From NCBI GenBank assembly GCA_963663475.2, contig CAXXJV010000001.1, forward strand, positions 2,272,001 through 2,336,000: a stretch of DNA of 64,000 nucleotides, in the 5' to 3' direction. A program made the position numbers and the translations under genes. Below, one piece after another: positions 1 to 64,000 of the stretch. The DNA is from Candidatus Cloacimonadales bacterium. GTDB taxonomy: Bacteria > Cloacimonadota > Cloacimonadia > Cloacimonadales > JAFGVF01. The notes under the pieces were generated by a model. The model had not been told where the DNA came from and did not search any database. It saw nothing but the letters and a program-made list of their open reading frames with translations. The first letter of the stretch is position 1. Each line of letters opens with the position of its first letter.

Positions 1-209
1 GATAAAAGGAAGACTGGTATTGATAGGGGAATCAGTAAAACAGGAATATAATAGTTCTTACCTTCTTTTATGATATTTCTCATTTCCCACATAGCTGCAA
101 AACTAACTAATCCTAAAAAAACTAATAAAGATATGCCTCCATAGAAATATACTAGTAGAAGCAAAGGAATAAAAATTATGGATACAATAACTCTTTTTAG
201 TAATTCCAT
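1..209 (-). CDS. cdsA: phosphatidate cytidylyltransferase, 5' part (runs off window)
   Basis: Hand translation from the ATG at 209, which overlaps the uppS stop as TAATG: MELLKRVIVSIIFIPLLLLVYFYGG...AMWEM. Typical CdsA N-terminus in the conserved uppS-cdsA order. Confidence 0.85.
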   Translation of the reverse strand, partial: MELLKRVIVSIIFIPLLLLVYFYGGISLLVFLGLVSFAAMWEMRNIIKEGKNYYIPVLLIPLSIPVFLL

Positions 210-946
210 TATACAGCTCCAAATCGTCTATCGCGATTTTGATAATCAATGATCGCTTGCATTAAATTCTCTTTTGAAAAGTCTGGCCAAAGCTCAGGAG
301 TAAACCAAAACTCAGTATAAGCATTTTGCCAAAGTAAATAATTTGAAAGTCTCATCTCCCCGCTAGTTCTAATAAGTAGTTCTGGATCAGGAACACCAGC
401 AGTGTAGAGATAAGAAGATAAAATGTCTTCTGTTACCTCTTGGCAGTCTAATTTTCCAGCTTCTTTATCCTCAATAATTCTATTGACGGCATCTAATATC
501 TCTCTGCGTGAACCATAATTGATGGCTATAAGGACTGTTAATCCAGTATTAGCCAGTGATTTTTCACATGCTTTGTCTATCTGATCAATAAAATTTCCAT
601 CAAGTTCTTTTCTAGAACCAATAAACTTTAATCTTACATTGTTTTTAATTAAATCATCAAATTCTTTAAAAAGGGTGTTAATTATAAGCTTGAATAATCC
701 AGTGATTTCGCTCTTTGGCCTGCTCCAGTTTTCAGTTGAAAATGTGTATAGCGTTAAATATTTAACACCTATTTCATGACATCCTTCAATGACTCTTCTT
801 ACTGCTTCAGCTCCATGCTTATGACCATAAAGTCTGTTTTGCAGACGTTTCTTAGCCCATCTTCCATTACCATCCATTATTACAGCTATATGTTTTGGTA
901 CTCGATTTTTATCTATTCTCTTCATGAGCTCTTGATATCTTTCCAT
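209..946 (-). CDS. uppS: undecaprenyl diphosphate synthase (isoprenyl transferase)
   Basis: HIAVIMDGNGRWAK, FSTENWSRP, RTSGEMRLSNYLLWQ, RRFG motifs. Confidence 0.97.
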   Translation of the reverse strand: MERYQELMKRIDKNRVPKHIAVIMDGNGRWAKKRLQNRLYGHKHGAEAVRRVIEGCHEIGVKYLTLYTFSTENWSRPKSEITGLFKLIINTLFKEFDDLIKNNVRLKFIGSRKELDGNFIDQIDKACEKSLANTGLTVLIAINYGSRREILDAVNRIIEDKEAGKLDCQEVTEDILSSYLYTAGVPDPELLIRTSGEMRLSNYLLWQNAYTEFWFTPELWPDFSKENLMQAIIDYQNRDRRFGAV

Positions 947-2059
947 TAATTATTCTCCGCATTAAGTTTGAGAAATGCATTCATAAAGTCGTTTAAATCT
1001 CCATCCATTACCTTGTCTGTATTTCCAATTTCAAAGTTGGTCCTGTGATCTTTTACCATTTGATAAGGATGAAAAACATAGGAACGAATTTGATTTCCCC
1101 AACCAATTTCTGATTTAGTTTGCTCTTCTGCCTCTCTTTCCTTCTTCCTTTCTTCTTCATAATGTTCATATAATCTTGATTTTAAAATTAACATGGCCTT
1201 TTCTCTATTCTGAATCTGTGATCTTTGATTCTGACAAGATGCGACTATATTAGTAGGAAGATGAGTTATCCTTACTGCAGAATCTGTTGTATTAACATGC
1301 TGACCACCAGCACCACTAGCACGATAAGTATCTATTTTCAGGTCTTTAGGATTTATCTCTACATCAATATCATCTGCTATTTCTGCATAAGCATAAACTG
1401 AAGCGAAGGATGTTTGTCTTTTGCCTTGGGCATTAAAAGGAGAAATTCTTACTAATCTATGAATTCCAATCTCTGATTTTAAGTATCCATAAGCAAACTC
1501 TCCTTCGATTTCAAGTGAAACAGACTTAATACCAGCCTCATCACCAGAAATATAATCTACTATTTCATATTTAAAATTATTCTTCTCGCACCAACGAGTG
1601 TACATCCTTAAAAGCATATCAGCCCAGTCTTGAGACTCTGTTCCACCTGCTCCAGGATGAATACTTAAAATAGCATTATTTTTATCGAATTTGCCATTTA
1701 ATAATAGTTCAACCTCCATTTTATCTATCAGAGGTAATACTCTATTAATATATTTGCTAGTTTCATTGATTAAATCAGATGATTGCTCCTCCTCTTCTTC
1801 TATCATTAAGAAGTAGGTCTCAATATCATCGTAAATTGTGTTAATTTTCTTTATTTTATCTAAGCGGTTTTTTGATTGCGACAATTCAATAGTAACTTTT
1901 CTTGCTGCTTTTTGATCATTCCAAAAATCAGGATTATTCATTAAAGATTCTAATTCTTTTATTTCCTTCTCAGTTGCAGCTTGGTCAAAGTAACCTCCGC
2001 ATGTGAATGATTTTATCTTGAATATCTTCTTTTATCTTCTTTAACTCGAATAGTTCCAT
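946..2059 (-). CDS. prfB: peptide chain release factor 2, translated via a programmed +1 frameshift
   Basis: SPF and GGQ motifs. A 24-codon upstream frame (ATG 2059, MELFELKKIKEDIQDKIIHMRRLL) ends in CTT TGA C and continues in the +1 frame (DQAATEKEIKELESLMNNPDFW) into the 946..1941 ORF. Confidence 0.97.
1984..1998 (-). promoter_or_regulatory. prfB +1 frameshift site: internal SD GGAGG, 3 nt, CTT-TGA-C
   Basis: Minus strand reads CGGAGGTTACTTTGAC, matching the canonical RF2 autoregulatory site. Confidence 0.95.
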
Positions 2060-2154
2060 TAATTCTCCAGATTTATGAATTTATTACATGTTTTTCTTAA
2101 TGGTAAATTAGTCAAGATTTTAAAAATAACCTAGCTTTTAACCACTTTATTTTA

Positions 2155-3444
2155 TCAATTTTGCTTATTTACACTCTTGATATGTAAATCTCTTTGCGGG
2201 AATGGAATCTCAATATTGTTAGCCTTAAAGGAATCCCAAATCTCAATTAATAAATCACTCTTAATGTTTAAAACACCTTTCTGTGGATCATTTATCCAAA
2301 ATTGAACTCTAAAGTTAACTGAAGAATCTCCAAACTCAATTAACTGAACAATTGCCTTAGGCCTTTTAAGTATTCTTTCAACTTTTTTAGTAGCCTCTTC
2401 TAGAAGTTTCATTACCTGATGAATATCAGAATTATAAGACACACCAACATTAACTGACTGCCTAACTAGTTTATTAGAGTGAGACCAATTAACTACTTCA
2501 TTAGTAATAAAAAACTCATTGGGAACAAGGTGTTCTTTACCTTCAATAGTAACAATTGATGTATAACGGGAGCCCATGACTTTGACAGTTCCAAATTGAT
2601 CTGCAACCTCAATAATATCTCCAGGCTTCAAAGAATTATCCAATAATAAGGTTACGCCACTTATTAAGTTTGCTACGACCTTTTGAAGACCAAAACCGAT
2701 ACCAACACCAAGTGCAGATGTAAATAGGGCTAGCGAACCTAAATCTATACCCAGAATATTTATAAATAAAATAGTGGCAAAGACAAAAACTAATACAGTA
2801 ATAGCCTTTATCATCAAAACTTTAATTGTTGGATTTAAATCTTCAGATTGTTCTATTCTTTGTGTAATAAAAGCCATGAAAAGTGTTGCTATTTTAAAAA
2901 TTACTCCAAAATAGACTATAGATCTGATAATACCATAGATAGATATCTTGATACCTGAAATAGTAACCGCTATTGTATCTAGCAAAATGGCTGTATCAGA
3001 ATATAAGTTAAGAATATTGAGTATAATAATAATCCAAGCACTCCAGATAAGAACTTTCTTGAAAAGTTTGTTCTTTATCATCCTTGAAACAACCCTTATT
3101 CCTACCCATAAATATAAAATAATATATATTTGCTCAATAACTGGTAACTTTATCTCTGCATACTTAAATGCTTCATTGGTGAATGATAAAACTATGGCTA
3201 GAATTAGCTTCTTATAAACTGGGTAAATCGAATCATAAAGAATCGAGCCAGCTTGACTTTTCTTGATCCGATAATAATTATTCTTAATTATCTTGTTTAT
3301 TAGGCGATTGAGAAAGAAAGTACCAATTCCTAAAACAAGTAAAATAATAATCTGAAGTAATATATTACTACCTTTGTAAGGCTCAATTACAGATAAGGAT
3401 TTCTCGATTAAAAATGAATAAACTTTATCCATAATTTCTTTCAT
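2155..3444 (-). CDS. mscS: small-conductance mechanosensitive channel family protein
   Basis: Several TM helices, then GVGIGFGLQKVVANLISG, VPN...VVNWS, FGDSSVNF, IEIPFPQRDLH. Confidence 0.92.
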   Translation of the reverse strand: MKEIMDKVYSFLIEKSLSVIEPYKGSNILLQIIILLVLGIGTFFLNRLINKIIKNNYYRIKKSQAGSILYDSIYPVYKKLILAIVLSFTNEAFKYAEIKLPVIEQIYIILYLWVGIRVVSRMIKNKLFKKVLIWSAWIIIILNILNLYSDTAILLDTIAVTISGIKISIYGIIRSIVYFGVIFKIATLFMAFITQRIEQSEDLNPTIKVLMIKAITVLVFVFATILFINILGIDLGSLALFTSALGVGIGFGLQKVVANLISGVTLLLDNSLKPGDIIEVADQFGTVKVMGSRYTSIVTIEGKEHLVPNEFFITNEVVNWSHSNKLVRQSVNVGVSYNSDIHQVMKLLEEATKKVERILKRPKAIVQLIEFGDSSVNFRVQFWINDPQKGVLNIKSDLLIEIWDSFKANNIEIPFPQRDLHIKSVNKQN

Positions 3445-3445
3445 A

Positions 3446-4111
3446 TTACTTAATACCTACTGCTATACCATTATTATTTAAATCAAATTTATATTCATAA
3501 AGTATATTATTATTATTATAAATTTCTTTAGATATCAGACTTCCTGCTTTGTCATAATTAAATTTATATTGAGCATTGCTATCATTCCAGTCAATTGATT
3601 TAATTCTATTATCGCTACTTAGTATCTTAGCAGAATATACTACTGACCTACCTAAGATATTGAAATTATCATATTTAATGTTAAATGGAATTACCTGCAC
3701 AGATGTTGGTCGCTCATCCTTATAAGTAAGCACAAACTTTACTAGATCTCTGCTATTTAAAAAGGTATATTCTTTAGAATTACTTTTCGTATTAATGTTT
3801 ATCTCACTAAACTCTTTATTAACATTGAAGATATACTTATTCAACTCATGAAAATAATTTCCAATAGAAGAGAAAGATTTAATCTTAACTAATTGCTGAT
3901 TCTCATAGAAGAACTGAAAGTATTCATTATTTTCAAGTTGATCTTGTTCAAGTTCATTAACTCCTGTTAAGGTTAAGTCATTATTAACTTTAATAAATTG
4001 GTAGTATTTTTCATACTTGCCTTTAGTTATAGTTTGCTTTTCTTCGAATCTGCTGCAAGATAAGGTGAAAATAATTAACGTAATTAGTAACAATATATAC
4101 TTATATTTCAT
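3446..4111 (-). CDS. hypothetical lipoprotein
   Basis: Signal peptide with lipobox TLSC; GGAG SD upstream. Confidence 0.7.
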   Translation of the reverse strand: MKYKYILLLITLIIFTLSCSRFEEKQTITKGKYEKYYQFIKVNNDLTLTGVNELEQDQLENNEYFQFFYENQQLVKIKSFSSIGNYFHELNKYIFNVNKEFSEININTKSNSKEYTFLNSRDLVKFVLTYKDERPTSVQVIPFNIKYDNFNILGRSVVYSAKILSSDNRIKSIDWNDSNAQYKFNYDKAGSLISKEIYNNNNILYEYKFDLNNNGIAVGIK

Positions 4112-4187
4112 AATGACTCCTATTATAATTAAATGATAATAATAAATATTACCTTTAAGAGAATCTTGTCAATATAAAAGCATAAAT

Positions 4188-5576
4188 TTATTTTTTCTCC
4201 CATTTAGTACCATCTTTAGTATCTAATAACTGAATACCTTCTTTTAGAAGTTCATCCCTAATCTTATCAGATAACGCCCAATTCTTATTCTCTTTAGCAC
4301 TATTGCGGATATCAATCAAAATGGATAATAACTTACTAGATAGATCACCCAAATCATTTGATAATTTAGCAGCTAGATCCTGGAAAAAGCCTAAAACACT
4401 TCCTAATTCTACAAGTAAATTAGCTGCTTGCTTTCTATTTTCTTCATTTTCTTTAGTTGATTTTATAGTTTTAGCTAAATCGAACATTACTGATAAGGCT
4501 TTTGCAGTATTGAAATCATCATCCATCGCAGTAATGAACTCAGTTTTTTTACCTTCAAATCTGTCTGAGTAATTTACTTCTTCATCTCTAGATGTAAAAT
4601 TTATTGATTTTAGAGCAGAATAGAAGTTTTTCACTGCTGTATCTGATTCTTGCATTATAGAGCGATTAAAATCAATAGGTGATCTGTAATGCTTTGACAA
4701 GAAGAAAAAGCGAATCGCTTCAGCATTATATTCTTTTAAAATGTCTCGTGCAGTAAAGAAGTTGTTTAGACTTTTAGACATCTTCTCACCTTCAATATTA
4801 ATAAAACCATTATGCATCCAGTAATTGGCTAAAGGCTTATTAGATAGAGCTTGAGCTTGAGCATTTTCATTTTCATGATGAGGAAAAACTAAATCAACTC
4901 CTCCTCCATGAATATCAAATGATTGGCATTGGAGATATTTTTGAGAAAGCACTACACATTCAGAATGCCAACCAGGTCTGCCTTGTCCCCAAGGAGAATT
5001 CCATGTTGGTTCATCTGGTTTAGCTTTCTTCCACAGTGTAAAATCAGCTGGATGTCTTTTATTCGTGTTAGCTTCTACTCTTGCTCCAGCTTTTTGATCA
5101 TCTATTTTCTTCCCTGAGAGCATTCCATAGTCTTTGAAACTTTCAACAGAAAAATAAACATCACCCTTTACTTCATAAGCAAAACCTTTATTCTCTAAAT
5201 CTTTTATAAGTTTTATTATCTCACCAATAACTTCTGAGGCCTTAGGTTGAAAGTCAGGTTTTCTAATGCCTAATTTCTCGGTATCTTCCTGGAAAGCTGC
5301 AATATATTTTTTAGCTATTTGCTTAAAAGAGGAATTATCTTCAATTGCTTTGTTTATAATTTTGTCATCAATATCGGTAATGTTTTGGGCATAGGTGACT
5401 TGATAGCCTTTGTACTCAAAGTAATTTCTAACCACATCAAAAAAAACAAATGGACGGGCATTCCCAATATGGAAATAGTTATAAACTGTAGGTCCACAGG
5501 CATACATTTTAACCTTATTAGCTTCTATAGGTTTAAATTCTTCTTTCTTTTTGGTTAATGTATTATATATTTTCAT
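4188..5576 (-). CDS. cysS: cysteine--tRNA ligase
   Basis: CGPTVY, HIGN, GRPGWH, DIHGGG, KMSKS. Confidence 0.98.
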   Translation of the reverse strand: MKIYNTLTKKKEEFKPIEANKVKMYACGPTVYNYFHIGNARPFVFFDVVRNYFEYKGYQVTYAQNITDIDDKIINKAIEDNSSFKQIAKKYIAAFQEDTEKLGIRKPDFQPKASEVIGEIIKLIKDLENKGFAYEVKGDVYFSVESFKDYGMLSGKKIDDQKAGARVEANTNKRHPADFTLWKKAKPDEPTWNSPWGQGRPGWHSECVVLSQKYLQCQSFDIHGGGVDLVFPHHENENAQAQALSNKPLANYWMHNGFINIEGEKMSKSLNNFFTARDILKEYNAEAIRFFFLSKHYRSPIDFNRSIMQESDTAVKNFYSALKSINFTSRDEEVNYSDRFEGKKTEFITAMDDDFNTAKALSVMFDLAKTIKSTKENEENRKQAANLLVELGSVLGFFQDLAAKLSNDLGDLSSKLLSILIDIRNSAKENKNWALSDKIRDELLKEGIQLLDTKDGTKWEKK

Positions 5577-6141
5577 TTTTATCCTCAGTAATATTTATAT
5601 TTTCGTTATTAGTTTCAATGATAGTAAGACTTGCCATTTTTTTATCACAATTATAAGATATCATTGAATGATATTTGTCAGGTATTGATTCTTTGCGTGA
5701 ATGTTCAATAAGAATAGCACCATTAATATTTAAAAGATTATTTTCAATTATTAAATCTATAGTTTTTCCTATTAGACCTTTATCATAGGGAGGATCAACT
5801 AGAATTACATCATATTTATCTTGGCTTTTCTTAAGAAAAGAAAGAACATTCCTTTTATGAATTCGGCAAAGATTTTTTGTTTTAGTTTTTTCTATATTAG
5901 CAAAAAGAGCTTGTAGTGCATTGTTAGACATTTCAACAAAGTCTGCAGTTTTGGCTCCTCTGCTAAGAGCTTCTAAACCTAAGGCTCCAGTTCCAGCAAA
6001 AAGATCTAGCACTTTTTTATCTTCTAAATCTTGATATACAGAGAATATATACTCTCTAAAGTAATCAGTAGTCGGTCTGGTGCTTTTCCCATTCACAGAG
6101 AAAATATTCATACCTTTAAATTTTCCAGCAATAATTCTCAT
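5563..6141 (-). CDS. rsmD: 16S rRNA m2G966 methyltransferase
   Basis: MRIIAG, TRPTTD, LDLFAGTGALGLEALSRGA, DPPY. Confidence 0.95.
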   Translation of the reverse strand: MRIIAGKFKGMNIFSVNGKSTRPTTDYFREYIFSVYQDLEDKKVLDLFAGTGALGLEALSRGAKTADFVEMSNNALQALFANIEKTKTKNLCRIHKRNVLSFLKKSQDKYDVILVDPPYDKGLIGKTIDLIIENNLLNINGAILIEHSRKESIPDKYHSMISYNCDKKMASLTIIETNNENINITEDKNENI

Positions 6142-6305
6142 TTCTTTTTCCTTGAATAACCTGTAAATTTTATTTCTAACTGTTCTTCTTTTTGTTGAAA
6201 GTTAGGACATGTTAATAGTTCCAGTGTTTTTAACTGCTTACACTTTTTTTTACACTTGAGACACAAGGAATTATATTCAGTTTTATCTTTATCTTTTATA
6301 TTCAT
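6138..6305 (-). CDS. small Cys-rich protein, 55 aa (not in the ORF track)
   Basis: Hand translation MNIKDKDKTEYNSLCLKCKKKCKQLKTLELLTCPNFQQKEEQLEIKFTGYSRKKK*. Fills the gap, and its stop overlaps the rsmD start (ATGA). Confidence 0.7.
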   Translation of the reverse strand: MNIKDKDKTEYNSLCLKCKKKCKQLKTLELLTCPNFQQKEEQLEIKFTGYSRKKK

Positions 6306-6312
6306 AATCTAT

Positions 6313-6981
6313 TTAGCTGTTTTCTAATTTAATTGATGATAAAAGGAGGAAAAGGTCTCCTATCTTGATTTCAGAAATCTTTGTATCTTTACTATAATAA
6401 GTATAGAGAATATTAACAAAGTCTTCAACTGTTACTTCTGGGTTAATATCATTACTAGATTCTAGGATTTCTTTATAACTTTGATCAAATTTATTTTCCA
6501 CTACATCCTCTACATCACTGTCATTTTTACTATCTTTCTGCTTTGTAAAAATAGTTACAAGTTCATCATTTTGGTTAAAATAAAATTCTTCAGAAGGAAC
6601 AATTTTAAAGTAACTCTTTTCTTCATCTTTAAAAAGTAAATTTATTAAAGAATCATATTCTGGAAGTAAAACATTTTCTTGAAAACCAACTTCATCTCTA
6701 GAGAGATTTTTAACTGTATCGTTCAATGGGGTCTCAATATCAATCTCTTGATTGAGCGAGACTAGCTTTTTTGAAAGTGGTTCTGTCTCTACTTCTGAAT
6801 CATAATTTGGATCAGATTTTGCCTTAATTTCACTTATCTTATCTGCAAAATCATACTTACCAGATTTATGTAAGTAGGCATAGACTCTCAGTGCATCTTG
6901 ATACAAACCCTGCTGTTCATAAAGTTTCGCAAGAGTTGGTGTTGGATTAAATTTAAACTTCAGTTTAGACTCCTTAATCAT
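6313..6981 (-). CDS. hypothetical protein with a single N-terminal TPR-like motif
   Basis: TPTLAKLYEQQGLYQDALRVY followed by an acidic low-complexity region. Confidence 0.6.
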   Translation of the reverse strand: MIKESKLKFKFNPTPTLAKLYEQQGLYQDALRVYAYLHKSGKYDFADKISEIKAKSDPNYDSEVETEPLSKKLVSLNQEIDIETPLNDTVKNLSRDEVGFQENVLLPEYDSLINLLFKDEEKSYFKIVPSEEFYFNQNDELVTIFTKQKDSKNDSDVEDVVENKFDQSYKEILESSNDINPEVTVEDFVNILYTYYSKDTKISEIKIGDLFLLLSSIKLENS

Positions 6982-6983
6982 TA

Positions 6984-7604
6984 TTATGAACCTACATAAA
7001 ATAATTCTTCTATTTTAGCAAGAGTTTTTTTGCCAATACCTTTGATAACTAGAAGCTCATTAAGGTCGGAAATCCCTTTATTCTGCTGAATAAATTCATA
7101 TATCAAACTAGCTTTTTTTACTCCAATACCTTTTACTTTTGTTAAATTTTCTATACTTGCAAGATTTATATTCATTTTATCTGAATGAGAATTTTCTTTA
7201 GCAAGAATAATCTCTTGTCCACTATTGTTTAAGCTATCATTCTTTAGTTTTTCCAGATATGGCAACCATTTAGCAAGAGTCTTCTCTCCTATTCCTTTAA
7301 TCAGTAAAAGGTCTTTATTGGAAGTGATTTCAAAAGTATCTCTTAAAGCAATAATTTTATCAGCTGTTTTTGGTCCCAGACCTTTTATTTGTATCATTTC
7401 ATCCTTAGAAGCTGTAATAATATTTATTGATAGTTCATAAGGGTCTTTAATGTCGGCAAGTAAAGAATCTTGATTAACTTCATCAGAATAAAGGTAATTA
7501 CTCGAGATATTGAAGGCTATGATTGAAATAAAGGAGACAAGAATTAGTAGGTAGAGAAGTCTCTGTTCACTAGGTGTAAGATAGTTTCGTAAATAATTCT
7601 TCAT
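6984..7604 (-). CDS. ComEA-like helix-hairpin-helix DNA-binding membrane protein
   Basis: N-terminal TM helix and four HhH motifs (IKGLGPKTA, IKGIGEKT, VKGIGVKKA, IKGIGKKT). Confidence 0.85.
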   Translation of the reverse strand: MKNYLRNYLTPSEQRLLYLLILVSFISIIAFNISSNYLYSDEVNQDSLLADIKDPYELSINIITASKDEMIQIKGLGPKTADKIIALRDTFEITSNKDLLLIKGIGEKTLAKWLPYLEKLKNDSLNNSGQEIILAKENSHSDKMNINLASIENLTKVKGIGVKKASLIYEFIQQNKGISDLNELLVIKGIGKKTLAKIEELFYVGS

Positions 7605-7608
7605 GATA

Positions 7609-8001
7609 TTATTTTTTTATTTTCACAAAGGTAGCATTAGCTTCCGCACAGATATGACCATCAAACTCAATTTTCCCTATGGTCTTATAGGTTCTACTTT
7701 TTTCTTGAACAATTTGTCCGATAATCTTGACTTCTTTTCCTGTGGGGATTGGTCTACGATATTTAATTATAATCTCCCCTGTTACAGCTTCTTGGCCATA
7801 TTTCAGAATAACTTTAGCCATTGCTTCGTCCAAAAGTGTTGCCACAATTCCACCGTGAGTGATACCATCGTAACCCTGAAAGTTTTCGGCAATACAGTGA
7901 TAAGCTATTGCTTGATTTTCAGTGTATTCAAAAGTTAATTTCAGTCCTATTGGATTATCTTTTCCGCAAGCAAAGCATTTATCATATATAGCTTCTTTCA
8001 T
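7609..8001 (-). CDS. PaaI-family (hotdog) thioesterase
   Basis: CFACGKDNPIGL, HGGIVATLLDEAM. Confidence 0.9.
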   Translation of the reverse strand: MKEAIYDKCFACGKDNPIGLKLTFEYTENQAIAYHCIAENFQGYDGITHGGIVATLLDEAMAKVILKYGQEAVTGEIIIKYRRPIPTGKEVKIIGQIVQEKSRTYKTIGKIEFDGHICAEANATFVKIKK

Positions 8002-8140
8002 AATTTCTCCAAGTTTATATTTATTTAATTCAATTATAAAAAGAATAAATATTTGGTAAAGAAATTTTTACTATAATCTATAAAAAAAGAGTTATTTTTC
8101 TTATAGATAGATTATTTGCTCACTTTTGATCAAATTAGTA

Positions 8141-8168
8141 TTGACACTATCTAATCAAATTTTATTAT
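8141..8168 (+). promoter_or_regulatory. putative sigma70 promoter for the 8216-14263 gene run
   Basis: TTGACA-16 nt-TATTAT upstream of the 8216 ATG. Confidence 0.5.
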
Positions 8169-8215
8169 AGTATTGAGTGTAAATATAAAAATCAAAGGAT
8201 ATACTTATTTTAAAG

Positions 8216-8806
8216 ATGAAAAAAATTATAAAAAGTTTATTATTACTTGTACTTATTCTTCTTAGCTCCTGTGGTCTTTTTGAGCCCAGAGATAATGAAG
8301 AGCCAGAAAACCCAGCTGAATGGATTGATTATCCTATTAACAGGGAGCAAGTACTTATGAATCTAAAATTCTCTTATAAGTATCCAGAAAATCAAAATAA
8401 ATATAACGAAATTTTTACTGATGATTTTATCTTCGAGTTTGCTTCGCAAGATATTTCTGAGCATTCAACCCCTAGTCAGATTGATTTCCAAGAGGAAGCT
8501 AGCATCATTTTTAATATGCACAAAATTCTTGGAGATTATAATGAAATGGTTAGAATAGATTCACTTACCAAAATTGAAGGGCAAGAAGATATTCTTGATT
8601 CTGCTTCAGCAATACTTTTTCGTAATTATTACCTTAAGGTTATGGATGCTAATACTGAAATTGAATTAAGAAATTACCGTGGTAAAGCACAATTTAACCT
8701 AGTACAAGATCCTGAGACTAGTCTATGGAAGATAGAGAGCTGGAAGGATTTTAGAACAACTACAAATGAAACATGGGGACTTTTTAAAAATGAATATTTA
8801 TTCTAA
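8216..8806 (+). CDS. hypothetical lipoprotein (possible NTF2-like fold)
   Basis: Lipobox LSSC; C-terminal WKIESWKD resembles the next gene. Confidence 0.7.
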   Translation: MKKIIKSLLLLVLILLSSCGLFEPRDNEEPENPAEWIDYPINREQVLMNLKFSYKYPENQNKYNEIFTDDFIFEFASQDISEHSTPSQIDFQEEASIIFNMHKILGDYNEMVRIDSLTKIEGQEDILDSASAILFRNYYLKVMDANTEIELRNYRGKAQFNLVQDPETSLWKIESWKDFRTTTNETWGLFKNEYLF

Positions 8807-9371
8807 GATTGCTATAATAGCCTTAATTATGTTAATGATAACTGCCTGCGAGAATCCTTTTAACCCATCTTCTAATGATGTTAATACAAGTACAGATTTC
8901 ACGCCAAATGATGAACCTACTGATTTGCTTAGAAATTTAGAAGATTCATATAGACAAAAAAATCTTGATTTATATAAGTATTGTTTAGCTGAGGATTTTA
9001 GATTTCAATTAATTTCTACAGAAGTTAGTGATATAGGAATTGATTTAGATAATGATGGTTTTGCTGATGATGAATGGGGCTTTCAGGAAGAGATCCAGTA
9101 TCATGAGAACTTATTTGAAAGTGGTTCTTCAGATGGACAATATCCTCCTCCAGATCAAATAGATCTTTCTTTTGGAGGTGAACCAATAATAGATGATGAT
9201 ACTGAAGATGGTCATGAAGGATGGAAAATCCTATCTTCATACTTTACTTTAAATCTAAGATTCGATGATGGGTCAAATTTAAGTGCTCTAGGTTATGTTC
9301 GCTTTTATTTAAAGCCAATAGATGGAGAGTGGAAGATAGCGATTTGGCGTGATGAATCAAATATTTATTAG
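8790..9371 (+). CDS. hypothetical lipoprotein (possible NTF2-like fold) with a DxDxDG loop
   Basis: The ATG at 8790 gives a clean signal peptide and lipobox (MNIYSKIAIIALIMLMITAC); the ORF track start is 8766. Contains DLDNDGFADD and WKIAIWRDES. Confidence 0.7.
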   Translation: MNIYSKIAIIALIMLMITACENPFNPSSNDVNTSTDFTPNDEPTDLLRNLEDSYRQKNLDLYKYCLAEDFRFQLISTEVSDIGIDLDNDGFADDEWGFQEEIQYHENLFESGSSDGQYPPPDQIDLSFGGEPIIDDDTEDGHEGWKILSSYFTLNLRFDDGSNLSALGYVRFYLKPIDGEWKIAIWRDESNIY

Positions 9372-9382
9372 GATATAAATTT

Positions 9383-9793
9383 ATGGATAGATTATTAGCA
9401 ATTGATTATGGAGAAAAGAGAATAGGAATAGCCTTATCAGATCCTTTAAAGATGTTTTCTAAACCTTTTAAAGTCTTAAGTAACTCTGGCAAACAGAAAT
9501 TCATAGCTGAATTAAAAGATTTAATCAGAGAGCAATCTGTATCTAAGGTAATTTTAGGACATCCTTTGGGAGAAAGCGGACAAGAGACAAAAAAGACTTT
9601 AGAAGTTTTAAAGATTCACAAGCTACTCGTCAAATCTTTAGATGTTGAAGTAATACTCCATGATGAAAGATTTACAAGCGTAGATGCTAATAATGAATTA
9701 AAAAAATTAGGCTACAATTATATGGAAGCAAAAAAATTTATAGATATGGTAGCGGCAAGTATGATTTTAAAATCATATATGGAGAGGTATTAG
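9383..9793 (+). CDS. ruvX: putative pre-16S rRNA nuclease / Holliday junction resolvase-like YqgF
   Basis: LAIDYGEKRIGIALSD, DERFTS, IDMVAA. Confidence 0.93.
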   Translation: MDRLLAIDYGEKRIGIALSDPLKMFSKPFKVLSNSGKQKFIAELKDLIREQSVSKVILGHPLGESGQETKKTLEVLKIHKLLVKSLDVEVILHDERFTSVDANNELKKLGYNYMEAKKFIDMVAASMILKSYMERY

Positions 9794-9798
9794 TTAGC

Positions 9799-10818
9799 AT
9801 GAGAACTTCCTACAAGAAAATATTAATTGTTTTTAGCTTAGCTCTTGTAATTTTCGCTTTTATTGGATATAGGGAGCTTACAGTCCCCAATTTACCAGAT
9901 TCTTCTACAATTATTACCTTAGAAATAGAACGTGGAGCTTCAGTGATTTCCATATCTAAAAAGCTTGAAAGAAGTGGCTTGATAAATAATGCTAATTGGT
10001 TTAGACTTTATACAAAGCTTTCTGGTAAAGATAAAGAAATCAAGAGTGGGCTCTATAAACTAAGTGGTGGGATGAATCTTATCCAGCTGGTGGATTATAT
10101 CTCAGGAAATAATCAAGAAGTATTTTTTCACCCAAATAAGCTATCTATTCCCGAAGGTCTAACTCTTGAGCAAATTGAAGAAAAATTAATTGAATCTGGT
10201 TTAGCCACAAGTGGTCAAATCAAACAAGTATTCTATGATAAAGATTTTATCTATCAACATACAGGACTAAGAGCTAATTCGCTGGAAGGCTTTATTTATC
10301 CAAAAACTTACTACTATGAAGATGGCTTAGATTTGAAGGAGTTTTTGATTAAGTATCCTTTAGCAGAATTTAAAAAAGAATTTTCTGCTTATATTAATGA
10401 TGATTCCTTTTATAATAATTTAATATTGGCTTCTATTGTTGAAAAAGAATCAGGAACTAAAGAAGAAAAACCCATTGTAGCTTCTGTTTTCAAAAACAGA
10501 ATAAAGAATAGAATGACTCTTTCTTCCTGTGCTACTCATAATAAAATTTTCTATCAAAGAGGACAAAAGCCTCCCAAAATTCTTTTAAATAAACATCTGG
10601 AAATTGATTCACCTTTTAATACTTATAAGAATCTAGGACTTCCTCCCACGCCAATTTGCTCACCAGGATTAGATAGCTATCAAGCTGTTGTTTCTAATAT
10701 GGAAACTCAGTATTTATATTTCTTCGCTGATTTTAAGGGAAACAATGTCTTCTCAACATCCTATCAAGAGCATAATCGTAAAAAAAAAAGTTCATGGCGA
10801 AATAGCACTTTAAGATAA
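9799..10818 (+). CDS. mltG: endolytic transglycosylase MltG (YceG)
   Basis: N-terminal TM, IPEG, LEGFIYP, ASIVEKE, SPFNTY..GLPPTPICSPG. Confidence 0.93.
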   Translation: MRTSYKKILIVFSLALVIFAFIGYRELTVPNLPDSSTIITLEIERGASVISISKKLERSGLINNANWFRLYTKLSGKDKEIKSGLYKLSGGMNLIQLVDYISGNNQEVFFHPNKLSIPEGLTLEQIEEKLIESGLATSGQIKQVFYDKDFIYQHTGLRANSLEGFIYPKTYYYEDGLDLKEFLIKYPLAEFKKEFSAYINDDSFYNNLILASIVEKESGTKEEKPIVASVFKNRIKNRMTLSSCATHNKIFYQRGQKPPKILLNKHLEIDSPFNTYKNLGLPPTPICSPGLDSYQAVVSNMETQYLYFFADFKGNNVFSTSYQEHNRKKKSSWRNSTLR

Positions 10819-10837
10819 TAATTTAAGGATATATAAT

Positions 10838-11521
10838 ATGAGAAAAGTCACAATTACTCCAAATGTCAATATGTGGTCTTTAGGATCTGTATTGATTGAA
10901 GTTGGCAATACTAAAGTACTGTGTAATGTCAGTTTGAATGATAATCCTCCTTCTTTTTGTCAAGAAAAAGAACAAGGTTGGTTATCTGCTGAATATAGTA
11001 TGTTACCATCAGCAACCAATCAGAGGACTAGAAGAGAAGTTACAAAAGGTAAGATATCAGGCAGAACAGCTGAAATCCAACGCTTAATTGGTAGAGCTTT
11101 GCGAGGTGTTATTGATTTAAAAGCCCTTGAGGGTATAGGGATTACTGTTGATTGTGATGTGATTCAAGCAGATGGAGGCACCAGAACAGCTTCAATTACA
11201 GGAGCGTGTGTCGCCTTAGATTTAGCTTTTAATAAGCTACTAAGTCAAGGCAAGTTACTAGTAAACCCCCTCAAAGAAAAAGTTGCAGCTATTAGTGTTG
11301 GACTTATGAATGAGCAAGTTATTGTGGATATGGATTATGCTAAAGATTCTTCTGCACAAGTAGATTTGAATGTTGTAATGACTGAATCAGGTAAGCTGAT
11401 AGAATTACAAGGTACTGCTGAAGGAGCGCCTTTTACTAGAAATGACCTTGATATCATGCTTTCTTCTGCCCAAGAAGCTATTATGAAATTAATTGAATAT
11501 CAAAATGAAGTATTAAAATAG
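10838..11521 (+). CDS. rph: ribonuclease PH
   Basis: GRTAEIQRLIGRALR, DCDVIQADGGTRTASITG, QGTAEG. Confidence 0.96.
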   Translation: MRKVTITPNVNMWSLGSVLIEVGNTKVLCNVSLNDNPPSFCQEKEQGWLSAEYSMLPSATNQRTRREVTKGKISGRTAEIQRLIGRALRGVIDLKALEGIGITVDCDVIQADGGTRTASITGACVALDLAFNKLLSQGKLLVNPLKEKVAAISVGLMNEQVIVDMDYAKDSSAQVDLNVVMTESGKLIELQGTAEGAPFTRNDLDIMLSSAQEAIMKLIEYQNEVLK

Positions 11522-11536
11522 AAAGGAATTTTAGAC

Positions 11537-11986
11537 ATGTATAAATCAGACAGACAAGTAACTAATCTTCACCATATTGAATCAATTTTTAAATTATCAT
11601 ATATCTGCAGAATTGCTTTTCATAATCAACCAGCTCCTTATATCATACCAATGAACTATGGTTATTATAATAATAAGCTTTACTTGCATACTGCTAATAA
11701 AGGCTTAAAATTGGAGCTACTCAAAAAGAATAATAATGTAGGTTTCGAGATAGAGAATGAACTTAAAATGGTTCAAGGAATTAATGGTACAACTATGAAG
11801 TATCAGTCTATTGTTGGACAAGGTGTAGTTAGAATACTTGAAACAAAAGAAGAAAAACAAAGAGCTTTGAAATATCTAATTGAACATCATAGTGGAGAGT
11901 TTAGGGAACACTCCGACCAATCCCTAGCTAATGTAACAATGCTAGAGGTTACTATAAAAGATATTTCAGCTAAAGCAAATTTATAA
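11537..11986 (+). CDS. pyridoxamine 5'-phosphate oxidase-like FMN-binding protein (NimA-like)
   Basis: PYIIPMNYGY, LYLH...GLKLE..KNNNVGFE, YQSIVGQG. Confidence 0.85.
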   Translation: MYKSDRQVTNLHHIESIFKLSYICRIAFHNQPAPYIIPMNYGYYNNKLYLHTANKGLKLELLKKNNNVGFEIENELKMVQGINGTTMKYQSIVGQGVVRILETKEEKQRALKYLIEHHSGEFREHSDQSLANVTMLEVTIKDISAKANL

Positions 11987-11999
11987 AACACGAGGGAAC

Positions 12000-13142
12000 A
12001 TGTTCGAATATTTAAAGACAGGCAAATACTTTGCTCAAATTGCAGGAGGACTAGAAGCTCATGCAAAAGAAGAATTGATTTCATTAGGTGCAGAAATAAT
12101 CCAGGAAGTCCCTAGAGGCATCAGATTTACATGTAGTAAAGAGACTTTATATAATATAATATATAAGGCTAGACTTGTACAAAGGGTTCTGGCCCCTTTA
12201 ATTTCTTTAGAATGTCATAGCGAGAAATATCTCTACTCTCAGCTTTATAAAAATGTAGATTGGCTTTCACTTTTTAATCTAGATGAAACTTTCTCCATAG
12301 TAAGTAACGTTAGTGATTCTAAAATTGGTAACTCTTTATATGCAGGCCAGGTAATGAAGGATGCTATTTGTGATCAGTTTAGAGATAAATATAATGCTCG
12401 TCCTTCTTTTGATGCCAAAAAAGCTGATATAACTTTTTCTTTACATATAAGAAAAAACCTTGCAACTGTTTCTTTTGATGTAGCTGGAAAAAGCCTCCAT
12501 AAAAGAAATTATCGTCAGGGTGTAAATCTTGCACCTATGCAAGAGACCTTAGCCGCTGCTGTTATTAAACTAACTGAGTGGGATGGACAAACTGTCCTCA
12601 TGGATATTATGTGCGGATCTGGTACTCTTCTTATTGAAGCCTTAATGCGTTATTGCAAAATACCAGCTGGCTACTTAAGAGACGATAATGGAATCTATTA
12701 TTTACCTGATTTTGATGAAGATTTATGGCTTAAAGTAAGAAAAAAAGCAAACGATGAAATAATTGAATTGCCTGAAGGACTTATTTGTGGATCTGATGTA
12801 AGCTCTAAATCCCTATCTTGTGCCAGAAAAGCCCTAGACTTACTTCCTTGGGGAGATAAGGTAAAACTCCAAGTCTCAAAATTCCAAGACCTTCCTCTAG
12901 GAGAAAACAGAACCATTGTCTGTAATCCACCTTATGGTGTTCGTATGGGTAACTTAGATAGAACTATTCAATTATACAATGAAATTGGCGATTTTCTCAA
13001 ACAGAAATGCCCTCACTCTACTGCTTATATTTTATGCGGATCTGCTGATCTAGTCTCGAAATTGAGGCTAAGAGCCCATTGGAAAAAATCCTTAAAAAAT
13101 GGAAATTTAGATACAAAACTAGCAAAAATTATTATTAAGTAA
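12000..13142 (+). CDS. rlmL: THUMP-domain 23S rRNA m2G methyltransferase (RlmL-like)
   Basis: THUMP region, SLHKRNYR, APMQETLAAA, DIMCGSGTLLIEA, NPPYG. Confidence 0.8.
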   Translation: MFEYLKTGKYFAQIAGGLEAHAKEELISLGAEIIQEVPRGIRFTCSKETLYNIIYKARLVQRVLAPLISLECHSEKYLYSQLYKNVDWLSLFNLDETFSIVSNVSDSKIGNSLYAGQVMKDAICDQFRDKYNARPSFDAKKADITFSLHIRKNLATVSFDVAGKSLHKRNYRQGVNLAPMQETLAAAVIKLTEWDGQTVLMDIMCGSGTLLIEALMRYCKIPAGYLRDDNGIYYLPDFDEDLWLKVRKKANDEIIELPEGLICGSDVSSKSLSCARKALDLLPWGDKVKLQVSKFQDLPLGENRTIVCNPPYGVRMGNLDRTIQLYNEIGDFLKQKCPHSTAYILCGSADLVSKLRLRAHWKKSLKNGNLDTKLAKIIIK

Positions 13143-14263
13143 TGTTTGAATTTTCTCAAGATGCTAACTTAAAGCTCCAACGTTATCCCTATATCAAAAA
13201 TGATAAATTCCAAGCCTGGGATTCAGCTGATGAATATATTGTTAATCATATTGGTGAAAACTATCATGATCTAAATAAAGTCTTGATTATTGAAGATGAC
13301 TTTGGAGCAATTGGCCTTTCAATATCAGCAAAAGAAATCTACTTTGTTAATGATTCAATTTTATCTACAAAGGGAATTAATAATAATCTAAGAATTAATC
13401 AGCGAGATACTGCTAACTTTCATTTTATTTCTCCTTTTGCTAGTTTTCCAAAAGATATTGACTTAATTATTATCAAGTTGCCCAAGATTAATAAGTATTT
13501 AGAATTTTTACTTAATAAACTTAATAAAGTTTACTCCTCTAATACTCCTCTTATTGCTGGAGCAAAAGTGAAATATCTAAACCCAACTATTTATGATTAT
13601 TGCCAAGCTTATTTTTCTACTTTTACCTATTCCCTCTCTTGGAAAAAATCTAAGATAATTATGGCTAAATTATCAGGAATACATGACAATAAGACTTTCT
13701 TAAACATTCTGGCTGATTATAATTTAACTCTCTGTAATTATCCAAACTTATTTTCTAGCGATAAAGTAGATATTGGAACAAGATTCCTCCTAGATAATCT
13801 AGAAAATATAGATTTGTCTGCAAATATCACTAAAATCATTGATGTTGGTTCAGCTAATGGTATTTTAGGTCTGACTCTACAAAAAGCACTTCCTCAGTCT
13901 AAACTCTGGTTAACAGATATAAGTTATTCTGCTTATGAATCTGCTAAAGCAACTGTTAAAATGAGTAATCTTAATCCTCAAACAATATCTCTTGTTATTG
14001 ATAATGCTTTAGATTCTTTTGAATCTGATTTCGCTGACCTAATAGTAATGAATCCACCCTTCCATGATAAACATAAAGTTTCAATCCAAACTGCAGATTT
14101 AATATTTAAAGATTGCTACAGAGTTTTAAAGAGTAAGGGGCAATTGTTAATTGTTGCTAATAGGCACCTAGGATATCACAAGCATTTAGCTAAGCTATTT
14201 TCTCAAGTACAAATAATCACTTTCAATAACAAATTTACTTTATTGTTAGCTAGCAAAGATTAG
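13142..14263 (+). CDS. rlmG: RlmG/RsmC-family rRNA m2G methyltransferase
   Basis: LQRYP...QAWDSADEY N-terminus, FSSDKVDIGTRFLL, NPPFH, VANRHLGY. Confidence 0.75.
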   Translation: MFEFSQDANLKLQRYPYIKNDKFQAWDSADEYIVNHIGENYHDLNKVLIIEDDFGAIGLSISAKEIYFVNDSILSTKGINNNLRINQRDTANFHFISPFASFPKDIDLIIIKLPKINKYLEFLLNKLNKVYSSNTPLIAGAKVKYLNPTIYDYCQAYFSTFTYSLSWKKSKIIMAKLSGIHDNKTFLNILADYNLTLCNYPNLFSSDKVDIGTRFLLDNLENIDLSANITKIIDVGSANGILGLTLQKALPQSKLWLTDISYSAYESAKATVKMSNLNPQTISLVIDNALDSFESDFADLIVMNPPFHDKHKVSIQTADLIFKDCYRVLKSKGQLLIVANRHLGYHKHLAKLFSQVQIITFNNKFTLLLASKD

Positions 14264-14321
14264 CCATATAATAATATTAATTTAAGTGGCATATTACTTT
14301 TCTACATAAAGGACTTATTTT

Positions 14322-14486
14322 AACCCAGATAGTGCAGTAGACCTTTGTGAATAGCAGAATATTCTTCTGCAAAGATAAGATCCATAATTTTTCCGTATAT
14401 ATAAAATATATGCGTCAAAATTCTGTAAGCTATTTTGCTAGAATAATCTGCACTCTTCACTAAAGTTCTACTACGCTATCTGGGTT
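14322..14486. mobile_element. MITE-like element with ~55-bp imperfect terminal inverted repeats beginning AACCCAGATAG
   Basis: Left arm AACCCAGATAGTGCAGTAGACCTTTGTGAATAGCAG versus right arm (reverse complement) AACCCAGATAGCGTAGTAGAACTTTAGTGAAGAGTGCAG. No ORF inside. Confidence 0.55.
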
Positions 14487-14520
14487 TAAGAATTTGATTA
14501 TAAATATTACTATACCATCC

Positions 14521-14589
14521 TTAATCCTTCCTTTACAGTCTTTCGATGAAATACGGACTTTCATCGAAAGACTGTAAAGGAAGGATTAA
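14521..14589. repeat. palindromic intergenic repeat, copy 1 (31-bp perfect arms, loop TACGGAC)
   Basis: TTAATCCTTCCTTTACAGTCTTTCGATGAAA-TACGGAC-TTTCATCGAAAGACTGTAAAGGAAGGATTAA. Confidence 0.95.
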
Positions 14590-14890
14590 TGATGATACAG
14601 GGGATTCGCAGAGAAATTTAACAAGAAATATCATTTTCATGTTAAAAGTAAAAAAAAGATTGACTTGATTACAAGTCTAAAAGAGTATGATTAAAAATAA
14701 TTAAACTTAAATAAACATGTGTTTTTAGGATGAGTGGAAAGAACTTATCAGCTGATATTGTTAGGTAAGTATATCCAATTATTTCTCATCTAGTTAAGGG
14801 TATGATTAAAGAATATTATAGAAATGTCTACTCAAAAACTTAACCATAAGACCTAATGTTATTTGAGTTAAATGTAACCTTGGAGATAAA

Positions 14891-16192
14891 ATGAAGAAAA
14901 TACTGATCCCTATAACTATTATTTTAAGCTTACTTATGTTATCTTGTGGAAAAAGTGAAACAAGTCCTAACAGGACAACCCTCTTGTTTTGGCATAGTAT
15001 GGGTGGTCCGCTTGGTTCTGCTTTAAATAAGCTAATCCAAGAATTTAATGATAGTCAAAAAGAAATCAAGGTAGAAGGAGTTTCAGTTGGGAATTACACT
15101 GCTTTAACTCAGAAACTTACTGCTTCTATTCAAGCAGGTAATCAACCAGATTTAGCTCAACTCTATGAAAATTCAACAGTTGATTATATTAAGTCTGGTG
15201 TATTAGTACCTGTACAGAAATTCATTGATAGGGATTCAGAACTACAAAAAGATATAAATGAAGACTTTTTCCCTGTCTTTATCTCCAGTAATACTTATGA
15301 AGGGAAATTATGGACTTTCCCTTTCAATAAGAGTGTAAGAGTTTTATATTATAACAAAGATATGTTTTTAAGATACGGTTTTGATCCTGAGAATACCCCT
15401 AAAACTTGGCAGGAATTTATAGAATATTCCAAGATAATTTGTGCTGAAAGGGATGAAGATGGTAATCCAAAGGTCTATTTAACTAACATAAATAGTTCGG
15501 CAACCCAGCTAGTAAATCTAATTTTACAGGCTGGAGGAAAGATTTATGATGGAGAAAGAGCCAGATTTAATAGCGAAGAAGGTATTGAAGCCTTAAAATA
15601 TCTCAGAGGTCTAGTAGTAGATTCTAAGGTCGCTTATTTATCTGAAGGTTATGAAGGACAGAATGATTTTTTAGCCTCAAAAGTTGCTATGTATGAAGGT
15701 TCTAGTGTTTCTATGGCCTTTATGTCTGGTCAAAACAAATTGAAGTTTAATGTTGGCATTGCTCCAATCCCTTCTTTCCGAACGAAGAAAAATGTAATAA
15801 GTGGAACAAACATTGCGATTTTCAAAAGTAATTCTAAGAAAGAAGAAGCTGCCTGGAAATTTATTAAGTGGTTAACAGACAAAGAGCAAACAGCTCAGTG
15901 GTCTTATGATACTTATTACATGCCTTTAAGAAAGAGCGCTTTAGTGGTATCACCTTTGAAAGAAAGACTGGAAAATAATGCTAATTTATTTGAGGTCTAT
16001 GAGCAATTGAATTATGCGGATACAGAACCAAGTATCTCTGAATGGAGAAAAACCAGAACTGATATTGAAAAGTTTGTTTTGGAACCAATTTATAATGAAA
16101 ATAAGAATCTATCTGAGTCTGAATTAAAAGAACTACTTGATAGTGTTGCTCGTGATTTAGAAGAAAGGATAGAAGATAATAAAAAGAATTAA
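14891..16192 (+). CDS. ABC transporter substrate-binding lipoprotein (UgpB / sugar SBP family 1)
   Basis: Lipobox MLSC, FWHSMGG, PFNKS..LYYNKD, AAWKFIKWL. Confidence 0.9.
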   Translation: MKKILIPITIILSLLMLSCGKSETSPNRTTLLFWHSMGGPLGSALNKLIQEFNDSQKEIKVEGVSVGNYTALTQKLTASIQAGNQPDLAQLYENSTVDYIKSGVLVPVQKFIDRDSELQKDINEDFFPVFISSNTYEGKLWTFPFNKSVRVLYYNKDMFLRYGFDPENTPKTWQEFIEYSKIICAERDEDGNPKVYLTNINSSATQLVNLILQAGGKIYDGERARFNSEEGIEALKYLRGLVVDSKVAYLSEGYEGQNDFLASKVAMYEGSSVSMAFMSGQNKLKFNVGIAPIPSFRTKKNVISGTNIAIFKSNSKKEEAAWKFIKWLTDKEQTAQWSYDTYYMPLRKSALVVSPLKERLENNANLFEVYEQLNYADTEPSISEWRKTRTDIEKFVLEPIYNENKNLSESELKELLDSVARDLEERIEDNKKN

Positions 16193-16208
16193 TTAATGGA
16201 GAATATAA

Positions 16209-18116
16209 ATGAATATTAAGATAAAGTTACCTGATGGTGCTATAAAAGACTTTGAAAGTAAGGTTACAGTTTTAGAAGTAGCTCGAAGTATTAGCGATGG
16301 TTTAGCTAATGCTTCTTTAGCTGGAATTGTTAATGGGAAAAAAGTTGATTTAGATTATCAAATCATGGAAGATGCAGATGTCTCAATTATTACTTTTAAC
16401 TCTGAAGAAGGACCAGATATTTATTGGCACTCTACAGCTCATTTAATGGCACAAGCTGTAAAACAGCTATTCCCTAAAGTAAAAGTTACCATTGGTCCAG
16501 CTATTGATAATGGTTTCTATTATGACTTTGATAGTGATAAGGCTTTTTCTGAAGAAGATTTAGTAAAGATTGAAGAAAGAATGAAAGAACTTTCCAAAGA
16601 AAAACTTCCTTATGTGAGAAAAGAAGTCTCTCGTAACGAAGCAATGGAAATTTTTAAAGAAATGGATGAACCATATAAACTTGAAATCTTAGCAGAGATT
16701 CCAGAAGATGAAGTATTATCTCTCTACACACAAGGTGATTTTACAGATTTATGTCGGGGACCTCATGTAGCTCATACAGGAAAAATTAAAGCTTTCAAAT
16801 TACTTCGTTCTTCTGGTGCTTACTGGAGAGGTGATGAAAATAATAAAATGCTTAAGAGAATTTATGGTATTTCTTTCCCTTCTAAAAAAGAATTAAAAGT
16901 TTATCTTAATAATCTAGAAGAAGCTAAAAAGAGAGACCATAGAAAAATTGGTAAAGAACTAGATCTATTTTCTATAAATGATGATATCGGTCCTGGTTTA
17001 GTCTTATGGCATCCTAAAGGTGCTATGATTAGACATCAGATTGAATCTTTCTGGAAAGAAAAACATCTTGAATATGGCTATAATTTAGTCTATACACCTC
17101 ATATAGGCAAAGGCCAACTCTGGGAAACTTCTGGACACCTAAGCTTCTATAAAGATGGTATGTATGATTCTATGGAGATGGATGGAATTGATTACTATGT
17201 TAAACCTATGAACTGCCCTTTCCATATCATGATTTATAAGTCTTCTAAGAGATCATATCGTGAATTACCAATGAAGTTAGCAGAACTTGGAACAGTTTAT
17301 CGTAATGAGCTTTCAGGTGCTCTCCATGGTTTAATGAGAGTAAGAGGATTTACTCAAGATGATGCTCATATCATATGTACACCAGACCAACTAGAAGAAG
17401 AAGTTGAAAAATTATTAGACTTCTCTCTCATGGTATTAGGAAAATTTGGATTTGAAAACTTTGAGATTTATCTCTCAACAATGCCTGAAAAGTCTGTTGG
17501 TGATCCTGAAGAATGGAAGGCTGCTACTGAATCACTTCGTAATGCTATTGAAAAACATAATTTAGAATATAAAATTGATGAAGGTGGTGGAGCATTTTAC
17601 GGTCCTAAGATAGATATCAAGATTAAAGATGCTTTAAACAGATCATGGCAATGTACAACTATCCAATTTGATTTTAATCTTCCTACTCGTTTTGAGATGG
17701 ATTATATAGGAAGTGATAATCAGGCTCATAGACCATACATGATTCATAGAGCTCTGTTAGGTTCAATAGAGAGATTTTTCGGTACTCTTATAGAATATCA
17801 TGCGGGTAACTTCCCAGTATGGCTCTGCCCTATCCAGGTTAAAGTATTACCAATTTCTGATGCAAGCTCTGAATATGCTAATGAAGTTTTAGCTTCTCTT
17901 AAAGCTAAGGGTATCAGAGCAGAAATTGATGAAAGATCAGAAAAAATAAATTTTAAAGTTAGAGAAGCAGAGATGGCAAAAATCCCTTATATGTTTGTTA
18001 TAGGTGGAAAAGAAGCTGAAGAAAAATCTGTATCAGTTAGAAGACATACAAAAGGAAATTTAGGACAAATCAAACTTGAAGAAGCTATTGATTTAGTACT
18101 TAATGATAAAGAATAA
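16209..18116 (+). CDS. thrS: threonine--tRNA ligase
   Basis: TGS domain, HSTAHLMA, DLCRGPH, KPMNCP, GAFYGPKID, HRALLGS. Confidence 0.98.
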   Translation: MNIKIKLPDGAIKDFESKVTVLEVARSISDGLANASLAGIVNGKKVDLDYQIMEDADVSIITFNSEEGPDIYWHSTAHLMAQAVKQLFPKVKVTIGPAIDNGFYYDFDSDKAFSEEDLVKIEERMKELSKEKLPYVRKEVSRNEAMEIFKEMDEPYKLEILAEIPEDEVLSLYTQGDFTDLCRGPHVAHTGKIKAFKLLRSSGAYWRGDENNKMLKRIYGISFPSKKELKVYLNNLEEAKKRDHRKIGKELDLFSINDDIGPGLVLWHPKGAMIRHQIESFWKEKHLEYGYNLVYTPHIGKGQLWETSGHLSFYKDGMYDSMEMDGIDYYVKPMNCPFHIMIYKSSKRSYRELPMKLAELGTVYRNELSGALHGLMRVRGFTQDDAHIICTPDQLEEEVEKLLDFSLMVLGKFGFENFEIYLSTMPEKSVGDPEEWKAATESLRNAIEKHNLEYKIDEGGGAFYGPKIDIKIKDALNRSWQCTTIQFDFNLPTRFEMDYIGSDNQAHRPYMIHRALLGSIERFFGTLIEYHAGNFPVWLCPIQVKVLPISDASSEYANEVLASLKAKGIRAEIDERSEKINFKVREAEMAKIPYMFVIGGKEAEEKSVSVRRHTKGNLGQIKLEEAIDLVLNDKE

Positions 18117-18135
18117 TCACATAACTATAAATAAT

Positions 18136-18164
18136 AAATAATGCGGGTTTTACCCGCATTATTT
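18136..18164 (+). terminator. rho-independent terminator-like hairpin after thrS
   Basis: AAATAATGCGGGT-TTT-ACCCGCATTATTT. Confidence 0.75.
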
Positions 18165-18182
18165 CTAATATGAGTCAGAATT

Positions 18183-19148
18183 ATGAATAAGTATATAGAA
18201 GATTTCAAGCAAGAAATATTAAGACAGTCAGATGCATTGAAAAAAGCATATGATAGAATTGACGAAAAGGTTGTTTTAGCTCTTGATATTTTAATCAAAT
18301 GTCAAGGAAAAGTCGTTGTTACAGGTATGGGAAAGGCTGGATTAATAGCAAGAAAGATATCTGCAACCCTAGCTTCTACAGGTACTACCTCTATCTTCTT
18401 ACACCCTGCTGAAGGTATTCATGGAGATCTTGGAATGCTAGAAAAAAATGATGTAGTTATCGCAATTTCAAATAGCGGAAATACTGAAGAAGTAATCTCA
18501 ATTATTCCCTATATTAAATTTAATAATATACCACTTATTGCCCTAACTGGTAATATGGAATCACGACTTGCCAAATATTCTGATGTAGCATTAGATTGTT
18601 CAGTCCCCAAAGACTATGAACAACTAGGCCTTGTACCTACTGCAAGTACAACCGTTGAGCTGGCTATGGGCGATGCTTTAGCTGTTGCTTTACTTAAAAA
18701 ACGTAATTTTGCTTTAGAAGATTATGCTAAATTTCACCCAGGTGGTTCAATAGGTAAAAAGCTTCTGCTTAAAGTTAATGACTTAATGCATGGCAATAAT
18801 GAAATCCCTTTTACTGATTATACTGACACTATGGATCTTGCAATTATGGAAATGACTTCTAAGAAATTAGGTTGCACTCTTGTTGTCAGAGATAATTCAT
18901 TAATTGGTATTGTCACTGATGGAGATTTAAGAAGATTTTTACAGCAAGGGCATTCTGCAATTAAAGAATATCCGGTTACCCAAGCAATGACGAAAAATCC
19001 AAAGTATATCCAGGATGATAAGCTCGCAGTTGAGGCACTTAATCTTATGGAGAAATACAATATTACCGTTCTTCCAGTTCTCAACCAAGATAAAAGTCCT
19101 ATTGGTGTAATCCACCTTCATGATTTAATCAAAGCTGGTGTAGTCTAA
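18183..19148 (+). CDS. kdsD: arabinose 5-phosphate isomerase (KpsF/GutQ; SIS + 2 CBS)
   Basis: TGMGK, ASTGT, HPAEGIHGDLG, PTAST, FHPGGSIG, CBS pair. Confidence 0.93.
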   Translation: MNKYIEDFKQEILRQSDALKKAYDRIDEKVVLALDILIKCQGKVVVTGMGKAGLIARKISATLASTGTTSIFLHPAEGIHGDLGMLEKNDVVIAISNSGNTEEVISIIPYIKFNNIPLIALTGNMESRLAKYSDVALDCSVPKDYEQLGLVPTASTTVELAMGDALAVALLKKRNFALEDYAKFHPGGSIGKKLLLKVNDLMHGNNEIPFTDYTDTMDLAIMEMTSKKLGCTLVVRDNSLIGIVTDGDLRRFLQQGHSAIKEYPVTQAMTKNPKYIQDDKLAVEALNLMEKYNITVLPVLNQDKSPIGVIHLHDLIKAGVV

Positions 19149-19586
19149 ATGAAACTTCTTATTCAGAGAGTTACTCAAGCTTCTGTGGTTGTTGATGGGA
19201 CTGAAATATCTAAGATAGCCCAAGGTTTATTAGTCTTCATAGGAATTGCTGAGCAGGATGATGAGTCGCAAATAGACTGGTTAGTAAACAAGCTTATTAA
19301 GTTAAGAATTTTTGAAGATGATCAAGGTAAAATGAATTTATCATTATCTGATTTAAACTATGAGATAATGCTGATATCGCAGTTTACTCTCTATGCAAAC
19401 TCTAAAAGAGGCCTAAGACCTGATTTTACTGAAGCTGCAAAGCCAGATCAAGCTCAAAGACTCTATAATATCTTTATTGAAAGATTAACGGTCAAATATA
19501 AAGCACCAAAAACAGGTGTTTTCGGTGCTGATATGAAAGTTTCTTTATTAAATGATGGACCTGTAACTATTATTCTTGAGAAGTAG
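19149..19586 (+). CDS. dtd: D-aminoacyl-tRNA deacylase
   Basis: QRV, SQFTL, FGADMKVSLLNDGPVT. Confidence 0.96.
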   Translation: MKLLIQRVTQASVVVDGTEISKIAQGLLVFIGIAEQDDESQIDWLVNKLIKLRIFEDDQGKMNLSLSDLNYEIMLISQFTLYANSKRGLRPDFTEAAKPDQAQRLYNIFIERLTVKYKAPKTGVFGADMKVSLLNDGPVTIILEK

Positions 19587-20664
19587 CTTCCTCTTCTTCT
19601 TTATCTTTTTCAGATTCATCAACTTGAGATTTTTCTAATTTATAAACATCTCTTTCCTCAAGAAGTTGATTCTCTTTCTCTAATCTTTCTCTTTCTTTTT
19701 TCTCTGCCTTTTCTCTTTCCCTATCTTGCTTTTCTTTTAACTTAGCAAGTCTCTTTGCATCTCGCTCTGCTTTTTCTTGGAGCTTAGCCTGCAGATTCCT
19801 CTTAGCATCATCACCTCGATAGAAATCATCATGAATATATTCATAACCTTCATAATAAATCTCTCTTTTCATGATTAACTCCTCAATTCCACCAAAATCT
19901 TCAGATTTTTCATAAATGGTTTCGAGGGTAAGTCTATTAAGAATATCATAGGCAAAATTTTCTACAATAGAACGATTTGTTTTAAAATTGATACTCGCCT
20001 TTTTAATTAAATTATCATTTTCATCATAATCATATTCTACAACTGTTATCAAAGAATCTAAATAATCTACTTTTCTTTGAGAATCAATTCTTTTGTTTTC
20101 ATCATATACGAAATAATCATAATAAACAGGAAATCCATCATAATCATAGCTTATAATTTTTTCAATTCTACCATCAGGAAACTTATGTTTAACATCAGAG
20201 TAAAGAGGATATCCAGCATCATTATAATACTCATATTTTGTTTGAGTCTTTGCTGCATTAGTAGAACTAATAATCCTCCTAAGTAGCTTTCCACCCCAAG
20301 AGTAAAGTGTTTCCTCAGTATCACCTAAATCATTCAAATGTTCAGTGGTATATCTCTCTGTGATAACATTATGGGTACTGTAAAAAGACCTAACATCTAA
20401 AGTATCAGAATAGGAAAAAGTATAATATCCTTGATATGAATTATTTCCACCATAACTTTGAATTTCTTTTATTCTGCCTTCATCATCAAACTCATAAAAT
20501 TTCTTTGTAGTTATGTATGTTCTTTGTAAATCATATTCTGGTAGAATTCTATGTGTTTTTACATAACAACGTTCAACCCCTTTAAAAAGTTCTAATGGTA
20601 GCTCTTGGGCAATAATTACTTGCAAGCTGAATAATATTAAAGTCACCAGGAAAATCTTTCTCAT
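19570..20664 (-). CDS. secreted hypothetical protein with YD-like beta repeats and a charged C-terminal coiled coil
   Basis: Signal peptide; YEFDDEGR, YVYDENKR-like (FVYDENKR), YDYDENDNL, FAYDILNRL; K/E/R-rich tail. Confidence 0.7.
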   Translation of the reverse strand: MRKIFLVTLILFSLQVIIAQELPLELFKGVERCYVKTHRILPEYDLQRTYITTKKFYEFDDEGRIKEIQSYGGNNSYQGYYTFSYSDTLDVRSFYSTHNVITERYTTEHLNDLGDTEETLYSWGGKLLRRIISSTNAAKTQTKYEYYNDAGYPLYSDVKHKFPDGRIEKIISYDYDGFPVYYDYFVYDENKRIDSQRKVDYLDSLITVVEYDYDENDNLIKKASINFKTNRSIVENFAYDILNRLTLETIYEKSEDFGGIEELIMKREIYYEGYEYIHDDFYRGDDAKRNLQAKLQEKAERDAKRLAKLKEKQDREREKAEKKERERLEKENQLLEERDVYKLEKSQVDESEKDKEEEEATSQE

Positions 20665-20701
20665 CTTTTTATCCTTTCTTTAGACAAATTAACTATTACT
20701 A

Positions 20702-21343
20702 TTACATATCTTCTAAAATTTCTTCTATTGTTGTATATTCCTTGGAATCATTATTCATAGATAGACTATCTGGGGTAACTGACTCACTTAAAGAATCTGC
20801 TATAACTTCAATATCTTCGATTTCAGACTCGATATAAAGCTTAACTAGGCTTCCCTTGAGAACCTTGCTACCTATTTCAGGTTCAACTTCTACAACACTA
20901 TTTTGGTCATAAAGACCATAATTCTTTTTCACTAACTCAACTTCTAATCCTAGCTGTTTTAGTCTAGAACTAGCATTAATTGCATTCTCCTCAAGTATCA
21001 AAGGAATAACAACAAGCTGTCCACCATTTGATACTTCTAGCTTAATTCTACTTTTATTCTTAACTAACTTTCCAGCCTTAGGAAACTGAGAAATTACTGT
21101 TCTATCAGGATACTTAGGCGTTTTAATCCACTCAATTGATAAAGAATCATTAAGAACAAAGCCACTTTCTCTAAGTAATTTTTTTGCTTCAGAAAGCTCT
21201 AAGTCAATAACCTTAGGTACTTCTAAAGACTTACCTATATCTAATTTGACAGGTATAACAATCTTTGTTGCGATAACCAAGACAAAGGATATAAATATTA
21301 TAAACAATAAAACGGCAATTGCAAATGCTTTTAAATGCTTCAT
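20702..21343 (-). CDS. PASTA domain-containing membrane protein
   Basis: TM helix followed by two PASTA repeats (VPKVIDL..EAKKLL..VISQFPKAG; VVEVEPEIG). Confidence 0.85.
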   Translation of the reverse strand: MKHLKAFAIAVLLFIIFISFVLVIATKIVIPVKLDIGKSLEVPKVIDLELSEAKKLLRESGFVLNDSLSIEWIKTPKYPDRTVISQFPKAGKLVKNKSRIKLEVSNGGQLVVIPLILEENAINASSRLKQLGLEVELVKKNYGLYDQNSVVEVEPEIGSKVLKGSLVKLYIESEIEDIEVIADSLSESVTPDSLSMNNDSKEYTTIEEILEDM

Positions 21344-21346
21344 ATA

Positions 21347-22663
21347 TTAACTTTTCCTCTTCAATTTTGCTCCAAAAGAACCATCCATTAAATGAATATG
21401 GGGCATTGTCTTTAAATAGCCATTTGAAGTATATCTACTATCGATAAAATTATCAGCACTAACAAGCTCAAAGTTAGGATGCTTCTTTAGAAACTTTTCA
21501 ATCTGCTCTTCATTCTCTACTGGATTCATGGTGCAAGTTGAATAAATCATATATCCCTCAAGTCTAACAAATTTAGCAGCATAGTTCAATGCGGAAGACT
21601 GTAACTTTAAAAGTTCATTGTACTTTTGATGTGATTGCCAACGTAATTCTGATTTCTTACCTAAAACTCCCCAACCAGAACAAGGAACATCTAGTAAGAC
21701 CTTATCATAAGCTGGGGCTATTGGACCATAACTTAAAGCATCTTGAGTAATAAGCTTAATGTTACTTAATTGTAGTCTTTCAATATTTTGCTTTATTAAT
21801 TTAACTTTTTTAGGAAACTTATCTATAGCAATAATTTGTCCACTATTAGCCATTAACTCAGCCATATATGATGCTTTTCCACCTGGTCCTGCAAACATAT
21901 CAAGAATGTTATCTTCTTTTTGAGGTGAAACTAAATCTACAACTAATGCAGCTGCCGCATCTTGGATAGAATAATAACCTTCTGAAAAAGCTACATCGTC
22001 CAGAACTATCTGTGCTTTATCTGCCTTAAATACATTCTTTACACCAGGATAGGTGGTTAGTTTAACGCCTCTCTTCTCGAAATAAGGAATTAATTTCTCA
22101 ATGTTAGTTGCAATATTGTTTACTCTTATATTAATCTCAGGAAACTCATTGAAATACATTGCTAAATACTCAGTATCTTCAATACCGAAGATTGGTATCC
22201 ATTTTTCTATTAGATCTTTAGGATATGAATGCTCAATAGCTATTCTATCAATATCATCTTTAGGTAATTCTATTTCAGGATTCCTTAGATAGTTCCTAAG
22301 TACCGCATTAACAAAATCCGCAGTATTTTGACTAAAAAGTTCTTTAGTTAGTTCAACAGTGGTATCTACAGCTGAATGGTCTGGAACACTATCAAGATAT
22401 TTTATCTGAAAAAGACCAAGATATAAGAGAATCTTTATTTTTAAATCTGTCTTTTTATACTTGCTTTCTTCAGTGAGTTGTTGACAGATAAATTCTAATA
22501 ACAATTTTCTTTTAATAACACCCTTTACAAGTGTATAAAAAAACTCATGATTACCCTTACTCTTCTTTATTTTTTTTGCTTCATTGTTTAATAAACTAGA
22601 AGACATCTCATTATTCTTTAAAACTTTATTTATAACTTTATAAGCATGCTTTCTTTCTAACAT
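21347..22663 (-). CDS. rsmB: 16S rRNA m5C967 methyltransferase (NusB-like + MTase)
   Basis: FVNAVLRN, IQD, AGPGGK, LLDVPCSG, YSTCT, DGSF. Confidence 0.93.
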   Translation of the reverse strand: MLERKHAYKVINKVLKNNEMSSSLLNNEAKKIKKSKGNHEFFYTLVKGVIKRKLLLEFICQQLTEESKYKKTDLKIKILLYLGLFQIKYLDSVPDHSAVDTTVELTKELFSQNTADFVNAVLRNYLRNPEIELPKDDIDRIAIEHSYPKDLIEKWIPIFGIEDTEYLAMYFNEFPEINIRVNNIATNIEKLIPYFEKRGVKLTTYPGVKNVFKADKAQIVLDDVAFSEGYYSIQDAAAALVVDLVSPQKEDNILDMFAGPGGKASYMAELMANSGQIIAIDKFPKKVKLIKQNIERLQLSNIKLITQDALSYGPIAPAYDKVLLDVPCSGWGVLGKKSELRWQSHQKYNELLKLQSSALNYAAKFVRLEGYMIYSTCTMNPVENEEQIEKFLKKHPNFELVSADNFIDSRYTSNGYLKTMPHIHLMDGSFGAKLKRKS

Positions 22664-22666
22664 TTT

Positions 22667-23263
22667 TTAACCCTTTTTATAAAGACTTCTAATACTTTTC
22701 TTAATCAATTCCTCTACACCAATATCTGCTTCCTTAGAGATAATATCTTGAAAAACTCTCCTTATTTCAAAAGCTTTATATCCTAATGTTAATAAGGCTG
22801 ATTCCGCTTCTTTAGCAACATCATTTAATTTAGTTACACCAATCTCACTTGATTGAACTTCAATATCACCTACCTTGTCTTTAAGCTCAATAATCAATCT
22901 TTGGGCTGTTTTCTTTCCCAATCCTGGAACCTTTGATAATAAGGCATAATCATCACTGAGAATTGAATTAATCAGACTGCTAACTGGTAAAGCTGAAAGC
23001 ATTGAGATTGCAATCTTAGGACCTACTCTTGATATTGATATTAACTGGCGAAAAAGTGCTTTCTCTTCTGCACTTATAAATCCAAATAACCTAGTACCCT
23101 CATCATTTTGATGATAATGAATCAGTAACTTTACTTGACTTAGTCTATTGATCTTCTCATAAGTACTTAAGGGTATCTCTACCTCATAACCAACTCCATT
23201 ACAATCTATTACACAATATACAGGATTAATCTCTGTAAGTTTACCGTTCAAGTAATTAAACAT
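22667..23263 (-). CDS. ruvA: Holliday junction branch migration protein RuvA
   Basis: GVGYEV, LFGF, VGPKIA, VPGLGKKTAQRLIIELKDK. Confidence 0.96.
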   Translation of the reverse strand: MFNYLNGKLTEINPVYCVIDCNGVGYEVEIPLSTYEKINRLSQVKLLIHYHQNDEGTRLFGFISAEEKALFRQLISISRVGPKIAISMLSALPVSSLINSILSDDYALLSKVPGLGKKTAQRLIIELKDKVGDIEVQSSEIGVTKLNDVAKEAESALLTLGYKAFEIRRVFQDIISKEADIGVEELIKKSIRSLYKKG

Positions 23264-24045
23264 TAAATTTCCTTTTTCCTTAGCACTGAATAGCAGGTTG
23301 TTGAGTAAAAGTTTCTAACATATCTGATTTTCATAAAAAACTTGTTGAGAATTACTGGTTTTAATTTAAACTTTATTTCATAATTCGGATTTATTAAATA
23401 TAAGCGTAAATCCACAATATTAAGCAAGTTTCTTGCCACTAGCTTTTGGAAATATTCTAGAGTAACCTTAGATTTTCTAAGATCTACAAGTTCATCAATC
23501 ACAGCTTTTCTTTCTCCAGTAAGAACTAGTAATCCTCTGTAAAAATCACTCGGAAGGAGGTGAATAAAAGGTAGCTTAGATAGAAATGAATTTAACATTT
23601 GCTGGTGTCCACCGAATGGATTCTGCCATGGAGGAAAAGCAATAAAGATAAATCCATCTGCCTTAAGATGGCCTCTACAAAAAGCTAAAAGCCTTTCATG
23701 ATCTTCAATATGTTCAATTACATCTCTGAAAAAAATCAAATCAAATTCTCCTAAAGAATCCATTTCAAATATGTTTTTACTATATAAATGGCATTGTTTA
23801 TTGCTAATATAATCTGATAAGTATCTTTTGCCATTAGTAATTTTATCTTGAGCTAAATCAACTCCTACCACCTGACAATCAGCCTCAAGAAAAGGAACTA
23901 AATTGCCACCTTCCCCACAACCTATCTCTAAAACCCTAATTTCTTTAGTTGAAAGAAAAGTATTTAAGTAAGGAATTACATATTTTCTGCTTGTATATAC
24001 TTGCTCATTAAAATACTTTTTTCTATCTTTATGTCTCTTTTGCAT
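23263..24045 (-). CDS. class I SAM-dependent methyltransferase
   Basis: VLEIGCGEGG, DVIEHI, FPPWQNPFGGHQ. Confidence 0.85.
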   Translation of the reverse strand: MQKRHKDRKKYFNEQVYTSRKYVIPYLNTFLSTKEIRVLEIGCGEGGNLVPFLEADCQVVGVDLAQDKITNGKRYLSDYISNKQCHLYSKNIFEMDSLGEFDLIFFRDVIEHIEDHERLLAFCRGHLKADGFIFIAFPPWQNPFGGHQQMLNSFLSKLPFIHLLPSDFYRGLLVLTGERKAVIDELVDLRKSKVTLEYFQKLVARNLLNIVDLRLYLINPNYEIKFKLKPVILNKFFMKIRYVRNFYSTTCYSVLRKKEI

Positions 24046-24544
24046 AACCAGCTTCTATAAGATTTAAATTTCCAAATTTAACTTTATTAAAATGTGTGTA
24101 AGCTACTGCTAAGGCATCAGAAGCATCATCAGATTTTATTTCTTCTTTAAGTCCAATTATCTTCTGTATCATATGTCTTACTTGTAGCTTATTCCCATTT
24201 CCATTTCCTGTTACAGCCTTTTTTACTTCTCGAGGGGAATATTCATATACTGTGATATGAGACAAAGCACATGCTTGAAGTATAACACCTCTAGCATGTG
24301 CTAAAGTAATTGCAGATTGTATATTATTACCATAGAAAATAGTTTCCACTACAGCAATATCAGGCTTATATTCTTCTAAAATCTCGGTAATTCTAGTAAA
24401 TAATTCAGCTAATTTACCACTTAATTTAAGTTTAGCATTAAGTTTGATAACATCACAACCTGCAGCAACAATCCGTTTCTTTTCAATTTGCAAGATCCCA
24501 TAACCACAAAATCTGCTACCAGGATCAAAGCCAATTATTACCAT
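24029..24544 (-). CDS. ruvC: crossover junction endodeoxyribonuclease RuvC
   Basis: GFDPGS, VVE, ARGV, VKKAVTGNG, DDASDALAVA. Confidence 0.96.
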   Translation of the reverse strand: MVIIGFDPGSRFCGYGILQIEKKRIVAAGCDVIKLNAKLKLSGKLAELFTRITEILEEYKPDIAVVETIFYGNNIQSAITLAHARGVILQACALSHITVYEYSPREVKKAVTGNGNGNKLQVRHMIQKIIGLKEEIKSDDASDALAVAYTHFNKVKFGNLNLIEAGYAKET

Positions 24545-25294
24545 TTATTCTTGGTTTAATTTTTCCATTATTTCGTCAGATATATCAAAGTTAGCCCATA
24601 CTTTTTGAGTATCATCTAAATCATCTAAATGATCTAAAAGTTTCATTAATTTCTCGGCAACATCATCTGCATTAACTGTTGTTTTTGGAACTTTGATTAA
24701 TGCAGGTTCTTGTGGTTCATAACCAGCATCTTCAAAGTTTTTCATCACAGTATGAAAATCAGAAGCAACAGTATAAACTTCAAACATATCATCTTCAAGT
24801 TTTACATCTTCAGCACCAGCTTCTAATGCTTCCATCATGAATTCATCTTCATCTTTTCCCTCAGCAGGAATTAAGAAGAAACCTTTTTGTTCAAAGTTCC
24901 AGGAAACAGAACCTGATTCAGCCATTGATCCACCATATTTTCCTAAAGTGTGTCTAACTTCAGCAACAGTTCTATTCTTATTATCAGTTGTACAGTCAAT
25001 TAAAATGGCTACTCCACCATGTCCATAGCCTTCATAGGTGATTTCTTCATAGACTACACCTTCAATTTCACCAGTACCTCTTTTGATAGCACGTTCGATA
25101 TTGTCTTTAGGCATATTTTGAGAACGTGCAGCTTGAACAGCAGTTCTTAAGCGAGGATTTGATTCTAAATCACTTCCTCCCATACGAGCAGCGATAACAA
25201 TTTCTTTACCTAGTTTAGTAAAAACTTTTCCACGTTTTGCATCAGCAGCACCTTTTTTATGTTTAATCGAACTCCACTTATTATGTCCTGACAT
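24545..25294 (-). CDS. yebC: YebC/PmpR family protein
   Basis: MSGHNKWSSIKHKKG, NPRLR, YEGYG, TDNKNRT. Confidence 0.95.
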   Translation of the reverse strand: MSGHNKWSSIKHKKGAADAKRGKVFTKLGKEIVIAARMGGSDLESNPRLRTAVQAARSQNMPKDNIERAIKRGTGEIEGVVYEEITYEGYGHGGVAILIDCTTDNKNRTVAEVRHTLGKYGGSMAESGSVSWNFEQKGFFLIPAEGKDEDEFMMEALEAGAEDVKLEDDMFEVYTVASDFHTVMKNFEDAGYEPQEPALIKVPKTTVNADDVAEKLMKLLDHLDDLDDTQKVWANFDISDEIMEKLNQE

Positions 25295-25325
25295 TGGTTT
25301 TCCTCACTATTTTTAAATTTTTAAA

Positions 25326-25348
25326 GAGCCGACTTTATAAGTCGGCTC
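25326..25348 (-). terminator. terminator-like hairpin after the EF-G paralog
   Basis: GAGCCGACTT-TAT-AAGTCGGCTC. Confidence 0.7.
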
Positions 25349-25403
25349 ATGAATTATAAGTTATCTATTAGTTAAATTTATTTTGGTTTGATTTTTTGTC
25401 AAT

Positions 25404-27458
25404 TTATTCTTGTTCCTGTTTTGATTCTTCAATAATTTTGTTAGCTTCATCATTTGGAACTTTTTCATAGTGTGAGAAGCTTTGAGTGAATTTACCTCTA
25501 CCTTGGGTTAGAGATTTAAGGGTTGGGAAATATTTATAAATTTCTGCAAGAGGTAATTCAGCAGTAAGAATCTGTTTTCTACCTTCTTGTTCCATACCAA
25601 CGATTTTACCTCTACGAGTAGAGATATCACCCATTACATCACCCATGTATTCAGTAGGGATAACAATTTTCATACTATGGATAGGTTCTAAAAGAATAGG
25701 GTTACATTTTGTGAATCCATTCTTAAGAGCCATAGTAGAAGCTAATTTGAAAGCCATTTCTGAAGAGTCCACATCATGATAAGAACCGTAATAAAGGTCA
25801 CAATAGATATCAACAACAGGATAACCAGCAATAATACCATTTATCATTGTTTCATTAATACCTTTCTCAACAGCAGGAATATAACCAGAAGGGATAGTAC
25901 CACCAACAATAGAGTTAATGAATTCATAGCCTTCGCCTCTAGCTTTTGGTCCAATTCTCATGAAGACATGTCCGTATTGACCTTTACCACCAGATTGTTT
26001 CTTATGTTTATATTCAACATCAGTTTTTCCAGTGATAGTTTCACGGTAAGGAATTCTTGGAGCTTTGAGAACAGCATTAACCTTGTAACGATTTTTGAGT
26101 TTCTTCTGTAGTAAAAGTAATTGTTGTTCACTAGTACCAGAGAGAATATTTTCATGAGTTTCAACATTAAGTTTAAGGTTAATAGTTGGATCTTCATTCA
26201 TTAATCTTTGGATAGCAACACCAATTTTATCTTCATCATTTTGTGATTCACCAACAATTGACTTCCACATTACTGGGTCTGGGAACTTAACAGGAAGACA
26301 TTGCATGTTAGAAGCATTTTCTACAATAGAATCCATAGATCTAGCATATTTAAGTTTAACTAAAGCTCCGATTTCACCAGCTTTAATTTCACTAGCATCA
26401 ACTCTATTTTTACCTTGAGCATAGTAGAGGTTACCAATTTTGTCTTTATTTTCTTTTTCAGGAATATAGACATCGGTACCAGAAGTTAAAGAACCAGAGT
26501 AAAGTCTGAAGTAGGCAATATCACCCATAGTTGGATCAGCATAGTTTTTGAAAATGAAACCTAGTACTTTTCCATCAGGGGAGCAGACAAATTCTTTTTT
26601 CTCATCTTTTTCTAAGATTTCCATGTTAGCACAATCGGCAGGACTTGGAAGGTATTCAAGGATAGCTTCTAGAAGGTTAGTTAGACCAACTTGGCTAGCT
26701 GCAGAAACTGCGAATGCAGGCATAATAGAACCATTTTTAATAGCAGTTTTAGCACCTTTAATCATTTCATCTTGGGTAAGCTCACCTGCATCGAAGAATT
26801 TTTCTAACAGTTCTTCGTCTGATTCGGCAACTGCTTCCATGAGAGTATTTCTTTTTTCTTCGATTTCATCAGCCATATCTGCAGGGATATCAGCAACTTT
26901 ACCATCAATATAAGCTTTATTTTTTAAAATATCAATAACACCTTTGAAGGCACTTTCACTTCCGATTGGAATAACAAAAGGTGTTGCATTAAAATCTGAG
27001 TTTTCAGAAATAGTTTCTATAACTTTATTGAAATCAGAATGTTCTTGATCTAATCTATTAACAATTAATGCTCTAGCTTTAGATGAACCTTCTAATTGTT
27101 CAAGAGCTTTTTCAAGTCCAACTTCAAAACCACCAGCAGCATTAGCAACGACACAGATTGTTTCAACAGCTGGAAATACTGAGAGTTGGTCACCAATATA
27201 GTCTGGAGTACCTGGAGCATCTATAATATTAATTCTATGATTCTTATAATCAATAAAGCCACAGCTAAGAGATAAAGAGTTTTTCTTTTCAATCTCTTCA
27301 GGATCGAAGTCCATAACAGTGTTTCCATCATCGACTTTACCAATACGAGTAATCATTTTAGTTGTATATAGTAGGTTTTCTGCGAGGGTAGTTTTCCCAG
27401 CTCCACTTGAACCTAATAAGGCTATGTTTCGAATGTTTTTCATGTCATAATTCTTCAT
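25404..27458 (-). CDS. elongation factor G paralog (EF-G2-like, divergent G domain)
   Basis: Five-domain EF-G layout, HKKQSGGKGQYG, GSYHDVDSSEMAF, LLEPI. G motifs read GSSGAGKTT, DAPGT, NRLD. Not in an rpsL-rpsG-tuf operon. Confidence 0.9.
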   Translation of the reverse strand: MKNYDMKNIRNIALLGSSGAGKTTLAENLLYTTKMITRIGKVDDGNTVMDFDPEEIEKKNSLSLSCGFIDYKNHRINIIDAPGTPDYIGDQLSVFPAVETICVVANAAGGFEVGLEKALEQLEGSSKARALIVNRLDQEHSDFNKVIETISENSDFNATPFVIPIGSESAFKGVIDILKNKAYIDGKVADIPADMADEIEEKRNTLMEAVAESDEELLEKFFDAGELTQDEMIKGAKTAIKNGSIMPAFAVSAASQVGLTNLLEAILEYLPSPADCANMEILEKDEKKEFVCSPDGKVLGFIFKNYADPTMGDIAYFRLYSGSLTSGTDVYIPEKENKDKIGNLYYAQGKNRVDASEIKAGEIGALVKLKYARSMDSIVENASNMQCLPVKFPDPVMWKSIVGESQNDEDKIGVAIQRLMNEDPTINLKLNVETHENILSGTSEQQLLLLQKKLKNRYKVNAVLKAPRIPYRETITGKTDVEYKHKKQSGGKGQYGHVFMRIGPKARGEGYEFINSIVGGTIPSGYIPAVEKGINETMINGIIAGYPVVDIYCDLYYGSYHDVDSSEMAFKLASTMALKNGFTKCNPILLEPIHSMKIVIPTEYMGDVMGDISTRRGKIVGMEQEGRKQILTAELPLAEIYKYFPTLKSLTQGRGKFTQSFSHYEKVPNDEANKIIEESKQEQE

Positions 27459-27601
27459 TAATTTTCCCCCGTTTATGGATTTTTCAATTTAATAACCATT
27501 ATTGACAATAAATTATTAGGTGTCAAGAAAATATTATTTTTTTTTGATTTTACTAAAAAAAGTAATGCTTTTTATCTTAACACATCCATTAATAATCATT
27601 A

Positions 27602-28084
27602 TTATAATTTTTTATAGATTTCTTGTAATTGCTTGATAAAATCTTGTAGATTTGAGTTATCTTCAACTGGTGCATGCAGTTCTTTAGTTAAAAGAATCTT
27701 GCTTTCAGGTAATAATTCTTGAAGATGTTCAATAGTTTTACCTGGGCTTCCTCTATGAGAACAAGTCAGAACAATATTTTTGTTATCGAGATTAACTGAT
27801 GTTAAGAAAGATCTTAAAACTGGAGCAAATGTCCAGGCCCAGACAGGTCCACCTAAGATTATTAGATCATAATCTTGAGGATTGAAGTCGTATTTTTTTA
27901 AACTTGGAGTTTTTTTTCTTAGAGATTCATTACCACCTTGAAAGAGAATTTTTATACTACTATTAGTGTATTCTTTTTCAGGGACAAGTCTTAGGATATC
28001 GCAATTTAAAGTGTTTTCTAAGATTTTGGCAAACTTTTCATTATCACCAGAATAAGAAAAGTAAATAAAAATTGATTTAGTCAT
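27602..28084 (-). CDS. flavodoxin-like protein
   Basis: YFSYSGDN, YDLIILGGPVWAW. Confidence 0.85.
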   Translation of the reverse strand: MTKSIFIYFSYSGDNEKFAKILENTLNCDILRLVPEKEYTNSSIKILFQGGNESLRKKTPSLKKYDFNPQDYDLIILGGPVWAWTFAPVLRSFLTSVNLDNKNIVLTCSHRGSPGKTIEHLQELLPESKILLTKELHAPVEDNSNLQDFIKQLQEIYKKL

Positions 28085-28086
28085 TA

Positions 28087-28935
28087 TTACCTCGTTTTTC
28101 TTTTATAAACATAGAATTTATGGTGAGCCCAAAAGAGTTTGAGAAATCTTGGGCCATATTTTTCTAACCAATAATATTTCATCATATCATGGGCGAAGTT
28201 TGGCTTTTTATCTGTCCAGTAATCCAATACAGTAAGAATCTCTTTATTAACAGAATTAGTTTTTTCATTAATAAGAAAGTCTAGCTTTAGTTTTTTTAAG
28301 AAGTCTTCTTTAGCCATACCGATATCTGGCCAAGGGGGGCAATCAAAATAATCCCAATAGACTTGTTTCCAGCCTAAATTTTTCATGATTGCGTTGAAGT
28401 TTTTATGTTTGATATTATCTTCAATAAGGTATTTGTTAAGATCTTCTTTACCAAGGTATTTTTGACTTAGGTAACCTAGACCACATCTATTAGGGACTGC
28501 AAGAACAATTATTTTATTAGTTATTCTATCTAATTCAGTAAGGAATGACGTCAGGTCATTAGTGAACCAGAGGGCTGAGAAGTTCCAGGCCATATCCATG
28601 CTTTTATCAGCAAGCTTTAAGCTTGAATAATTATTGGTATAAAGAGATTTTAGAGGTATATTTGCTTCTTGCCAAACTTGATTAATTAATGATAATCTGT
28701 CTTCATCGTGGTCAATAAGAGTAACATCAACTCCAGCTTTAGCAAATCCCATTGAGTTGATTCCAGACATACCAGTGAAACCGAATGAAGGTGCTTCTAG
28801 AAGACTTTTTATATTATATTTAGTAATTATATTCATAATTCTTTCATGAATAATTATGCGTTCATAGCTTGAACCTAAGCCTTCATCAGGATTTTGGTAA
28901 TACTTCTTCCAAAAGTGAATAATTGGTATAGCCAT
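28087..28935 (-). CDS. conserved hypothetical protein, SAM-methyltransferase-like fold
   Basis: LLEAPSFGFTG in the motif I position, TLID, DMAWNFSALW, AVPN. Confidence 0.6.
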   Translation of the reverse strand: MAIPIIHFWKKYYQNPDEGLGSSYERIIIHERIMNIITKYNIKSLLEAPSFGFTGMSGINSMGFAKAGVDVTLIDHDEDRLSLINQVWQEANIPLKSLYTNNYSSLKLADKSMDMAWNFSALWFTNDLTSFLTELDRITNKIIVLAVPNRCGLGYLSQKYLGKEDLNKYLIEDNIKHKNFNAIMKNLGWKQVYWDYFDCPPWPDIGMAKEDFLKKLKLDFLINEKTNSVNKEILTVLDYWTDKKPNFAHDMMKYYWLEKYGPRFLKLFWAHHKFYVYKRKTR

Positions 28936-28937
28936 TC

Positions 28938-29909
28938 TTACGATTCCTTATAAAATTCAATTACTTCGTGGAAGTTGTCTAATGTATCAGATTTTTCTAA
29001 AGGTAGTTCTTGATAGGTGTTGGAGACATCATAATACCAACTTTGAGATATTAGTTCAAAGCGGGAAACAAATATTTCGCTTTTAAGGATAGAAGCTAAT
29101 TTCCTTGCCCAAGAAAAGCAGAAATAAGGAATTATTCTAGACTTTGGAAGTGCTTTTCCATGAATTTCTTTAGAAATATAGTTAACTAGATCTATAAGAG
29201 AAATTGCTTCTTGGTCAGCTACAATGTATTTTGATCCTGATTTGACTGGGTTATTTGCACAAAAGGCAAAAGCTTTAGCGAGAGAATGGATATTTGTGAG
29301 TTGTATTTTTACTTGTCTTCTTGGGACAAGCATTAATTTTTTATCAACTAATTTACAGAGAGTATAGGGGAAACCATAATCTCCTTGACCATAAGTAATG
29401 GCAGGCCTGATTATTATGGCAGATAATCCTTGGGTAATTAGATCATTAATAATCTCTTCGCTACGTATTTTCGTAAAATGATAATAGTTATCATCTTGTC
29501 TTGGCGTTGATTCACTTGCTGGTAATTCTTTAGGAATAGCTCCAAAGACACCAACAGATGAGCAATAGACTAGTTTTGTCTTGTTAGATAAGCAATGTTG
29601 AGCAATAATGGAAGTAGCTTCAATATTAGCTAAATAGTATTTATCTTTAGAGTCAGGTCTCCCCCCTCTTATAGCTCCAATGTGCACAATAATATCAAAG
29701 TTATTTGCATTTAAATATGATTTTAACTTGTTTATATCACAAAGGTTGATTTCTACAAAGCTAACTTTATCTGAGAGTTCAGAGATTCTCTTGGGGTTAG
29801 TATTTGGTCTGATTAAACCGACTATTGAGTTTTCTGGATTTTTGACAAGTTCTTTTGCTGTTTCTTTTCCCACAAAACCACTAATTCCTGTTAATAATAT
29901 CTTTGGCAT
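28938..29909 (-). CDS. NAD-dependent epimerase/dehydratase (extended SDR)
   Basis: TGISGFVG, YCSSVGVFG, YHFTK (YxxxK), RPAITYG. Confidence 0.9.
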   Translation of the reverse strand: MPKILLTGISGFVGKETAKELVKNPENSIVGLIRPNTNPKRISELSDKVSFVEINLCDINKLKSYLNANNFDIIVHIGAIRGGRPDSKDKYYLANIEATSIIAQHCLSNKTKLVYCSSVGVFGAIPKELPASESTPRQDDNYYHFTKIRSEEIINDLITQGLSAIIIRPAITYGQGDYGFPYTLCKLVDKKLMLVPRRQVKIQLTNIHSLAKAFAFCANNPVKSGSKYIVADQEAISLIDLVNYISKEIHGKALPKSRIIPYFCFSWARKLASILKSEIFVSRFELISQSWYYDVSNTYQELPLEKSDTLDNFHEVIEFYKES

Positions 29910-30141
29910 TAATACTCCTATTATTGACTTATCATTAATTTAAATATAGCTAATAATAAGTCAAGAAAAAATAGCTTGATTACTTTCTCTCCTAATTAAT
30001 AATGGGTAAAGTTAAATAATGTATTAGACTTTGTGGTAGAACTATATTCAATAGCAATCTTCATTAAGCTCTAGTCTATTATTTTAGTTAATAATACTGA
30101 TATAGTAAAAAAATAAATAAAGAATATAAATAGGAGTTATC

Positions 30142-32097
30142 ATGTCTAATTTACAAATTAGTCAATCTGACTTGCCTTTTTTGAGGCTATTATCTGAGAA
30201 ATTTCCTACAATAGCAGCTGCAAGTGCCGAGATAATTAACTTGCAAGCAATATTAAATTTACCAAAAGGAACTGAACACTTTTTGTCTGATATTCATGGT
30301 GAGTATGATTCTTTTCAGCATGTAATCAAGAATGCTTCTGGGGTTATTAAGGGAAAGATAAAAAGTTTATTTGAAATAACTCTTACAAGTCAAGAGCGAG
30401 AAGAATTAACTTTTCTGATTTATTATCCAGAAGAGATTCTGCAGATTAAAAGAAATGAAAATAAAAATCTTAATGATTGGTATGCAGTAACTCTTTTTAG
30501 ATTAATTCAGTTGTGCCGAGAATCAGCTTCTAAGTACACAAGATCAAAAGTTAGAAAAGCTCTTCCCAAGGAATTTGCCTATATCATAGATGAGTTACTA
30601 AATGAGCAGGGTGAAAATAAGCATGAATATTATAATCAGATTATAAAAACTATTATTGAATTACGCAGAGCAGAATCATTTATTATTGAAATATCCAAGA
30701 TTATTCAGCGTTTTTCAGTAGATCATCTTCACATACTAGGAGATATTTTTGATAGAGGTTCTTCCCCTCATTTAATAATGGATCTCTTGGAAAAACACCA
30801 TAGTTTTGATATTCAATGGGGAAATCATGATATTTTATGGATGGGAGCTGGAGCTGGTTCTTTAGCCTGCATTACAAATCTTCTTAGGATATCCTTTCGG
30901 TATGGTAACATTGATACAATTGAGGATGGTTATGGAATAAATTTACGACCTTTATGGAAGTTTGCTCTAGATACATACAAAGACGACCCATGTCTTGAGT
31001 TCATGCCCAAAGAAAATAATGAATCTGAAAATGCTAACAACCTTGCTAAAATCTCAAAAGCAGTTGCAATATTACAGTTTAAACTAGAAGCTGAGTTGAT
31101 TAAAAGAAGACCTGCTTTTGATATGGATGATAGGCTTCTCTTGGAAAAGATAGATTACACAAAGGGAAGAGTTGTTATTGATGGTAATGAATATGAGTTA
31201 AGTTCTTGTAATTTTCCAACTATTGATCCTGAAAATCCTAATAAACTTTCTCCTGAGGAAAAACATATTGTTAAACAGTTGAAAGAAACTTTTATAACTA
31301 ATGAAAAACTTCAGAGACATATCCAGTTATTGTTAGCAAAAGGTTCACTTTATAAGACTCATAATAATAATCTTCTCTTTCATGGCTGTATTTTACTTAA
31401 TGAGGATGGTTCTTTAAAAAAACTACCAGTTCAGGGTAAAGAATACACAGGTAAAAAGCTAATGGATAAATTTGATAGAATAGTTAGACAAGGCTGTATG
31501 AGTAAGGATATTGTTGCTAAAAAATATGGTGAAGATATTATGTGGTATCTTTGGTCTGGAGTTGATTCACCTCTTTTTGGTAAGAAAAAGATGGCAACTT
31601 TTGAAAGACTTTTCATCAAAGATAAAGAAACTCATGTTGAAGAAAAGAATCCTTATTATGAGTTTAGAAATGATGAGAAGACCTGCAAAATGCTTTTAGA
31701 AGAGTTTGGCTTAAATCCTGAAAAATCTCATATTTTTAATGGTCATGTACCAGTCAAGACAGCTAAAGGAGAATCACCTGTCAAAGCAAATGGAAGACTT
31801 ATTGTAATTGATGGTGGTTTTTCCAGAGCATATCAAAAAGTAACAGGTATTGCTGGATACACCTTGATTGCTAATTCTCATGGATTAACTCTAACTGCTC
31901 ATCAACCTTTCGTTTCTAAGGATGAAGCAATTAATAAAAGAATTGATATTGATTCTCAAAGATCGATATTAGAAACTTCACATGAAAGAATTAGAGTTAA
32001 AGACACAGATACAGGTTCAATCTTAAAGCAACAAATCACTGATTTAAAAAAGCTACTATATGCCTATTCACATGGCGATGTAAAGGAAAAATTATAG
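30142..32097 (+). CDS. fbp: fructose-1,6-bisphosphatase class III
   Basis: LNLPKGTEHFLSDIHGE, GDIFDRG, QWGNHD, NGHVP, IDGGFS. Confidence 0.95.
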   Translation: MSNLQISQSDLPFLRLLSEKFPTIAAASAEIINLQAILNLPKGTEHFLSDIHGEYDSFQHVIKNASGVIKGKIKSLFEITLTSQEREELTFLIYYPEEILQIKRNENKNLNDWYAVTLFRLIQLCRESASKYTRSKVRKALPKEFAYIIDELLNEQGENKHEYYNQIIKTIIELRRAESFIIEISKIIQRFSVDHLHILGDIFDRGSSPHLIMDLLEKHHSFDIQWGNHDILWMGAGAGSLACITNLLRISFRYGNIDTIEDGYGINLRPLWKFALDTYKDDPCLEFMPKENNESENANNLAKISKAVAILQFKLEAELIKRRPAFDMDDRLLLEKIDYTKGRVVIDGNEYELSSCNFPTIDPENPNKLSPEEKHIVKQLKETFITNEKLQRHIQLLLAKGSLYKTHNNNLLFHGCILLNEDGSLKKLPVQGKEYTGKKLMDKFDRIVRQGCMSKDIVAKKYGEDIMWYLWSGVDSPLFGKKKMATFERLFIKDKETHVEEKNPYYEFRNDEKTCKMLLEEFGLNPEKSHIFNGHVPVKTAKGESPVKANGRLIVIDGGFSRAYQKVTGIAGYTLIANSHGLTLTAHQPFVSKDEAINKRIDIDSQRSILETSHERIRVKDTDTGSILKQQITDLKKLLYAYSHGDVKEKL

Positions 32098-32112
32098 GTA
32101 AAGGAGAATGAT

Positions 32113-32967
32113 ATGTCTGGAATAGTATTTTTTAAAACTAAGTCATTAGAAAATATCCATCACTTTTATCACAAGACTTTGGAAATGGAAGTATGGCTAG
32201 AACAAGCTAACTGTTATATTTATAAAAAAGGTAATCTCATTCTTGGTTTTCTCCAATCTGATCAAGCTGAAACTCATGGAATAATCACTATTTTTAATCA
32301 AAGAAAAACAGAAATTGATCAATATTACAAGAAATATGCTAATCTAGTAACTCAAGATCTAAAGGTTAACGAAAAGTTTAACATATACCATTTTTATATC
32401 TGTGATCCTGAAGGAAGGAAAATTGAATTTCAAACCTTCTTACACCCACTGAATGCTTATCATTCACTAGATGAAGGATTAGTTAAAAGACGCTCAATAA
32501 GAAACTTTAAGGACAAACAAGTAGAAAAAGAAGTTTTAGATAAGATTTTTTCTTTATGTCGTTATAGTCCTACTGCTAGAAATAGTCAAAGCTATTACTA
32601 TTTAGTAATTCAAGACCCAAAAGATCTTAACTGGTTAGCTAATAGCAGAGGACCTGCTGGTAATCCTATAAAACAAGCACCAATGGCTGTTCTTGTAATT
32701 TCTGATAATACTAAAACTAGAAGACTTGAACAGGATGCTGATATTGCTGCTACATACTTTATGTTAGCTGCTTATAGCTATGATGTAGCTAGTTGTTGGA
32801 TTACTGATATGAACAAAGACCAAGTAAAGTCTTACTTTAATATTCCCCAAGAATATCATATTAGTTGTGCTATTGCTACTGGATATGCAGATGAATTTAA
32901 GGTAATACCAGAAAGACGATCAACTCATGATTTTGTCTATTATGATCGATATGATATTCAAGATTAA
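32113..32967 (+). CDS. VOC/glyoxalase + nitroreductase fusion protein
   Basis: N-terminal FY...DPEGRKIEFQ; C-terminal RRSIRNF, SPTARNSQ, GY motifs. Confidence 0.85.
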   Translation: MSGIVFFKTKSLENIHHFYHKTLEMEVWLEQANCYIYKKGNLILGFLQSDQAETHGIITIFNQRKTEIDQYYKKYANLVTQDLKVNEKFNIYHFYICDPEGRKIEFQTFLHPLNAYHSLDEGLVKRRSIRNFKDKQVEKEVLDKIFSLCRYSPTARNSQSYYYLVIQDPKDLNWLANSRGPAGNPIKQAPMAVLVISDNTKTRRLEQDADIAATYFMLAAYSYDVASCWITDMNKDQVKSYFNIPQEYHISCAIATGYADEFKVIPERRSTHDFVYYDRYDIQD

Positions 32968-33040
32968 CAGTGCATTATGATTAGGTGAGTAGCAATAATT
33001 TACCATAAAGCTTCTGCAAAGATTATTATTTAAGTTTAAG

Positions 33041-33075
33041 TAGATTAGGGACTGGTTAAAGCTGTCCCTAATCTA
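33041..33075. terminator. hairpin between convergent genes (possible bidirectional terminator)
   Basis: TAGATTAGGGAC-11 nt-GTCCCTAATCTA. Confidence 0.6.
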
Positions 33076-33103
33076 TTATAAAATGCAAAATCCCTTATTT
33101 CTT

Positions 33104-33176
33104 CCATGATCCTTTCTTTACAGTCTTTCGATGAAAAGCGGACTTTCATCGAAAGACTGTAAAGGAAGGATAATGG
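33104..33176. repeat. palindromic intergenic repeat, copy 2 (loop AGCGGAC)
   Basis: CTTTACAGTCTTTCGATGAAA-AGCGGAC-TTTCATCGAAAGACTGTAAAG, with imperfect outer arms CCATGATCC / GGATAATGG. Confidence 0.95.
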
Positions 33177-33220
33177 ATGGATAAAGAGACATATCTAGAA
33201 TTTATAAAAAGATTCTGCAT

Positions 33221-33256
33221 TCTTCCCAAGAATTCTGAACTCTTCCCAAGAATTCT
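33221..33256. repeat. short tandem direct repeat with 20-bp period
   Basis: TCTTCCCAAGAATTCT at 33221 and 33241. Confidence 0.8.
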
Positions 33257-33268
33257 ACTGTGTTAGGG

Positions 33269-36200
33269 TTAATTATTATTTTTAGATTTTTTTTTGATTC
33301 TGTCGATTTGTTGTTGAGTAAAATCAGAATAATTTACATCTCCAGCATCTTTAAAGAGGAGATAAGCTTCTTCAAGTTTTTCAATAGCTTTTTGGTCATT
33401 AGCTAAAATTTCAAAGGTAATACCCCAGTTAAATAAGGCCTTTCCTTGTCCGATCTTATCACCGATTTCTTGCAAGCTATGATGTTGAATTTGGTAAAAT
33501 TCTAAGGCTTTGGGATAATTTTTCTCTTCTCTGAGAATATTAGCAAGATTCCCTATTGTATGGGCAATTCCTTCTTTATCTTGAAGCTCTTTTTGAAGTT
33601 CTAAATTTGATTCATAGTATATTTTAGCTTGTTTGAAGTCTTGTTTATTGAAAAAAGCATCACCAAGTCCGTCATTAGCATAAGTAATACCAATTTTATC
33701 ATTTATTAATTGAGCTATAGATTTAGCCTCTTGAAGATATTTTATAGCAAGGTCGAAATTTTGCAGAATGCTGTGTACATAACCAAAGTTGTAAAGAACA
33801 GTCTGCTCTTGTTGTTTATCTCCAATATACTTAGCCATCAATAAGCATTTATCTAAGGAATCAATGGCTTCTTGATCTTTACCTTGAGAGAAGAGAATCA
33901 TTGCTATTTCGGTATTTACTTTAGCAAAACCATGTTTATCCCCGATATTTTCAGCTATAGCAAGAGCTTCTGTAAAGTATTTTAAGGCATGATCTTGATT
34001 ACCTCTTCTTATCTCAATAATACCTAAGGAAGTTTTAGAGATGCGCAAGAAAATCTTTTTATTATTTTGGGAGGCTAGTTTACCTAATTTTTGGTAGCTA
34101 GCATTAGCTATATCATATTCAGCTCGATCTAGTGAATCTTGTCCAAGAATAGAATAATAGATTATTTGTAGTAAAGGTGATTGCTTACTAATCTCATTTT
34201 CTAACTTATTTTTTAAATTAAAGAATTTATTTCTAGCATTAGTCATTCTGAAATAATCCAACATTATTAAATCAATTCTTTGTTTTATTTCTGTAGAATT
34301 GATTTGTTTTTTTATATCTTCATGAAGTAATACTAGGTTTTTATAGTCTTTTTGGATATCTAACAATCTAAATTTTGCCAGATAGTAGAGATCTTTTTCT
34401 TGGTCATTTAGAAAATCAATATTTATTAAATCAAGATATTGTGTTACTTGAGGAGCTTTATTTTGTTCTAAGAATGAATTAACTAACTTTAGTTTTATTT
34501 GATTTTTTGTAAAATCATCAGTAGCAAAAGAAAGGGCTTTTACATAGTAATATGAGCATATTGAATAGGAAGCTTGCTTTTGGTTTTTATCAGCTGCTAA
34601 AAGAGACCATTTACAGGCTTGAGCAGGTATTTGGGCAGAAATAAAGTGATTAGCAATGACTTCATAGAAGGGAAGTAGATTATCTTTAAATTCTTGTAGA
34701 TAATAATTAGCAATTGTTTTATGAAGCTTACGTTTCTCAGTGAATAAGATTGTTCTGTAAATAGCATCTCTCATCAATGAATTATTAAAGTAATATTCAA
34801 TTTCGGGTAGAATTATTTTTTTAAAGAGTTGTTGATTTTGAGTTAGATTTTCTAAGACCTTTTCGATTTGGATTTGAACGAAGTCTTCAGAAAAGATATT
34901 TAAAACTTGATTATTAAAACTTACCCCCATGATAGAGGCATACTTTAGGACTTGTTTAGTTTGAGCATCAAGAGATTCAAATTCATTTAATAGAAGTGTT
35001 TCGAAAGTATTTGGTAATTTACCTTTTCTTACAAGTTGTTTAAAATCATTAAGATCAAATGTGCTATAATTATCAGTTAAATTTTCTTTAATAAGAGAGC
35101 ATATTTCTTTTATATAGGCAGGATTATTGTTAGCAAGCTTCAAAATCTCTTTTAAAGCAGCAGGAGTAATACTTAGTTTATGGAAGGAGACAAAATCCCT
35201 TAGTAAGTCTTCATCAAAATCTTTCATTTTAATAATATCTTGGGAATATAATCCATAACTAAGAAAAGAATCTAAACTACTAGAAGTTATACTAAGTCTT
35301 ATATTTTTAGAAAGTAATTTAGGAATAAGAATTTCTAGTAGTTTGGTTGATTCAAAATCTAACCATTGGAGATTTTCTAGAATTAGAATTTGATATTCTT
35401 CTAAGAGTAGGATTAATATTTCGGATAAAAGATCTAGGAGTAGAGGTAATTCTTTTTGCTTAATTTCACTATCACTTTCATTAAAAAATTCTTCAATTAA
35501 AGTCAAATCAAGGTTAATTTGCTTATTCTTCAAAAAATCTTCAATATGGGAAAGATCTGTTAGAATATTATCTAGTTTAGCATAAGCATTAAAAATATTA
35601 TAGAAGAGTGTGAAGGATTTTAGTTTATCATATTCACTCAAAACTAGAATTTTTACATGCTGATTATCATTTTTGTTTTTTAAATACTCATAAATTAGAT
35701 GAGATTTTCCGCTTCCTGATTTACCATAAATTAGGTTTAGCTTTTTATTATCCATATCTGCTAAAATATCATTATAAGCTATTAATTTACTATTTTTAAA
35801 CTTGTCAACATAGGCTGTCCAGTAATCAGAAAACTCATTACTAACATGATAAATTTCAATATCTTTGCTTATTCCTTTAACATTAACTTTATCTATGAAT
35901 TGTGTTTGATAACGTCCTTTGATAAATGGAAGGATTTCAGAAGAAAAAGCAAAGTCATTATCTTGAGATTTACTCATTAATCTTGCAGCAATATTAACCC
36001 CATTTCCTATAATACCATATTCATATCTGTCTATTGCCCCTAAAAGTCCACTGTAGATATTATTGTAAGTTAGGCCAATTTTTGTTTTTATAGCAGGAGT
36101 TTCAAGCTTGGATACTTTTAAACATGTGGCAAAAGCTCTTTCAATATCATCTTTATGGATAAATGGTACACCAAAGGTTATTAGTATTAAATATCCCTTA

Positions 36201-37009
36201 TCAGTGTAGTCTATCTTGTTAATTGTACCATCATAAAAATAGACAATACTTTGTAGTTTAGAGTAAAAATCTTGATAATGGATAATATCAATTTCTTTTT
36301 TTTCTAGAAGAGTACTTTCTAGTTGGATAAAAATTACGGCAGAGTTTTTTAATTCACCACTAAATTTTCCTGAGCTAAGCCAGTATGAAACTTTTTTAGG
36401 AAGAAAGTAGCTTGAACATTCGCTAGTTGTTAGATAATCTTGACTTGTTATCAGAGGTAGTTCACTTAAATTTCCTACCTCTAAGTTTTTATCACCTTGA
36501 ATAAAAATATCTTCAAGGGCTTTTCCTGAAATATAATAATCCAGATGGTGTTTAATATCACCAACAATATTAATATTTACTTTACCCCAAGACCAATTGC
36601 CGTGAAAAGCAATCTGAAATTTATAGATGTTCATAAATTTTTTATTAAGAATCTCAAGAGCTTTATTCATTTGGGAAAGGCTTATTAAGATTCTCTTACT
36701 TGCTATGTCTTGATCACCTGGGAAAAGAGCAAGTATAGAATCTCCACCAAACTTGATAAGGTCTCCCCCATTAGCTTCTAATACACGATACATTTCATCA
36801 AAATATGTATTAAGCATGTCAGTAATTCGTTCAATTGAATAATGTCCAGCTTGACTTATTTTCTCAGTAAGTTTGGTAAAGCCTTTAACATCAGTAAATA
36901 AAACTCCTGCATCGATACTAGTAGAATAGGGTATTTTATCAAGACAAAAGTCTTGACGACTGATAATTTTTCTAATTATATTAGGAAGTAATTTGGAATA
37001 ATTAAGCAT
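33269..37009 (-). CDS. soluble adenylyl cyclase-like protein: two class III nucleotide cyclase domains, STAND NTPase, TPR repeats
   Basis: FTDVKGFT and KFGGD (domain 1); NKID and GNGVNIAARLM (domain 2); Walker A GKSGSGKS; Walker B LILENLQWLD; GDKxG-type TPRs. Start placed at ATG 37009 after a GGGAGAG SD (ORF track start is 37027). Confidence 0.9.
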   Translation of the reverse strand: MLNYSKLLPNIIRKIISRQDFCLDKIPYSTSIDAGVLFTDVKGFTKLTEKISQAGHYSIERITDMLNTYFDEMYRVLEANGGDLIKFGGDSILALFPGDQDIASKRILISLSQMNKALEILNKKFMNIYKFQIAFHGNWSWGKVNINIVGDIKHHLDYYISGKALEDIFIQGDKNLEVGNLSELPLITSQDYLTTSECSSYFLPKKVSYWLSSGKFSGELKNSAVIFIQLESTLLEKKEIDIIHYQDFYSKLQSIVYFYDGTINKIDYTDKGYLILITFGVPFIHKDDIERAFATCLKVSKLETPAIKTKIGLTYNNIYSGLLGAIDRYEYGIIGNGVNIAARLMSKSQDNDFAFSSEILPFIKGRYQTQFIDKVNVKGISKDIEIYHVSNEFSDYWTAYVDKFKNSKLIAYNDILADMDNKKLNLIYGKSGSGKSHLIYEYLKNKNDNQHVKILVLSEYDKLKSFTLFYNIFNAYAKLDNILTDLSHIEDFLKNKQINLDLTLIEEFFNESDSEIKQKELPLLLDLLSEILILLLEEYQILILENLQWLDFESTKLLEILIPKLLSKNIRLSITSSSLDSFLSYGLYSQDIIKMKDFDEDLLRDFVSFHKLSITPAALKEILKLANNNPAYIKEICSLIKENLTDNYSTFDLNDFKQLVRKGKLPNTFETLLLNEFESLDAQTKQVLKYASIMGVSFNNQVLNIFSEDFVQIQIEKVLENLTQNQQLFKKIILPEIEYYFNNSLMRDAIYRTILFTEKRKLHKTIANYYLQEFKDNLLPFYEVIANHFISAQIPAQACKWSLLAADKNQKQASYSICSYYYVKALSFATDDFTKNQIKLKLVNSFLEQNKAPQVTQYLDLINIDFLNDQEKDLYYLAKFRLLDIQKDYKNLVLLHEDIKKQINSTEIKQRIDLIMLDYFRMTNARNKFFNLKNKLENEISKQSPLLQIIYYSILGQDSLDRAEYDIANASYQKLGKLASQNNKKIFLRISKTSLGIIEIRRGNQDHALKYFTEALAIAENIGDKHGFAKVNTEIAMILFSQGKDQEAIDSLDKCLLMAKYIGDKQQEQTVLYNFGYVHSILQNFDLAIKYLQEAKSIAQLINDKIGITYANDGLGDAFFNKQDFKQAKIYYESNLELQKELQDKEGIAHTIGNLANILREEKNYPKALEFYQIQHHSLQEIGDKIGQGKALFNWGITFEILANDQKAIEKLEEAYLLFKDAGDVNYSDFTQQQIDRIKKKSKNNN

Positions 37010-37082
37010 GATTTCTCTCCCAGGCAAAGATAAAATATATATTCAACTTAGATTAGATTTTGACAAGTAATTTCTCAAAAAA

Positions 37083-37114
37083 ACACAGAGAATAACAAGT
37101 GCTATTCTCTGTGT
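37083..37114 (-). terminator. rho-independent terminator after the giant gene
   Basis: Minus strand ACACAGAGAATAGCA-CT-TGTTATTCTCTGTGT followed by TTTTTT. Confidence 0.85.
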
Positions 37115-37124
37115 CATAGATTAA

Positions 37125-40100
37125 TTAATTCTTTTTAGACTTTGATAGAGAAGGTTTGATGATATTACCATCCCTTGTAAGGTATCTGTGAGTGTTGATA
37201 AAGTCTTCTAAAGACATTCTTTGGTTATTAACAAAACCAATAATGAAATAGAATTGTCTTGGAGCAAGTTCAGCAATATTAGAGTCTGTCCAAGTCAATT
37301 CAGTGACATTATCTCTATACTCATAGATACCATCTGCATCCAAGCAAGAATAGATTAAATAGGAAACATTGGCAACAGGTGAACCTGATATACTTTCACT
37401 AATTTCATTCCATTCTAGGATAATATCAGTATTTGACATTGAAATAAGAGGGTATTGAGGAGCAGGAAGAGGGTCATCTTGAGTAACCACGAAACCTTGT
37501 CTATTTACAATATCAGTGAAGGAACCAGTTGTCATAGTCAAAGTAACATTATAGATACCTGGTGATTGGTAAATATGTTCAGGATTACGTAAGCTACTTG
37601 AGTGACCATCTCCAAATTCCCATAAGATATCAGTAGTTGGATCATCATGACCTTCTGATTTATTATCGAAGTAGATAGGTATTCCAGGAGTATTGAATCT
37701 ACTGCTTGAATTGAAATTTGCTAGGTGGTGATGATAGTTCATACCAATATCAGCAATTGAACCATCAGGGTCTAAATCTAGGTTAGGGTTACCACCATCT
37801 ATGCAATTAGAGTGAATACTTAATTCTAAATTATGAAGATCTGAATCTGCAAATAAAGGGTCAGTATTCATATTGCCAATTCCAGGTGCATTATCAATAG
37901 CCATGGAAATATTGTTATATTCAAAAGTAGTTTCAATATCATTTCCACTGGCAAGATCTGCTTCACTAATTGGACTACCCCAAATAATATTCTGACCAAA
38001 ATAGAGAGAGCTGTTATTTGCATTAACAATCTTAGAATAAGAAAGTATATTATTATTTAAGATTTGAACATTTTGGATATCAGAAGCAAAGAGGAAGGTA
38101 GCAAGATCACCTAAGCTATTCTCTATATGATTATGATGAATCTGAGGCAAACATTCATTACCTGTAAGATCAAAAGAAACTAGGTTATCGAGGAAAGTAT
38201 TTCTCTCAATAATGGCATTATTATTGCCAGTAACTTTTAATCCACAAGCAAAGCCTGCTATTTCAGAGTTTCTAATCCAGGAGTTAGCTTGATTATTTAA
38301 AGTGATACCAACACCTAAATTTCTGCTAGTATTACTAGTATGTCTTACTCTAATATTTGTTAGGGTCGGGATAGTTTCATCAGATGAATCTAGATAAATA
38401 CCCGACATTACATTTTCAGATTCGAAGTCATGTAAATCTAAATTCAATAAACCAATACTTTTGAGAGCAAAAGCGTCAGTTCTAGAGGTATTAGTAGTGT
38501 GTCTAACTCTAATATTAGTTAAAACAGGAGTAAGAGATTCTGTACGGGAAAGATTTTCTAGGTAAATACCAGTTAAGCAATCTTCAATGAGAAGGGAATC
38601 AAGTAGAGCTTCAACCTGACCACTAATGTGGATACCAAAACCACCTAATTCTCTAGAAGTATTAGTAGTGTGGCGGACTCTAATATTAGTTAATACAGGG
38701 CTAGAGGAAGATGATGAGTAAATTGAAATTCCATCATGAACATTATCAGATTCAAAATCATCAAGAGAAAGATTTACTGAGCCTACACTATTGAGGGCTA
38801 GAGCGTCAGTCCTTGATGTATTAGTTGTATGACGAACTCTGATATTAGTTAAAACTGGAAGACTAGATTCACTTCTATTAGAGTTGTCAAAGTTCAATCC
38901 AGTGACATAATCTTCCAAAATCACATCAGACATTTGTGGAGATACATTACCCATACAGGTAATAGCAGTTCCACCTAAGTCTCTTGATGTATTAGTTGTA
39001 TGTCTTACTCTGATATTAGTGAGAGTTGGATTTATCGATTCTGAAGAATCATAGAGTATTCCATTATAGATATTATCTGATTCAAAGTCATTAAGACTCA
39101 TATTTACCTTGCCTAGAGATTTCAAGGCATACGCATTAGTCCTTGAAGTGTTAGTTGTATGTCTGACTCTTATGTTGGTTAAAGTAGGAGTAATAGCTTC
39201 TGTTCTGCTAGAATTATCAAAAATAATACCAGTGAGATAATCCTCGATTTCTAAGCTATCAATTACAGCATTAACACTTCCTGTAAATTCAAGGGCAGTA
39301 TCGGCTAATTCACGTGAAGTATTTGTTGTATGTCTTACTCTGATGTTTGTTAATACTGGACTAGGTGAAGAGTTCAAGGCATCGAAAGACATAGCCTTAG
39401 AAAAATCTTCAATTTCAATATTGCTAATGTTTGGTGAAGCATCCCCTTCTACTTTTATAGCATAAGTGTCATCTAACCTACTTGTATTAGTAGTATGTCT
39501 AACTCTTATGTTTGTAAGAACAGGAGCACTTGAACCTTGAGTAGATTTGATCTCAATAGCTTTAGCAAAATCTTCAATATCTAGATTATCAATATTGACG
39601 TTGGAGTTATGGATTTTAACAGCTATAGGATCGTTTTCTGTTCTAGAAGTATTAGTAGTATGTCTAACCCTGATATTTGTGATTACTGGAATATCTAAAG
39701 AAGCATCACCTAGTATTTCAATACCAGTGTTATATTTATCAATATCTAAGTCATCAATTATAGCTTGGCTAGGTCCAGAAATCTTTATTGCTGAATGTTC
39801 ACTATCCAGACCTTGAATAGTTAAGCCAGTTAGATTTGGGGAAGCTCCATTAATCTCGATTGCTTTTCTAGCATTTAAGATATAAGAGTTGGAAAGACTA
39901 GATATTTCGTCTGTAGAAGTAAATTTGATCCCTTCCCATTCACCTACTTGTCTTTCTTCACCAGCTACAGTTCCAAAAGTGACTCCATCTGCAATCAAGC
40001 CACCAGAAACAATAAAGTATGTATCTTCCATGATATTGATAACAGTTCCAGGCTCAATGTTTAAACTTGTACCACTTTCTACAGAAACTTGACCATAAAC

Positions 40101-43100
40101 ATTGTATGGAGACAGAGCTACTTGCCAATCACCAAAGTAATTACCACCAGGAATAGAAGTTCCTTCAACACTAATATAATTCTCATATCTTACACTATCA
40201 GAAGTTACTAGTATATCGTCTTCATCGATATAAGATACTACAAGTGATACTGAATATTCCCCCCCAATATTATAGTTGATACTTGGGTTTTGGAGATATG
40301 AATCTGGCACATCATCATTATCTAAATACCAAACCCAATGATTTGGATTACCTTGGGTTAAATCAGTAAATTGAACAGTTTGTCCTGAAAGAATTTCTGT
40401 ATTATCAGCAGTAAATTCAGCATTAAAGGAATCAGTTATTGTAATATCAATATCCTGTGAAGTAACTAGTCTGCCTGAACCATCACTTACATTTACTGTC
40501 AATGTTTCTGTTCCTGCCCAATCTTGAGGAGCATAGAAGGTAACTTCAAGACCTAGAATATTGTAAGTTACATGTTCATTATTATCAATACTTAAACTCA
40601 ACAATGATAAGCTTTGCTCAGGATCATAAACATGATTTGCAAAATCTATCACTTGTCTGGTAGTTTGTAAGATAGTAATAGACTCTGGAAGTTCTATGAA
40701 GTATGGAGCATCGGCAACATCGACAACTGTAACAGTAATAACATCACTCACAATACCTTGGTGATTGTCGGAAGCTGTGAAAGTTAATTCTTCAATTCCA
40801 AACCAATCTTGATTAGGTGCTAGAGTTACTATGCCATTAGTGATGCTTACATGAATATTATGATTACCAGATACTGTGAAGATGAGATTATCATTATCAC
40901 CATCACTGAAATATGTTCTTAAGTCAATCTCTTGGTTAATAGCATCCTCTTCCATTACTATATTAGGTATTGGTGAGGTTAACACAGGAATAGTATTTAT
41001 TACACTTATATAGTTATTTCTAAGAAGTGAATGACTTTCACCATTTTCGTTTTCTACAGTTAGTCTTACTGAATAACTTCCTCTATTTTCATAAGTATAG
41101 CTAGGATGAATCTCATAACTATCAACTATGCCATCGTTGTGGAAATCCCATTGATATTCACTTATCTGGGAACCGTCAGAAGTTTGAGCTAAGTTAGTGA
41201 AGGTAACTTCAAGCTCTTTTGGTCCACTAAGTGGAGTAGCTGTGAAGTTAGCTGTAATCAATCTCTCTGTTACTGTCATGGTTACATAGATTAATAAAGT
41301 TGAATTATCTGGGTCATCAGAATTAACTTGTACAATAGCGTTATAGTTTCCTTCAGTTAAATCGTAAGCAGAAAAACTTAGTTCAACTTCTTCACTTAAA
41401 CCTTGAGGAATAGTTAATGAAGTTGGTTCAACACTTAACCAGGAAGTTCCACTTACCCTTATAGATGAGATATGCAAATTACTATTCCCAGCGTTTGTTA
41501 TAGTGAATTGACCACTATCTGTTCCAAAGCGTGGTATAGTTGTAGCTATTGAAGTAGTTGAAAGCTCAATTTGAGGAGCTTCTATAGCTGTGGCACTTAA
41601 GGTAATGATTTGACTTTGGTTATTTGGGTCGTTAGACTCAATAATTAAGTTCTCAGTGAAAGTTCCAGCTTCAGAACTTTCAAAGGTTACAGTAATTGTT
41701 TCACTTTCTCCATTTTGAAGTACAAATGCTCTGTTAACTACACTGAAGAAACCATTTGAAGTTGTAAGTGAAGAAATACTAAGAGGGGCATAACCTTGAT
41801 TAGTTATCTGAATATTTTTCATTTTTGGATAACCAATATAGTTGCTTCCAAAATTGATTTCATTATTCACACTTAGAACTGGGTCTCCTGAAAGAATATT
41901 GAAATTAGTAGTTCTTTCACTTTGTTTTATATTTGTTGCAACATCATAGATGGCAAGCTTAACACTATAAGTGCCAATTTCACTATCAGGAGGTAAGTCT
42001 AAGTTTGCACTTGTTTGCTGATTTGATGTTACAGACAGATTAAGAGTCTCTTGATAGGTGTCAATCACTTGTAAATCTGGATTCAACAATTCATATTCAG
42101 CTCTGACAGCTTGATTATAAAGCTGAGTAGTTATGATAGAATTAACTTGAACTTCTTCTCCAGGATAATAGTTTGATCTATTCAAATTTAAAGAACTTAT
42201 AGTAGCATAAATCGGAGCTTGATTAAAGACAAACTGACCCCAAATTATTCTTGAATAACCAGAATCTGTACTATTAACATCTAATGAAATCTCAATCTCA
42301 TTAGCAACATTTTCTCCTAAGTTAATTAATTCAGGATTAATCATAAATTCTGTAATACTGTAATTGTTATTGCTGCCAACAAGTTGACCAACCCAAGTAC
42401 CATTTACAAAGACATAATTGATTTCTCCTGAGTCGATATCATAAGCTCTGATTCTTAATTTGGCGTAGTCAACCTCAGACTCATTAGTATAAATAAAGAA
42501 TTCTACAGGAGCATTTGGTGAATTCTCACTAATATTTATCCCAAGATCATTATCAGTAGTTTCTACAAAATCATTGCCAGCATTATCAGTATCGGTGAAG
42601 TTAAAGTTAGAATGATTAAGAATCATAGGTAGAGATAATTCTGAATTATCAGGGTCATTACTTGTAATAGTGAAATTAGCAAAATATGAGCCATAGTCTA
42701 TGTTCCTGGTATCTAGGGTTAGATTTATGGTAGCAGAAGCACCAGCTTCTATACTTCCTGAAGCAGGATTAGCAGTAATCCAAGGAAGCGCTAATGTCTC
42801 GGTAGAGAGAGAATAATCTAGTTGAGCTTGTCCTTCATTGCTGATAACTAATTCATCATAATAAAGAGTGTTATCCAGAATAAACCAATCTAGGGATGTT
42901 TTGTTTATAGTAATCTGCGGAACATTAACTCCACTACCACTCATATTTATTTCTAGACTGCTTTCATTATTTGCATTTGAAGTAATAGTCAAAACAGCTG
43001 TTTCTTCAGTATCACCTGTTGGAGTATATCTAACAAGCATTACTCTGTTATTACCAGGTTGGATATTGATAGGACTGTTCAAAGTTGGAAGAGACATTGA

Positions 43101-46100
43101 AACAAAATCAGGGTGTGAAGAACCGATATTGGTAATTCTCAATATTCCAGTTCCTTGATTGTAAAGAGTATATTCCAATTCTCTGTAATTTCCTACATTG
43201 ACTTGCGAGAAGTCTAAATTATCAGTTGATACCAATATTTCAGCAGTCGCTTCAACACCGTAACCTGTCAAAGCAACATGGTCTTCCCCATTCTCATCAT
43301 TACTAAGAATAGTTACACTTGCAGTCTTTGCACCTTGACTTAAAGGTGTGAAGGATACAGTAACACTTCTAGATGCTTCAGGAGCAAGGGTAAAGGATGG
43401 AGGACTTACTAAGAATTCATTACTTTCAAGGCTAACCGAAGATACTTGTAAAATAGAAGATCCAGTGTTAGAAACAGTAAATGTCTGATTTGCTGAGTTT
43501 CCAATCAAGACTGAAGCAAAGTCAATATCTGTCTCAGAAACTGAAATACTTGGATTACCTGATACATTTAGTTGAACAGGGATTTCTTGACTGCCTTGAG
43601 GGTCATTACTATTCACCAGCAATAAGGCTGAGTAATTTCCTGCATATACATCAGCTGCTGATAGATTTACTGTTACAGTTTGACTAGTTCCTGGATTAAT
43701 GTCTCCGGAAGTTGGAGTCAAACTTAACCAATCATTTGCTTCAACACTCCTACTTCTGCTATTATCATCACTTCTACTCCCTCCATTAATCATTATCTCA
43801 TAGGAAAGTGTTCTATCTCCAGAGTTTGAGATAATTAGCTCTCTATCTTCACTTTGTCCGTACTCTAATGATGAAACAATATTTTCAATAGATAAACCTA
43901 TGATTGGTGGTAGATAACCTTGTCCATTTAGATTAACTGATACTAATCCAATATTGGTTTGAATATCCATTATAGCATCAAATTCAATGTTGTTATCAGG
44001 ACTAAATTCAACATTAATATCGCTTGATGCTCCAGGTGCTAAAGAGCTTATATTTGTATTTGTTGTGAATATTCCAAGCGGTGTGAAAGTAATTGATTCA
44101 ATGGCTAGATCATCGCTTCCTATATTGCTAAGGCTTATACTCTGAATATCTGAATAACCGACTGCAACTTCACCGAAATTAATCTGACTGTCACTAATCT
44201 CATACTCAGGATAACCTTGAACACGCATAGTTACAGGAAGATTAATTAATGAATTCTGTGGTACATTAGATGTTAATCTAACACTTCCACTATAATCACC
44301 ACCATAAATACCTGTAGGATTAAAGGTAATATTGATGTCTTGATAATGGCCAGGTGCAATAGTTCCTGAAGTATTATCAGTAGATAACCAACGACCATCA
44401 TCTACTTGGAAAAGAGGACCAGAAACATCACTTATCCATAGATCTTTGCCATTGCTGGTAAAGGAGTAGATTACATCGTTATCCCAGAATGAATTCTCTT
44501 CTGTAACTACAATTGAGCTATTTACTAATTGTAGTTGAAGAATCTTTCCACCAATAATTACCTCATCTTCAATTGTATTCTGTAAAGCCCATAGTTCATT
44601 GTTATAATAGTCTTCTACCCAAACTAACTGGCTAATATTCATACCTAGGTAAGCACTATATGTCTCGAGAATATCACCATTGTGAGCAACTCGATAAATA
44701 CTTGACACAGGATTATCTCCAAATGCTCGGCTAATTAAGAAACTATCCCCCATATAGGTAAGAGCAGGGAAGTAATCAACAGGTGAGGAGAAGGATGCAA
44801 TAGGAGGATTTGTAGAAGTATTCAAGGTTGTTGGGTCGTAACAATAAACATTACCTGATTGATTACCAATCCAGAAATAGGTACCGTCATAAGTAATTCC
44901 ATAAGGCAAAGTATGAATAGGATAACTTTCGGTAATTTGATAAGTTTCTAAATCGTACTTAAGCAATCTTCCTGTAGCTTGAACTTCATTATCACGGTTA
45001 AAATCAACAATATATAGTTCATTATTTAACCAGTATAGTCCAGCATTCCAAGCAGGCATATTTGGATATGTAGCTATCTGATCACCAAGGAATCTATTAG
45101 CTTCACTTGTCACTAAATTTTGATATGGTAAGTCATTTATGACTATATTTCGGCTTTGGTCTGCAAAGAAACCCATTTCTCTTAACTCATAGTCATTAAT
45201 AAAATTCTCTTCACGTGAATTTACTTCATCAAGAGCAAGAGAATAAATTAAATTTGAACCACCGTTGTTAGTCAGCCTAAGAACTTGGCTTTCTTCTTCG
45301 TCTACTGTGAGATTAGCAAGAAGGGAAGCAGGATTGACTTCAAATGTTGGTTCTCCTTCAGCAATACCTGATAATTGAATTATATATTCACTATTAGCTA
45401 TATCATTAGAGTAAATAGTCATTTGAGCTGTTTTCACACCGCTGGATAGTGGAGTAAAACTTATGCTAATACTTTGACTTGTTAAAGGTTCAATACTTAT
45501 CTGGGTTTCTGTTACAGAGAAATCACTACTATTAAACATAATATTGTTTATTTCTAAGTCTGAAGAACCTGCATTTGCTAATTCAATCTCTTCAGTGAGA
45601 GTTTGTCCAATAAAGCATGTAGCAAAATCAAGCTCATTCTCAGATGATACTAACACAGCTTGTCCGATAACATCTAAGATAACATAAATTTCTGAGCTTG
45701 GCGTTTCTGCATCGTTACTATGAATATCTAGAACTGCTTCATATCTGCCTGCCATGAGATTCCTAGCATTATATTCTAAAGTAACAATTTGGTTTTCACC
45801 TTCTACTAATGAACCTGAATCAGGACTTACAGTTAACCAGTTAAACTCATGGATATTGTCTTCTATTCTGTATAATTTCGAATCAGTCTCTGAATCAGGA
45901 GCAATCCATAAATCTCTGCCATTATGGGCTAGGGCATAAGAAGTACCACTAAATTCATTATAGCTAATCTGCTTCAATAAACTTCCATCTGTAGGATTTA
46001 ATTGTCTAATCTTATGAGCAGAATAATCAAGCGCCCAAAGTTCTCCACCTGTGTGGTCAGCAACCCAAACTATCTGATTCATCTTGCCATTAAAATTAGT

Positions 46101-49100
46101 ATCTATAGTACTAATAACGCTACCATCAGTATCTAAAGTATAGATTTGAGGATTATTAACTGAAGAAGGAGAGATAATAAAGTTTTCTCCATTCCATGTC
46201 ATTGCATAATTACCTGTAAGAATACTGTTAAATTGATCTACCTGATTACCAGCTAAGTCATAAGCATAGAAGGTACTTGAAGATGAGCCTATCCATAAAT
46301 ATGTTCCGTCATAAGTAATCCCGAATGGTGAAGAGTGAATAGGATATTGAGCTATTACGCTTTCATTGCTAATGTCATATTTATATAACTTATTTTGGCT
46401 ATAAGAAATAATATACAAGTATCCATCTACCCAAACCATACCTTTATTACTGTTAGGAAGATTATCAAAGACACCAGATACTACATCACGATCTAAGACT
46501 TCTATAAGCTCAATATCAAAGTTAAGTTCTTCTCCTTGAATATTGCTTATAGTTAACTCTTGATTTGTTACCTGACCACTGTTAACAGTAGCTGAGAAGG
46601 AAGATGTGGATAAGGCGATTTGAGGAGTATAAACCCCATTACCAGTTATCTCAAGACTTCTCACTGCATTACCTGGTAAGTTAGTAGTAAAGGTAAATTG
46701 ACCTGAATAAACCCTTTCTGCTTCTGGAGTGAAATTAATAATGATTCTTTGGCTTTCATTTGCTTGAATACTTAACTGAGTAACTTCAGTAGTGAAGACA
46801 TCCTCTGATATGTTAAAATTACTAAGATTTAGAACATCACTTCCTGTATTGGTAATTAAGACAGATAGGGTATCAGAGTAACCTATATAGCTATTAGCAA
46901 AGTCAAGAGTCTCAGGAGTGATTACTATATTAGGAATACCTGTAACATTTACAGTTAGTGGGATTTCTATAATACTCTCATCAGGGTCATTAGAAGTCAT
47001 TTCTATTACTTGGTTATAAGTTCCTCCAATAATATCAGAAGCATCTAAATTAATATTGAGAGAAGTTAGGTTTCCTGGTCCAAGTTGACCTGAAGTGTTA
47101 GAGAATGAAATCCAGCTGGGAATGGTAGAGACATTACTTTCTGAAATCCCAGCATTACCATAAATAACACCAGTTGTTTGATAAGAAGAACCATCACGAA
47201 GGTCTTCTTGATCGAAGTTCCAGTAACCACCTAAATTCTGTTCATTACCTAATAATCTAACATTTCGGTAGTTAGCAATTTCAGTATGACTTCTAGCAGA
47301 TTCCCAAATTCTGAATTCATCAATGCCTCCATCAAAGCGATACCAGTTAGAACCAGTTTCACTCATCTTTCCCAATATCCAGGGGGCATAATTACCAGTG
47401 AAATTAACTACTTCTTCTTGAGTAATCTGATTGCCATCTAGATAAACGGTCATGATATTATCATTGTAAGTTACTGCTACATGATACCATTGATGAAGTT
47501 CAATATTATTAGCTACTAAGAATTCTCTATTGCTTCCATTGTTAAGAGCAACTTTAAGATTCTTATCACTTTCTTGATTATCTATTCCATCAGTATAAAT
47601 ACCAAATGAACCAGTCTGTGAAGATACAGATTTACTAACTATGCATTGCTTACCACCATTATAGATAGAACCATTAGAACTTTGACCAAGGTTAGAATCA
47701 ACTTTAAACCATAGTTCAACACTAAAGCTTCCTCCGTAGAGTTGAATAGGAGCTCTATTTCTTATATATCCATAATCAACGCTTGGAGAGTTAAATCCAT
47801 CTACTTCAAACATCATTCCAAAGTTATCTTTGATGTTCCAGGTTAATTCATTTCCTCCAGTATTACTTATCTCCAGATTTTCACTAATATTCTCACCTAC
47901 ACTCATAGCAATTTCGATGTCATTAGGAGCATAAGTTACTTGAGGAGCAATTGAACCCTGTCCAGAAACACTGATTACGAAGTTTGGTTGGTTATCAGCA
48001 TTACTGATAATTGTGATATTACCTGAGTATTGTTGAACAGCAAAAGGTTCAAACGTTACATTAACAAGAAGCTCTTCATTCGTATTTATAATAGCTCCTG
48101 CCAGATTATCATCCACAATAAAGTATTGATTATCAGAAATGATATTAGTAATTTCCAGTGGAGCAGGTCCTACATTTCTAATAGTAACTTCTTGGCTTTC
48201 TGGTACAATAGTATAGACATTACCAAAATCAAGAGAAGTATGAGAAACTTCAATATATGGAACATTCTCTATACCAATACCAGTTAAAGCTATAAGGAAA
48301 GCTGGAGTATTTGAAGCATTACTTATAATAGTCAAATTACCTTCCACTTGCCCTAGAGAGCTTGGAGTAAAAGAAATTATTATATTCTGCGATTCATTAT
48401 ATCCTATAGTTGTAGAAGTAATATTTGAAATAAAGTTTGCATGATCACTTGAAATTTCTGAAATAACTAAATCAGCATGCCCAGTATTAGTTATTGTTAT
48501 GATTTCTTGGCTTGTTTCATTTTCTAATACTGGTCCGAAATCTATAGTGTTAGTTTCAACAAAAATCTCAGATTCATAGGGTTTTACTTCAAAATTACTG
48601 GTGAATAAAGCTTGCTGAATATTGCTATTATTATCATATACTATTACTTGAAGCTCATAAATACCAGGACTATAATGGTCAGCAATTTCTAATGATTCGC
48701 TAAAAGCATCACTTTGACTTCCAATTATTGTTAAAACACGTGATGTACCTGTTACAATAGTGTCCCAAGGAGAATAGATAGTGGTCTCTACTCTAATCTC
48801 TTGATTCGCAAGATTAGTATCAATCTCTTCAGTAACACCAACATTTGCTCCCGCATAATAAGAAGTTTGATCTAAATCGATATATCTAATAGAAGCATTT
48901 AGACTTGTATTATCATAGCTTAACTGGCCCCAATCTACCTTGATAGAATTTCCGACAAAGTCACTGTCTACTTCTATCTCGACCTTGTTTACTAAACTAC
49001 CATCTAAATAACTGGGTTGAACTTCAAATAAAGTTGTTGTCCATGTATCACTTAATCCTCTTAATTCACCTAAAATATAATTATTAAGATAAACTCTATG

Positions 49101-52100
49101 AACTCCACCACCTGCATTATCGACATTCCAAGCTCTAAGGCTTAGTTTAACAGTCTCTGGATTAGGATTGTTACTAAAGATGTTAAATTCTATTGGTGCA
49201 TTAGCACTGTTATAACCAACAAGAACATCTAAGTCATTATCACTAACACCTAGACCACTGTTGTCATCATTATCAAAATCTGTAACATTATAGACTTGTC
49301 TGACAAGTTGTAAGTTAACATTTGTTACTGGGCTACCAGGCACATTACTGTTAACAGAAAATGAGCTGTCATAGATACCAGCTACTAAATTAATTGGATT
49401 AACTGTTATGGTAACTACTTGCTCACCAGCTGCTTCTAACTGCCCCATAAACGGATTAAAACTAACCCAGTTATCATCTGATTCAAGGTTATATTCTAGT
49501 GTTGAAGCACCGTTGTTTCTAATAAGAATTGTCTCTGTATCAAGACCACTGCCAAGAACATAGAATTCCAAGTCTTGACCAATTACCTCAATTTCTGGAG
49601 GATTTATTGCTTGGGCAAAAAGAGAAAGAACTAAAGGATTATGAAGATAATCAGTAGAATATATGTTTAAAGAAGCATCATCATTCCCTATGGTTTCTGG
49701 ATTAAAGCTTACTTCTATTGTTCTACTTTGACCAACAGGTATAACAAAATTGTTATAATTAACTGAATAATAATTACCAGTTGAGCTGATATTATTAATT
49801 GTTAATGTTGAAGATCCCGTATTATTGATTACTAAAGGTAATACTTGATTACTGTTAACGAAAACCTGACCAAAATCAAGTGAATTAGTAGAAACAGATA
49901 TTTCAGGTAAACCTAAAACTGTAAAAGTAACAGGTACTTCTATAAATTCCTGATTAGGGTTGTTATGATTAAATAAGATATTGGCATGATAGACACCTGC
50001 ATTTAAATCTGAAGCAGAGAATGTTATGTCAACTACTTGGTTTTCATCGACTTCAATATTACCAGAACTAGTGGCGATATCAAGCCATTCGGCAAGTCCA
50101 CTTTCTTGATAAGTGACAGATTCAAGTCCCCATTCTAAGGAACCTAGACCATTATTCTCAATTGTGAAAGTACTTGGGAAAGTCTCACCAGTTAAAACAG
50201 AAATAGTGAAGTTTTCTGGACTTACACTCATCTCAGGAGTTGGCCAAATATCTACCATAAAACTTAGGCTTATCTGATCAGAATGGTTATTATAAGCAGT
50301 TAATTCAATTTCAGCACTACCAAACATGTCTTCAGTAAAGCTCAAAGTTAAATTCATATCACTTATACTAGTTGTTACCAGCTCTTCGAAAGTATTTAGG
50401 GTTATTTCATAAGAGGTTATCTGACTATCAACATCGTAAAATCTTTCAGCTAGGTTAATCTCAAGGTCGGGACTATTCATAGGTTCATAGACATTATCAA
50501 TTGGATTATTCACAGACATTGGGTCATCTATCGAAGTAACAATTACCTCAATATTATCAGAAGCAATAGCTCGTGTTCTTCCAACATTAACTCTAGAAAT
50601 CCCATCTCCTGCTTGGTCATCTACTGTGAAGTATAAGACCTCGCTACCAAACCAATCAGGCATTGCAGAAAAGGTAACCATAAAACCATCAATCTCAGTA
50701 TAAATATTACTACTTTCTTCACAAGTTAATATAAGTTGATCATCCTCATCAATATCAGTTATATACTCAGAGAAATCTACATCTAAAGTAGTGTCTTCTT
50801 CAAAAGTGAATAATTCTGGAAGATTAATGTTTGGGTTATGATTAATAGCATTAACCCTAATATAATCTTCTTTAGTTTCTGTAACTGAACCGCTATCATT
50901 ACTGATAGTCAAAGAGACAGTATAGCTTCCTGGTTCTTGATAAACATGGTATGGATTTTCTTCAAGAGAAGAAGTTCCATCTCCAAAATCCCATAAGTAG
51001 GAATTACTATTACCAATTGATTGGTTAGTAAAAATCAACTCATCATATTGAGTACATATTGTTTCAGAAGCAATAAAGGCAGGATTTAAATTAATATATG
51101 CAAATATATAGTTGCTTCCATACCAAGAGCCTAAAGATATTAGATAATTATCAATATTATCATGAGCCATATAATTACCAGGTTTATTATGTTCATGACG
51201 TGAAGCATAATAATACCTAGAACTATTATAACTTGGGTCACCATTTCTTTTTACATAAGCTGAACTTCCATGATCTTCTAAACCTAAACTATCATACAAT
51301 ACTAGCAAGTCTTCACCGCGGTTATGATAAGCAACTAAATCGTACCAATCAGCTACCCTATAATCATTTCCAAGCAAGTTGTTGATAATTTCATCCCAAT
51401 TGGAATCATCTTCATAAGCTAATGTTGTTCTAGCAAAGTTATTGTAAAGATAGCTACTATTGAGAACAGTTATATAGTCTTCTTTCACTTCTGTAACACT
51501 ATCATCGCCCTCAAAAATAGTTAAAGAAACACTATAGCTACCTGCTTGTGTGTAGGTATGTAGTGGATTAGACTCGTTTGAAAAATTACCATCTCCGAAA
51601 TCCCAATAATAAGTTACATCACCTTGAGTGGAAAGATTAGTAAATTGGACTTCTTGGCCTGTGATAACTTGCAGATTATCAGTTGAAAAATCAGCTATAA
51701 GTTGATGAACAGTCACATTAACCCTATTGGAAGGATTAGAATCAACAGCTCCATAAACTTGGGTAACATAATATTCATATGATCCATTAGGTAAGTCATA
51801 ATCAACATAAGTCATAGTTTGAGCATCAAGACTAGCAATCAGAGATTCATCACGATAAACTTTATAGCCTGTCAAATCTCTTGTATTAGAGGAGTAGTCG
51901 GTCGAACTAGCAATTGGTCTTGTATAGCTAGCTAGAAGACTTTGCTTTTTACTATTAGCCTTTGATGTTAGCTGATATAGAGGTTGATAGTTTGAAACTA
52001 GTCTATCTTGTCCTGAATAGGAAGCGAAGGCTTTAATATTAAAGTTTACAGTTAATGATGAACTAAGATTATGGAGATAATCCCAATTTGAGCTATCATT

Positions 52101-55100
52101 AAACCTAATCATATTTCCACCTTCAACAAGCGGACCATTATCAGCTCCAGCTGGTAATCCTGATGGAGTATTGACTCTATAGCCAATATATAGTTGGCCA
52201 CTAGTAGGGATAGCTATTGTTGAATCAAGAATATATTCATTCCATTGTTGATTTTCAAAAGAAGTTATATTCTGAGAATAAAGTTCATCCATACCTGATG
52301 GTCCACCCCAAACTTTGAGAGTATAAGTTGCCTCTGCAACTCTTGGGAACATTTTAATAGAAGTTAAGTACATACCTTGATAAGCCAAGAGTTCTTCAGA
52401 TGTATATTTGAGAGCTACTGAGAATTCTGCTGCATTATTAGTTCCTATACCATTATAAGACGTGTCATTACATTTTTGTAACCAGACACCATCTTCTTCT
52501 TGCCAGTTTAGAATAACATCATTGTCGTTATCCTCTACATAAGCACTTAGTCCACTTGGTGAAGATACATAGACAGTCATGTATTCAGTTTTATATTCAA
52601 TATCGCTTGAATCATCATTATAGATAGTTAGCTTAACATCATAAGTACCTGGATAGTAGTAGGTATGGTTAGGATTAGCTTGGCTGGAATAAGAATCATC
52701 GCCAAAATCCCACTCATAAGTGTCAATATCACCGAGGGATAAGTTAGTAAAAGTAACTTCACTATTAGCAGAGATAGTTTGTTGAGATACAGTAAATTGT
52801 GCAACAAATTTATCTTCCCAACTTAAATAAGGATAATGACCTGATGAGAAAGTCCAAATATCTTCGCTTCCATTAGCAGATTCTCCTTGGAAATCCCAGC
52901 CTAAATCAATGAAGTTTGCTTGATCTAGAAATTCAAGACTACTTATACCTGCAAAATTAATTAAGTTACCAGTATTACCACCAGCTCCTAATTCAATATC
53001 ACAAGTTTCATTATTCCAGAGTGAATTACTTATTATAGATCCATTATTGAAACCTATAAAAGCACCTATTGAATTACTTCCGGAGACATTACCTGTGGAA
53101 TAGCAATTGACTATTTGTCCTGACTCTGAAGAAAGACCAACAAATCCTCCCACATAATCATCCAAACTTTGAATATTACCACTAGCATAAGAATCTGAGA
53201 TACTACCATTATTGTCAGCTACCAGACCTCCCCCATAAGAACCAGCACCATTAACGTTTGCTGAAGAATATGATTGAGTAATTGTTGAACCTGCCATATT
53301 CTTAGCCACAAGTCCACCTGTGTAAGAACCAATAGAAGAGATTTGTCCCTGACTATATGATTTAAAGATATGAGAACCATCATTAAAACCAACTAATCCG
53401 CCCACATTTTCTACCCCGTGAACATTACAGGAAACGTAAGAGTTTTCAATTGAGGCTCCACTTTGACTGTAGCCTACAAGACCACCTACAAAGTGGCCAG
53501 AGCAATCAATATTTTCAAGAGCAAAGGAATTAGAAATAGTTGATGAAATATTATAACCAACAAGTCCTCCTACTATATATGAACCATTCAAAATAGCCTC
53601 AGTATAGCAATTATTTATTGTAGATTCATAGTTATTACCTACAAGACCTCCAACCATCGTATTACTAGCCTCAGTACCTGTTATAATACCAGTTACTGAG
53701 CAATTTTCTATAAGTGTATTGGCGTAAGTTCTACCTACTAAACCTCCAACTTTTTCATTTCCATATACTTGAATATCAGAAACAAGCAGGTTAGATATTG
53801 TAGCTCCATATGTATAACCAAAAAGGCCAACATATTCTGCTTGAGGTAAGTTAATGTAGTAGTTGCTTATAGAGTGATTATTACCATTATAGTTACCCCT
53901 GAATAAATTACCCCATTCATAACCAATTGGACTAAAGCCTGAACCTTGAACATATTGACTTGATTCCGCATCGATATCAGCTGTTTGTTCAATATAGATT
54001 CCTTGTCCCCAATATTCATTATTTTTGGTTAATATGTATAAATCATCTATATCATTTATAAGGTATGGTGATTCTTGGCTACCTTGTCCTTGGAGAATTA
54101 GCTCATTAATTTCTACTTGAGCAATATTGGATGGGAATGATTCAATATCCCCATAAACACCAGTCACATAATAATATGATTGAGTATTAAAGATTGGGTT
54201 GTTATCTTGATAGTTTCCCTCAAAGACAGATGCTATCATGTAATAAGTATCATTATCATTATCAGCAGATCTATAAACACTATATGAATCTGGAATAATT
54301 CCTGAACTTGACCCAGTCTCTACTTCTACTCTTAAGGCTACATTAGAACATGAATAAGCATCTAGGGTACTTTGCCATTGCTCATTTGCATATGTGTAAG
54401 AATTAGCAGGACTACTAGTTGTTTCCATTAATAATCCAAAATTTGATGAGTTTTCATAATTGGCAATACCGATAAAAACGTTAGTGTTAGCAGGTATAGT
54501 CCAATTTTGATCAGAAACATCTATATTACACCAATCTGGATGAATCTGATTGATTGTTGTTGCTAAAGAATATAGTTCATTTCCAGGAAGGCCATTATCA
54601 TCAGACCAGACCTTAACATCTATATAATTATTTGTTAATGTCCCATATAAGACAAAGCCAATTGTATTAATTTGCATATTAGAAGAACTTGTATTTTCAG
54701 CTAATATAGCAAAAGTATTTTCACCATTTGCAAAATACTGCCAATTTTCATCTGTCCATTTAATCTCTTCTATACTTGATTCTATAAACTCGTCCCAAGT
54801 TAGATTAATGTTGGGATAATCTACTTGAGCTATTAAGTTTGTTGGAGCAGGATAATCATTAGTAATCTCTATTTCTACAACATTTGAAGCTTGTGATTCC
54901 TCTTCATCATAAACTGCTGTTACGTAATAAGAATATATATTACCCACTTCAATATTTGCATCACGATAAAGAGTATCTGGGATAACAGATTCAGTGATTT
55001 CAATACTATTTCGATAGACTTTATAGCCTTGCAATGCTCTTGTTCTACTTCCAGTAAACTGATATGGAGACCATGTTAAATCTATAAAGTTACCAACTAA

Positions 55101-58100
55101 ATTAGCTTGTAAATTACTTGGAGGATTAGATAAATTTTGAGCATATCCTTCCCATGCTAAATGGGGATAATTATCAGCAACAAATATCCAAATATCCTCT
55201 TCTCCGTTCTCTGTTTCGTCTGCAAAATCCCAGCCTTCATCAAGATAGGTTGAGAGAGTTTGCATAGCTTCAGTTGTTAAACCTGTACCACCAGCACTTG
55301 TTGATTGGTTTGAGATAACTGTGTCCCAGAAAGAGTTGTTCACAGAGCTTGAAGAATTATCTGCTACTAATCCTCCACTTGAACCACTACCACTAACAGA
55401 AATAGCAGCATAGCAATTATTGATAGTTGAGTTATTATATATTCTACCTGCTAAACCTCCATTAATATACGTTCCACTGATAGAGCCTCTAGCATAAGAA
55501 TTGCTTATAGATACTGAGCTACCGATACCAATTAATCCTCCAATATAGATATCATTAGCACTGATATCTACAGAAGTATAGGAATAACTAATATTAGAAG
55601 CATTAGCTGATCCCATTAAGCCTCCTATACCATAAGAACCACTTATATCTCCAGTAACACAAGAATTGCTAAGAATGATTGAGTTAGAATTGCCAATTAA
55701 GCCACCAATATATAGATTTCCTAAGAATTGAATATCAAGTAGTTTTAAATTTGAAATAGAAGCGTTACTTGCATAACCAAACATTCCAATATTATTAGTA
55801 GAAGGTCTATTGATAAAAAGATTACTTATTGAAAAACCTTGGCCATTATATGAACCTGTAAACATATTCTGAGAATCTCTACCAATTGGATTAAATCCTG
55901 CTCCCTCATTCCAATTATAAGTATCTGAAGCATCAATATCTCCAGTTTGCTTAAAACTTCCAGACCATAAAGATGGTATTTCATTCAACACTCTCAAGTC
56001 TGTTAGTGTCTCAATTATATAAGGAGATTCATAATTTCCTTGTCCTGAGAAATTGTAAGCATGCACTTCTTGTGTGTTTGATGCTTGCGATTGATTATAA
56101 CTATATAAAGCGATTACATAATATTCATAGATTTCCCCATGTTGAATATCTAGATCATTGAACAAAGTATCTACAACAACAGTTGGACTGATTTGAATGC
56201 TATTTCTATAGACATAATATCCAAGAGGAATATGACTAGTTTCATTCAATATCAATGGGCTATTCCATGATAATTGAACTGAACCATTATTGGCTATTCC
56301 AATGAGATTTCTTGGTGGTAGATATTCATCTACTGGTTCAGTTGAATCTAATATAATTTCAATATTTGGATAAGCACTTATCAATGTTCCACTTGGTGGG
56401 TTTGCTGGATCTGGATTAGTAGTATCATTTCTGTATTGTATGGATACAGTATTACTGGAACTTGAGTTGAAAAATTCATCTGAAGATGTATGATATCCAT
56501 AAGTATTCTCATCCCAGGCAATTACCAAATTTTCTGTATTATTATAATTAAAGGGGATATCTAAGTCAAAGGAAAGCCATTGATCTTGATTAGTAGTTGT
56601 GATTGTACCATCATAAACTTGGGTTAGTTCTTCTAGTGGTAACCAACTTGTTTGACTTTCAAAACTTGCTAATTGAGTATGTCCCATATAAATATTTAAA
56701 TCTTCAGGTCCCCAAGCTGAATTTCCATTATAATGAATCTTAAGACTTACTATACTTCCTTCATGACTTATTTGGTCAGCTTGATAAATTGTTTGCGAAT
56801 ATGTATAACCAAAGTAAGGTTCAATAGGCAAGCCTGTATTTGTTAATTCTTCATCGCCAATAGTAATACTAACTAGATTTCCTCTTAGTTCTGTTGTGAA
56901 TTGCCTAATATCGCTATCAATTACAAGTCCACTTAGATTATTTACAGCAGATACCCGCCAAAAATAACTTGTAGAGTTTTCTAAATCAGAGCATTCATAA
57001 GAGCTTATCAGTTGATTTTCTATCACCATAGCACTAGAACTCATATCTTCAACATCTTGCAAATTACTGGAACAATAAACATTAACACCTGTGGTATTAT
57101 CTCCTATCTCCCATTCTAAAATCGTATCTACTGAAACATTTGTAGCATGGTCTTCAGGACTAATCAAAGTCACTTGCGAAGGTTCATTTTCTGGTATTTC
57201 AAGAATAGTAAAATCATCAATATATATGCTTTGATATTGAGATAGCATTGAATGTTTAAAAGAGAAATATTTAATTGAGTAGTCTTCCGAAAATGAGTAT
57301 GTATAATTGTGAAATTCTTCACTTACAGAAAGAGTGTCAATAGCAGTGAAAGAGTCTGCATTATTAGGATTATCCATTGTTCCTATAACTACTTCAATTG
57401 GCAGATTATCTTGGCCAATTATTGAAAAACTTACTCTATTTCCTTGGGTAACAAACCTTGGAGATGATAGTATATAATCCCCTGATGTTGTTCCACTGTT
57501 ATGTAATCTAAGTGCTGCTGGAGCAGAATAAGCTCGGCCATAATCTACCTGGCAATAATTATAGCTGTTGCCTGTATTATCTAAGACATACCAACCATTT
57601 GGATGATCACCTTCAGAGTAGCTATCAAAATTTTGAATAAAAGGTATTTGGGCGAATCCATAGTCTGTAGTATATTTAAATATTTGACTTTCCGTGGAAT
57701 TACTACTTGAAGAAAATGCTTGCAACTTCCAATAGTAAGTTGTGTTATATTGATGTTCAAAGAAAAAGGGCGATTGAACATTAGTGAATGTTTCTGCATC
57801 AGTCAGATCTGCAGAAGTTCCAATAGTTAAGTTTATGTAGTCTGTATTAACTCCATTTGTCCATTCTAAGGGATACTCAAGTTCATAATTGATTTCATTA
57901 TTTGCTGGAGAAATAACAAGAGGTAAACTAGGGTATATTTCATCAGATTCTGCTAGGATTAATTGTATATTTGGAAAAGCATACTTTGCTTGTCCTGCAG
58001 GTGGATTTTGAGGATCAGGATTCGTTGAATCACTTTTATAAACTAATGATTGAGTATTTATAGTTGACGTATTATAAAATTCATCATTTGAAGAATGATA

Positions 58101-60131
58101 TCCTTGAGTATTCTCATCCCAAGCTATAACCAAGTTATCGGCATTATTATAATGAAAGGGTGTATCTAAATTGAATGTAAGCCATTGGTCTTGACTAGTA
58201 ACGCTCATACTACCAGCATAAACTAGGGTAAGTTCATCATAAGGAATCCAACTTGTAGTATTTTGGAAATTAGATTCTTGAGTATGCCCAATATAGATAT
58301 TTAAATCATCTGGACCCCAAGTAGAATTACCATTATAATGGATACTAAGAGATACTATGGCTCCACTAACATTTATCTGTTCTGGATAATAGATTGTTTG
58401 AGAGTAAGTATAACCAAAGAAAGAATCAATAGGTAAGCTAGTGTTTGTTAGTAGTCCATCACCTATAGTAATGCTAACTTGGTTATCAGGCAATTCAGTA
58501 GTAAATTGTCTTACATCACTATGAACTACAATTCCACTGATATTATTTAGAGCTGAAAGCCTCCAATAGTAGTTGGTATTGTTTTCTAAGTTCTGGCATT
58601 CATAGGTGCTTAACAAGTCATTTGTAAGGACCAGAGCAGAAGCTTCAAGATTTTCTACATCTTCAAGATTAGAGGAAAGATAAAGATTTATACCTGTTGT
58701 ATTTTCACCTATCTCCCACTCTAGTAGAGTATTTACCGAAACATCTGTAGCTTGATCTTCAGGACTGATCAAATTAACTATTGAAGGTTCATTTTCTGGT
58801 ATTTCTTCTATAAGAAAGTCATCAATATATATATTTTGATATTGAGAGAGCAGTGAATGCTTAAAAGAAATATGTTTGATTTCTCTATCATTTGGTAGGT
58901 TATATGAATAGTCAACAAACTCATTAGTGAGAGAAATAACGCCCAGTGCTGAGAAAGTAGATTCATCAGATGCATCACTCATTGTTCCTAAAACAACTTC
59001 TATAGGAAAATTATCCTCCCCAATGATTGAAAAACTAACCCTGTTACCAGCATTTTCAATTTTAGGAGATGATAATATGTAGTTACCCGAAGTAGTTCCA
59101 CTATTATGCAATCTGAGAGATGAAGGTTCTGAAAAAGCTTGTCCATAATCCACTTGACAATAATTATAACTATTGCCAGTATCATCTAAAACAATCCACC
59201 CGTTTACTTTGTCTTCTTCTTGATAAGAATCAAAATTTTCCTCATAAGGAAGCTGAGCTATCCCATAATCACTATAGAAAGTATATGTTTGAGTAGAAGA
59301 AGATTCTCCTTGGGGACTGAAAGCGACTAATTTCCAGTAATACTGACTATTATATTCTGTATCAGGATAATAATAAGGAGAAGAAGCTGGATTAACAATA
59401 AGAGCATCATAAAAGAGTTCATTGTCTGCAATATAAAGAACTACATAACTTGTATTTACCCCATTATTCCATATAAAATTAGTGTTGATTGCTACATTTA
59501 CAGACCCCATTTGGGGCTCAATAATGGTAGGGATACCAGGAAGACTATCATTCAAAATGTTAAACCTAGTGTTTGGAACAAAAGTTTTGTAACTTCCAGA
59601 CATATTTGGGAATGTCCCATCTCGATATTTATAAAGCGTTCTGTTAGCATCACTGTTGCGACCATAAAAATTTGGATAACCAGACTCATAAGAACCATCA
59701 TTATTTATATAGACAACTTCAAGATTGTCACTACCATTATAGTCAAAAGTCACATCTAAATCATAATCATTCCAACCTGTTTCTAAAATTACATTTCCTG
59801 AAAAAACTAATTGGAAAGAATCATCCGTACTTGGGTCTATATAATCAGTAGAGCTATATTCAGAAGCACTAGTGTGCCTCATATAAATAGATTGATTATT
59901 CATTGCAAAGCTATTAATATCATTACTTATGTTGTAGGATATCTTGTTAATGGTCATTTCTTGTAATAAGTCAGAGTAAAGATATATTGTCCTTGTCCAA
60001 CTGTAATCATAATAACCATCAGCTGGAATATACCTAATTGTGGTTTCTTGATTTCCAACCTCAACGTATTGTCCATAAAGTGTCATGCTCATAAGCATGA
60101 TTAAACTAAAAAATAATCCAAGTCTCTTCAT
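37125..60131 (-). CDS. giant (7668 aa) secreted multidomain surface protein / putative adhesin
   Basis: GGAGG SD and signal peptide. Contains cleaved-adhesin-like and FN3 modules, two GLUG beta-helices, about six PKD domains (WDFGDG-type), many ASH/choice-of-anchor-D Ig domains, LamG (WYHVAVTY, GGIDEFRIW), two propellers (GITYDGTY.WIG), cadherin-like domains and a pectin-lyase-like beta-helix. Domain names come from motif recognition. Confidence 0.92.
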   Translation of the reverse strand: MKRLGLFFSLIMLMSMTLYGQYVEVGNQETTIRYIPADGYYDYSWTRTIYLYSDLLQEMTINKISYNISNDINSFAMNNQSIYMRHTSASEYSSTDYIDPSTDDSFQLVFSGNVILETGWNDYDLDVTFDYNGSDNLEVVYINNDGSYESGYPNFYGRNSDANRTLYKYRDGTFPNMSGSYKTFVPNTRFNILNDSLPGIPTIIEPQMGSVNVAINTNFIWNNGVNTSYVVLYIADNELFYDALIVNPASSPYYYPDTEYNSQYYWKLVAFSPQGESSSTQTYTFYSDYGIAQLPYEENFDSYQEEDKVNGWIVLDDTGNSYNYCQVDYGQAFSEPSSLRLHNSGTTSGNYILSSPKIENAGNRVSFSIIGEDNFPIEVVLGTMSDASDESTFSALGVISLTNEFVDYSYNLPNDREIKHISFKHSLLSQYQNIYIDDFLIEEIPENEPSIVNLISPEDQATDVSVNTLLEWEIGENTTGINLYLSSNLEDVENLEASALVLTNDLLSTYECQNLENNTNYYWRLSALNNISGIVVHSDVRQFTTELPDNQVSITIGDGLLTNTSLPIDSFFGYTYSQTIYYPEQINVSGAIVSLSIHYNGNSTWGPDDLNIYIGHTQESNFQNTTSWIPYDELTLVYAGSMSVTSQDQWLTFNLDTPFHYNNADNLVIAWDENTQGYHSSNDEFYNTSTINTQSLVYKSDSTNPDPQNPPAGQAKYAFPNIQLILAESDEIYPSLPLVISPANNEINYELEYPLEWTNGVNTDYINLTIGTSADLTDAETFTNVQSPFFFEHQYNTTYYWKLQAFSSSSNSTESQIFKYTTDYGFAQIPFIQNFDSYSEGDHPNGWYVLDNTGNSYNYCQVDYGRAYSAPAALRLHNSGTTSGDYILSSPRFVTQGNRVSFSIIGQDNLPIEVVIGTMDNPNNADSFTAIDTLSVSEEFHNYTYSFSEDYSIKYFSFKHSMLSQYQSIYIDDFTILEIPENEPSQVTLISPEDHATNVSVDTILEWEIGDNTTGVNVYCSSNLQDVEDMSSSAMVIENQLISSYECSDLENSTSYFWRVSAVNNLSGLVIDSDIRQFTTELRGNLVSITIGDEELTNTGLPIEPYFGYTYSQTIYQADQISHEGSIVSLKIHYNGNSAWGPEDLNIYMGHTQLASFESQTSWLPLEELTQVYDGTITTTNQDQWLSFDLDIPFNYNNTENLVIAWDENTYGYHTSSDEFFNSSSSNTVSIQYRNDTTNPDPANPPSGTLISAYPNIEIILDSTEPVDEYLPPRNLIGIANNGSVQLSWNSPLILNETSHIPLGYYVYRNSIQISPTVVVDTLFNDLDIQHGEIYEYYVIALYSYNQSQASNTQEVHAYNFSGQGNYESPYIIETLTDLRVLNEIPSLWSGSFKQTGDIDASDTYNWNEGAGFNPIGRDSQNMFTGSYNGQGFSISNLFINRPSTNNIGMFGYASNASISNLKLLDIQFLGNLYIGGLIGNSNSIILSNSCVTGDISGSYGIGGLMGSANASNISYSYTSVDISANDIYIGGLIGIGSSVSISNSYARGSISGTYINGGLAGRIYNNSTINNCYAAISVSGSGSSGGLVADNSSSSVNNSFWDTVISNQSTSAGGTGLTTEAMQTLSTYLDEGWDFADETENGEEDIWIFVADNYPHLAWEGYAQNLSNPPSNLQANLVGNFIDLTWSPYQFTGSRTRALQGYKVYRNSIEITESVIPDTLYRDANIEVGNIYSYYVTAVYDEEESQASNVVEIEITNDYPAPTNLIAQVDYPNINLTWDEFIESSIEEIKWTDENWQYFANGENTFAILAENTSSSNMQINTIGFVLYGTLTNNYIDVKVWSDDNGLPGNELYSLATTINQIHPDWCNIDVSDQNWTIPANTNVFIGIANYENSSNFGLLMETTSSPANSYTYANEQWQSTLDAYSCSNVALRVEVETGSSSGIIPDSYSVYRSADNDNDTYYMIASVFEGNYQDNNPIFNTQSYYYVTGVYGDIESFPSNIAQVEINELILQGQGSQESPYLINDIDDLYILTKNNEYWGQGIYIEQTADIDAESSQYVQGSGFSPIGYEWGNLFRGNYNGNNHSISNYYINLPQAEYVGLFGYTYGATISNLLVSDIQVYGNEKVGGLVGRTYANTLIENCSVTGIITGTEASNTMVGGLVGNNYESTINNCYTEAILNGSYIVGGLVGYNISSTISNSFALENIDCSGHFVGGLVGYSQSGASIENSYVSCNVHGVENVGGLVGFNDGSHIFKSYSQGQISSIGSYTGGLVAKNMAGSTITQSYSSANVNGAGSYGGGLVADNNGSISDSYASGNIQSLDDYVGGFVGLSSESGQIVNCYSTGNVSGSNSIGAFIGFNNGSIISNSLWNNETCDIELGAGGNTGNLINFAGISSLEFLDQANFIDLGWDFQGESANGSEDIWTFSSGHYPYLSWEDKFVAQFTVSQQTISANSEVTFTNLSLGDIDTYEWDFGDDSYSSQANPNHTYYYPGTYDVKLTIYNDDSSDIEYKTEYMTVYVSSPSGLSAYVEDNDNDVILNWQEEDGVWLQKCNDTSYNGIGTNNAAEFSVALKYTSEELLAYQGMYLTSIKMFPRVAEATYTLKVWGGPSGMDELYSQNITSFENQQWNEYILDSTIAIPTSGQLYIGYRVNTPSGLPAGADNGPLVEGGNMIRFNDSSNWDYLHNLSSSLTVNFNIKAFASYSGQDRLVSNYQPLYQLTSKANSKKQSLLASYTRPIASSTDYSSNTRDLTGYKVYRDESLIASLDAQTMTYVDYDLPNGSYEYYVTQVYGAVDSNPSNRVNVTVHQLIADFSTDNLQVITGQEVQFTNLSTQGDVTYYWDFGDGNFSNESNPLHTYTQAGSYSVSLTIFEGDDSVTEVKEDYITVLNSSYLYNNFARTTLAYEDDSNWDEIINNLLGNDYRVADWYDLVAYHNRGEDLLVLYDSLGLEDHGSSAYVKRNGDPSYNSSRYYYASRHEHNKPGNYMAHDNIDNYLISLGSWYGSNYIFAYINLNPAFIASETICTQYDELIFTNQSIGNSNSYLWDFGDGTSSLEENPYHVYQEPGSYTVSLTISNDSGSVTETKEDYIRVNAINHNPNINLPELFTFEEDTTLDVDFSEYITDIDEDDQLILTCEESSNIYTEIDGFMVTFSAMPDWFGSEVLYFTVDDQAGDGISRVNVGRTRAIASDNIEVIVTSIDDPMSVNNPIDNVYEPMNSPDLEINLAERFYDVDSQITSYEITLNTFEELVTTSISDMNLTLSFTEDMFGSAEIELTAYNNHSDQISLSFMVDIWPTPEMSVSPENFTISVLTGETFPSTFTIENNGLGSLEWGLESVTYQESGLAEWLDIATSSGNIEVDENQVVDITFSASDLNAGVYHANILFNHNNPNQEFIEVPVTFTVLGLPEISVSTNSLDFGQVFVNSNQVLPLVINNTGSSTLTINNISSTGNYYSVNYNNFVIPVGQSRTIEVSFNPETIGNDDASLNIYSTDYLHNPLVLSLFAQAINPPEIEVIGQDLEFYVLGSGLDTETILIRNNGASTLEYNLESDDNWVSFNPFMGQLEAAGEQVVTITVNPINLVAGIYDSSFSVNSNVPGSPVTNVNLQLVRQVYNVTDFDNDDNSGLGVSDNDLDVLVGYNSANAPIEFNIFSNNPNPETVKLSLRAWNVDNAGGGVHRVYLNNYILGELRGLSDTWTTTLFEVQPSYLDGSLVNKVEIEVDSDFVGNSIKVDWGQLSYDNTSLNASIRYIDLDQTSYYAGANVGVTEEIDTNLANQEIRVETTIYSPWDTIVTGTSRVLTIIGSQSDAFSESLEIADHYSPGIYELQVIVYDNNSNIQQALFTSNFEVKPYESEIFVETNTIDFGPVLENETSQEIITITNTGHADLVISEISSDHANFISNITSTTIGYNESQNIIISFTPSSLGQVEGNLTIISNASNTPAFLIALTGIGIENVPYIEVSHTSLDFGNVYTIVPESQEVTIRNVGPAPLEITNIISDNQYFIVDDNLAGAIINTNEELLVNVTFEPFAVQQYSGNITIISNADNQPNFVISVSGQGSIAPQVTYAPNDIEIAMSVGENISENLEISNTGGNELTWNIKDNFGMMFEVDGFNSPSVDYGYIRNRAPIQLYGGSFSVELWFKVDSNLGQSSNGSIYNGGKQCIVSKSVSSQTGSFGIYTDGIDNQESDKNLKVALNNGSNREFLVANNIELHQWYHVAVTYNDNIMTVYLDGNQITQEEVVNFTGNYAPWILGKMSETGSNWYRFDGGIDEFRIWESARSHTEIANYRNVRLLGNEQNLGGYWNFDQEDLRDGSSYQTTGVIYGNAGISESNVSTIPSWISFSNTSGQLGPGNLTSLNINLDASDIIGGTYNQVIEMTSNDPDESIIEIPLTVNVTGIPNIVITPETLDFANSYIGYSDTLSVLITNTGSDVLNLSNFNISEDVFTTEVTQLSIQANESQRIIINFTPEAERVYSGQFTFTTNLPGNAVRSLEITGNGVYTPQIALSTSSFSATVNSGQVTNQELTISNIQGEELNFDIELIEVLDRDVVSGVFDNLPNSNKGMVWVDGYLYIISYSQNKLYKYDISNESVIAQYPIHSSPFGITYDGTYLWIGSSSSTFYAYDLAGNQVDQFNSILTGNYAMTWNGENFIISPSSVNNPQIYTLDTDGSVISTIDTNFNGKMNQIVWVADHTGGELWALDYSAHKIRQLNPTDGSLLKQISYNEFSGTSYALAHNGRDLWIAPDSETDSKLYRIEDNIHEFNWLTVSPDSGSLVEGENQIVTLEYNARNLMAGRYEAVLDIHSNDAETPSSEIYVILDVIGQAVLVSSENELDFATCFIGQTLTEEIELANAGSSDLEINNIMFNSSDFSVTETQISIEPLTSQSISISFTPLSSGVKTAQMTIYSNDIANSEYIIQLSGIAEGEPTFEVNPASLLANLTVDEEESQVLRLTNNGGSNLIYSLALDEVNSREENFINDYELREMGFFADQSRNIVINDLPYQNLVTSEANRFLGDQIATYPNMPAWNAGLYWLNNELYIVDFNRDNEVQATGRLLKYDLETYQITESYPIHTLPYGITYDGTYFWIGNQSGNVYCYDPTTLNTSTNPPIASFSSPVDYFPALTYMGDSFLISRAFGDNPVSSIYRVAHNGDILETYSAYLGMNISQLVWVEDYYNNELWALQNTIEDEVIIGGKILQLQLVNSSIVVTEENSFWDNDVIYSFTSNGKDLWISDVSGPLFQVDDGRWLSTDNTSGTIAPGHYQDINITFNPTGIYGGDYSGSVRLTSNVPQNSLINLPVTMRVQGYPEYEISDSQINFGEVAVGYSDIQSISLSNIGSDDLAIESITFTPLGIFTTNTNISSLAPGASSDINVEFSPDNNIEFDAIMDIQTNIGLVSVNLNGQGYLPPIIGLSIENIVSSLEYGQSEDRELIISNSGDRTLSYEIMINGGSRSDDNSRSRSVEANDWLSLTPTSGDINPGTSQTVTVNLSAADVYAGNYSALLLVNSNDPQGSQEIPVQLNVSGNPSISVSETDIDFASVLIGNSANQTFTVSNTGSSILQVSSVSLESNEFLVSPPSFTLAPEASRSVTVSFTPLSQGAKTASVTILSNDENGEDHVALTGYGVEATAEILVSTDNLDFSQVNVGNYRELEYTLYNQGTGILRITNIGSSHPDFVSMSLPTLNSPINIQPGNNRVMLVRYTPTGDTEETAVLTITSNANNESSLEINMSGSGVNVPQITINKTSLDWFILDNTLYYDELVISNEGQAQLDYSLSTETLALPWITANPASGSIEAGASATINLTLDTRNIDYGSYFANFTITSNDPDNSELSLPMILNHSNFNFTDTDNAGNDFVETTDNDLGINISENSPNAPVEFFIYTNESEVDYAKLRIRAYDIDSGEINYVFVNGTWVGQLVGSNNNYSITEFMINPELINLGENVANEIEISLDVNSTDSGYSRIIWGQFVFNQAPIYATISSLNLNRSNYYPGEEVQVNSIITTQLYNQAVRAEYELLNPDLQVIDTYQETLNLSVTSNQQTSANLDLPPDSEIGTYSVKLAIYDVATNIKQSERTTNFNILSGDPVLSVNNEINFGSNYIGYPKMKNIQITNQGYAPLSISSLTTSNGFFSVVNRAFVLQNGESETITVTFESSEAGTFTENLIIESNDPNNQSQIITLSATAIEAPQIELSTTSIATTIPRFGTDSGQFTITNAGNSNLHISSIRVSGTSWLSVEPTSLTIPQGLSEEVELSFSAYDLTEGNYNAIVQVNSDDPDNSTLLIYVTMTVTERLITANFTATPLSGPKELEVTFTNLAQTSDGSQISEYQWDFHNDGIVDSYEIHPSYTYENRGSYSVRLTVENENGESHSLLRNNYISVINTIPVLTSPIPNIVMEEDAINQEIDLRTYFSDGDNDNLIFTVSGNHNIHVSITNGIVTLAPNQDWFGIEELTFTASDNHQGIVSDVITVTVVDVADAPYFIELPESITILQTTRQVIDFANHVYDPEQSLSLLSLSIDNNEHVTYNILGLEVTFYAPQDWAGTETLTVNVSDGSGRLVTSQDIDITITDSFNAEFTADNTEILSGQTVQFTDLTQGNPNHWVWYLDNDDVPDSYLQNPSINYNIGGEYSVSLVVSYIDEDDILVTSDSVRYENYISVEGTSIPGGNYFGDWQVALSPYNVYGQVSVESGTSLNIEPGTVINIMEDTYFIVSGGLIADGVTFGTVAGEERQVGEWEGIKFTSTDEISSLSNSYILNARKAIEINGASPNLTGLTIQGLDSEHSAIKISGPSQAIIDDLDIDKYNTGIEILGDASLDIPVITNIRVRHTTNTSRTENDPIAVKIHNSNVNIDNLDIEDFAKAIEIKSTQGSSAPVLTNIRVRHTTNTSRLDDTYAIKVEGDASPNISNIEIEDFSKAMSFDALNSSPSPVLTNIRVRHTTNTSRELADTALEFTGSVNAVIDSLEIEDYLTGIIFDNSSRTEAITPTLTNIRVRHTTNTSRTNAYALKSLGKVNMSLNDFESDNIYNGILYDSSESINPTLTNIRVRHTTNTSRDLGGTAITCMGNVSPQMSDVILEDYVTGLNFDNSNRSESSLPVLTNIRVRHTTNTSRTDALALNSVGSVNLSLDDFESDNVHDGISIYSSSSSSPVLTNIRVRHTTNTSRELGGFGIHISGQVEALLDSLLIEDCLTGIYLENLSRTESLTPVLTNIRVRHTTNTSRTDAFALKSIGLLNLDLHDFESENVMSGIYLDSSDETIPTLTNIRVRHTSNTSRNLGVGITLNNQANSWIRNSEIAGFACGLKVTGNNNAIIERNTFLDNLVSFDLTGNECLPQIHHNHIENSLGDLATFLFASDIQNVQILNNNILSYSKIVNANNSSLYFGQNIIWGSPISEADLASGNDIETTFEYNNISMAIDNAPGIGNMNTDPLFADSDLHNLELSIHSNCIDGGNPNLDLDPDGSIADIGMNYHHHLANFNSSSRFNTPGIPIYFDNKSEGHDDPTTDILWEFGDGHSSSLRNPEHIYQSPGIYNVTLTMTTGSFTDIVNRQGFVVTQDDPLPAPQYPLISMSNTDIILEWNEISESISGSPVANVSYLIYSCLDADGIYEYRDNVTELTWTDSNIAELAPRQFYFIIGFVNNQRMSLEDFINTHRYLTRDGNIIKPSLSKSKKN
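38322..39680 (-). repeat. nine intragenic TNIRVRHT[T/S]NTSR peptide repeats
   Basis: 39-nt copies start at 38322, 38481, 38652, 38811, 38982, 39141, 39312, 39477 and 39642. Confidence 0.97.
56340..59550 (-). repeat. tandem duplication of a ~535-aa four-domain module at the giant protein N-terminus (boundaries approximate)
   Basis: GGTTCATTTTCTGGTATTTC at 58786 and 57181 (1605-nt period); shared TGNSYNYCQVDYG, LRLHNSGTTSG, FGYTYSQTIY, NLVIAWDENT. Confidence 0.9.
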
Positions 60132-60421
60132 TTAATCCTCCCTCAAAGGCTTTATGTATAATATTTTCAATACTTAGAATCCGTAAAAGTGTTGATATTT
60201 TTCTACACTTCTGCAAATATTCAACTATGTTTTCAAAAATATGTTCTAATGTGTATTTTGGTGGTTATAGAATCATATTTTATTCTTTTATTTTCTTACA
60301 TTATAATATTAAAACATCTTGTTATTAGTGATTGTATAGCTATTATGACCTAATATAGTACGGCTTAGTATATTTTCATTATAGAAATATTCACACATCC
60401 TAACTATCTGTCTATAAGATG

Positions 60422-60450
60422 AATATATAACTTAAAAATATTTTTGTCAA
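60422..60450 (-). promoter_or_regulatory. putative sigma70 promoter of the giant gene
   Basis: Minus strand TTGACA-17 nt-TATATT, implying a ~285-nt leader. Confidence 0.55.
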
Positions 60451-60558
60451 TGATTTTTAAAACTTATATTTTTTCATAGTAATCTACTAACAAGGCTTAT
60501 CTAAAAATATTATATTGTGGATTATAAAATTTATTTAACCATAAGCTTTTTCCTATAT

Positions 60559-60639
60559 TCATCCTTGACCCTTCCTTTACAGTCTTTCGATGAAAGTCCC
60601 AGTTTCATCGAAAGACTGTAAAGGAAGGTAAGAGGATGA
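60559..60639. repeat. palindromic intergenic repeat, copy 3 (loop GTCCCAG, i.e. CTGGGAC on the minus strand)
   Basis: CCTTCCTTTACAGTCTTTCGATGAAA-GTCCCAG-TTTCATCGAAAGACTGTAAAGGAAGG, outer arms TCATCC / GGATGA. Confidence 0.95.
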
Positions 60640-60937
60640 TAAGGTGGAATTACTAGAAAATTTATTAATGTTATTTTAACTTGAATAGTGCATTTAAAGT
60701 TTGATGAAGAGTGCTAATGCATTATTTGTGTTTAATTATATATCTTGATTCAGAATAATCCCGAATTGTGTAGTAGAGCATTAGAGAAGTAGAAGAATTG
60801 CATCTCATCTATGTCTTAAATTCTAAGAGTTTTAATCAATTTTCCTCCTACTAAACTAATCTTTTAAGATCTTACAAAAAAATATAGACTCATTATGCCC
60901 TAAAAATATTATGGTTAAAAATTATATTGGAGTTTAA

Positions 60938-62617
60938 ATGGAAGAAAATAAAGTAATTTATTCAATGAGTAAAGTAGGAAAAGTAATAGATGGTAATAAG
61001 CAAATATTAAAAGATATCTATTTAGGTTTTTATTATGGAGCTAAGATAGGTATTGTAGGACTTAATGGTTCTGGAAAATCTACCCTTCTTAAGATTATGG
61101 CAGGTATTGACACTGATTATCTAGGTGAAGTTGCCATGTCTAAAGGCTATACTATAGGTTATTTAGAGCAAGATCCTCAATTAGATCCAGAAAAAACTGT
61201 TTTAGATATTGTAAAAGAAGGTGCTGCAGAGTCTGTTGCTCTCTTAGAAAGATTTGAAGAAATTAACTTAAAGTTTGCTGAACCCATGTCTGATGAAGAA
61301 ATGGACGAGCTCTTAAAAGAACAAGGTAAGGTACAAGACCAGCTTGATGCTCTAAATGCTTGGGATTTGGATAGTAGATTAGACTTAGCAATGGATGCTT
61401 TGAGATGTCCACCAAGTGATTTAAAGTGTGGAGTAATATCTGGTGGTGAAAAACGTCGGGTTGCCTTATGTCGCTTATTACTTCAAGAACCAGACATTTT
61501 ATTATTAGATGAACCTACTAACCATTTAGATGCTGAGACCATTCTTTGGCTTGAACATCATCTACAGAGATATAAAGGCACTGTTATAGCCATAACTCAC
61601 GATAGATATTTCTTGGATAATGTAGCAGGTTGGATTTTAGAGTTAGACAGAGGGGAAGGAATTCCTTGGGAAGGTAATTATTCTTCCTGGTTAGATCAAA
61701 AACAAAAGCGTTTAGCTACTGAAGCCAAGGGTGAATCTAAAAGACAAAAAGCTTTGCAGGAAGAATTGGAGTGGATTAAGTCTAGCCCTAAGGCACGTCA
61801 TGCTAAAAGTAAAGCTAGAATAGCCAACTATGAAAAGATGGCTTCTGAAGAGTATCAAAGAGAAAATGCAACAGACCAGCTATACATACCAAGCGGACCT
61901 AAATTAGGTACAAATGTTATTAAAGCTGAAGGGGTTGCCAAGGGGTTTGATCAGAAATTACTTTATGAAGATTTAACATTTGACCTTCCAGCAGGTGGTA
62001 TCATTGGCGTTATCGGTGCAAACGGTGCAGGTAAAACCACTCTTTTCAATATGATAACTGGCAATACTCAAGCAGACAAGGGAACTTTCACTATCGGAGA
62101 AACAGTCAAATTATCATATGTGGACCAAGCTAGGATTATTGATTCTGATAAAACAATCTTAGAATTGATTGGTGATGGAAGAGATGTTATGATGGTGGGA
62201 GATAAAGAAATTAATGTAAGACAATATTTATCTAGATTCAATTTTTCAAGTAAAGAACATGGCAAGCCAATAAAGGTTCTTTCAGGTGGAGAAAAAAATA
62301 GAGCTTATTTAGCTTTAACTCTGCAAACTGGTGGAAATGTCTTGCTACTTGACGAACCTACAAATGACCTAGATATTAATACTATTAGAGCTTTAGAAGA
62401 TGCCTTAATGAAATTTGCTGGTTGTGCTGTTGTGATTAGTCATGATAGATACTTCTTAGATAGAATTTGTACTCACATATTAGCTTTTGAGGGTGATTCA
62501 AAGGTTAAATGGTTTGATGGAAACTTCTCTGAATATGAAGAAAATAAATTAGAAAGACTTGGAGAAAAAGCTCTTATTCCTAAAAGAATCACTTATAGAA
62601 AACTTACAAGAGACTAA
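60938..62617 (+). CDS. ettA: energy-dependent translational throttle ABC-F protein
   Basis: GAKIGIVGLNGSGKS, DALRCPP, SGGEKRRVALCRLLLQEPDILLLDEPTNHLDAE, GIPWEGNYSSWL, second ABC domain. Confidence 0.95.
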   Translation: MEENKVIYSMSKVGKVIDGNKQILKDIYLGFYYGAKIGIVGLNGSGKSTLLKIMAGIDTDYLGEVAMSKGYTIGYLEQDPQLDPEKTVLDIVKEGAAESVALLERFEEINLKFAEPMSDEEMDELLKEQGKVQDQLDALNAWDLDSRLDLAMDALRCPPSDLKCGVISGGEKRRVALCRLLLQEPDILLLDEPTNHLDAETILWLEHHLQRYKGTVIAITHDRYFLDNVAGWILELDRGEGIPWEGNYSSWLDQKQKRLATEAKGESKRQKALQEELEWIKSSPKARHAKSKARIANYEKMASEEYQRENATDQLYIPSGPKLGTNVIKAEGVAKGFDQKLLYEDLTFDLPAGGIIGVIGANGAGKTTLFNMITGNTQADKGTFTIGETVKLSYVDQARIIDSDKTILELIGDGRDVMMVGDKEINVRQYLSRFNFSSKEHGKPIKVLSGGEKNRAYLALTLQTGGNVLLLDEPTNDLDINTIRALEDALMKFAGCAVVISHDRYFLDRICTHILAFEGDSKVKWFDGNFSEYEENKLERLGEKALIPKRITYRKLTRD

Positions 62618-62661
62618 AATTATCATTAATTAAGAAGGTTAAATCCTCTGGTGTCTCCTTT

Positions 62662-62916
62662 AACCCAAAGGGGATAAATAGTTTAGCCCGGGGTAAATTC
62701 CTGAAGGGAATGCAACCCCGGGTACTGGATGTAAAACAAAGCCTAACCCTGAAAGGGTTAAATAACATCATATATACCATAGACTTATTATAATACATTA
62801 TTTATCATTTTATTAAACCTTCCAGGGTAATATCTTTGGGCTAGCCATCATTACCCAGGCTTGTGATACTTTCAGCATTTTACCCTGGGCTAAATTATTT
62901 TATCCCTTTCAGGGAT
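62662..62916. repeat. REP-doublet-like imperfect inverted repeat (~100-bp arms) built from CCCTGAAAGGG hairpins
   Basis: Left arm ...GGGATAAATAGTTTAGCCCGGGGTAAA...TAACCCTGAAAGGGTTAAATAA. Right arm reverse complement ATCCCTGAAAGGGATAAAATAATTTAGCCCAGGGTAAA...TACCCTGGAAGGTTTAATAA. Confidence 0.8.
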
Positions 62917-63159
62917 TTTTGATGAATCAATTAGTAATGAAATATTCTCATTTTCCAATATTATTACCACCGACTTGAACTTGAGCCTAATTTTACTGAT
63001 AGGAGTAGGTGTTGCTTGGTAAAAAGGATGCAATCCTGAAAGGATAAGTAGTAGATTTCCAGGGGGGATATTTGTAGAATGGTTAAACTGAGCTAGAAAG
63101 ACTAATTAGAGTGATAAAAGGGATTCATTAGATTATTTAAGATACAGCTTATATTCCTA

Positions 63160-63187
63160 TTGACATCTAATCAGGCTAAATTATCAT
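63160..63187 (+). promoter_or_regulatory. putative sigma70 promoter for the carboxypeptidase gene
   Basis: TTGACA-16 nt-TATCAT, then AGGAG SD. Confidence 0.5.
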
Positions 63188-63222
63188 AGCATAAAAAAGA
63201 TATAAATTAGGAGCTCAAGCCT

Positions 63223-64000
63223 ATGAAAGTAAAATTTATTTTATTTATAGCCCTGCTATTTACCACTATGATTAATCTTTATTCAAGTGACTATCAAGAG
63301 TACTATTTCAAAGTCCCTTATCAAAGTAATAAGAAAATCAATGAACTTAATGAAATATGTTCAGTTGATAAATTTGACAAGCATTTCGTTTATGCTTATG
63401 CAAATCCCCAAGAATTTGCTAAAGTAATCCTAAATTTTCCTAAATACCAATTACTTACCAATCCATCTAAAGAATTTCAAGTCCCCATGGCCAAAAATGT
63501 ATCAGAGATGAGAGATTGGGATTCCTATCCTTCCTATTCAACTTATGTCACTATGATGAATCAATTTGCTATAGATTATCCCAATTTATGCAGTGTAGAA
63601 ACAATTGGGATGTCTGTTGATAACCGAGAAATAATTGTTGCCAAGATATCAGATAATGTGGCTATTGATGAAGCAGAACCAAAGTTTTTTTATTCAGGAC
63701 AGATGCATGGTGATGAAATTGTGTGTTCTATACTTTTTTTAAGATTGATTGATTACTTACTGGAAAACTATGCTAATGATCCTGAGATTTCTCAGATAAT
63801 CAATAATAGTCAGATATATATTAATCCTTTAGCTAATCCAGATGGTTTATATACTGATAATGATGAAAGCGTCTATGGTGCTACAAGATATAATGCAAAT
63901 GGTGTAGATTTAAACAGAAATTATCCTGGTGCAAATGGCAATCCAAATCCAGATGATAATCCTGTTCAGGTGGAGAATCTAGCTATGATGAATTTTGCAG
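63223..64000 (+). CDS. secreted M14 zinc carboxypeptidase, 5' part (runs off window)
   Basis: Hand translation: signal peptide MKVKFILFIALLFTT, WDSYPSY, KISDN..DEAEP, MHGDE (HxxE), NPLANPDG, RYNANGVDLNRNYP. Confidence 0.9.
   Translation, partial: MKVKFILFIALLFTTMINLYSSDYQEYYFKVPYQSNKKINELNEICSVDKFDKHFVYAYANPQEFAKVILNFPKYQLLTNPSKEFQVPMAKNVSEMRDWDSYPSYSTYVTMMNQFAIDYPNLCSVETIGMSVDNREIIVAKISDNVAIDEAEPKFFYSGQMHGDEIVCSILFLRLIDYLLENYANDPEISQIINNSQIYINPLANPDGLYTDNDESVYGATRYNANGVDLNRNYPGANGNPNPDDNPVQVENLAMMNFA

Follow-up and report, generated by a model that had tools for sequence, protein, structure and literature searches.

Why would a protein of several thousand residues keep one short peptide almost unchanged at nine regularly spaced places while the residues between them diverge? 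The question is raised by a locus of a Candidatus Cloacimonadales bacterium that lies in the window analysed here, a stretch of 64,000 nucleotides of contig CAXXJV010000001.1. Coordinates are positions in this window, and every feature described is on the minus strand.

Nine motif copies in a giant acidic protein

The giant ORF (37125..60131, 7668 aa) has a signal-peptide-like N-terminal start, followed by Ig-like (HYDIN/ASH/choice-of-anchor D type), PKD, GLUG, LamG and cadherin-like domains; toward its C-terminus it carries the beta-helix array, then another PKD domain, and it ends in an FN3-like segment. As had been predicted, the protein is very acidic, with a computed pI of 4.05 and a net charge of -714. 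We infer from the sequence that it is probably a secreted surface protein. Pfam scans of the whole protein gave neither an autotransporter beta-barrel translocator nor an N-terminal TPS domain, and the C-terminal 1458 aa gave no match to a type IX sorting domain (Por_Secre_tail or similar); PF18962/PF13860 are present in some homologues. By eye, the terminal sequence of the paralogue in L002 resembles a type IX sorting domain. Contigs from one RNA-library run cover 37124-39457 in pieces, and none is listed over 36400-37083.

Within the beta-helix domain (aa 6654-7485; 37677..40172), nine two-coil repeats of ~55 aa make up an array (aa 6815-7309; 38205..39689) that ordinary coils flank on either side. 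The pattern TNIRVRHT[TS]NTSR has nine matches in the ORF, eight of them identical and the last with a T>S change, starting at aa 6818, 6873, 6928, 6985, 7038, 7095, 7148, 7205 and 7258. On the DNA these are copy 1 (TNIRVRHTTNTSR; 39642..39680), copies 2 to 8 (39477..39515, 39312..39350, 39141..39179, 38982..39020, 38811..38849, 38652..38690 and 38481..38519) and copy 9 (TNIRVRHTSNTSR; 38322..38360). Motif-to-motif spacings are 55, 55, 57, 53, 57, 53, 57 and 53 aa, and P-[VT]-[LI] directly precedes every copy. The original prediction had given this count with its coordinates, spacings, lead-in and synonymous codon differences, all of which we re-found exactly.

Nine such 13-mers cannot have arisen by chance. 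Mean pairwise amino acid identity is 94% over the 16 residues of P-x-L plus motif, against 25% over the remainder of the unit. A 110-aa super-repeat, also part of the prediction, is evident in the spacers: alignment scores are 70-101 among units 3, 5 and 7 and 93-106 among units 4, 6 and 8, each set scoring highest within itself, and -4 to 62 for other pairs. Units 3-8 thus form three super-repeats. When the 510-aa array protein was compared with its own genome, it found this gene, one weak paralogue and nothing else.

A repeat family of Cloacimonadota

The original prediction could not assign the repeat to a named family, and scans against Pfam and NCBIfam agree, giving no match above a curated threshold. 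Below threshold, the window's array reaches 21.3 bits for NosD (cut-off 23.6) and 23.4 bits for Pect-lyase_RHGA_epim (cut-off 27), at the array end only, and the 441-aa array has no such match at E<=1. Among eight homologous arrays, one matches Beta_helix (E 3.8e-14) and three match NosD (best E 9.6e-10), and the nearest ESM Atlas clusters are likewise Beta_helix/NosD. A profile of the array found no relative among PDB sequences (best E 0.58, NosD), and PADLOC found nothing matching it. Among the entries listed by full-text literature searches on Cloacimonadota beta-helix or repeat surface proteins, and on cyclase/STAND/TPR-beta-helix neighbourhoods, none was relevant.

This is an uncurated repeat family, and it is common in Cloacimonadota: the array profile has matches in 91 of 232 genomes of the phylum, and 43 of the 150 best relatives carry at least three motif copies at a ~56-aa period. 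A contig scan with a 4-row alignment amounted to narrow patterns and is uninformative on other phyla. Across lineages, the framework residues P2, N6, R8, R10, R17, G22 and G44 are 0.83-1.00 identical; P, N, R-x-R, N/H, R and two G recur phylum-wide, and the short turn of the second coil (coil B) carries Tyr/Phe in 74% of units. The loop, whose variable residues lie between R10 and R17, has the family consensus R-N-[ST]-[TS]-x-[ST]-[STV]-R, with about four of six positions Ser/Thr. The predicted row of identical TTNTSR loops therefore stands in one respect, since the loop is uniform inside each protein, but not in its wording, since homologues replace HTTNTS by lineage-specific loops.

Predicted fold and loop geometry

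AlphaFold2 modelled the beta-helix domain from its single sequence with pLDDT 70-94 over local residues ~100-600, and from eight aligned arrays with pLDDT 88.1 and pTM 0.90, placing four strand segments in each unit and the first eight motif residues always in strand. Each 55-aa unit forms two coils of 26-29 aa in these models. In Foldseek, the matches listed for the single-sequence model are right-handed beta-helix proteins, except 8yaa (a receptor complex), and 42 of 42 PDB matches listed for the aligned-array model are parallel beta-helix enzymes, tailspikes or complexes thereof, at weak E-values (best 5.8e-4) and low TM-scores (0.2-0.48); glycanases, lyases, epimerases and tailspikes are represented. 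The models and matches bear out the original prediction that alternate coils of a right-handed beta-helix would carry the motif, and the stacked-coil parallel solenoid of that superfamily is present as a prediction. Its stacked turn Asn and alternating inward aliphatics are found as well: in the family alignment 96% of units have N6, the corresponding site of coil B has D/N, and I7/V9 align with aliphatic residues of coil B.

The stacking register comes from a two-copy model. The two-copy test scored 0.52 against 0.00 for the best of three controls, a tool verdict of 'supports binding' at a mark that 20 of 30 solved same-chain pairs and 1 of 23 single chains reach, counts that apply only roughly because our own alignment was used; at least 94% of contacts agreed between runs, and partner pLDDT was at least 84. 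Oligomerisation of the array was nevertheless rejected. The cut C-terminal coil (409-437) sits on the cut N-terminal coil (1-32), which is the coil stacking expected of a truncated solenoid, and in the native protein further coils continue both ends of the array; we therefore used the interface for register alone. In this end-to-end stack F423/S425 touch I7/V9, and E424/E426 touch R8/R10. The coil B partners of the two motif Arg are Asp/Glu at 7/9 and 8/9 units. The Arg/His ladder of the original prediction thus holds in that Arg do stack, but on Asp/Glu of the intervening coil, so that it is not a pure Arg ladder; His drops out, being genus-specific, with Asn at this place in 85% of family units.

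In the aligned-array model, pLDDT falls below 50 solely at 124-127, 234-237 and 344-346, the 'NTSR' of units 3, 5 and 7 (N-T-S in the third); other loops have 58-82 per 10-residue block, and most remaining blocks 86-98. Low pLDDT together with the alternation of inward and outward residues suggests that the loops are exposed, although the low values may also stem from the shallow alignment (8 rows). For a comparison with ice-binding solenoids, whose Thr/Ser form a flat and rigid array on one sheet face, the model puts the hydroxyl-rich residues in the low-confidence loop, outside the strands.

Selection on the peptide in the host genus

Motif codons differ between copies. R-V-R is AGG GTT AGA in unit 1, AGA GTT CGT in unit 6 and AGA GTC CGC in unit 7, and the last Ser is TCN in seven of copies 1-8, AGT in copy 2 and AGC in copy 9; all four congeners seen use AGY for the 'NTSR' Ser of unit 9 and TCN in other units. 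Identical motif residues share a codon in 46% of pairs (250/542), where the gene's codon usage predicts 45%, and pS between paralogous motifs is 0.683 against a saturation expectation of 0.694. Because synonymous sites are saturated and codon sharing is at the usage expectation, recent DNA copying is excluded for the window's array.

The comparison of motif and spacer substitution called for by the original prediction points the same way: at equal pS, five congeneric orthologues give a pN of 0.025-0.060 in the motif and of 0.19-0.32 in the spacers. Of 31 strain differences listed in the array-bearing part of the gene, two are in motifs, both synonymous, and the seven non-synonymous ones are all outside motifs. 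On this sequence evidence, motif uniformity in the host genus is the work of purifying selection on the protein alone. It is exceedingly improbable that the nine-copy identity is instead a DNA-level effect, in which gene conversion or a recent duplication made the copies alike and the peptide itself is under no special selection. In other lineages motif copies share codons more often than codon usage would lead one to expect, and the Ser codon class is uniform per array and flipped between related arrays (L030 vs L032, L038 vs L044), as such an effect would have it; in the window, besides the synonymous saturation, the median identical-base run shared between motif copies is 10 nt, spacers are as divergent as stated above, and orthologous copies keep the motif peptide across species near synonymous saturation. 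A DNA-level origin of these nine copies is already refuted by the saturated synonymous sites and the pN/pS data. The earlier claim of protein-level selection rather than DNA homogenisation is accordingly sound for this array, but homogenisation has to be reckoned with family-wide.

Concerted evolution of the loop

In 36 proteins of the family, identity in loop columns 12-16 is 0.75-0.91 among the copies of one protein and 0.19-0.49 when different proteins are compared. In spacer columns of the same proteins, identity within is about that between, mostly 0.1-0.5, two conserved Gly excepted. Sixteen six-copy proteins allow units to be matched by position: 785 of 1200 cross-protein comparisons pair spacer i best with spacer i, against a chance expectation of 0.2, and loop identity is 0.90 within proteins and, at the same index, 0.49 between them. 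The loop evolves in concert, since it is uniform within a protein even where the repeat units are positionally orthologous. Within one genus, four species have T-Y, I-N, V-N or G-N before I-R-V-R in all or nearly all copies, one of them retaining the ancestral T in the last copy. In P0033 and P0155 spacers are 74% alike, and the loops are NSGESS and NSNESS. The 'last unit' was dropped as proof of concerted change, as the spacer past the last motif is C-terminal flank.

In 13 of 18 arrays, motif copies share codons more often than codon usage predicts (p<0.01; 0.48-0.78 vs 0.30-0.40 in those 13), which suggests that short gene conversion probably also spreads variants between copies in codon-biased lineages such as genus g32. 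Heterogeneous arrays exist as well (P0041, P0029 and P0060).

A conserved neighbour gene

The array gene adjoins a gene for a 1252-aa protein (33269..37027) with class III cyclase-like domains, a P-loop NTPase (AAA_16, STAND-like) and TPR repeats (about aa 940-1252); from sequence, the cyclase-like domains read as a tandem. A search of this protein found no signal peptide and no hydrophobic segment, so that direct contact with a folded, exported array is unlikely. The gap between the two genes is 97 nt and contains a terminator-like hairpin with a T run (37082..37115; one found vs 0.2 expected in shuffles). The hairpin parts the two genes, which counts against the pairing.

The pairing nevertheless recurs across the phylum. 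Homologues of both genes are present in 85 of 232 genomes, the array alone in 6, the neighbour alone in 6 and neither in 135, a table that overstates support since related genomes are non-independent. Of 83 genomes, 53 have the two no more than 12 kb apart, at a median gap of 1.2 kb, and both are on one strand in 30 of 33 loci; complete genomes with both genes far apart include G007, G031, G036 and G135. In 12 inspected 20-kb array loci the cyclase-NTPase-TPR gene is the sole recurrent neighbour, and the host genome holds a second, paralogous array-neighbour pair with a different uniform motif.

A proposed role for the loops

In the predicted fold the motif is coil A of a two-coil, ~55-aa repeat, and a long right-handed parallel beta-helix is built of such repeats. 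'P-x-L-T-N' closes one strand and enters a turn with a stacked Asn, and 'I-R-V-R' is the next strand, with Ile and Val toward the core and both Arg outward. These Arg rest on Asp/Glu of coil B, whose consensus is D-x-E-I-E-D-Y, so that ionic ladders of alternating charge result. 'H-T-T-N-T-S-R' starts a loop of ~11 residues that would project at every second coil, hence every ~9.6 A if the usual rise of 4.8 A per coil is taken.

The functional element, we propose, is the loops rather than the scaffold: a row of 6-24 identical exposed recognition sites, all of which must suit one lineage-specific partner. Glycans or other periodic ligands, partner proteins and modifying enzymes are candidates. 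Whereas the repeat anatomy, the selection, the concerted evolution and the gene pairing are shown by the data, the exposure of the loops, their recognition function and the nature of the partner are what we infer, and uniformity within a protein might be a by-product of gene conversion, not a requirement. A polyanion or metal role, raised by the original prediction, is not favoured because many lineages have Glu/Asp in the loop. The array and the adjacent cytoplasmic cyclase-NTPase-TPR protein would cooperate, the array as regulatory target or ligand. We give this reading as a whole, from coil-A motif through exposed recognition loops to paired signalling protein, an even chance.

It is also conceivable, if somewhat unlikely, that the motif is purely structural, with Asn stack, Arg/acid ladders and neighbour-packing loops keeping a long solenoid in register in the absence of any external partner, and with uniformity reflecting best packing between identical neighbours. 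The high framework conservation, the Arg-acid register with coil B in both stacked model and alignment, and the conserved coil-B Tyr/Phe, which could carry the long loops, would all suit such a role. Ladders, however, seldom require six invariant polar loop residues at dN/dS near 0.03, model confidence is lowest in the loops, and their turnover between close relatives (P0033/P0155) would be odd for tight packing; that no confident long-loop contact is listed across the stacked interface weighs little, an unlisted residue being merely uncertain. Less probable still is that the loops are repeated sites of modification (O-/N-glycosylation or Ser/Thr phosphorylation) or of Arg-specific processing, the lineage-specific partner then being the enzyme. 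AIDA-I, TibA and HMW1 are beta-helical adhesins glycosylated at repeated sites, the loop consensus is rich in Ser/Thr, and N-T-S in the host genus and N-[ST]-[ST] in many others fit N-x-S/T. Yet there is no universal sequon (in NSENSV, SDSATR, HTSESIR and NSGESS, N-x-S/T does not occur at a constant position), the 12 inspected loci show no recurrent glycosyltransferase, kinase or peptidase gene next to the array, and we know of no precedent for cleavage of a beta-helix at every second coil.

We similarly doubt, with slightly more conviction, that the uniform loops serve the neighbour's TPR sensor as a peptide code, the sensor binding the repeated motif on unexported or unfolded array so as to switch cyclic-nucleotide synthesis. 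If true, giant beta-helix adhesins would have a module for feedback or for surveillance of self-protein, and loop-sensor co-evolution would account for two differently coded pairs in one genome. Homophilic adhesion, in which arrays zip through their loops between molecules or cells and lineage-specific loops give kin-specific aggregation, is very unlikely: it suits identical periodic sites and lineage specificity, and Ag43 and related adhesins do self-associate along their beta-helices, but the two-copy model merely continued the solenoid end to end with no lateral loop contact, and the high net negative charge disfavours self-association without counter-ions.

Comparison with known systems

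Recognition by loops on a beta-helix, our preferred reading, can be set against several known systems. The array resembles the Beta_helix (PF13229), NosD (PF05048) and PbH1 coils of pectate-lyase-like proteins in predicted fold and in its 26-29-aa coils, likewise with stacked turn Asn, inward aliphatics and a Gly-Ile opening the next strand; it differs in joining two unlike coils in each unit, one of which has a near-invariant R-x-R strand together with a long loop that is uniform. Compared with beta-helix polysaccharide lyases and glycoside hydrolases, the array has no catalytic signature that we could identify, and its regularity argues for a non-catalytic scaffold. AIDA-I, TibA, Ag43 and HMW1 are large surface proteins whose beta-helix of short imperfect repeats carries repeated functional sites. 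The array shares with them a large beta-helix of repeats bearing repeated, here putative, sites, but its repeat is 55 aa instead of ~19 aa, its motif is far more uniform, it belongs to another phylum, and it has no autotransporter barrel or two-partner secretion domain.

Cohesin-dockerin scaffoldins have many near-identical binding sites per polypeptide, with specificity that differs between species. The likeness is conceptual, in the many near-identical putative sites and the two paralogous, differently coded systems in one genome, whereas each site in the array would span only 6-7 loop residues of an uninterrupted solenoid and would not be a domain of its own. The Lap system of Pseudomonas places a giant repetitive adhesin beside nucleotide second-messenger genes. 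Here too a multi-thousand-residue repetitive adhesin gene adjoins a nucleotide-signalling gene, but one encoding a class III cyclase-like-NTPase-TPR protein without membrane segments in place of a c-di-GMP receptor and protease.

Anaerobic digesters and sediments are home to this uncultured phylum, in which the repeat family provides a simple searchable signature. It is also an unusually clean case of concerted evolution confined to a motif of ~16 residues, around which positionally orthologous repeats diverge freely, and as one lineage displays purifying selection alone and others show signs of conversion, selection and homogenisation can be tested against each other. The conserved pairing with a cyclase-NTPase-TPR gene is new and supplies a concrete candidate partner or regulator. 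With loops that can be swapped at intervals of ~1 nm along a rigid scaffold, the array would be a natural template for multivalent display.

The array and its host protein

The array lies near the C-terminus of a 7668-aa protein (37125..60131, minus strand) whose N-terminus resembles a signal peptide. The protein carries many Ig-like, PKD, GLUG, LamG and cadherin-like domains and is extremely acidic (pI 4.05, net charge -714). Nine matches to TNIRVRHT[TS]NTSR span aa 6818-7270, at exactly the positions and spacings of the original prediction, and all nine are preceded by P-[VT]-[LI], as had been claimed. In the nine-unit alignment, the 16 residues of P-x-L plus motif are 94% identical between copies, compared with 25% for the other ~40. 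Units 3, 5 and 7 are related to each other, as are units 4, 6 and 8, and the proposed 110-aa super-repeat therefore stands. Reading of the translation also revealed an extensive internal duplication, several hundred residues long, in the N-terminal part of the protein (aa ~200-750 versus ~950-1500; window about 55600-59500, minus strand), where stretches such as '...YYWKL.AFS...NGW.VLD.TGNSYNYCQVDYG.A.S.P..LRLHNSGTTSG.YILSSP...' occur twice.

AlphaFold2 folds the array region as a regular, strand-rich solenoid already from a single sequence; with eight aligned arrays, and thus from a shallow alignment, the model reaches a pLDDT of 88.1 and a pTM of 0.90. Each unit has four strand segments, forming two coils, and V-L-T-N-I-R-V-R is always a strand, followed by a loop of 11-12 residues. 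The pLDDT falls below 50 only in the NTSR of units 3, 5 and 7, with 58-82 per block in the remaining motif loops and 86-98 in most of the rest. Foldseek matches, with weak scores and E-values, are almost exclusively right-handed parallel beta-helix proteins, and in the ESM Atlas the neighbouring clusters are Beta_helix/NosD. The models thereby agree with the proposal that the motif occupies every second coil of a right-handed beta-helix. A two-copy model was rejected as evidence of oligomerisation; its copies had joined artefactually, the truncated end of one stacking on the truncated start of its partner.

The stacking register, read from the touching residues named for that two-copy model, places D-F-E-S-E-N of the intervening coil (coil B) on N-I-R-V-R-H of the motif-bearing coil (coil A), with Phe/Ser over Ile/Val and Glu/Glu over Arg/Arg. 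The two coil-B positions facing the arginines are acidic in 7/9 and 8/9 units, and the arginines would therefore stack in ladders, as predicted, but in alternating ionic ladders with coil-B acids rather than in a pure Arg ladder.

The repeat family

As the original prediction could name no family for the repeat, so no curated model matched it, and a sequence search of the PDB with the array profile gave no match. Among 1.8 billion representative proteins searched, 2269 matched at E<=0.001; 43 of the best 150 relatives carry at least three motif copies at a ~56-aa period, and a unit HMM found 733 units in 105/151 proteins. Among confirmed loci in named genomes, found with narrow patterns, 15/16 are titled Cloacimonadota or Cloacimonadales, and within the phylum Cloacimonadota the array profile is matched by 91/232 genomes and 29/66 genera. 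Host proteins span about 260 to 8200 aa in the open frames listed, some of them truncated where a contig stops.

The family consensus is P-T-L-T-N-[IV]-R-[VI]-R-N-[ST]-[TS]-x-[ST]-x-R-x4-G-I, with an identity between proteins of 0.83-1.00 at P2, N6, R8, R10, R17, G22 and G44. The conserved His is found in the window's genus, but Asn takes its place in 85% of family units. In a 6262-aa relative (G018:C9; L067, L010 and L020), TNIRIRNTTSPVR occurs 23 times, and near-identity between some stretches of the 115-aa super-repeats shows that the array expanded recently.

Peptide selection and concerted evolution

Motif identity in the window's array is not a DNA-level effect. Identical residues use the same codon in 46% of motif pairs (codon usage of the gene predicts 45%), pS between paralogous motifs is 0.683 (0.694 expected at saturation), and identical-base runs between copies have a median of 10 nt; here selection acts on the peptide, as originally argued, and DNA homogenisation does not explain the identity. 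Five congeneric orthologues (proteins 64-74% identical) keep the motif peptide in every unit, and the motif-versus-spacer comparison suggested with the original prediction gives a pN of 0.025-0.060 for motif and 0.19-0.32 for spacer at equal pS. The Ser of NTSR is AGY in unit 9 of the 4/4 congeners where this unit is seen and TCN in other units, so neighbouring units have not overwritten it since the genus arose. Between closely related strains on metagenome contigs (31 differences classified, from 40 listed of 114), the two listed in-motif differences are synonymous and the seven non-synonymous ones all lie elsewhere. In this AT-rich genus, selection appears to be the only force visible.

The loop, between R10 and R17, is part of the motif described as near-invariant in this protein. 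It is uniform within each protein but differs between lineages: HTTNTS in the window's genus, NSENS[VST] in its sister genus, and NTTSPV, [QT]SDSAT, HTSESI, NSGESS, NTQDTS, NSTNTQ and others elsewhere. Concerted evolution is limited to the motif. Across 36 proteins, identity in loop columns is 0.75-0.91 within a protein but falls to 0.19-0.49 between proteins, whereas spacer columns are about as similar within as between. For 16 six-copy proteins, internal spacer i is best matched by spacer i in 785/1200 cross-protein comparisons (chance 0.2), and the array is therefore older than these proteins; loops are nonetheless 0.90 identical between paralogous copies and 0.49 between orthologous ones. 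Independent expansion from single founders alone is ruled out as the source of loop uniformity by these positionally orthologous spacers.

Close relatives differ across all their copies together. The related proteins P0033 and P0155, with spacers 74% alike, carry NSGESS x6 versus NSNESS x5 plus NSDESS. At four loci of one genus (g32; L060, L061, L078, L082), the pair before I-R-V-R is T-Y, I-N, V-N or G-N, uniform per species in all or nearly all copies, and the loop NSTQTSR is unchanged; one species keeps a single ancestral T, in the last copy. The g32 codons are ACC, ATC, GTC and GGY, each reached from the one before by a single base step.

In codon-biased lineages, motif DNA is nearly uniform within arrays, and in 13/18 arrays the copies share codons more often than codon usage predicts (p<0.01), a prediction that may be too low given that spacers also show somewhat elevated values. 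Each of these arrays keeps to one pattern of Ser codon classes, which is flipped between related arrays (within one genus, TCC-AGC x5, with Asn at the second position of the sixth copy, versus AGC-TCY x6); other arrays mix AGY and TCN at one loop position. We read this as probable gene conversion over short tracts, wherever motif copies are sufficiently alike in DNA, together with strong peptide selection everywhere.

Pairing with a cyclase-NTPase-TPR gene

Immediately downstream, a gene at 33269..37027 (minus strand) encodes 1252 aa with cyclase-like domains, a P-loop NTPase (AAA_16) and TPR repeats; a search for hydrophobic segments in it found none. By eye, the cyclase-like domains are two in tandem (F-T-D-V-K-G-F-T near aa 45; a more divergent second near aa 230-395), followed by the Walker A motif G-K-S-G-S-G-K-S at aa 435-442. 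The protein weakly resembles Pycsar cyclases (PADLOC, E 8e-10) and, far below cut-off, the STAND part of TIGR03903. The 97-nt gap holds a terminator-like hairpin (37082-37115, minus strand; 15-bp stem, 4-nt loop, T run) directly after the giant-gene stop codon, and a contig fragment from an RNA library has its end at 37124.

A full-length homologue of this gene is the sole conserved neighbour in 8/12 inspected 20-kb loci of other genera (27-30% identity, E from 1e-94 to 1e-166). Phylum-wide, and counting kin genomes that are not independent, 85 genomes have both genes, 6 the array only, 6 the neighbour only and 135 neither. The two lie within 12 kb in 53/83 genomes with listed places for both (median gap 1.2 kb) and on the same strand in 30/33 loci; exceptions to pairing in complete genomes are G007, G031, G036 and G135. 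At the G018:C9 array, the neighbour has the opposite orientation and is matched through in-frame stops (1 TGA, 1 TAG). Several other homologues are read through one or two such stops (TAG, TAA or TGA; G019, G031, G145, G150, G162, G193 and others), which could reflect pseudogenes, sequencing errors or something else.

The window's genome has a second, paralogous pair, as do at least four congeners (G000, G002, G003, G004, G006). All units of its ~1000-aa beta-helix protein carry T-P-T-M-D-[IV]-I-R-I-Y-Y-S-P-[DE]-S-W-K-x-x-R, and the array adjoins a gene for a cyclase-protein paralogue with 26% identity. This duplicated two-gene module with a diverged motif is a strong lead to a possible array-neighbour link. 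In the window's genome, outside the window, it lies at G000:C1:498408-502259 (L002) and G000:C1:503971-507705. The L002 beta-helix protein has at least five near-identical ~65-aa units (TPTMDIIRIYYSPDSWKxxR ... DVEIENYDEGITIKADNDDDDEPHG), and its terminal sequence resembles a type IX sorting domain. Two overlapping ORFs (2..1609, 1507..3093) together encode it, which points to a frameshift or assembly slip inside the repeats; a YADD reverse-transcriptase-like ORF (3211..3852, minus strand) and then the cyclase-NTPase-TPR paralogue follow.

What the loops may recognise

We infer that the loops are exposed, that they are the functional element, and that all loops of an array must fit one lineage-specific partner. 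The motif could instead have a purely structural role, and its strand is indeed stacked against coil B in the modelled register. We favour an external partner over pure packing because the loops are hydroxyl-rich, often contain Glu/Asp, are not consistently cationic and are modelled with low confidence; the same features disfavour the earlier suggestion of polyanion or metal binding. Rival readings are that the loops are modification or cleavage sites, or that arrays zip together homophilically. Candidate partners are glycans of periodic structure, other proteins and modifying enzymes. As for the cytoplasmic neighbour, it may be a regulator of the adhesin or, more boldly, may read the motif before export.
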